DNA of 29,953 bases from a virus (taxonomy: Duplodnaviria; Caudoviricetes), in the IMG/VR virus record IMGVR_UViG_3300028633_000028, positions 1-29,953 of that record; one strand, 5' to 3'. Every line of letters starts with the position of its first letter. Position 1 is the stretch's first letter. The notes below the pieces were generated by a model. That model searched no databases and was not told the origin of the DNA. It worked only from the letters and a program-made list of their open reading frames with translations. Made by a program: the position numbers and the translations under genes. Below are positions 1-29,953 of this stretch, one piece after another.

Positions 1-4
1 CAGG

Positions 5-2062
5 TTGCGCGGCCTGCTCAGGAAAAGTTCTCCGGTTCCTTACGTCTCCAGGTTTGGCACGTCCTTCCCCATTGGTGCAGGTAAGAACACAGAGGGCTTC
101 GTCAAGGCGTATGGGGAAATCGGTTGGCTGTTCTCGGTGGTGTCCCGTATTGGTTTTGCGGTGGGCGAAACCGAGTGGCACCTTGAAGACAAGGACGGTG
201 AGGAGCAGGTGGAGCATCCGGCCCTGTCCATCCTGCAAAGGCCTAACCCATTCTGGACAGGACAGGAACTTTTGGAACTCACGCAAACCTACCTTGACCT
301 CACCGGAGAAGCGTATCTGTTGCTGGCCACGGCTCGCCCAGGTGGGCCGCCCCTGGAGATATGGCCGGTATCCCCGTCGTATATGGCTCCTGTTCGTGAC
401 GCTGAACAGTTTGTGAATGGGTTCACGTATAGCAGGTATGGCCAAACCATACACTTCCAGAACGCCGAGGTCATTTGGTTTCGGTACCCATCACCGCTCG
501 ACCTGTATAAGGGAATGGGGCCGGTAGAGGCAAGCAGCGTTGACCTGGACACTGAGCGGTTTTCCTCCCAGTGGAACCGCAACTTCTTTCTCAACTCTGC
601 CCGGCCCGACGCTACCCTGGAGACTGACCAACCGCTACGGGACGAGGACGCGGACAGGCTTCGGGACGAATGGATGAGCATCTACGGTGGTGTTGACCGG
701 GCGCATCGGGTGGCCATTTTGGACTCGGGAGTGAAGTACAAACAGGTGTCGGTAACACAGAGCCAAATGGACTTCATTTCTCAGCGGCGGCTCAACCGGG
801 ATATGATTCTAGGGGCTTACGGTGTTCCCCTTCATATGCTCGGCATCAGCGAGACAACGAACAGGGCCACGGCGGAGTCGGCGGAGTACGTCTTTGCCAG
901 GTGGGTTGTTCGGCCCAGGCTCCAGCGCCTTCGGGCCAAGTTGAACCAGGCCCTGCTTCCCCTGTTTGATTCCCAGGGGCTTTCCTTTGAGTACAACGAC
1001 CCAACACCTGAGCACCGGGACGCGGCTCGAGACGATATGAAGGCCGGACTGGCCGCCGGTGTGCTAACCATTGACGAGGGCCGGGCGCTCCTGGGCCTTG
1101 ACCCACTTGAAGGAAACAAGGGACAGGTGCTTTTGTGGTCTGTGATGCTTAACCCAGTTCCAGTGAACAACCTGGGTAGCGCCCCGGCCAAGACTGTTAA
1201 ACCCACAACGGGGGTGAACGCTCCAGGTGGGGAACCAGTTGGGAAGGGGCTTTCGGCGGAGCAGAAAGCGAAGCTGGCGGAGGCGTTTGCTAAACGAATG
1301 GGCCCCTGGGAGAAGAAATGGGCGGAAATGACCAACGGGTTCTATCAGGGGCTTTGTAGGCGTATTGTGGCGCGTCTCCGGGAAGGCAAGTCTTTCTACG
1401 AACACCTGGCGGCACCAACTGAGCACGGTCACGCCGCGTGGGTGGAAACAAACCGCAAGACCCTGGAAGACCTGTTCGGTCAGGCGTTTTGGGACGCGCA
1501 AGCAGGTGTGCTCAGAAACACCTCCAACCCACTGATGATTCAAGTCCTGCTGGACGCCACGCAGACAGCGGCCGGGGAGTGGGGCCTCAACGTCTTTGAC
1601 ATTCAAAACCCCGAAGTTCAGCGGTGGATTGGTTGGCGGCTCCAGTACTTTTCCACCCTGGTGACGGAGACTGAGAAAGAGTACATTATTGCCCAGTTGA
1701 GGGACGCAACCGCCGCGGGTGAAGGTATTGCTCAGATGGTGACCCGGATTGAGGAGTACTACGGGGACGTCTACTGGAAGGCCGAACGTGTGGCGCGGAC
1801 GGAAGTTGTGGGGGCGTCGAACTGGGCCGAACTGTTCACCTACAAGCAAAACGGTGTGAAGTACAAGGCTTGGCTCGCCACGATGGACGACCGAACCAGG
1901 CCCGAACATCTGGCGGCCCATGAGCAGTACAACGCCAACCCCATTCCCATCAATGAACCGTTCATTGTCATGGGGGAGCGGGTTATGCAACCAGGCGACG
2001 GTAGCGGTTCCAACTGCATCAACTGTCGGTGTACGGTTCTGCCAGTTTGGGAACTTGACTAG
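5..2062 (+). CDS. HK97-family portal protein fused to a C-terminal Mu gpF/SPP1 gp7-like head morphogenesis domain (5' end may lie outside the window)
   Basis: Portal motifs: HPALSILQRPNPFWT, LTGEAY, GMGPVEA, WNRNFFLNSARP, ILGAYGVPLHMLG, LTIDEGRALLGLDP. C-terminal MuF motifs: AERVARTEV, KAWLATMDDRTRPEH, INCRC. The frame is open from the window edge. Confidence 0.93.
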   Translation: MRGLLRKSSPVPYVSRFGTSFPIGAGKNTEGFVKAYGEIGWLFSVVSRIGFAVGETEWHLEDKDGEEQVEHPALSILQRPNPFWTGQELLELTQTYLDLTGEAYLLLATARPGGPPLEIWPVSPSYMAPVRDAEQFVNGFTYSRYGQTIHFQNAEVIWFRYPSPLDLYKGMGPVEASSVDLDTERFSSQWNRNFFLNSARPDATLETDQPLRDEDADRLRDEWMSIYGGVDRAHRVAILDSGVKYKQVSVTQSQMDFISQRRLNRDMILGAYGVPLHMLGISETTNRATAESAEYVFARWVVRPRLQRLRAKLNQALLPLFDSQGLSFEYNDPTPEHRDAARDDMKAGLAAGVLTIDEGRALLGLDPLEGNKGQVLLWSVMLNPVPVNNLGSAPAKTVKPTTGVNAPGGEPVGKGLSAEQKAKLAEAFAKRMGPWEKKWAEMTNGFYQGLCRRIVARLREGKSFYEHLAAPTEHGHAAWVETNRKTLEDLFGQAFWDAQAGVLRNTSNPLMIQVLLDATQTAAGEWGLNVFDIQNPEVQRWIGWRLQYFSTLVTETEKEYIIAQLRDATAAGEGIAQMVTRIEEYYGDVYWKAERVARTEVVGASNWAELFTYKQNGVKYKAWLATMDDRTRPEHLAAHEQYNANPIPINEPFIVMGERVMQPGDGSGSNCINCRCTVLPVWELD

Positions 2063-2081
2063 AAGCAAAGGAGGCGTTACA

Positions 2082-3488
2082 ATGGCGAAAAGGCAAGGAG
2101 GTATCTTGGGCGACAGGGCCATGGTTCACAAGCTGTACATCTGTCCTGTGAAGGAAGTTCCAGGGGTAACAGGGGCTTACGACATTGTTGCCAGCACCAC
2201 GGCCGAGGACAGGGACAGGGAAGCCATCGCGGCCTCCGCCTGGGGTAACCGGATTCAGTCCTTCCTGAAGCACCCGATACTGGTTTCCTCTCACGACTAC
2301 GGCGACCTCCGGAAGCAGATTGGCGAGGTGACCAACCTGGCCTTCACTTCGGACGGTATGGCGGCGCGGGTGCAGTACTACGTCGGGAAGGGGAATGAGG
2401 AAGCGGATTGGGCGGCCTTCCTGGCGTCCAAGGGGCGGGCGGCTTACTCGGTTGGGTTCATCCCGTTTGAGTGGGAGGACGGGGACGTGACGGCCGAAGG
2501 TGTGGCCACTGGCCCGCGAAGGCGCTTCACTGACTGTGAACTGTTGGAAATCTCCCATGTCATCCTCGGCTCGAACCGCGAGGCCCTGGTCACTGGCCTG
2601 GCGAAGGGCTTTGGCTCCCCGGAACTGAACGAGTACGCCAAAGGTGTTCTCGCTGAGATTCCTGTCGAGCAGAAGGAAGGGCGCGTCCTTTCGGCCAAAG
2701 ACCATTCCATGTTCGCGGCCATTGTCAACGACCTGAAAGGGGCGGTCAAGTCCATCGAAGACTACCTGAAGGCGAACGGCCCCAAGGAAGAGGATGAGGA
2801 CAAGGCGGCCATTCCTTACAAGAAGACCCCCCTGGCGGACATGGGCGATGAGTGGGACGCGGGCGCTGAAGTAGCCAAGGCGGAACCGGAAGAACTGAAG
2901 CGCATGTGCGCCTGGTACAACGCGGATGAGCCGGACGTGAAGGCTTCCTACAAACTGCCCCATCACAAGGCGGGCGGCGAGAACCCTTGTGTCTGGCGGG
3001 CGGTTGTGGGGGCCATGGGGGCGCTGTTCGGGGCGCGGGGCGGCGTCAACATTCCGGACGATGAGCGGCGCGGGGTGTACAATCACCTGGTCAAGCATTA
3101 CGAGGACTTTGGGCGCGAGGCCCCCGATTTCAAGGCGGCCTCGGCTGTTGGTTTGTTTGTTGACCTGGCGGCGGCCCCCGACACCAAGGAAGAGGCCTAC
3201 ATTCGCCTGGAACGGGCTTTGGCTGGCGGGTTGCAGGATGAGGGCGAGATAGAAGCGGCCCTGGCGCTCCGCGACAAGCTGAACCAGGCCCTTGGTGAAA
3301 CGGCTCCGCAAGTAGCGCTGGCTACGGCCAGGCGGGCGGTCGCTGACCTGTCAAAGCTGGACGACGCGGCCAGGGCGGAGGCCCTGGAACTTTCCAAGGC
3401 CCTGGCGGGGCTGGAGCCTGACGTGGTTGTGGACGTCGAAGCAATTCGGCGTTTGGTGTCAGCAGAAATTCAGTCGGTGTTCCAATAA
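2082..3488 (+). CDS. HK97-type prohead maturation protease with extra C-terminal domains
   Basis: ASTTAEDRDRE, HPILVSSHDY, YSVGFIP and ELLEISHV..GSNREA are typical prohead protease motifs. The gene sits between portal and capsid. AAGGAGG precedes ATG 2082, so the ORF-track start at 1920 is too far upstream. Confidence 0.88.
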   Translation: MAKRQGGILGDRAMVHKLYICPVKEVPGVTGAYDIVASTTAEDRDREAIAASAWGNRIQSFLKHPILVSSHDYGDLRKQIGEVTNLAFTSDGMAARVQYYVGKGNEEADWAAFLASKGRAAYSVGFIPFEWEDGDVTAEGVATGPRRRFTDCELLEISHVILGSNREALVTGLAKGFGSPELNEYAKGVLAEIPVEQKEGRVLSAKDHSMFAAIVNDLKGAVKSIEDYLKANGPKEEDEDKAAIPYKKTPLADMGDEWDAGAEVAKAEPEELKRMCAWYNADEPDVKASYKLPHHKAGGENPCVWRAVVGAMGALFGARGGVNIPDDERRGVYNHLVKHYEDFGREAPDFKAASAVGLFVDLAAAPDTKEEAYIRLERALAGGLQDEGEIEAALALRDKLNQALGETAPQVALATARRAVADLSKLDDAARAEALELSKALAGLEPDVVVDVEAIRRLVSAEIQSVFQ

Positions 3489-3501
3489 GAAGGAGGGCAA
3501 C

Positions 3502-4668
3502 ATGACCGAGGAAGAACTGAAGAAGGCAATCAAGGACGCGGTGGACGAAGCGGCCAAGACATTTGCCGCTACCAGGTCGGCGGCTATTGCCGCGGCCAGT
3601 GGGGGCGGCGCTTCCCCTCAGACCCAGGAGCAGAAGTGGAAGAGCCTGGGTGAGCAGATGCTGGCGGTTTACAACGCTGGCGTACCAGGTGGTTCGGTGG
3701 ACGGGCGGCTGACCAAGGCCCCTTCCGGCATGAGCGAGGTTGTCCCGTCGGACGGTGGTTTCCTGGTTCAGAGCGACTTTGCGAATGAACTGCTCGCCCG
3801 AACCTACGAAACGGGCATCATCGCCCCTCGCGTCAACCGCATCCCGATTGGCCCTGGAAAGAACGGGCTGAAAATCAACGCGGTTGACGAAACCTCCCGG
3901 GCCAACGGCTCCAGGTGGGGCGGCGTTCAGGCGTATTGGGCGGCCGAGGCGGAGCAGAAGACCGCAAGCAAACCCAAGTTCCGCCAGATGCAGCTTTCCC
4001 TCCAGAAGCTGGTCGGCCTGTGCTACTCCACGGACGAACTACTGCAGGACGCGGTAGCCCTGGGCGCGGTTCTCTCCAAGGCGTTCTCGGAGGAGTTTGG
4101 CTTCATGATTGACGACGCGGTTATCCGTGGTTCTGGCGCGGGGCAGCCCCTGGGTATCCTGAACTCCCCCTGTTTGGTCAGCGTAGCCAAGGAAGCGGGC
4201 CAGGCGGCCGACACAGTTGTGGCTCAGAACATTGTGAAAATGTGGAGCAGGTTGTGGGCGCGCTCCAGGGCCAACGCGGTTTGGCTCATTAACCAGGACG
4301 TCGAGCCGCAGTTGTACACGATGAGCTTGGCGGTCGGCACCGGTGGTGTACCCATCTATATGCCAGCAGGCGGCCTGAGCGGTCAGCAGTACTCGACCCT
4401 GTTCGGGCGGCCTGTTATCGCCTGTGAGCAGTGCAACACGGTGGGCGACCAGGGCGACATCATCCTGGCCGACTTTTCGCAGTACCTGATGATTGACAAG
4501 GGGCCGATGGAGAGCGCTTCCAGCATCCACGTGCGCTTCGTCTACGACGAAACGGCTTTCCGGTTCGTCTATCGCGTAGACGGGCAACCCGCCTGGAACG
4601 CGGCCCTGACCCCCGCATATAGCGCCAACACGCTCTCCCCGTTCGTCGTTCTGGACGCCAGGGCGTGA
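3502..4668 (+). CDS. Major capsid protein (HK97 fold)
   Basis: DGGFLVQSDFANEL, WAAEAE..SKPKF, ELLQDA, G.GAGQPLGILN, TLFGRPV, GDIILADFSQY and TAFRFVYRVDGQP. AAGGAGG precedes ATG 3502. Confidence 0.95.
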   Translation: MTEEELKKAIKDAVDEAAKTFAATRSAAIAAASGGGASPQTQEQKWKSLGEQMLAVYNAGVPGGSVDGRLTKAPSGMSEVVPSDGGFLVQSDFANELLARTYETGIIAPRVNRIPIGPGKNGLKINAVDETSRANGSRWGGVQAYWAAEAEQKTASKPKFRQMQLSLQKLVGLCYSTDELLQDAVALGAVLSKAFSEEFGFMIDDAVIRGSGAGQPLGILNSPCLVSVAKEAGQAADTVVAQNIVKMWSRLWARSRANAVWLINQDVEPQLYTMSLAVGTGGVPIYMPAGGLSGQQYSTLFGRPVIACEQCNTVGDQGDIILADFSQYLMIDKGPMESASSIHVRFVYDETAFRFVYRVDGQPAWNAALTPAYSANTLSPFVVLDARA

Positions 4669-4683
4669 GGGAAGGAGGACACG

Positions 4684-5157
4684 ATGATTTTCACTCAGGA
4701 AAACCATGTAGTTTGCGGGCTTGACCCGATTGCGGACGCGTTCGCTGGAACCATCGCCAGTACCATCGTGGACGTCAGGAACTATGACCATGTTACCTTC
4801 CTGGTCTATGGCGGCGTGAACACGGGCGGTACGGGCAAGTCCACTTGGACGGTGTTGGCCTGTGATGACACTGTTCCGTCGAACACTCACGCCATCGCCT
4901 TCCGGTATCGCGAACTGACCACGAACGACACTTGGGGCGACCTGACCGACGCCACTACGGCGGGCTTCACCAATACGGCGGCCAGTGGTTTCATGCTGGC
5001 CATCGAAGTGGACGTGAAGGAAATCGCCCACACTGGCTATCACTACGTGAAGCTTGTGGGGGTTGAGGCGGTTGACGACCCAGTTGTGGGTTGCATCCTC
5101 GCCATCCTGTCCAAGAGCCGCTACGCTCAGGCGGCTCATGGAAGCGCGATTGACTAG
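4684..5157 (+). CDS. Putative head decoration/accessory capsid protein
   Basis: A 157-aa beta-rich protein directly after the capsid gene, with a strong RBS (AAGGAGG). The function is assigned from position only. Confidence 0.6.
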   Translation: MIFTQENHVVCGLDPIADAFAGTIASTIVDVRNYDHVTFLVYGGVNTGGTGKSTWTVLACDDTVPSNTHAIAFRYRELTTNDTWGDLTDATTAGFTNTAASGFMLAIEVDVKEIAHTGYHYVKLVGVEAVDDPVVGCILAILSKSRYAQAAHGSAID

Positions 5158-5170
5158 TCAGGCATAACGA

Positions 5171-5203
5171 CCAGGCGGGGGCGCTTGTGGGGCCTCCGCC
5201 TGG
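5171..5203 (+). terminator. GC-rich intergenic stem-loop (possible terminator or mRNA stabiliser)
   Basis: CCAGGCGGGGGC pairs with GCCTCCGCCTGG (12 bp, one G-U pair) just after the stop at 5157. There is no clear U-tract. Confidence 0.45.
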
Positions 5204-5237
5204 CCCTGGCCTGGCACAATCGCAGAAGGAGGAGAAC

Positions 5238-6050
5238 ATGGGCGACACGGCTGTAAAGTCATACTGGAGTTCGGGAAACCTTATCTTTACCGAGGACGTG
5301 GTTGGGAACGGGGCGTCCATTCAGTTCGGCATCAACGATGACGGGCTGGACGTCAAGTTCTTTGGGGCCACTTCCGGGTACTACATGCTTTGGGACGAGA
5401 GCGCGAACAACCTGGTATTCGTGGGCGGCGGAATCGCGTTCACGACCACTGGCGCAATCTCGATGGGTGCCGTGTCAAGCTCGGCTGACGGGTCAGGTGT
5501 GGCGCTGTCAGCAAGCAAGACCTCGGCCCTTTCCATCTGCGCGGACACTGGTTCGGCGGCTCTGGCGGCCAGTTCGACCAGGGCGGCCAGGTTCCGCTAC
5601 CTCATCGGCACGACCCCTGGTACGGGCGACATTTCAGCCTACGGCGCGGAGTCGCTGCTGAAGTTCATCGCGAGTACAAACACTGGCGGCAATATCGGCG
5701 GCGTGTTGGGCCACTTGGAGAGCCAGGGAACCGTCACCCTCACTGGAAGCATCAACACTGTCCGGGCGGGTGTGGCGTCCTTCCTCGACTTGGCGGCCAA
5801 TGCTACGGTCGCGGCCAATACGGTCGTGTCGGCCTTTGGCGTGAACCCTGCAAACTTTGGTTCCGTGATGACAGGGCGCTCGGCCATCATTCACGTCACG
5901 AACCCCATGGCGGGTACTTGGGGGTCGTTCCTGGACATGTCTACGGCCACTGGCCTCACCCAGGATTCGGCGGCGGGAGCCACACAGAACAAGCACCTGA
6001 AAATGTACCTGAACGGTGTTCTGTACACGGTTCCCATGTACACGGCGTAG
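5238..6050 (+). CDS. Gly/Ala/Thr/Ser-rich putative virion structural protein (head-fibre-like)
   Basis: RBS AAGGAGGAG precedes ATG 5238. The composition is fibre-like and the gene lies in the head module. Confidence 0.55.
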   Translation: MGDTAVKSYWSSGNLIFTEDVVGNGASIQFGINDDGLDVKFFGATSGYYMLWDESANNLVFVGGGIAFTTTGAISMGAVSSSADGSGVALSASKTSALSICADTGSAALAASSTRAARFRYLIGTTPGTGDISAYGAESLLKFIASTNTGGNIGGVLGHLESQGTVTLTGSINTVRAGVASFLDLAANATVAANTVVSAFGVNPANFGSVMTGRSAIIHVTNPMAGTWGSFLDMSTATGLTQDSAAGATQNKHLKMYLNGVLYTVPMYTA

Positions 6051-6063
6051 AGAAAAGGGCTTT

Positions 6064-6088
6064 GCGGATTGTGCCCCAAACAATCCGC
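6064..6088 (+). terminator. Intergenic stem-loop
   Basis: Perfect 9-bp inverted repeat GCGGATTGT...ACAATCCGC between the stop at 6050 and the start at 6110. Confidence 0.4.
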
Positions 6089-6109
6089 TCCACTACTAGG
6101 GGAGGCCCG

Positions 6110-6547
6110 ATGAAGCTAACGGTGTTCGAGCGGATAATTCTTCTGAACATTCTCCCTTCCTCTCATGACGCCCTCACCATGCGGCTCATCATGGAAATGA
6201 AGCACAAGATAGGGTTCGCGGAGGCGGAGTTGGTGGCGCTGAACCCAAAGAATGGCCAGGACTGGAGCCAGGGGTGTCCGCGGTGTGGTAGTAAAGAAGT
6301 GGTCTATCCGGGCGCTGAAATGCGGCTTTCTCCGGAGCGAACATGTGGCGCTTGCGGCTACCAGGGGATGAGCGGGCCTGGTCAAGTGTTCTGGAACATG
6401 GAGGCCCCACAAGAGGCCGAGATAGAGCTTGGCCCAAGGGCCATCGCCATTATCGCGGCGCGGCTGGATGAGTTGAGCAAGAGCAACCTGGTTCGCCCGG
6501 AGCATATGTCACTTTGTGACAAGTTTGGAGTAGGGGGCCATGGCTGA
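6110..6547 (+). CDS. Hypothetical protein with an internal Zn-ribbon (CPRC...CGAC)
   Basis: RBS GGGGAGG precedes ATG 6110 (MKLTVFER). It has two CxxC pairs. Confidence 0.7.
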   Translation: MKLTVFERIILLNILPSSHDALTMRLIMEMKHKIGFAEAELVALNPKNGQDWSQGCPRCGSKEVVYPGAEMRLSPERTCGACGYQGMSGPGQVFWNMEAPQEAEIELGPRAIAIIAARLDELSKSNLVRPEHMSLCDKFGVGGHG

Positions 6548-6788
6548 CAAGAAGGGCTACGTCCCTGACAGGGACAAGATGATTCGGAAGGCGCGGCGGG
6601 CCAAGGACGTTGACGAAGAAGAGAAGGAACCGCTCCCGCGGGAAGAGCTTGACGAAGAGAAGCGTAAGCGGCGTGAACTGGCGTTGACGCTGGCCAGGCG
6701 GTACAAGGTGGTCTATCGGGAGACGGACGCGGGGTGGCGGAAACCCGACGAGATTGCCAAGAACGAAGCGGCCTGGCAGAAGGGGTGA
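6540..6788 (+). CDS. Small highly charged hypothetical protein
   Basis: An 82-aa ORF overlapping the previous stop, in an operon-like arrangement. Confidence 0.65.
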   Translation: MADKKGYVPDRDKMIRKARRAKDVDEEEKEPLPREELDEEKRKRRELALTLARRYKVVYRETDAGWRKPDEIAKNEAAWQKG

Positions 6789-6792
6789 ACCC

Positions 6793-7125
6793 ATGGTCAA
6801 GATTCGTGTGCTGAACGACTACAAGACTGAGCGGGCCTGGTACAAGAAGGGCCTGGTCGTGGACGTGGAGGAATGGGAGGCCGAGAAGCTGTTGGCGCTC
6901 CCGCACATTTTCCAGGCGGTCGGCCCTGTTGCCGCGGCCCTGTTGGCTGGCCCAGTGGTCGGCCCTGTTGCCGAGGCGTTGCTGGCTGGCCCAGTGGTCG
7001 GCCCTGTGGCGGCGGCGCTGGCCCAGGTGGGGCGGCAAATGACTGAGGCCACGGACGCGGCCATTATGGCGGGCGAGGAGCCTCAGCGGCCCAGGCGTAA
7101 GCGGCGCGAGGCGGAGGAGGAATAA
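6793..7125 (+). CDS. Small head-module protein with a 13-aa tandem repeat
   Basis: The N-terminus MVKIRVLNDY...KGLVVDVEEWEAEKLL resembles small proteins found between capsid and adaptor genes. Its stop overlaps the next start (TAATG). Confidence 0.65.
   Translation: MVKIRVLNDYKTERAWYKKGLVVDVEEWEAEKLLALPHIFQAVGPVAAALLAGPVVGPVAEALLAGPVVGPVAAALAQVGRQMTEATDAAIMAGEEPQRPRRKRREAEEE
6918..7020 (+). repeat. 39-bp in-frame tandem repeat, about 2.6 copies
   Basis: GGTCGGCCCTGT recurs at 6918, 6957 and 6996 and encodes VGPVA(A/E)ALLAGPV. Confidence 0.9.
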
Positions 7126-7496
7126 TGCCTACTGCACAAGTTGTCACCATCACGGAGAACACTTTTGGCTCCATCAAGCGGATTGTGTGGGACTGGGCTT
7201 GTACTGACGGCGGCGCGGTGGTTGGCTCTGTCACTACGGCGGTGTTCGACGGTGAGATTCTGGCCCTGGTCACTGTCCCTGATGGTGGCGCTGACGCCCC
7301 GACCGATAACTACGACATTACCATCAAGGACGCGAACGGCGTTGACCTCTTGGCGGGCCAGGGCGCGAACAGGGACACGGCCAATGCCGAGTACGTGACG
7401 TCGGGCTTCATCCCTGTCGCCCAGAGCAAGCTAACCCTGGCGATTTCCACTGCAGGGGACGCGAAAAAGGGTACTGTCTACCTGTACATTCGGTAA
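7125..7496 (+). CDS. Hypothetical beta-rich virion-associated protein
   Basis: 123 aa, RBS GGAGGAGG, located in the structural operon. Confidence 0.65.
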   Translation: MPTAQVVTITENTFGSIKRIVWDWACTDGGAVVGSVTTAVFDGEILALVTVPDGGADAPTDNYDITIKDANGVDLLAGQGANRDTANAEYVTSGFIPVAQSKLTLAISTAGDAKKGTVYLYIR

Positions 7497-7508
7497 AGGG
7501 GGGGCGCC

Positions 7509-8405
7509 ATGTTCTACGGAACCTACGCCGACGTGACGGCGCTCAAATACGTGCTTGACCCTTCCAGTGGCGTGACCTGGTCGGCGGCCGAAACGGCCCG
7601 GATGCTTGCCGTGCTGGAGGCGGTGTCTCGCCTGATAGACGCCCATACCAGGCGGCGGTTCTTTGTGGAAACGGCCACAAAGTACTACGACGGAACAGTG
7701 GGCGTCGGGCGGGTGGTGGATATGTACTCCGAGCGCCTGACCGAGTACGAATCGCGGCTCTACGTGGACGACCTGTTGGCGGTTTCGTCTATCGCCATGG
7801 ATTCGGACGGTGACGCGGCCTGGGAGGACGTCCTGGCGGCCACGGACTACGTGCTGTACCCCTACAATTCCTACCCCAAGAGCCGGATTGACCTGGACTT
7901 GCGCCAGGGCGACTACTCGTACTGGGTGCGTGGTCAGCAAGCCATCAAGATTGTGGGCCAGTGGGGCTACGGTGATGGTGAGAGCGCGTCGCCCTACAAG
8001 GCGGCGGGGGCTACTATCACTGTAGCCACGGCTGGCGGAACCACTCTCACGGCCTCGGACGGAACCAAGTTCGCGGTCGGGCAAACTATCCTGATGGGGG
8101 CTGAACAGGCGTACATCACGGCCATTTCCGGGAACAACCTGACGGCGGTTCGGGGCGTGAACGGAACCACGGCGGCGGTTCAGGCGGCGGCCACGGCCTA
8201 CGTTTGGTGCTACCCTCCCATGGTTCAGGAGGCGGCGCTTATTCAGGCGGCCCGCATCTGGAAGCGGAAGGATACCCCCCTGGGTGTGGCGGGCGACGTG
8301 GCCCTGGGGGAAATGAGAATGGGTATCACTATCCCGACGCTTGACCCGGACGTGAAGAAGCTGCTGGAAAGTTTCAATCGCCCGCGGGTGAGGGGCCTGG
8401 CGTGA
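7509..8405 (+). CDS. Head-tail adaptor (HK97 gp6/SPP1 gp15-like) with inserted domains
   Basis: N-terminal YADVTALK...LEAVSRLIDAHTRRRF and C-terminal PPMVQEAALIQAARIWKR...LDPDVKKLLESF match the adaptor pattern. Confidence 0.8.
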   Translation: MFYGTYADVTALKYVLDPSSGVTWSAAETARMLAVLEAVSRLIDAHTRRRFFVETATKYYDGTVGVGRVVDMYSERLTEYESRLYVDDLLAVSSIAMDSDGDAAWEDVLAATDYVLYPYNSYPKSRIDLDLRQGDYSYWVRGQQAIKIVGQWGYGDGESASPYKAAGATITVATAGGTTLTASDGTKFAVGQTILMGAEQAYITAISGNNLTAVRGVNGTTAAVQAAATAYVWCYPPMVQEAALIQAARIWKRKDTPLGVAGDVALGEMRMGITIPTLDPDVKKLLESFNRPRVRGLA

Positions 8406-8914
8406 GCGCGAACACGGTTGTCACGATAGAAGGACTGGACAAGGCCCTGGCCAAACTACACGACGCGGGGGTTATCGCCAGGCCCTCGACCCGCATGCTG
8501 ACCAGGATGGCCACGGCGGTGGTCGCCAGGGCCAAGACGCGGGCGCCTGTTGACACTGGTCGCCTACGCTCTAGCATTACATTTGTGCTGGACACGAAGA
8601 ACGCGGTTCCGCATTGGGCCAAAGTTGGCACGAACGTATTTTACGCCCCGTACATGGAGTTTGGAACGGGGCGGCTGAGCGACTTCCCTGGCCCTCACAA
8701 GGAACAACACAATCCTCCGGCGGGGGCGCTCAACGTGTGGGCCAGGCGCCACGGCTTCAAGGGCGGCTGGCAAGTGGCGCGGATTATCTCCATGAGGGGC
8801 GGCCTGGCCCCCCGCATGTATCTACGGAAAGCGGTGGAGGAGGCCATGGCGGAGTTCCGCAAGGCGGGGAAGGATTGCCTGTTTGACATAGGAACGGAGC
8901 TTGGGGGTAAGTGA
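8402..8914 (+). CDS. HK97 gp10-like neck/tail-completion protein
   Basis: IEGLDKAL, APVDTGRLRSSI, NVFYAPYMEFGT and PRMYLRKA. Confidence 0.85.
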   Translation: MSANTVVTIEGLDKALAKLHDAGVIARPSTRMLTRMATAVVARAKTRAPVDTGRLRSSITFVLDTKNAVPHWAKVGTNVFYAPYMEFGTGRLSDFPGPHKEQHNPPAGALNVWARRHGFKGGWQVARIISMRGGLAPRMYLRKAVEEAMAEFRKAGKDCLFDIGTELGGK

Positions 8915-9321
8915 TGGCAACCACAATACAGCAAGTGACCGACGCGGTTGTGGCCAAACTGAGGGCCCTTTCGGGCATCAAGTTCGCCCCCGACGAACCT
9001 GCGGAGCAAATGACGGCCTTCCCTTTCGCGGTGGTTTGGTGGAGCGAAGGGGACGCCAACCCTGTGGACGCCACTTGGGGCTACACGCTGGACACGGTCA
9101 TAGCGGAGATTCATGTGGCGCGGAAAGACCTTCCGTATGACGTAGCGGCGGTTCGCGGCTTTGGTGACACGGCGCGGGCGGCCCTGGTTGCCGACCCAAC
9201 CCTGGGGGGCGTGACCAATTCCCTCAATCGGCTGTACATGTCCTTTCGGGCGATGGAGTGGGGCGGCGTCCAGACGCTTGGCTACCACTTGGAGCTTACC
9301 TACAAATTCACAGTCTTGTAA
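8914..9321 (+). CDS. Putative tail terminator protein
   Basis: About 135 aa, after the gp10-like gene, with FPFAVV and AALVADPTLGG. The start is GTG 8911 or ATG 8914. Confidence 0.65.
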   Translation: MATTIQQVTDAVVAKLRALSGIKFAPDEPAEQMTAFPFAVVWWSEGDANPVDATWGYTLDTVIAEIHVARKDLPYDVAAVRGFGDTARAALVADPTLGGVTNSLNRLYMSFRAMEWGGVQTLGYHLELTYKFTVL

Positions 9322-9330
9322 AGGAGAACA

Positions 9331-10566
9331 GTGGACTTCGAAGCGGTTCGGGCTGACCATGGCCAGTACGTGACAAACGTGTCGCTCCCGCAGTACGCGG
9401 TTGGGTGGGAGGTCGTGGAAAGTATCTGGCGGGAATTGGAGCGGGTGCGCCCCGCAACGCTTTGTGACTGTGGAAGCGGGTTCACTTCCTATCTGTTGCG
9501 GCTTTGGGCCAAAGAGAACGGCGGCCAGGTTACGAGCCTGGACACTGACCCGGACTGGCTGGCCAAGAGCAAGGCCTACGCGGAGGAGAAGGGCGTAGGC
9601 GGGGGCGCTTGGGCCACTTGGGACGAGCGGCCCCAAGCGCAATTCGACTTTGTGTTCTATGACCTGGCGGGGATTGCCACTCGCGAGCGCCAGGCGCGGG
9701 CGTCCATCGCCATGGTCAAGCCTGGCGGGTGGTGGATGGGTGACGACCTACAATGGGCGGGCTACCAGGAAGAAATGAGGACGCTGGCCACTCAGAACGG
9801 CGCTGAACTGGCGCTACAAGAGGACAAGACGGACAAGTTCGGGCGGTTCACTGGAACCTTCCAGTTGCCAGTGGAGCCACGGCCCCCGCAGACGGAAGTG
9901 GCGGTCATCATCGGCATGCCCCTGGAGCGGGCGCTCCCAAGTGAAACCGAGTACTCACGCATTTCGTTCGCGCAACAGGGGTTCGCCTTCTGCTACCTTC
10001 CATACACGCGAACCGACTTGGCGCGGAACACCATGGCTCGGCACCTGTTGGAACACCCGGAGTTTACCCATCTGCTCATGCTGGACGTTGACCACAATCA
10101 CCCGCCTGACACGGCGGCGCGGCTCATCCGCCATGTCCAGAAGGACAGGGGAAAATGGGTGGTTGGCGGCCTGAACTATCGCAGGGGGCCGCCATACGAA
10201 CCGAACGTCTACTTCCTGGACAAGAACAAACGGCCTTTTGCCATTCCCAATATGCCCAGGGGGTTGGTGCGGGTTCACCTGCTGGGTACCTGTGCGATGT
10301 TGGTTGCTCGGGAGGCTTTCGAGCGAATACCTTGCCCCTGGTTCAAGTACAACTATGACAGGGCGGAGGAGTACAGTTTTCCCAGCGAGGACACCTGGTT
10401 TGGCGTGCAGTGTTTGGAGCACGGGGTCGCCCAGTGGTGTGACACGACTTGCACGTCCCCGCATATGAGCGTAGAATGGGTGGACAAAGAACGGTTTGAA
10501 CGCTACGTCAACGAGCATCCCGAAAAGGTGGACGAAAGCGGTGTGATGTACATAGACAAGCAGTAA
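9331..10566 (+). CDS. Class I SAM-methyltransferase-like domain fused to a GT-A glycosyltransferase-like domain
   Basis: N-terminal half: LCDCGSGFTS, VTSLDTDPDW, FDFVFYD, KPGGWWMGDD. C-terminal half: ARNTMARH, HLLMLDVDH (DxD), VVGGLNYRR, GTCAMLVAREAFE, SEDTWF. RBS AAGGAG. Confidence 0.8.
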   Translation: MDFEAVRADHGQYVTNVSLPQYAVGWEVVESIWRELERVRPATLCDCGSGFTSYLLRLWAKENGGQVTSLDTDPDWLAKSKAYAEEKGVGGGAWATWDERPQAQFDFVFYDLAGIATRERQARASIAMVKPGGWWMGDDLQWAGYQEEMRTLATQNGAELALQEDKTDKFGRFTGTFQLPVEPRPPQTEVAVIIGMPLERALPSETEYSRISFAQQGFAFCYLPYTRTDLARNTMARHLLEHPEFTHLLMLDVDHNHPPDTAARLIRHVQKDRGKWVVGGLNYRRGPPYEPNVYFLDKNKRPFAIPNMPRGLVRVHLLGTCAMLVAREAFERIPCPWFKYNYDRAEEYSFPSEDTWFGVQCLEHGVAQWCDTTCTSPHMSVEWVDKERFERYVNEHPEKVDESGVMYIDKQ

Positions 10567-10579
10567 AGGAGGCGCTACT

Positions 10580-11572
10580 ATGGCTTATGGAGTGAAGGCA
10601 CTTCGCAAGATTCAGTTGGGCCAGGAAACCACGGCGGGAACGGCTGTGGCGGCTACCACGGTTTGGCGCGGGAACGGTGTCATCAAGGACGCCAGGGAAA
10701 TCGTCATTGTGGAAGAGGATATCGGCCTGTTCGTGGGCGACGGCCGGAGCTTTGTGGCGAAACTTGGCGCGGCCCTGGAACTGGAGGACACTCCGGCGAC
10801 GTTCGAACAGTTGCCGTACATTCTCTCCATGGGCCTGATGAAGGACGTGGACGGTTCAGCCGACGGTTCGGGTTCGGGGAAAATCTACACCTACAACCTG
10901 AGCACGAACGCCCAGGCTACGCCCCTGACAATGACCATCGAACAGGGCGACAACACGCGGGTTGACGAAATGGAGTACTCCTTCGTGACCGAGTGGCGCC
11001 TGTCCGGAAGCCATGGCGAGGCCCTGCAGATGGGCGCTTCCGTAGTGGGGCGCCAGGCCACGGACGCCGAGTTTACGGCCAGTGTGGCCATCCCAACGGT
11101 CGAGGAAATCCTGTTCGGCAAGGGCAAGTTGTACATTGACGCCACAACCATGGGAACCACGCTGAAATCCGGAACCTTCCTGGGCTTTGAGCTTACGGGC
11201 GACAGTGGTTTCCGGGCGGTGCACACTGGCGATGGGAACCTGTACTTCTACGCTCACAAGCAACAGAAGCCGAAGATAACTGGCGTCCTCATCCTGGAAC
11301 ACGACGCCACTGGCGAGGCCGAACTCAACGCGGCCAGGGCCGAGACGAAGCGCCTGGTTCGCATGGTCTTTGAGGGTTCTGCCCTGACTACGGCTGGAAC
11401 GGCTTACACCTACAAGAGCCTGGTCATTGACGCCCCCATCAAGTACACGGAAGTCCCCCAGGTGGAGGACGAGGATGGGGACGACGTGGTTCGGCTCCCG
11501 TTTGAGGTGCTGTTCGACGGTACGAACAATTTCCAAATCGTCGTTGTGAACCAGTTGTCAAGTCTAACGTAA
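10580..11572 (+). CDS. Major tail tube protein
   Basis: 330 aa. The N-terminus KIQLGQETTAGT and the internal TMTIEQG are typical of siphovirus tail tubes. It precedes the chaperone and tape measure genes. Confidence 0.8.
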   Translation: MAYGVKALRKIQLGQETTAGTAVAATTVWRGNGVIKDAREIVIVEEDIGLFVGDGRSFVAKLGAALELEDTPATFEQLPYILSMGLMKDVDGSADGSGSGKIYTYNLSTNAQATPLTMTIEQGDNTRVDEMEYSFVTEWRLSGSHGEALQMGASVVGRQATDAEFTASVAIPTVEEILFGKGKLYIDATTMGTTLKSGTFLGFELTGDSGFRAVHTGDGNLYFYAHKQQKPKITGVLILEHDATGEAELNAARAETKRLVRMVFEGSALTTAGTAYTYKSLVIDAPIKYTEVPQVEDEDGDDVVRLPFEVLFDGTNNFQIVVVNQLSSLT

Positions 11573-11584
11573 AGGAGAGGCTGG

Positions 11585-11890
11585 ATGAAACCCGACAAGG
11601 CGTTTGTCGTCAGGCCGATGACCCTGGGCGAGCAGAAGTCTATCGCCCGCATGGCCAGGGCGGGGCTGGACAATTTCGACCTTCTGGAGAAGCTGGAAAT
11701 GGCCCTGGTCAAGGTGTCAAACTGGACAATGGAGGACTTTGACGGGCTGACGACGCCTGAGTTCAACGAAATCCTGGAAGCGGTGAAGAAGGCGAACCAG
11801 GGGGTAGCTGAAGCGCTCGTCCCTTTGTCGAGCGAGAACGGCTCCGGGCCTGGGGAGAGTGTGGTGGCAGAACCGTCCCAGGTTGGGTAG
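11585..11890 (+). CDS. Tail assembly chaperone (lambda gpG-like)
   Basis: A 101-aa ORF between tail tube and tape measure, containing an in-frame slippery heptamer. Confidence 0.8.
   Translation: MKPDKAFVVRPMTLGEQKSIARMARAGLDNFDLLEKLEMALVKVSNWTMEDFDGLTTPEFNEILEAVKKANQGVAEALVPLSSENGSGPGESVVAEPSQVG
11821..11827 (+). other. Programmed -1 ribosomal frameshift site C CCT TTG
   Basis: An X XXY YYZ heptamer in the correct phase of the chaperone ORF. The -1 frame is open to TGA 12067-12069. Confidence 0.75.
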
Positions 11891-12069
11891 ACACCCTGGC
11901 GGTAGCGGAGAAGTGGGGCCTTCCGCCCTGGCAGATAGAGGAGCTTGGCGAGGAAGGAACACTGTGGTACTGCCGACAGTTGCTTTGGAATGACGCGGTA
12001 GCCAAACGGCAGAAGTACGAGGCCGAAAAGGCGGCCCGCGAGAGTAGGAGGAAGGCACGTGGGAAATGA
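11821..12069 (+). CDS. -1 frame extension of the tail chaperone (gpT-like; fusion 11585..12069, about 161 aa), absent from the ORF track
   Basis: It translates as ...VERERLRAWGECGGRTVPGWVDTLAVAEKWGLPPWQIEELGEEGTLWYCRQLLWNDAVAKRQKYEAEKAARESRRKARGK*. The LAVAEKWGLPPWQIEEL segment resembles gpT-type motifs, and the frame fills the gap to the tape measure start. Confidence 0.75.
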   Translation, partial: PFVERERLRAWGECGGRTVPGWVDTLAVAEKWGLPPWQIEELGEEGTLWYCRQLLWNDAVAKRQKYEAEKAARESRRKARGK

Positions 12070-15000
12070 GGCTTTGGCGCTGGCCCTTGTCCTTTCTCTG
12101 AAGGACGAGGCCTCTAAGGGCCTTGATTCTATACGCGGTAGCCTGGGCGGGCTTGGTACGGCGGCGGCGGTTGCTGGAACGGCGATTGTCGGTACGGCGG
12201 CGGCGCTGACCAAACTGGCGGTAGACGCCATCCCAGTACAGGGTATCAAAGAGGCGTTTGACGGTGTGGCGGGGAGCGGCTCGAAGATGCTGGAAACGCT
12301 TCGGGCCGCCTCCTCGGGCATGGTCAAGGACGTAGACCTCATGATGAACTACAACCAGGCGGCCATGCTCGTTTCCAAGGACTTTGCCGACACCCTTCCC
12401 AATGCCATGCAGTACCTCCAAAAGGTGTCGGCGGCCACTGGCCAGTCCATGGATTTCATGATGAGTAGCCTGGTCAAGGGCGTGGGGCGCGTCTCGCCCA
12501 TGATTTTGGACAACCTCGGCATACAGGTGTCCCTCGAAGAAGCGACCTCGCGGGCGGCCAAAATGTTCGGCAAGGAAGCCGACGCCCTGGCCAAGACGGA
12601 GATTCAGGCGGGCCTCACTGAGGTCGTGATGGAGAAGCTGGCGGCGAACACGGCCAAAATGCCCGACGTGACTGGTAAGGCGGGGCAACAGTTGGCAACC
12701 TTCTCCACCCTGGTCGAGAACCTGAAGGATAGCATTGGGCTGGCCCTGTTGCCAGTCCTGTCGGCCTTCCTCAAACCCCTGACGGAAATAGCGAACCAGG
12801 TTGGCCCCAAGTTGCTGACCTGGATTGACGGGCTTTCGTCCTTCCTTGTGGACAGGGCGGTTCCGTCCATCGCGGCGGCGGGGCGCGGGCTGATGGACTT
12901 TTTCGGCCAGGCGGGCCAGGTTGCCAAGACGGTCATGGACACGGTTGGCGCCCTGTTCACCGGAGGGGTGGACTTCCCCTGGGAGGACATTCTTCCGGCC
13001 AGTTTGGTGGACACGGCCTACGCGGTTCGCGGTGCCCTGGCGGAGCTACAAACGGCCTTCGGCGGGCTTGTGGCGGCTGGCCAGGAAATGTTCGCCATCT
13101 TGGGCGGCGGCGGCGATTGGAGTTCCGTTTGGGAAGGGCTGAACACGGCCTTCGGCCCGGACGCGGCCTCGACCCTCACCAGTTTCGCCATCATCGCCAA
13201 CGGCACCATACAGGAAGTGGTTGGCTTCCTGTCGGGGCTTGTGGCCTGGTTCCAGTCCGACGGAGTAGCCATGTTCTCTCAGTGGGCGGCCATGGCCCAA
13301 GAGACGTTCGGCCTGGCGGCCCAAGTTGTCGGCAAGTTTGTGGCGGACGTCGCCCCCTGGCTGATGAACGAGCTTTCCAAGGCGCTCGAATGGGCGGGCG
13401 AAAAGTTCCAGGGGCTGGCCGACTTCATCCGTGAGATAATGCCCCGTATACAGCAAGTGGTTGGCGTGGCGCTCCAGAACCTGGCCAGATTTTGGGAGGA
13501 ACACGGCGAGAACATTCTGCGGGTGATTTCCTCGGCCTTTGACCTGGTTCGTGGCACCATAGACACGGTTCTTTCCGTGATACAGGGCGTCATCCGGCTT
13601 GTCCTGGACGCCATTCTGGGCAATTGGAGCGACGTGTGGAACGACGTCAAGTCCATTTTCAGCACGGCTTGGGCGGGCGTCCAAACCCTGTTGTCCAATG
13701 GCCTGGCTACCCTGAAGCGCCTGCTGGAGTTGGCGCTCCCCATGCTGTCGAACGCTTGGAACTCCCTGTGGGCGGCGCTGAAGGCCCTGGTCGAAACGGC
13801 CTGGCCCGAAATCACGAAGGCAGTACAAACGGCGGTTACCAACGTGTCCGACGCCATCGGCAAAAAGGTGACCGAGTTCGTCACGGCTGGCGAGAACCTT
13901 ATCAACGGCCTGATTGAGGGCGTGAAGGCAAAGGCCCAGTCTGTTCTTGATGCGGCTGTGGGGGTGGTCAAGGGCGCTGTAGGCGCGGTGGCCAATTTCC
14001 TCGGCATTCACTCCCCCTCCACTTTGTTCCAGGAGTTCGGCCAGGCGCTCATGCAGGGCCTGGCCATCGGCATAGACGAGAACAAGCTGGAACCCATGGC
14101 GGCCATGACAGGGGTTCTCCGCTCTGTCGTGGAGGACATGCAGGGAATCATGAACGTGCTTGGCGCGGACATGCCTGAAAAGAAGATGGACTTGGGGGCC
14201 TTCCTGGATTCCATCATGGGGATTTCTCACGAGATAGCTGTCTGGATGGCGACCAAGTGGGAGCAGGAAAAGGCGTTCCTCGGTTGGTTCTCCACTGACG
14301 TCAAGGCGGCGCTGGAGCTTTGGGTTGGCGGCCTGGAACCCATCCGTTCTATCTTCGACGTGGGCCAGGCCATCCTCGGCTTGTGTTCGGACAAGGGGAA
14401 ACAGGTTCTCGGTAGCGTGGAGGGGTTCCTTGGAACCCTGTACGGCATCACCACGGCGGTAGGCGGGTTCATCAGCGGGAAGTGGAAGGCCGATAGCAAG
14501 TTCTTCGCCTGGTTCGCGGAAGACATTACTCCCATCCTGAGCCAGTGGGCGGCGGGGCTGGCCCCCATGGCTTCCCTGCTGGAAACAGGGAACAGTATCA
14601 CGGCGGCCCTTTCCAAGAAGGCGGCCCAGGCGGAAACCACGGTAGCGGAGCTTCTTGGCGCCATCACGTCCATGATGGAACAGGTGGGTAACTACGTCTT
14701 TTCGGCCCGGAGCACCACTCAGAAGTTCGTGGCCCTGTTCGCGGAGCAGTTGACCCCCTTCCTGAAACAGTGGAACGATAGCTTGGAGCCGCTCCAGGGG
14801 CTTCTCTCTGTTTCCAAGTCTATACTTGACCTGGCGGCCGATGAGGCCAAGGAAACCAAGCTGTCGGTATTCGACTTCTTCGGGAACCTGGTCGGGGTGA
14901 TGGACAACGTGTGGCTCTACATTTCTGACGTGAACGAGCAGACGCGGCCCTTTGTGGCGGGGTTCGCGGAGCATATTACCCCATTCCTGGGCGAATGGCG

Positions 15001-16549
15001 GGATGCGCTGGCGCCACTTCAACCGCTCCTCTCGACGGTGAAAGGTGTTCTCGACATAGCGGCCAATGAGGTCAAGGACGTAAAGCTGTCGGTGGAAACG
15101 TTCTTCGATAACGCCCTGGGCCTGATGGTACAGGTTTCGGCTTACGTTGGGGCGCGGGCGGAGTTCCTGGCCCCCGCGGTGGCGGCCTTCAAGACGGACA
15201 TTACGCCCAAGTTGGCGGAGTGGGCCGAGGTGATAAAACCACTCCAACCACTTATGTCAACCATCAACGGCGTCCTCGGCCTGGCGGCCAATGAGGTAAA
15301 GGGTGTGAAGCTGGACGTGACCATGTTCCTCTCCAACGTGGCTTCCATCATGGAGGACGTGAAAAGCTACGTCACTGGCGCGGAGTGGCTGGCCCCACTT
15401 ATCGCCTCTTTCAAGGACAGTGTGACCCCCGTTCTGGAAGAATGGAACGAGGCCCTGAAACCACTGGCCCCGCTCCTCGGCACGGCCAAGACGCTCCTTT
15501 CCGGCTCTGTTTCCGAGGCGAAACTGGCGGCGGGCTTCGTAAAGGGCGTTCTGGAACAGTTGGTGCGGATGATGAAGGACGTGAACGGCTACATGTCAAA
15601 CCAGGGCGAAAGCATCGTGAGCCTGGTTACGGTGTTCCGGGACAAACTTGGCCCCATCTTCGTTGACTGGAACGCGGCCCTGGTTCCCCTGGGCGAAATG
15701 TTGACCACGAGCAAGACGCTCCTGTCCGGCGCGGCGGGAACGGCCTATGGCGCTCACCTGAACATAGTTTGGCTCCTGAACGCGATGAACACCATGGCCC
15801 AAGAGGGCCTGGACTGGGTGCGGGGCCATCCGCGGTTCCGGGACAAGCTGAACGAGTTTCTGAACCTGTTGCTGGACGCTGTTTCGGACATGGCTGACAA
15901 CCTGGGCGCGGTGGACGTGGCCCTGGACGGCTCTAGCGGGCTTCTGGCCTCTATGAGCACGGCCACTTCCTCGTTCGCCAGGGATATCGCTTCCTGGCTG
16001 AAGACCTGGGGGGCCTTGGGGAAAGAAGGGCCTACGGACGTGGGGGGCATTTTGGGCGGAATCGCCGAGAGCATTTACGACGTGAAGGCGGCCATGGAAA
16101 AGCTGCTCCTCGCCCTCCGAAAGTCCATGGCGGAATCCTTGCGCGGCCTGTACACTGGCGGCTACGACGCTGGCTACTCCATCGGCCAGGGGTTCATTCA
16201 GGGGCTGAACGACGTGAGGGCGGAGGTTGTGGCGGCGGCTACTGGCATGTCCGACGCGGCCCTCCAGGCCATCCGAAAGGCGTTGGGAATCGCCAGTCCT
16301 TCCAGGGTGGCGCAGGAGCTTGGGCGGCTTACGGCTGAGGGCTTCAATATCGGCCTTTCCGAAGGTTACGGCGGCCAGGGGGCTTTCTTGTCGAATGCCC
16401 TCACTACGCTTGCGGGAGGGGTGGCGCGTGGTTCGACGCATCTTCATTTCACTTACGCTCCTGTTCTGTCCCTTGCTGACGAGCGGGAGGCCAGGGAGCG
16501 GATTGCCCCTGTTCTCGTTGACGTCTTGCGGAGTGAGGCCAGGCGGTAA
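12059..16549 (+). CDS. Tape measure protein (1496 aa)
   Basis: Long Ala/Gly/Leu-rich helical protein with periodic Trp (e.g. ILGNWSDVWNDVKSIFSTAWAGV), the LGIHSPS motif and an N-terminal LSLKDEASKGL. GTG start with an AGGAGG RBS. Confidence 0.93.
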   Translation: MGNEALALALVLSLKDEASKGLDSIRGSLGGLGTAAAVAGTAIVGTAAALTKLAVDAIPVQGIKEAFDGVAGSGSKMLETLRAASSGMVKDVDLMMNYNQAAMLVSKDFADTLPNAMQYLQKVSAATGQSMDFMMSSLVKGVGRVSPMILDNLGIQVSLEEATSRAAKMFGKEADALAKTEIQAGLTEVVMEKLAANTAKMPDVTGKAGQQLATFSTLVENLKDSIGLALLPVLSAFLKPLTEIANQVGPKLLTWIDGLSSFLVDRAVPSIAAAGRGLMDFFGQAGQVAKTVMDTVGALFTGGVDFPWEDILPASLVDTAYAVRGALAELQTAFGGLVAAGQEMFAILGGGGDWSSVWEGLNTAFGPDAASTLTSFAIIANGTIQEVVGFLSGLVAWFQSDGVAMFSQWAAMAQETFGLAAQVVGKFVADVAPWLMNELSKALEWAGEKFQGLADFIREIMPRIQQVVGVALQNLARFWEEHGENILRVISSAFDLVRGTIDTVLSVIQGVIRLVLDAILGNWSDVWNDVKSIFSTAWAGVQTLLSNGLATLKRLLELALPMLSNAWNSLWAALKALVETAWPEITKAVQTAVTNVSDAIGKKVTEFVTAGENLINGLIEGVKAKAQSVLDAAVGVVKGAVGAVANFLGIHSPSTLFQEFGQALMQGLAIGIDENKLEPMAAMTGVLRSVVEDMQGIMNVLGADMPEKKMDLGAFLDSIMGISHEIAVWMATKWEQEKAFLGWFSTDVKAALELWVGGLEPIRSIFDVGQAILGLCSDKGKQVLGSVEGFLGTLYGITTAVGGFISGKWKADSKFFAWFAEDITPILSQWAAGLAPMASLLETGNSITAALSKKAAQAETTVAELLGAITSMMEQVGNYVFSARSTTQKFVALFAEQLTPFLKQWNDSLEPLQGLLSVSKSILDLAADEAKETKLSVFDFFGNLVGVMDNVWLYISDVNEQTRPFVAGFAEHITPFLGEWRDALAPLQPLLSTVKGVLDIAANEVKDVKLSVETFFDNALGLMVQVSAYVGARAEFLAPAVAAFKTDITPKLAEWAEVIKPLQPLMSTINGVLGLAANEVKGVKLDVTMFLSNVASIMEDVKSYVTGAEWLAPLIASFKDSVTPVLEEWNEALKPLAPLLGTAKTLLSGSVSEAKLAAGFVKGVLEQLVRMMKDVNGYMSNQGESIVSLVTVFRDKLGPIFVDWNAALVPLGEMLTTSKTLLSGAAGTAYGAHLNIVWLLNAMNTMAQEGLDWVRGHPRFRDKLNEFLNLLLDAVSDMADNLGAVDVALDGSSGLLASMSTATSSFARDIASWLKTWGALGKEGPTDVGGILGGIAESIYDVKAAMEKLLLALRKSMAESLRGLYTGGYDAGYSIGQGFIQGLNDVRAEVVAAATGMSDAALQAIRKALGIASPSRVAQELGRLTAEGFNIGLSEGYGGQGAFLSNALTTLAGGVARGSTHLHFTYAPVLSLADEREARERIAPVLVDVLRSEARR
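14288..15760 (+). repeat. About seven degenerate 75-aa (225-bp) repeats inside the tape measure gene
   Basis: The anchor Phe of FxxxITPxLxxW...LxPL lies at 14288, 14513, 14738, 14963, 15188, 15410 and 15635. Confidence 0.85.
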
Positions 16550-16553
16550 CCCC

Positions 16554-18059
16554 ATGGCTGACCATGTTTGGTTCGTGAAAATCGCCTGGGACGGCTCCTC
16601 GGAAATAGACGAAGTTGCCTACTTCCGGTCTGTTCGGGTGGAGCGCGGGCGGAGCACCCCTTTCGCGACCATTTCGGCGGGGAAGTGTACTCTCGTTCTG
16701 GATAACTACACGGACAGGTTCTCTCCGTGGAACACTGGGAGCGCCATCTATCCGGACGTGACGCCTGGCAAGTCTATCAGGGTGGGAATGTATCAGTTCG
16801 ACCAGGACGACCCCCCACAAATAGCGTACCTGTTCCGGGGTGTCATACAAGACATTTTCCCGAGCGGCGGCCTGGGGGAGCGAACGGTTACCATCGTGGC
16901 CTACGACAGACTGAAGACGGTGGAGGAGCGCCAGGTTTCCATCGCGCTCAAAACGGACACGAACGACGACATAGCTTTGGCGGTTCTTGACGCGATAGGC
17001 GAGGACGTAAACTATGACACGGCGGGCCTCACGTCCTCCACGACGTACTTCTGGCCATTTGATAGCAAGGCGGGGCCACTCCTCCGCTCCATTGTGGACA
17101 GTGAGTTGGGCGCCTTGTGGGCCGACCCAAGTGGCTACCTGAAGCTGTACGGCCGCAACAATCTACACTACTCCGGCCAGGCGGTGGCGACGGAGTGGGC
17201 GCTGGACGAGGATTCCGTGGTTGACATGGAAGTGGGCCAGGCGTGGGAAAGCCTCTACAACCGAGTGACGGTGAACGCCTACCCCTACTCGCTTGGTTCT
17301 CTTGGCGAGGTGTGGCGGCTCCTGGAAGTGCTGGAGATAGCGCCAGGGGCGTCGTATACCACTTGGGCCTATTTTGAGGACGGAGATGGGAACCCTGCTC
17401 CGGCGTCGGACGTGGCATCGCCAGTGGCTACCACTGACTACACGGCGAACAGTCAGGCGGGCGGCGGTGGCGCGGATATGACTTCCAACCTGACGGTCAC
17501 GGCCACGGTCTACGCCGAGAAAGCCAAGTTGGTTCTGTCCAATACCCATGCCACGACGCCCCTGTTCGTGACGCTACTGAAGGTTCGCGGCAAGCCGATT
17601 TCCGTGGAGAAGGTTGCTGTAGTGGCCGAGGACGCCACTTCCCAGGCGGCCTACGGGGTGAGAGACGTGGTGGTGGACACTCCGTGGATACAGTCCGTAT
17701 CAAAGGCCACGGACTACGCCAATGCCCTTCTGTCGTTCTGGAAAGACCCCCAGGCGGCGATAAAGCTGAAGGTTCGGCACCTGTTGGGAACAGACCCGAA
17801 CATGCTCGGCGGAAGCATTTTGCTGGAGGGCGTCCATGAGTGGTATTCGCGTGACCTGTTCAACCTGGTTACCCTCACGGCCCCGTCCTACGGCATAGAT
17901 GGCGTCTACTACATCGGGGGGCTGACGTGGTGGACAGGTGTTTCCGCCGAGGACTTGTGGCTGGAAATGACCTTGGAACCGAAGGACAATCGCTCTTTCT
18001 GGGAGCTTGGGGTGGATGGGGCTACAGAACTTGGCACCACGACGGTACTGGGCTTCTAG
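16554..18059 (+). CDS. Minor tail / baseplate hub-like protein
   Basis: Directly follows the tape measure. Motifs VRVERGRS, AGKCTLVLDN, LFRGVI and LYNRVTV resemble siphovirus tail-tip proteins. The probable start is ATG 16554. Confidence 0.75.
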   Translation: MADHVWFVKIAWDGSSEIDEVAYFRSVRVERGRSTPFATISAGKCTLVLDNYTDRFSPWNTGSAIYPDVTPGKSIRVGMYQFDQDDPPQIAYLFRGVIQDIFPSGGLGERTVTIVAYDRLKTVEERQVSIALKTDTNDDIALAVLDAIGEDVNYDTAGLTSSTTYFWPFDSKAGPLLRSIVDSELGALWADPSGYLKLYGRNNLHYSGQAVATEWALDEDSVVDMEVGQAWESLYNRVTVNAYPYSLGSLGEVWRLLEVLEIAPGASYTTWAYFEDGDGNPAPASDVASPVATTDYTANSQAGGGGADMTSNLTVTATVYAEKAKLVLSNTHATTPLFVTLLKVRGKPISVEKVAVVAEDATSQAAYGVRDVVVDTPWIQSVSKATDYANALLSFWKDPQAAIKLKVRHLLGTDPNMLGGSILLEGVHEWYSRDLFNLVTLTAPSYGIDGVYYIGGLTWWTGVSAEDLWLEMTLEPKDNRSFWELGVDGATELGTTTVLGF

Positions 18060-18076
18060 CTGAAAGGGGGGCGCTC

Positions 18077-18499
18077 GTGGCCGAAGTGTTCGTGACGGAT
18101 AAGAAGGTGGTTCACCCGATTGTGGACGCGGATGACGACGCAAAGAAGCGGGGGTTCCCGGACGCGGCGGCGCTCCGGGCGGCCATGGCCCGGAGGCGGC
18201 GTATCCGCATCGCGGGGGTGGAGGGGCGCCAGGTGTACGCCCGGATTGATTGGGGGCGCTGGCTGGCCGACTGCCCGTTCTGTAACGGGTCAGAGTTGGT
18301 TTCCAAGAAAGAGCGCCTGTTCTTCTGCTTCTCCTGCGAAATGGAGGGGAATGGCGGCCAGGCGGTGGAAGTCCTGTTCCCCGAAGGCGTGGACAAGATA
18401 GAAGCGAGCCTGGCGGGGGAACGTGTGAGCTACCAGAACTGGCGCTGTGAAGTTGACGGCGGCCTGTACAGGGGCGTTCGCGAGAAAGGCGGTGGATAA
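18077..18499 (+). CDS. Zn-ribbon protein in the tail module (WLADCPFC...FFCFSC)
   Basis: GTG 18077 follows AAAGGGGG. It has two CxxC pairs and its stop overlaps the next start. Confidence 0.7.
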   Translation: MAEVFVTDKKVVHPIVDADDDAKKRGFPDAAALRAAMARRRRIRIAGVEGRQVYARIDWGRWLADCPFCNGSELVSKKERLFFCFSCEMEGNGGQAVEVLFPEGVDKIEASLAGERVSYQNWRCEVDGGLYRGVREKGGG

Positions 18500-18972
18500 T
18501 GGCCTGGACTGCTCCCCGAACCTGGGTCACTGGCGAAACGGTCACGGCGGCCATTATGAACACGCACGTGAAGGACAACCTAACGGCCCTGAAGGCGGCG
18601 GCTGGAACTCGGTGCCTGTTTTGGTGGATACCAGGCACGGCGTCCACTGGCACAAACAAGAGCGGCGAGATAACGTACAGGGGGCCTACCCTCACGCTGA
18701 AGCGTGCCGACGTAAGCGCCAAGACAGGCCCTGCGGGCGCCGACCTTATTTTTGACATCAACGAGGGCGGCACCTCCATTTGGGCCTCTACCCAGGCGAA
18801 CCGTGTCAAGATAGTGGACGGCGAAACCACGGGCACCCAAACGTCCTTTGACGACACCACTATTGCCGACGGTTCCAAGATAACGGTGGACGTAGACCAG
18901 GTTGGTTTAGGCACGGCGGGGGCCGACCTGAGCGTCAACCTGGAGGGCGAGTACACGGTGGAAGTGTCGTGA
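18499..18972 (+). CDS. Minor tail protein
   Basis: The N-terminus MAWTAPRTWVTGETVTAAIMNTHVKDNL is a recurring tail-fibre/minor-tail anchor pattern. Confidence 0.75.
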   Translation: MAWTAPRTWVTGETVTAAIMNTHVKDNLTALKAAAGTRCLFWWIPGTASTGTNKSGEITYRGPTLTLKRADVSAKTGPAGADLIFDINEGGTSIWASTQANRVKIVDGETTGTQTSFDDTTIADGSKITVDVDQVGLGTAGADLSVNLEGEYTVEVS

Positions 18973-20141
18973 AAGAAGTAACTGGTGACAGGTGGGAGTA
19001 CGGCAAGTGCTTCCACCACGAGCAAACATCGTGTCGTACCTACATTGTTCACAGTAAACCCGTCCATTTTTGGGACGCTGGCCGGTGGCACGAAGTAGAC
19101 ACGAACTGGCAACTTTCCTCTCGTCCCGGTTTTGCTTATGAAATGGTTGCGGCTGGTTACCAGGTATGGGCCGCACAAAACCTTCGAGCAACCCCGTTCT
19201 TGGTGGTGCGACGTCGTGGGGTGGAGAAGGCATACACGCTCGGGGGCGTGATTTGGAAGGGAAGATGGGGCCAACGGAAAAAGGTGGCAAACCTGCCCAA
19301 CGCCTCGGTTAACCAGGTGCGTCGGGACGCCCTTCTTGTTAAGGACTTTGTGCTTAAGGGCGTAACGCTCCAGGTTATAGCCGACCCAGTGCGCCCGGTG
19401 GTACTGGCCGAGGTGGGGGCTAACGCGCTCGAGAAGATAACAAAGTGGGACTGGCAGGACGACCAGGTTCCGGCCCTGACTGTTGACCTGGTTCCGTATA
19501 GTGGCGGGGTGTGGGGCGCTATGCTCGGTGTTGCCACTAACTACCCTGGGGAAACCGCGGACGGTGAAATCTACGGTCAAAACAACGGAACGTATGCCAC
19601 GGCCCGTAGCACCTCTACGGCGACGGACACGGCCTCAACCACTCTTCGGGTGGGACAGAACTGTTCTGGCGGTGTGATTTTCACGGTGTACAGGGGTTAT
19701 CTCAGTTTTGACACAAGCGCCATTGCGGATTCGTTCTCGGTGGAGACGGCCACCCTGTACGTCTGTGCGGATAGCGACCTCTCGTTCACGGACTTTCTAG
19801 TCAAGGTGTATCGCTTTGCCTGGGCGGAGGCCCTGGGCGGCGGTAACCAGGAGGCAAACTACGACGGAGCTTATGGCGGGAGCGCCACACTGGAAGGGAC
19901 GCTCCAGGACACGGCCACGGCCTGGACGGCGGGAACGTATTATAGCTTGGCGGTCACGCCCGCGGGTGTGAACAAGACAGGCGACACCAAGTACACGCTT
20001 GTCAGCAGTAGGGACGTGGATGGAACGCAACCGTCGGGAAACGAGTACGTTTTTGCCCGGACGGCTGACTATGCGGGAACCGGCTCTGACCCGTATATGG
20101 CCATCACTGTAGCCCCCGCGGGTTACGCGGCGATATTCTAA
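18969..20141 (+). CDS. Putative tail adhesin / receptor-binding protein with a DNRLRE-like C-terminal domain
   Basis: Last tail gene. YRGYLSFDTSAI...VETATLYV and PYMAIT resemble DNRLRE (disaggregatase-related) domains. Confidence 0.6.
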   Translation: MKEVTGDRWEYGKCFHHEQTSCRTYIVHSKPVHFWDAGRWHEVDTNWQLSSRPGFAYEMVAAGYQVWAAQNLRATPFLVVRRRGVEKAYTLGGVIWKGRWGQRKKVANLPNASVNQVRRDALLVKDFVLKGVTLQVIADPVRPVVLAEVGANALEKITKWDWQDDQVPALTVDLVPYSGGVWGAMLGVATNYPGETADGEIYGQNNGTYATARSTSTATDTASTTLRVGQNCSGGVIFTVYRGYLSFDTSAIADSFSVETATLYVCADSDLSFTDFLVKVYRFAWAEALGGGNQEANYDGAYGGSATLEGTLQDTATAWTAGTYYSLAVTPAGVNKTGDTKYTLVSSRDVDGTQPSGNEYVFARTADYAGTGSDPYMAITVAPAGYAAIF

Positions 20142-20157
20142 ACAAAAGGGGGAACCA

Positions 20158-20487
20158 ATGGTAACACAGAGAGAGGTGCTGGATGCAATAGAAAACCTGG
20201 CGGCCCAGGTGGGGGCCATCTCCAATGGGGGCCTGGGCGCCATTCGGAGCGACTTGGCGGCCCTGAGCGTGAAACTGGATGCGTTCAACGGGCGGCTCGA
20301 ATGGGTTCACGAGTGTGTGAACAAGCACGAGGAACGACTGGGCAAACACGACGTGGAGTTGGGGAAACTTGGCGTCACAGAGGAGGGTCACAAGGATAAC
20401 TGGAAACAGGTGGTAGCCTTTGGCACAAAGATTCTGGAGTGGGTCGTCTTGGGGGCGTTGGCGGCCAAGGTTACGTTCGGGAAATGA
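20158..20487 (+). CDS. Coiled-coil protein with a C-terminal hydrophobic segment (possible lysis-related)
   Basis: Heptad-like core followed by ILEWVVLGALAAKV, located after the tail genes. Confidence 0.6.
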   Translation: MVTQREVLDAIENLAAQVGAISNGGLGAIRSDLAALSVKLDAFNGRLEWVHECVNKHEERLGKHDVELGKLGVTEEGHKDNWKQVVAFGTKILEWVVLGALAAKVTFGK

Positions 20488-21308
20488 GTACAATTGTAGC
20501 CATTAACGGTGACCTGCACGTCAACTCACTGGTCGGGCTCTGTCCGCCGGTGTTTCGTAGAGAACGCGGCTCGGCGCACCTGCAATCCCCGGCTCAGAAG
20601 GCAAGTTGGGAGTGTTGGGTGAAGGACTGGGCGCACGTTCGGACAATGAAGGAGCAAACCGGAGCAAAGGTCTACGCGGTGTTCCCTGGAGATATGGTGG
20701 ACGTCAATGTGCGGAACAAGGCCGGGTTGATAACTCACAAGGAAAGCGACATTCTCCAGGCGGCGGTAGACGTCCTGGCTCCTGCTCGAGAAGTGGCTGA
20801 CAAGTTGTTCATTGTACGCGGTACCGCGGCCCACACTGGGTTGCAGGGGTGGATGGAAGACCAGATTGGAACCCTGATAGGCGCGGAGGAGGACAGCGAG
20901 ACGTACTCTCGGGCGTGGTGGAACCTTCCGCTCTTGGTGGAAGGTGTCCTGTTCGACGTCGGGCATCACCCGCATACTTACGGCATGCGCCCCTGGACGA
21001 AGCAATCGGCCCTGGCGCGGGAGAGCGCCATAATTCTGCATGAGGCGGCCACAAAGGGGTTCCGAATCCCCGACGTAGTGGTTCGCGCCCATGTTCACTA
21101 CTACGGCGACAGTGGGGACGGAACGCGACCACGGGTGTTCTTTGCTCCCCCGTGGCAGTGGACGACGAGCTTTGGGTTCCGGCTCGGTGTTGGAGCAGAC
21201 GTGGAACCAGTGGGAGGGCTTTTGTTCTTTTGCGACAACGGGACGTATAATTTCTATGCACGGCGGCACTTTGCCGCAGAAAGGGAACCGTGGACGGACA
21301 CGAAGTAG
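20484..21308 (+). CDS. Calcineurin-like metallophosphoesterase
   Basis: GDLHVN, PGDMVD, VRGTAAH (variant of GNH), GHH and RAHVH motifs. ATGA overlap at 20484. Confidence 0.8.
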   Translation: MSTIVAINGDLHVNSLVGLCPPVFRRERGSAHLQSPAQKASWECWVKDWAHVRTMKEQTGAKVYAVFPGDMVDVNVRNKAGLITHKESDILQAAVDVLAPAREVADKLFIVRGTAAHTGLQGWMEDQIGTLIGAEEDSETYSRAWWNLPLLVEGVLFDVGHHPHTYGMRPWTKQSALARESAIILHEAATKGFRIPDVVVRAHVHYYGDSGDGTRPRVFFAPPWQWTTSFGFRLGVGADVEPVGGLLFFCDNGTYNFYARRHFAAEREPWTDTK

Positions 21309-21598
21309 CAGGTGTAACCAGGGAACAGGTTTTGGCCGAGATTTTGGCGGCCGTGGAACTGGAGAACGTAACCGAAGACCTGGAGGCTTACACCATCAAC
21401 GAAATGGCTCAGGACACGGGAATGACAGTGTACACGGTAAGGCGAAAGGTGGGGCGGGCGGTTAAGGCCGGACGCCTGGTACCTGTTCGGGTGTACAGGA
21501 AGCTCGGCAAGCTGTCAAGGTTAACCACGGCTTACAAGGTTCCGGCGAGAGTGGGGCCTGGCCCTGCTCAATCTCCAGAGGAGGAAGAGAATGGATAG
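21290..21598 (+). CDS. Small putative (winged) HTH protein
   Basis: YTINEMAQDTGMTVYTVRRKVGRAVKAGRL is an HTH-like pattern. Confidence 0.6.
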   Translation: MDGHEVAGVTREQVLAEILAAVELENVTEDLEAYTINEMAQDTGMTVYTVRRKVGRAVKAGRLVPVRVYRKLGKLSRLTTAYKVPARVGPGPAQSPEEEENG

Positions 21599-21935
21599 CA
21601 AGGTTATCGCGTTTCTGCTTTGGCTGGCGTCGTTCCCGGCCCTGGGCGTGGTGGCGTCGTACGCGCTCCAGGGGTTGAAGGCGTTGTTCCCGCGAATCAA
21701 GGACAAGGCCGCGGTCATCGCCTCGGTGCTCCTGACGGCTGTTGCCGCCATCGCTGCCAACTTATTGCTTGCAAGGGGTATCGTCATCCCGGCCTGGCTG
21801 GAACAGTTGTGGCCGACGGGCGTGTGGCTCATTTCACAGATTTGGTATACCTTCGTGGTCAAGAAGGGGGCGGTCGCTCCGGCATCGAAGCCAAAGGTGG
21901 AACCCCCAAGTTGGGAAGGGGGCCAGCAAGGGTGA
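21591..21935 (+). CDS. Putative holin
   Basis: 114 aa with 2-3 hydrophobic segments and a charged C-terminus, at the end of the late operon. Confidence 0.65.
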   Translation: MDSKVIAFLLWLASFPALGVVASYALQGLKALFPRIKDKAAVIASVLLTAVAAIAANLLLARGIVIPAWLEQLWPTGVWLISQIWYTFVVKKGAVAPASKPKVEPPSWEGGQQG

Positions 21936-22206
21936 ACATGGTCACCTCCGGCGCCCATGAGACGTAAGTCTCTCCGACCAACACGGCCTGCGAGAAACTT
22001 TGCGGTTCGTCGGGGCGGCCTTCCGACAAGGCGATAGTGCGAAACAGATAGTACGGGGTCACGACCCAAGGCGGGGCGGCCCCGTACTTTTCTTTGTACA
22101 GGCGGCAGACTGATTCTACATGGTCGCGGGCATGGGCGGGGGCCTTGGGCGGGAATGGGATGGTGAGCCAGTGTCGGGTATGAACATTCGTCAGGCAGTT
22201 TACCAT
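21859..22206 (-). CDS. Hypothetical protein
   Basis: The start overlaps the stop of the upstream minus-strand gene (ATGGTAA). The 3' end overlaps the holin end. Confidence 0.45.
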   Translation of the reverse strand: MVNCLTNVHTRHWLTIPFPPKAPAHARDHVESVCRLYKEKYGAAPPWVVTPYYLFRTIALSEGRPDEPQSFSQAVLVGETYVSWAPEVTMFTLAGPLPNLGVPPLASMPERPPPS

Positions 22207-22544
22207 AGTTTCCTCTGGACGGGCTTGGGTGGTGTGGCCTCCCAGTGGGCCAGGCCCAATGCTACCTGAGGGCCATGGCCCCTGTCAAGTCGGAACCCCT
22301 TTTTGACGATTGTCTCTGTGCTGGCCCTGTACTCGATTCCGGTGTCTTTGTCCTGGATGAGCACAAAGTCGGCTCCGGCGTTCAGGGCCTCTTGGAAAGT
22401 TACCACGTCCATTGACCAGGCCAGGGGGCTGAGTAGCATGTGGCGCGAACCGTGAACGGGCTTGGTGAACACTCCCCCCTCCACTGTCCCGACGACGCGG
22501 GGCGGCGTTCCGGCGTAAATGGGCTTGGGGCGGGGTGGTTTCAT
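22200..22544 (-). CDS. Hypothetical phage protein
   Basis: RBS GGAGGAG precedes ATG 22544 (MKPPRPKP). The sequence is protein-like (HMLLSPLAWSMD, GFRLDRGHGPQVAL). Confidence 0.7.
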   Translation of the reverse strand: MKPPRPKPIYAGTPPRVVGTVEGGVFTKPVHGSRHMLLSPLAWSMDVVTFQEALNAGADFVLIQDKDTGIEYRASTETIVKKGFRLDRGHGPQVALGLAHWEATPPKPVQRKLW

Positions 22545-22712
22545 GGTTTTGGCTCCTCCATTTCCTCTCTCTTGCGACGATTGCCACAATGCGATTCTAG
22601 ACCACTTTCTGAAGGTGGGCCATATAACCGTGCGTAGCGCGAAATCCTCGCTCGGATTTGCGTTTGGGCCATGCTAGAATCGCACCAGAGTGAGGTAAAA
22701 GGCCTTTTTTCG

Positions 22713-22943
22713 TCACTTTTCGCCCCTTTTTGCGGGGCGCGGCCCCTGCGCCAGGGTTTCCATCGTGAACTTCCAAAATGGTGTTCCGCACCTTGTACAC
22801 CCAAAGTCCTGACGGGCCTGTACCATCACGGCGTCTGTGAGGCAGTAGCCACAAGTGGGGCAGCGCCAAAAGGTTCCGGGCCTTGGTTCCCTCCGGCCAC
22901 CCCTCGCCCCAAGTGGTGACCAGGGGTTCGCCAGGGCGCTCAA
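22713..22943 (-). CDS. Small Zn-ribbon protein (CPTC...CTRC)
   Basis: The probable TTG start overlaps the upstream TGA (TTGA). It has two CxxC pairs. Confidence 0.6.
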   Translation of the reverse strand: MSALANPWSPLGARGGRREPRPGTFWRCPTCGYCLTDAVMVQARQDFGCTRCGTPFWKFTMETLAQGPRPAKRGEK

Positions 22944-23416
22944 CTTTTCTTCTCCGCGGCGGCCCTGGTCATGGCCCTGGCGGCGGAAAGACATTCGGTC
23001 GGTTCTCCGGCGGCGCTGAACACTTCCTGTATGACGTGGATGGCATGGACATGGGCGGCCATGGTCAGGGGGTTCAGTGTCATCTGGAACCGGAACTGTT
23101 CCTGTTCGTACCTGGCGGCCACAAGTTCTTCATGAGCGCGGATGGCCTTCCTGCTGTAAACCTTCCAGCGGGCGGCCAGGGCGTGAGCGGAGGGCGGGTT
23201 GCCTGTGTCTATGGCGCCACTCTCGCATTCGGTCTGCAACCAGGCGTCCAGGGCGGCCACTGTTTCGGATAGTTCTGTGTCGGTTGGCTGAGCGGCTTCC
23301 AGCACGGCCATGGCCAGGGGGCGGACGGTGTTCCTGTGGGCCAGTTCGGCGGCGACGCTGGACGAAACGTCTGCGACGTATCTGGTGCCAGTGGGCGGGG
23401 TAATCTCGATTAGCAT
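22940..23416 (-). CDS. Hypothetical helical protein
   Basis: 158-aa ORF with a GAGGA RBS, in the minus-strand operon. Confidence 0.65.
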   Translation of the reverse strand: MLIEITPPTGTRYVADVSSSVAAELAHRNTVRPLAMAVLEAAQPTDTELSETVAALDAWLQTECESGAIDTGNPPSAHALAARWKVYSRKAIRAHEELVAARYEQEQFRFQMTLNPLTMAAHVHAIHVIQEVFSAAGEPTECLSAARAMTRAAAEKKS

Positions 23417-23690
23417 TCCTCGCCCCTACGCAGTCTAGAAGCTCCTCGCGGGCGGGGGCTTGGGCGTCGAAGGCGGCCAGGCGGGCGGCCCATTCCTCCT
23501 CGGTAACCTGGGAGCGGTACAGGCGCTCTAGCTTCTCGATGGCGGCCCCTGTCGCCAGTTCATTGTCGGGTTCTTCCTCTTCCTCTTCTTCCGTGACACA
23601 GTCACAATGCTTGACGGTACACAAGTCACAGTCGCCCCCGCAAAGGCGGCGAACGTGTTCGGGCGCTTCGGCGTCGTATGGGTATGTCAT
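23130..23690 (-). CDS. Hypothetical Cys-cluster/acidic protein (3' part overlaps the next gene)
   Basis: ATGA overlap at the start and CGGDCDLC...HCDC followed by poly-Glu. The last roughly 95 codons overlap 22940..23416 in another frame. Confidence 0.55.
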   Translation of the reverse strand: MTYPYDAEAPEHVRRLCGGDCDLCTVKHCDCVTEEEEEEEPDNELATGAAIEKLERLYRSQVTEEEWAARLAAFDAQAPAREELLDCVGARNANRDYPAHWHQIRRRRFVQRRRRTGPQEHRPPPGHGRAGSRSANRHRTIRNSGRPGRLVADRMREWRHRHRQPALRSRPGRPLEGLQQEGHPRS

Positions 23691-23992
23691 TTCTTCCCCC
23701 TTACCTCGTAGACACGCAGTTCGACTTTGTGTTCCAGGGCCTTCTTGACGGCGAAAGTGGCGGCTTCACCAATGTCCGCGAACCGCTCACGGAAGGTGTA
23801 GTCCCCCGCCTCGCTCAGGCCCATGACGAAGCACTCAACCCTGTCGTCCTGGCGGACACTCATCCGAACGGCTACTGTCTCACTCATTCCTTCCCTCCAC
23901 CTGAAAGTATGCGGCGCTCCAGCCTGGCCAACTCGGCGGCCCTGGCCCGACACCCTTCGCAGAACTCGGCGGGCCAGTTTCTTCTCGCTCAT
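23687..23992 (-). CDS. Hypothetical protein
   Basis: GGAGG precedes ATG 23992. There is an alternative internal start at MSETVAV. Confidence 0.55.
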   Translation of the reverse strand: MSEKKLARRVLRRVSGQGRRVGQAGAPHTFRWREGMSETVAVRMSVRQDDRVECFVMGLSEAGDYTFRERFADIGEAATFAVKKALEHKVELRVYEVRGKK

Positions 23993-24010
23993 CTTGTCCC
24001 TCCCCATTTC

Positions 24011-24118
24011 CTAGTATCTGAACCGAAGGTCAAGGGCGGTAACTGTGTTGGCGCTGGACTGGAACTGCGCCCTCACGCCCTTGTCGGCGTTCCCGCGGGC
24101 GAACAACTTGCGGGCCTT
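24011..24118 (-). pseudogene. 3' half of the small phage gene interrupted by the insertion
   Basis: KARKLFARGNADKGVRAQFQSSANTVTALDLRFRY* joins in frame to 25073..25132 when the 954-bp insert is removed. Confidence 0.75.
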
Positions 24119-24377
24119 CGCCCGACAACTCTCCCGAGACATTGACGCTCAGCCATAGGGCCCGCGCCCCAAACGGCTGCGCGATGTCGATGAGGTCGCC
24201 GGCGCGGTCCAAAGAGTTGGTCGACAGGGTCAGCCGTAGCAGCGGCCGCCGGGCCCACCACACGTGCAGGCGGTTTGGCGGCGGATGCAGGCCGGTGCTG
24301 TTCTCGCGCATACACTCTACGCCGATGGCCTGGGCTGGCAGCCAGTCTTCAATCAGTACGCGTCGTTTTGGGTTCAT
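24030..24377 (-). pseudogene. Chimeric ORF: first 46 aa of a DUF1156 adenine DNA methyltransferase + about 40 aa of a DUF499-like C-terminal region + an out-of-frame phage tail
   Basis: LIEDWLP...RE...PP..LHVWWARRPL is the DUF1156 N-terminal signature. The sequence changes character after RRPL and no catalytic motifs follow. Confidence 0.8.
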
Positions 24378-24835
24378 CGCACTGCCTCCATCAGGATGCG
24401 GAACGCGCGCAGCGCGCGTGTGTTATCGACCTGACCCAGCAGCCCTAGCCACCAGGCTGCCTGGTCGCCCGGGGTGTGGCGGATGTGCTTGGCCGCCAGC
24501 AGCAAGCGCTCGCCATCGCGCAGGCCAGCGGCGAGCAGCCCGTAGCAGGCCACCCGTGCCCCCCAGTCGGCATCCAACGGGTGGAAGGCCCCCCGCGAAA
24601 GCACGTCCTCGCTCCTCTGGCCAGCCTCAGCTTCGTTTCGTCCGGCCAGCACGGCCTGGCGCAACATCATCGCCGCCGCCCCAAAGCACAAGGGGCTCAG
24701 CGCGGCCACACGTCGCAGTCGGTCTCGGCCGGCGTTGTTGGCCTGGCGGCGGTAGATCACCGCTGCCGTGCCACCCTTGCGGTCAACAACGCGCAGGGCA
24801 AAAGGCGCCTGCCTGGTTGGGCTAGCTGGCACCAC
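24374..24835 (-). CDS. Intact small subunit of a DUF499/DUF1156 restriction-like system (DUF3780-like by position and C-terminal motif)
   Basis: It lies between a DUF499-like C-terminus and a DUF1156 N-terminus (ATGA overlap). The C-terminus is QAAWWLGLL...RALRAFRILMEAV. It has its own RBS GAGGAGGAG before the GTG. Confidence 0.7.
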   Translation of the reverse strand: MVPASPTRQAPFALRVVDRKGGTAAVIYRRQANNAGRDRLRRVAALSPLCFGAAAMMLRQAVLAGRNEAEAGQRSEDVLSRGAFHPLDADWGARVACYGLLAAGLRDGERLLLAAKHIRHTPGDQAAWWLGLLGQVDNTRALRAFRILMEAVR

Positions 24836-25079
24836 TGGTCTCCTCCTCGCCGAACTCGGCCTCTACCGACACCGTGCCAGCGGCCTTGACTTTCGCGTTG
24901 CGCACCGGTTCCTCGCCCAGGGGCCTGGCCGGCGCGGCCAAGTCGAGCGCCAACGACGCGCTGAACTGCACCGTGGCGGCATTGCAGGCCCGCTGCATCT
25001 CCCTGGCTCGCTCGATGGGCTTGAGCGGAGAGCTGTGCTTGACGTCGTTGACGGCGAAAAAGAGCTGGCCTCCGCCCGA
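24822..25079 (-). pseudogene. Startless C-terminal fragment of an upstream (DUF499-like ATPase) gene, not in the ORF track
   Basis: It reads SGGGQLFFAVNDVKHSSPLKPIERAREMQRACNAATVQFSASLALDLAAPARPLGEEPVRNAKVKAAGTVSVEAEFGEEETSGAS* and overlaps the start of the small gene. Confidence 0.65.
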
Positions 25080-25132
25080 TAGATTCGGGCCTTTCTTTCG
25101 TAGTATGTGGCGGGCTTGGTTGTGGCGCTCAT
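25073..25132 (-). pseudogene. 5' half of the interrupted small basic phage gene
   Basis: RBS AGGGGAG precedes the ATG of MSATTKPATYYERKARIYRA. The frame then runs into low-complexity out-of-frame sequence to TAG 24863. Confidence 0.75.
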
Positions 25133-25160
25133 TTGTCTCCCCTTTTCCTTATCCTGGCCT

Positions 25161-25189
25161 ATTATAGCGCCCCTGGCCCATTTTGTCAA
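25161..25189 (-). promoter_or_regulatory. Perfect consensus sigma70-type promoter
   Basis: On the minus strand: TTGACA (25189-25184), 17 bp, TATAAT (25166-25161). It lies upstream of ATG 25132. Confidence 0.9.
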
Positions 25190-25206
25190 GGGGTTTTGGG
25201 TAACTT

Positions 25207-25227
25207 TTTGGTTACAAATGGGTTACA
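25207..25227. promoter_or_regulatory. Tandem GGTTACA boxes with 11-bp period, upstream of the -35
   Basis: GGTTACA occurs at 25210 and 25221. The same arrangement is present at the 27.7-kb promoter. Confidence 0.65.
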
Positions 25228-27166
25228 ATTTTGGCGCGGCCAGGGCCTGGACTAGCTGGTTCATCATCTCGACGTCGGCGTACTGGCCCCCTTCCGTGGA
25301 GGCGTTGACCACGACACGCTTCTGCTCAATCAGGCGGTAAATGTCGTCGTCTATGGTGCCACTGGCCAGAAGGTACCAGGCGTTCACGGCGTTCTGCTGG
25401 CCGATGCGGTGGCAACGGTCTTCAGCCTGGTCGTGCTCGGCGGGGTTCCACCCAAGTTCCAGGAAGGCGACATTGGAGGCGGCGGTGAGCGTAAGGCCCA
25501 GGCCCCCTACCTTGGTGTTCATGACGATGAGGCGGCTGGCGGGGTCGTTCTGGAAGGCGTCTACGGCCTTCTGGCGGGCGGCCAGGGGTGTCTCACCTGT
25601 AATGGGCGTGACGCCAAAGTGGGCGGCCACTCGGTGGACGATTTCCTGGTGAGTAGCGAACACGACCAGTTTCTGCTCGGTTTCCAGGAAGGAACCAATC
25701 CAGTCCAGGGCGGCGGCCAGTTTCCCGCGAGCACACAGTTGCTTCAGGCTCTCAATCTTGACAAGCTGTTCGGCCCTGGCGGCGGAAGCGGCGGCCATGG
25801 CCCCCTCTTTGGCGCTACCTGTGAGGGCGGTTACGTTGTCCTGGAGCCATTCCAGGAAGGCGGACACGGCCCGCTCATACTCCTCGCGGTTGTCAATCGG
25901 TACGGACAGGTTGGTTCTTTGCTTGGCTGGCAGTTCTGTCAGTACCTCGGCCTTGGTTCTGCGGACGTAACAGGTGGAGCGGAGCTTGTCGTTCAGTTCG
26001 GCCAGGTTGGCGGCGCCCGAAAAGTCCCATCCCCAGGAGCCTTGCTTGGCGTCACAGTACCGCTTGGCAAACCCCCAAAACCCTCCCAGGTCATCCAGGC
26101 GCCCCAGTATCTGTAGCTGGCTTATGAGTTCGTGGGGGCGGTTGAGTACAGGTGTGCCGGTGAGGGCCAACCGAATGGGGACTTTGTGGGCAATAGCTTT
26201 ACAAAAGGCGGTTCGTTGGGCTTTGTAGTTCTTGGCATAGTGGCTCTCGTCGAGCACAACGGCTTTTGGCTCCAGGTCGGAGCGGCGCGTTACCTTCCCA
26301 TCCTTGACGGTCACCATCTTGGAAAGAATGTCGTAGTTGACCACTATCACGTCTGCCAGGCGGTTCACTCCCCCGTTCCACACGGCCACGGTCTTACCTG
26401 GTAACCACTTCCGGGCCTCACGTTCCCAGTTGAGCTTCAACGAGGCGGGGCAAATAATGATGGCCGGGAAAGCGTCGGCAGCGGCCAGGGTTGCCAGGGC
26501 CTCCACGGTCTTGCCAAGACCCATCTCGTCACAAATGAAGGTGCGTTGAGCCTGTAAACAGTATTGAACCCCCGCGGTCTGAAACGGACGAAGGGTTCCC
26601 CCCAGTTGTGTTGCCGGTACCTGGGGAATGCTCAGGGAAGGTTCGGCGGCCTGGCTCAGTTCCTGTTGGGCCGCTTTGGTTTCCCGGGCCTGCTCCATCC
26701 CTTCTCGGGCCTGGGGGCTTACGGCAAAAGCGAACCGCTCGGCCAGGGCCAGTAGTGGGGGCACGTTCTCGGCGTCGGGTACAATCTCCCAAACCTTGGC
26801 GGTGGCGTTCCACTTGCGACCCTGCCGGGGAAGCTCACGAATCGCGGCTACCAGTGTGGCACTATACGGACAGGACAGGAGCACGGTACCATCGTCCCAG
26901 GTGAGGCGGCAGTTGTTTGCGTCGTCGGGAATGGTGGGCTGTGGAATGGCGGCGTAGTCAATGCCAGCACTGGCCAACTGAGCACGGTACTTCGCCAGGA
27001 GCTTCCAGACAGCAAGTGCTTGGCGTGGTGACCAGGTGGAGCAGTCGGCCATTTTGTGACCAAAGTCGCTATCGTAGGCGTTGAACCCAATGCCGTTCAG
27101 GGTACGAACACGGTCGGGGTCACGGCCAACCATCACGTTCAGGGCTTGTCTTAGCAGGTTGTCCAT
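25223..27166 (-). CDS. SNF2-family helicase/translocase, SMARCAL1/HARP-like, with N-terminal extensions
   Basis: LRPFQ, DEMGLGKT, ICPASLKLNW, VLDESHYAKN, LTGTPVLN, GLGLTLTAA and QAEDRCHRIGQ. The N-terminal PYSATLVAAIRELP...WNATAKVW is HARP-like. Confidence 0.92.
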   Translation of the reverse strand: MDNLLRQALNVMVGRDPDRVRTLNGIGFNAYDSDFGHKMADCSTWSPRQALAVWKLLAKYRAQLASAGIDYAAIPQPTIPDDANNCRLTWDDGTVLLSCPYSATLVAAIRELPRQGRKWNATAKVWEIVPDAENVPPLLALAERFAFAVSPQAREGMEQARETKAAQQELSQAAEPSLSIPQVPATQLGGTLRPFQTAGVQYCLQAQRTFICDEMGLGKTVEALATLAAADAFPAIIICPASLKLNWEREARKWLPGKTVAVWNGGVNRLADVIVVNYDILSKMVTVKDGKVTRRSDLEPKAVVLDESHYAKNYKAQRTAFCKAIAHKVPIRLALTGTPVLNRPHELISQLQILGRLDDLGGFWGFAKRYCDAKQGSWGWDFSGAANLAELNDKLRSTCYVRRTKAEVLTELPAKQRTNLSVPIDNREEYERAVSAFLEWLQDNVTALTGSAKEGAMAAASAARAEQLVKIESLKQLCARGKLAAALDWIGSFLETEQKLVVFATHQEIVHRVAAHFGVTPITGETPLAARQKAVDAFQNDPASRLIVMNTKVGGLGLTLTAASNVAFLELGWNPAEHDQAEDRCHRIGQQNAVNAWYLLASGTIDDDIYRLIEQKRVVVNASTEGGQYADVEMMNQLVQALAAPKL

Positions 27167-27399
27167 TATGACCTGGCCTCGTCAACGAACTCGGCCTGTG
27201 TCCATCGGGCAAGGCTCCTGCCCACACTCCGGGCGGCGACTGGGTTGGGGTAGTAACGAACCTCGTCCACAACGCCATCCTTGACTATCGTAACGGCCCA
27301 CTCCTGGTGCGGGGTCATAATACGGGCAACCGGCTCAAAACACCTGCACTCCACAACGCTTACCTTCTCCGGGCCTGTTACCTTTACCTGGTTTGTCAT
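27166..27399 (-). CDS. Small hypothetical early protein
   Basis: 77 aa, RBS GGGGAG, with a TAATG overlap into the helicase. Confidence 0.7.
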   Translation of the reverse strand: MTNQVKVTGPEKVSVVECRCFEPVARIMTPHQEWAVTIVKDGVVDEVRYYPNPVAARSVGRSLARWTQAEFVDEARS

Positions 27400-27411
27400 T
27401 TTGTCTCCCCC

Positions 27412-27669
27412 TTAACCACGAAATCCGTTGGCCCAACGAAGCGCCTGGGCCATCGTCTTGAAGCTCGCCCCCCAGTTATAGTCGTCGTGGGGGCCACTGC
27501 TCAGTTGGTTGCTGTTCAGTCCCACGATGGTTGCCACTTTGTCATCGGTGCCGTTCCGGTACACGTCCAGAATGGCATAACCCTTCTTGCCACAAGCGCG
27601 GCCACTGTGCGGAAAGTGTACCTGGAACCCCTGCTTCTCCATCTTTGCTACCGCCGTGGTGAACTTCAT
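27412..27669 (-). CDS. Small hypothetical early protein
   Basis: 85 aa, the first gene after the 27.7-kb promoter. Confidence 0.7.
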   Translation of the reverse strand: MKFTTAVAKMEKQGFQVHFPHSGRACGKKGYAILDVYRNGTDDKVATIVGLNSNQLSSGPHDDYNWGASFKTMAQALRWANGFRG

Positions 27670-27697
27670 TGTCTTTCCCCCCGCTCAAGTATGACCG

Positions 27698-27726
27698 AGT
27701 GTACCATCTATACGGGGTTTTGTCAA
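27698..27726 (-). promoter_or_regulatory. Near-consensus sigma70-type promoter with extended -10
   Basis: On the minus strand: TTGACA (27726-27721), 17 bp ending TGG, TACACT (27703-27698). Confidence 0.85.
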
Positions 27727-27753
27727 GGGGTTTTGGTGCAAAAATAGTAGACA

Positions 27754-27774
27754 TTTGGTTACAGTTTGGTTACA
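27754..27774. promoter_or_regulatory. Tandem TTTGGTTACA boxes with 11-bp period
   Basis: TTTGGTTACA occurs at 27754 and 27765. Confidence 0.65.
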
Positions 27775-27782
27775 AGTGGGGT

Positions 27783-27811
27783 GGAGTGGGGAGGGACAAG
27801 CTCCCCACTCC
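27783..27811. terminator. Perfect 11-bp stem-loop upstream of the promoter
   Basis: GGAGTGGGGAG-ggacaag-CTCCCCACTCC, with no clear U-tract. Confidence 0.5.
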
Positions 27812-27906
27812 TGGGGGAAAGACGCGGGTTACCAGCCCGCAGGGGCGAAGAGGATTCGGCCCCCCTGGTGCGTCCGGCAGGTGCCAGGCGCACACGGGGA
27901 ACAAAA

Positions 27907-28119
27907 TCAGTCGGCTATAAACTTGGGGTTATAGACGCACTCCCCCAACACGTTCGTAACACAAGCAACCGGTTCGAACCACTTGCCGCTTTTGAACCCA
28001 TTGTGTCCCAAAGCCCTTGCGGTTTTGGTCGCGTCGTTAAAATGGGCGTGGCGGCTCAGGACTTTGTCGGTTCCCCATTCTACCACAGAAAACGGCTCGG
28101 CCTCAATTGCCCTTACCAC
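27907..28119 (-). CDS. Small hypothetical protein
   Basis: GGAGG precedes GTG 28119, which overlaps the stop of the hydrolase gene. Confidence 0.55.
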   Translation of the reverse strand: MVRAIEAEPFSVVEWGTDKVLSRHAHFNDATKTARALGHNGFKSGKWFEPVACVTNVLGECVYNPKFIAD

Positions 28120-29450
28120 TTGACAACCTCCACATTTTCCCAGTCCCCGTAGAAGCACCAGACAATGCCCAGGGCGTACTCCTGCCAAAGTATGGTCTTT
28201 CCTGAGCCACTGAGCTTTGCTTCCTTCTCCGGCCCCAGGGGCGCCCCCAGGTTCTCGGTCTGTGCTTTCTTGTACAGGGCAGCACCTGGGTTGAACTGTA
28301 CTCCCCGGCTCTCCCAGGAGCGAAGTCGTACCCCCCTGGAGATAGCATCGGGAGTTTCAACCGGTACGGTTGGTTGCCCCTGTGCGGGTGGAGCAGGTGG
28401 CGCAACTTTCATCGCCTCAACCACGGGCAGGGTTCTGTCCTTCTGTACCCAGGCGTTTTCCTCCCAGTCTCCCTTGCCCCCGGCGGCCCGGTCGCACAGG
28501 AGCCAGGACGCGAGACAGAAGTACCAGGGTGGCGTCTGTAGTTCGACCCAGTTGTACATCGCCACGGTACCCTCGGCCTGTTCCTTGTCACCGTAACCAG
28601 GGTATCCGGCGTCCTCCTGGTACCAGTCCTTCTTCGGTGGTATACCCCCCTCGGTGGCGAGAATGGGCACGTGAACGCCGAACGTTTTTGAGAACAGGTT
28701 GTCCAGGGCACGCCAACCGGTAACGCCATTGTCATAGTCCATCACGGTAACACCTGGTTCCCTGGCCTGGGCGATGGGGTCATTGGGGTACTCAAAATGC
28801 CAAACCCCCTTCTCGTCCCGGTACCAGTGGTTCAGTGCGTAGTCGTGCACGGCCAAACCCAAACCCTCGTTGATGAGCAGGCCCATCTCCGTGAACCGGT
28901 TCTGTTTGAGCCAGGCGATAGCTCGAGAGTGCCAGGGAATGCTCCCGCTTTCCTTGTGGTGACCGCACGGGGCCAACGGTGGGAAAAGGGGAATGCCCCC
29001 CTGGTAACAGATGGCCAGGGCGTCCTCTACCCAGTCAACCATCACGGCTTCGGGGTTTCCCCCTGGCACCCAGTGACCGTCCTTCCATTCCCCGGGCAGG
29101 TTTGGTTCGTTGTTTGGTTGAAAGTACCGCACGCCAGCACGAATGAGCACCTTCACGGCCGCAAGCTCGTCTTGGCTCAACCGTCCGGGGTTGGGGACAC
29201 CACGGTAGTTCCGCACAATGGGAACGATACCCCTGGCCAACAGGGCCTCACAAGTCTCCTGACTGCTCGTTCTTCCATCACGGCCTACGCCTCCGCGGTC
29301 GAGCACGACGGCCCATCCAATGTGCATTTGAACGAGCAGGTCAACCCACGATGCCAGGGCAACACCGGTGGGGTGCTCCAGCAGGGGCCACAGGTGTATG
29401 CCCCTCTTGGTTCCACTTGCGGGACGCGGGAAACTGCTAAGTGCTCTCAT
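28113..29450 (-). CDS. Clan GH-A-like TIM-barrel glycoside hydrolase with Pro-rich linker and C-terminal domain; candidate endolysin
   Basis: YFQPNNEPNL (acid/base Glu), LAVHDY and PILATEGG (nucleophile Glu). A linker APPAPPAQGQPTVP precedes a domain FNPGAALYKKA...LGAPL...QEYALGIV...GDWENV. ATGA overlap at 29450. Confidence 0.7.
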   Translation of the reverse strand: MRALSSFPRPASGTKRGIHLWPLLEHPTGVALASWVDLLVQMHIGWAVVLDRGGVGRDGRTSSQETCEALLARGIVPIVRNYRGVPNPGRLSQDELAAVKVLIRAGVRYFQPNNEPNLPGEWKDGHWVPGGNPEAVMVDWVEDALAICYQGGIPLFPPLAPCGHHKESGSIPWHSRAIAWLKQNRFTEMGLLINEGLGLAVHDYALNHWYRDEKGVWHFEYPNDPIAQAREPGVTVMDYDNGVTGWRALDNLFSKTFGVHVPILATEGGIPPKKDWYQEDAGYPGYGDKEQAEGTVAMYNWVELQTPPWYFCLASWLLCDRAAGGKGDWEENAWVQKDRTLPVVEAMKVAPPAPPAQGQPTVPVETPDAISRGVRLRSWESRGVQFNPGAALYKKAQTENLGAPLGPEKEAKLSGSGKTILWQEYALGIVWCFYGDWENVEVVKW

Positions 29451-29953
29451 TTCTTTCCTCCTAGTATCCTTGACATTTGCTCCCATCCTGAGACACGTCG
29501 TACCAGGTCATCGGTTACGGCCTGAGCGTTCCAGGGCTGGGTGAACAGGTAGGCGTAGCGGCCAGTCTTGGCCCAGGCCTCGCAGTTCTCCCATCTGTCG
29601 TCAATCAATATGTCGGCCCGGACGGCTGGCTTTACATCCGCGAACACCATGGGCCATCGGAAGCCATGGTTCAGTAGCCAGTAGCGTGTCGCCCTCTCTA
29701 CGTGGGGCGGGCGGGCGGTCACAATGACTATCTTCATCGTTTGGTAAATGTCAAGCAGGGCGTCCCTGGCCCCTGGTACGACGGGAACCCTTTGCACATT
29801 CTCAGGGGTGGCCATGAACCGCTCTATCTCTTTGCCAACGGAAAAGGCCCCGCTCTTGTAGTTCCAGTTCGTGACATGTCTCTCTTCCACGGTTACGCCA
29901 GTACGCTTCCGGAAGTCGCTCAGCACAGGGGTGAGCAGTTGCCCCAGGACGCC
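29447..29953 (-). CDS. HAD-family 5'(3')-deoxyribonucleotidase (NT5C-like), truncated at the window edge
   Basis: The frame is open to the window end and begins GVL (tail of DxDGVL). It contains PGARDAL, IVTARP, LIDDRWEN and LFTQPWN. Confidence 0.85.
   Translation of the reverse strand, partial: GVLGQLLTPVLSDFRKRTGVTVEERHVTNWNYKSGAFSVGKEIERFMATPENVQRVPVVPGARDALLDIYQTMKIVIVTARPPHVERATRYWLLNHGFRWPMVFADVKPAVRADILIDDRWENCEAWAKTGRYAYLFTQPWNAQAVTDDLVRRVSGWEQMSRILGGKK

Follow-up and report, generated by a model that had tools for sequence, protein, structure and literature searches.

A tailed phage carries a captured, circularly permuted piece of a MANTIS-like defence operon with a candidate counter-defence gene behind a phage promoter

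MANTIS, also designated Gao_RL or type-2 DUF499-centred BREX-related (BR) system, comprises the proteins MtsA-D (bioRxiv 10.64898/2026.09.23.753747; PMC12839542), and DUF3780 is reported as the usual small gene of this layout (PMC12839542). According to the MANTIS preprint (bioRxiv 10.64898/2026.09.23.753747), MtsA loads MtsC onto unmethylated sites, while MtsB does not change DNA binding, was not detected in the stable complex on DNA, and is nevertheless required for methylation and release. It also states that restriction needs all four proteins, MtsB included, that contacts between them are transient, and that breaking the MtsB dimer makes the full system untransformable. With that preprint, the function of the small subunit is no longer wholly unknown; its authors regard what MtsB does as unclear and anticipate anti-MANTIS mechanisms that are yet to be discovered.

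Co-option of parts of host defence is already known. Lambda Ral is described as speeding the methylation of unmodified DNA by host EcoKI, thereby raising phage survival (PMC12707154), and viral cas anti-CRISPRs as single host-defence subunits that are kept as viral orphans and turned against the host complex (bioRxiv 10.1101/2023.06.24.545427). Capture of toxI by phage phiTE-F (PMC3475682) and segmental amplification of dmd-tifA in T4 via 6-10-bp microhomologies (PMC9391042) are likewise on record.

The DNA analysed here (29,953 bp, hereafter the window) is a tailed-phage record with portal, capsid and tape measure genes, whose capsid protein matched those of cultured phages at 53% at most. 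Positions 24119-25072 (minus strand; G+C 68%, compared with 60% elsewhere in the window) hold a 954-bp fragment of a bacterial four-gene operon, circularly permuted and located inside a 55-codon phage gene that is interrupted at codon 20. The 5' part of this gene lies at 25073-25132 (minus strand, ATG at 25132) and its 3' part at 24011-24118 (minus strand); the 55-aa protein gave no Pfam or PHROG match. A 7-bp core common to the phage gene and the donor ATPase gene stands at both ends of the insert, its right copy at 25073-25079 (13 bp with one mismatch at 25067-25079) and its left copy at 24119-24125 (13 bp with one mismatch at 24113-24125).

In the direction of transcription, the insert opens with the startless last 86 codons of the donor's DUF499 (MtsA-like) ATPase (24822-25079, minus strand), which were 100% identical to the donor ORF and 33-41% identical to three full operon ATPases. 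An AGGAGG ribosome-binding site brought in from the donor (24842-24847, minus strand) stands 6 nt before the GTG start of an intact 153-aa gene (24374-24835, minus strand), which showed 0 base differences from the donor contig in run X13 and whose product matched Pfam DUF7680 (PF24728) over residues 12-150 (E = 2e-6, above the cut-off). Its stop codon overlaps the ATG of the first 46 codons of the donor's DUF1156 (MtsC-like) methylase (24240-24377, minus strand), a stub that matched DUF1156 (PF06634, E = 5e-12) and PADLOC HmaB. The ORF to which this stub belongs extends over 24030-24377 (115 aa), with residues 6-46 matching methylases and residues 40-88 matching the ATPase. Since it runs on, in frame, into an internal ATPase piece (24119-24239, minus strand) that immediately precedes the 24822-25079 piece in the donor, the insert is circularly permuted. 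The permutation joint (24240-24255) is the single remaining copy of a 16-bp donor repeat (15/16 alike, 12 contiguous).

A consensus sigma-70-type promoter, TTGACA-17-TATAAT, lies outside the captured DNA (25161-25189, minus strand) and belongs to the phage, as it is also present in the empty-site phage contig L008. It was the sole 12/12 match among 9 sites found in 15000-29953 (mean of 3.1 sites in shuffles), and 326 bp separate its end from the GTG of the small gene. From the phage ATG at 25132, a chimeric 89-aa ORF runs out of frame past the joint and terminates at 24863, leaving 15 nt to the captured ribosome-binding site, while the stub ORF stops 22 nt ahead of the next phage gene. Because of these two stops, expression of the captured gene appears plausible and the insertion probably non-polar. 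The gene would be transcribed early from the phage promoter, and ribosomes on the chimeric ORF would halt just before the captured ribosome-binding site. Contigs from RNA runs X15 and X17 covered parts of the gene and stub and were indistinguishable from host transcripts. Small leftward genes are preceded at 25181-25199 and 27698-27760 by two related promoter modules, both of which have GTAACC-type repeats upstream, and a third copy of the 19-bp module stretch occurs elsewhere on phage contigs.

The original prediction, made from the bases of the window, had proposed an intact 153-aa gene with its own ribosome-binding site, a perfect promoter about 330 bp upstream and a DUF499-like startless fragment before the gene, all of which were borne out. 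Its assignment of the downstream stub to DUF1156 also stood, but not the stub length of 46 aa, given the 115-aa ORF that continues through the ATPase piece. Taken as a whole, its observation was confirmed and its interpretation partly supported; it had overlooked that the insert is permuted and interrupts a phage gene, as well as the tandem-type junction described below.

Donor-type operons have the gene order of MANTIS, namely DUF499 ATPase, small gene, DUF1156 methylase and PLD-SNF2 helicase. The methylase continues past the stub in donor records L047, L048 and L075; the donor contigs end before the fourth gene, and PLD+SNF2 was read from four related DUF7680 operons, which on scanning all consisted of DUF499 (PF04465), DUF1156 and PLD+SNF2. 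The donor ATPase ORF (L047) matched 67 full-length proteins, all with PF04465, at 51% at best; the nearest named one, from a Chloroflexota MAG, showed only this 51%. Among 33 non-phage DUF7680 loci, a set that includes three donor records and two duplicate pairs, an ATPase tail was located just upstream in 28, a methylase motif downstream in 28 and both in 25; most misses were short contigs, and L074 had neither despite its length. Homologues thus do stand next to DUF499 and DUF1156 genes, as had been predicted. The predicted DUF3780 position of the small gene held for the slot, as judged by operon layout, but not for the family, which is DUF7680.

The small gene of MANTIS is normally DUF3780; here it is DUF7680, lacks a C-terminal tail and stands alone in a phage. 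Because the small protein matched PF24728 only, and not PF12635 (DUF3780), the donor system is by its sequence MANTIS-like and is not filed as MANTIS. Assignment to Hma or a type-1 BR system was ruled out by the position of the small gene between ATPase and methylase and by the N-terminal PLD domain on the helicase; the HmaB/HmaC profile matches reflect shared ancestry. The SNF2 helicase encoded at 25223-27166 of the window was rejected as a part of the system, since the empty phage and related phages also have it and it gave no PLD match. Neither the window nor the ORFs scanned on L045 and L079 contained a whole ATPase or methylase. Whole MANTIS-type operons were observed on viral-labelled contigs (L084-L109, 21 loci; L076; L077), so phages or islands also carry such systems as cargo.

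The DUF7680 protein had 302 relatives at E = 0.001 or better, and none of 19 distant relatives scanned matched PF12635. Profile comparison of DUF7680 with DUF3780 by hhalign gave E-values of 0.08-0.47 in four comparisons, with the same helices aligned each time. The predicted order of elements is alike in the two families (three strands, long helix, strand, four helices; models with pLDDT of 90 for DUF7680 and 78.5 for DUF3780), and the DUF7680 protein, which has no solved structural relative, is predicted to have the four-strand, five-helix type of fold described for MtsB. Proteins of both families have the motifs [EQ]-x-x-W-W and R-x-A-x-R, the first of which falls, in DUF7680, where the E156-W159 dimer contact of MtsB is reported. 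Sequences and models together suggest that DUF7680 is likely a diverged MtsB; at the E-values given above, evidence from orphan DUF3780 genes transfers to DUF7680 by inference only. A Foldseek search with the DUF7680 model gave no match at E = 0.001 in PDB and viral libraries, the best VIA match reached Z = 5.5 over helices only, and ESM Atlas gave no usable match; these blanks signify neither novelty nor absence. DUF3780 was not seen in four genomes with DUF7680 operons (G003-G006), in a search in which the control was silent as well.

Both parents of the insert were found. L047 holds the donor in normal gene order, 99.8% identical to the insert, and L008 holds the phage with a vacant site, that is, an unbroken 55-codon gene behind an identical promoter. 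The donor repeats, at L047 1096-1111 and 2050-2065, are 954 bp apart, with the ATPase gene and the methylase gene containing one each; both encode an R-P-L motif, and one fused copy of the two is retained in the window. Run X13, which was not flagged as a possible source of the window, contained both parents as separate unbroken contigs: the empty phage, with a joint that skips the 954 bases (depth 5.6), and an 18,926-base donor contig (depth 19) that keeps the unit in donor order and shows 0 differences over 24240-25072. The inserted form was contiguous within one contig in X1 and X12, as well as in L001, L002 and L045, and was found in pieces in X3 and X14. It occurred without the empty joint in four of the five DNA runs compared, out of 14 that contain most of its sequence words; three of these four may be the source of the window. 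The empty form was present in L008, X13 and X16; in X16, an RNA run, a 245-base contig spans the empty site and, starting upstream of the promoter, may be DNA.

With both parents recovered at 99.8-100% identity and joints lying in microhomologies of 7 bp and 12-16 bp, the insert is a real and very recent capture, and an assembly chimera is very unlikely. Persistence of the empty phage beside the donor in X13 indicated that the insert is not needed there, and runs with the insert may belong to one sampling campaign, so that its prevalence can be a founder effect. From the capture itself, the donor would be the host of the phage. Selection on this DUF7680 copy is unmeasurable, since it is 100% identical to a donor.

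In specialised transduction, and in the formation of type II F-prime elements, integration followed by excision between flanking host sequences yields a permuted product with two flanks. The product seen here is of the same type; the core, however, lies inside an ordinary gene, and no integrase match was obtained among selected ORFs from about 43 kb of the roughly 44-kb phage genome, to which L045 and L079 extend the window. Capture would have required two crossovers in short homologies, one between the 16-bp host repeats in ATPase and methylase genes and one at the 7-bp core in the phage gene. In one possible route, deletion between the host repeats would release a 954-bp mini-circle that inserts at the core; in the other, the phage would join the chromosome at the core and leave via the host repeats, carrying both flanks. 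The two routes give an identical product and fit the data equally. A phage-encoded AAA_24/Sak4-like protein (E = 8e-25 in Pfam, 1e-8 in PHROG), as an annealing function, would be the likely agent of the crossovers. R-P-L was encoded in both the ATPase and the methylase genes of all eight other operons checked, with less DNA identity, so a pop-out unit appears to be built into these operons. In the donor itself, loss of the DNA between the two repeats would join the ATPase reading frame to that of the methylase and eliminate the small gene, which could serve the host as an off-switch. The donor ATPase gene also contains an exact direct repeat of 18 bp (L047, about 652 and 1390), which may be an assembly effect.

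Contig graphs further pointed to possible amplification of the unit. In X3 and X14, a 53-base contig joins the unit's end to its start in a head-to-tail junction. The unit formed one unbroken 961-base contig in X3, with no branch toward host flanks and no empty joint; depth was 18.1 for the unit, 14.3 and 12.1 for its flanks and 5.5 for the junction. Donor flanks were absent from X1, X3 and X12. Tandem copies are the likely and best fit to this junction; a free circle, or host flanks that failed to assemble, is possible instead. As in the phiTE-F toxI and T4 tifA cases, recombination would bring in a protective component of the host, with amplification by microhomology. The published cases arose under laboratory selection against toxin-antitoxin systems, whereas the window concerns a natural population, a protein subunit, a permuted insert and tandem copies deduced from contig graphs.

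Orphan homologues in other phages, which the original prediction had suggested looking for, were found for DUF3780 and not for DUF7680. DUF7680 occurred at four loci on viral contigs, two of this phage and two in whole operons, and no second lone copy was found at these loci or in 50,697 GenBank phage records. DUF3780 occurred at 32 viral loci, 21 in operons and 11 without ATPase or methylase nearby, and Proteus phage Pm34 provided a twelfth lone record. None of these 12 records, most of which are incomplete (19-100%), gave a DUF499 or DUF1156 Pfam match, against two positives in two controls. Neighbours were clearly phage genes in L084, L101, L107, L110, L111, L112 and Pm34, partly phage-like in L098 (MazG) and L114 (repressor), and unclear in L089, L113 and L115. 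In Pm34 (vB_PvuS_Pm34, KY420199.1; L116 5328-6462, gp5-gp4, annotated as hypothetical), the final 191 codons of the ATPase (79% to an operon copy) are followed by a whole, tail-less DUF3780 gene, located after the lysis genes. By its sequence, Pm34 represents an independent capture with the anatomy of the window insert, an ATPase 3' end plus a whole small gene.

A tree of 54 rows, comprising 11 orphans (partial L115 omitted), 17 copies labelled operon (L078 by its neighbour only) and 26 unlabelled ones, required six label changes for the orphans, five of them forced by well-supported branches, although long branches blur some placements; the orphans formed one clade in 0% of 200 bootstrap trees. 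Pairwise dN/dS was 0.11 (0.042/0.386) for L110-L111, 0.20 (0.177/0.875) for L089-L098 and 0.08 (0.236/3.0, near saturation) for L110-L112. As far as sequence comparison can tell, lone DUF3780 genes are thus recurrent in phages and under purifying selection. A tail-less, phage-specific DUF3780 clade was observed in L110 (6025-6498), L111 (934-1404) and L112 (6016-6486), where the genes immediately precede recombination genes of Sak4-like or Bet-like type, in phages that otherwise differ.

The C-terminus extended at most 17 residues past the last helix motif in 6 of the 12 orphans, compared with none of 21 operon copies and none of 120 database proteins. Tails of the small subunit often carry a motif that resembles a sliding-clamp-binding peptide. 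With a pattern picked after the tails had been inspected, this motif was present in 17 of the 21 operon tails and in 1 of the 12 orphans; among the 120 database tails, 36 had it, where shuffling would give 5. DUF7680 proteins are naturally without a tail (median of 8 residues). Of 17 DUF7680-type operons, 6 had a clamp-binding-like word at the methylase end, and of 13 DUF3780-type operons none did; in L055, L057, L061, L062, L070 and L076, such a word plus an acidic tail ends the methylase. These sequences suggest a likely swap of the motif between subunits, with the methylase carrying it in DUF7680-type systems and the small subunit in DUF3780-type systems. A literature search covering few subscription journals yielded no paper on lone MtsB, DUF3780 or DUF7680 phage genes or on an anti-MANTIS protein, and term searches of the main texts of bioRxiv 10.64898/2026.09.23.753747 and PMC12839542 gave no orphan or phage-borne copies.

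From the piece, its two parents, both joints and the gene slot, we infer a capture route, expression and an effect that together make the best explanation: a permuted MANTIS-like piece was captured behind a phage promoter, and its DUF7680 gene likely acts in counter-defence via over-methylation of phage DNA. The probability of this reading was estimated at roughly 0.45. A counter-defence role is suggested because other phages have independently captured and kept a likely equivalent gene. An early surplus of DUF7680 protein would tip bound ATPase-methylase-DNA complexes towards methylation and release before the nuclease cuts. As MtsB is the reported trigger of methylation in MANTIS, the surplus subunit would most likely act like lambda Ral, also a small protein that favours methylation of incoming DNA; Ral, in the account cited above, is a phage protein that acts on type IA HsdM, whereas here the host's own activator would be present in excess. 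Still more tentatively, lone MtsB-type genes may form the first anti-MANTIS (anti-BREX-related) family, in which the trigger was taken up on six or more occasions, mostly with loss of its clamp-docking-like tail so that it acts on phage DNA, and the window may then display the birth of one member in a wild population, with donor, empty phage, both crossovers and early amplification visible.

It is possible, though rather unlikely, that the insert is a neutral passenger, an accidental by-product of microhomology in which repeat placement left the gene whole and drift or a founder effect spread it. Zero divergence from the donor, the existence of the empty form and the pop-out unit built into eight of eight other operons all agree with such an origin. 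Moreover, 65 sites of 13 bp, each with no more than one mismatch, are common to the unit and the phage, and the 7-bp core is therefore not special. However, only 15 of these 65 sites give sense orientation and a whole gene, and only four of the 15 lie in the leftward arm; the site used falls in the gene that directly follows the only perfect promoter found, an after-the-fact observation on one event. The tandem-type junction in two of five DNA runs and the independent, long-kept lone DUF3780 genes of other phages also argue against a neutral passenger.

In line with the titration suggested in the original prediction, a surplus subunit might instead sequester ATPase or methylase, or uncouple the nuclease, so that neither cutting nor methylation occurs. 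The reported need for all four subunits and their transient contacts would permit this, the long branches and lost or replaced tails of orphan DUF3780 proteins are as expected of dominant-negative forms, and viral cas genes act in this way. Those genes are tested, diverged CRISPR inhibitors; the window gene is an undiverged capture from a methylation-based system, with parents and joints visible and a predicted function. Such titration is unlikely, and less likely than over-activation, because this copy is the unaltered host protein and MtsB is the reported methylation trigger; with MtsB reported outside the stable DNA-bound complex and binding unaffected, there would also be little to titrate.

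It is highly improbable that the phage gained from loss of the 55-aa early protein, which may trigger host defence, with the cargo incidental: the break at codon 20, with frames open almost to the next gene, would indeed not be polar, but point mutation or deletion is far more frequent than a two-crossover capture, the protein matched no family in Pfam or PHROG, and neither the tandem-type junction nor the other orphans would be explained. A chimera assembled from phage and host reads, which the original prediction had named as a hazard, is very unlikely and the least probable reading of all: although the evidence comes from contigs and not raw reads, metagenomes from digesters and sludge contain donor and phage together and most runs with the sequence may belong to the source campaign, the joints have only 7-16 bp in common, the permuted joint is in neither parent, the same form was assembled in several runs and two collections, donor flanks are absent from three of these runs, and the parents assemble apart in X13.

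Other features of the phage genome were recorded alongside. Several 5-mers showed an extreme physical-strand bias across both oppositely transcribed arms (GGCGG, 322 on the plus and 19 on the minus strand; GGTGG, 115:8; ACGGC, 139:11; counted over the whole window plus L045 1-4882). The bias survived codon resampling, recurred in L008, L082 and, for the first two words, L012, and was absent from the insert and from bacterial operons; it fits orientation-dependent restriction pressure (type III-like), or replication or Chi-like polarity. Considered as a footprint of the donor's system, the words were not tied to it, for, strong as the bias is, the main word is a 5-mer without adenine. Palindromes were avoided (GGGCCC, 4 against 64 expected; AAGCTT, 2 against 29 expected). 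A 411-aa gene among the head-tail genes (9331-10566) gave weak methyltransferase and glycosyltransferase matches, and a 457-aa ORF (28113-29486, minus strand) gave no Pfam or PHROG match.

The first origin of anti-defence genes is rarely seen outside laboratory evolution, and here each intermediate state of the capture is preserved to the single base. MtsB genes that phages carry naturally without the tail are ready reagents for the role of MtsB and for anti-MANTIS mechanisms, gp4 of Pm34, a tail-less copy in a cultured phage, being the best for bench work. The permuted insert, finally, is a searchable signature for other fresh captures of host genes by phages.
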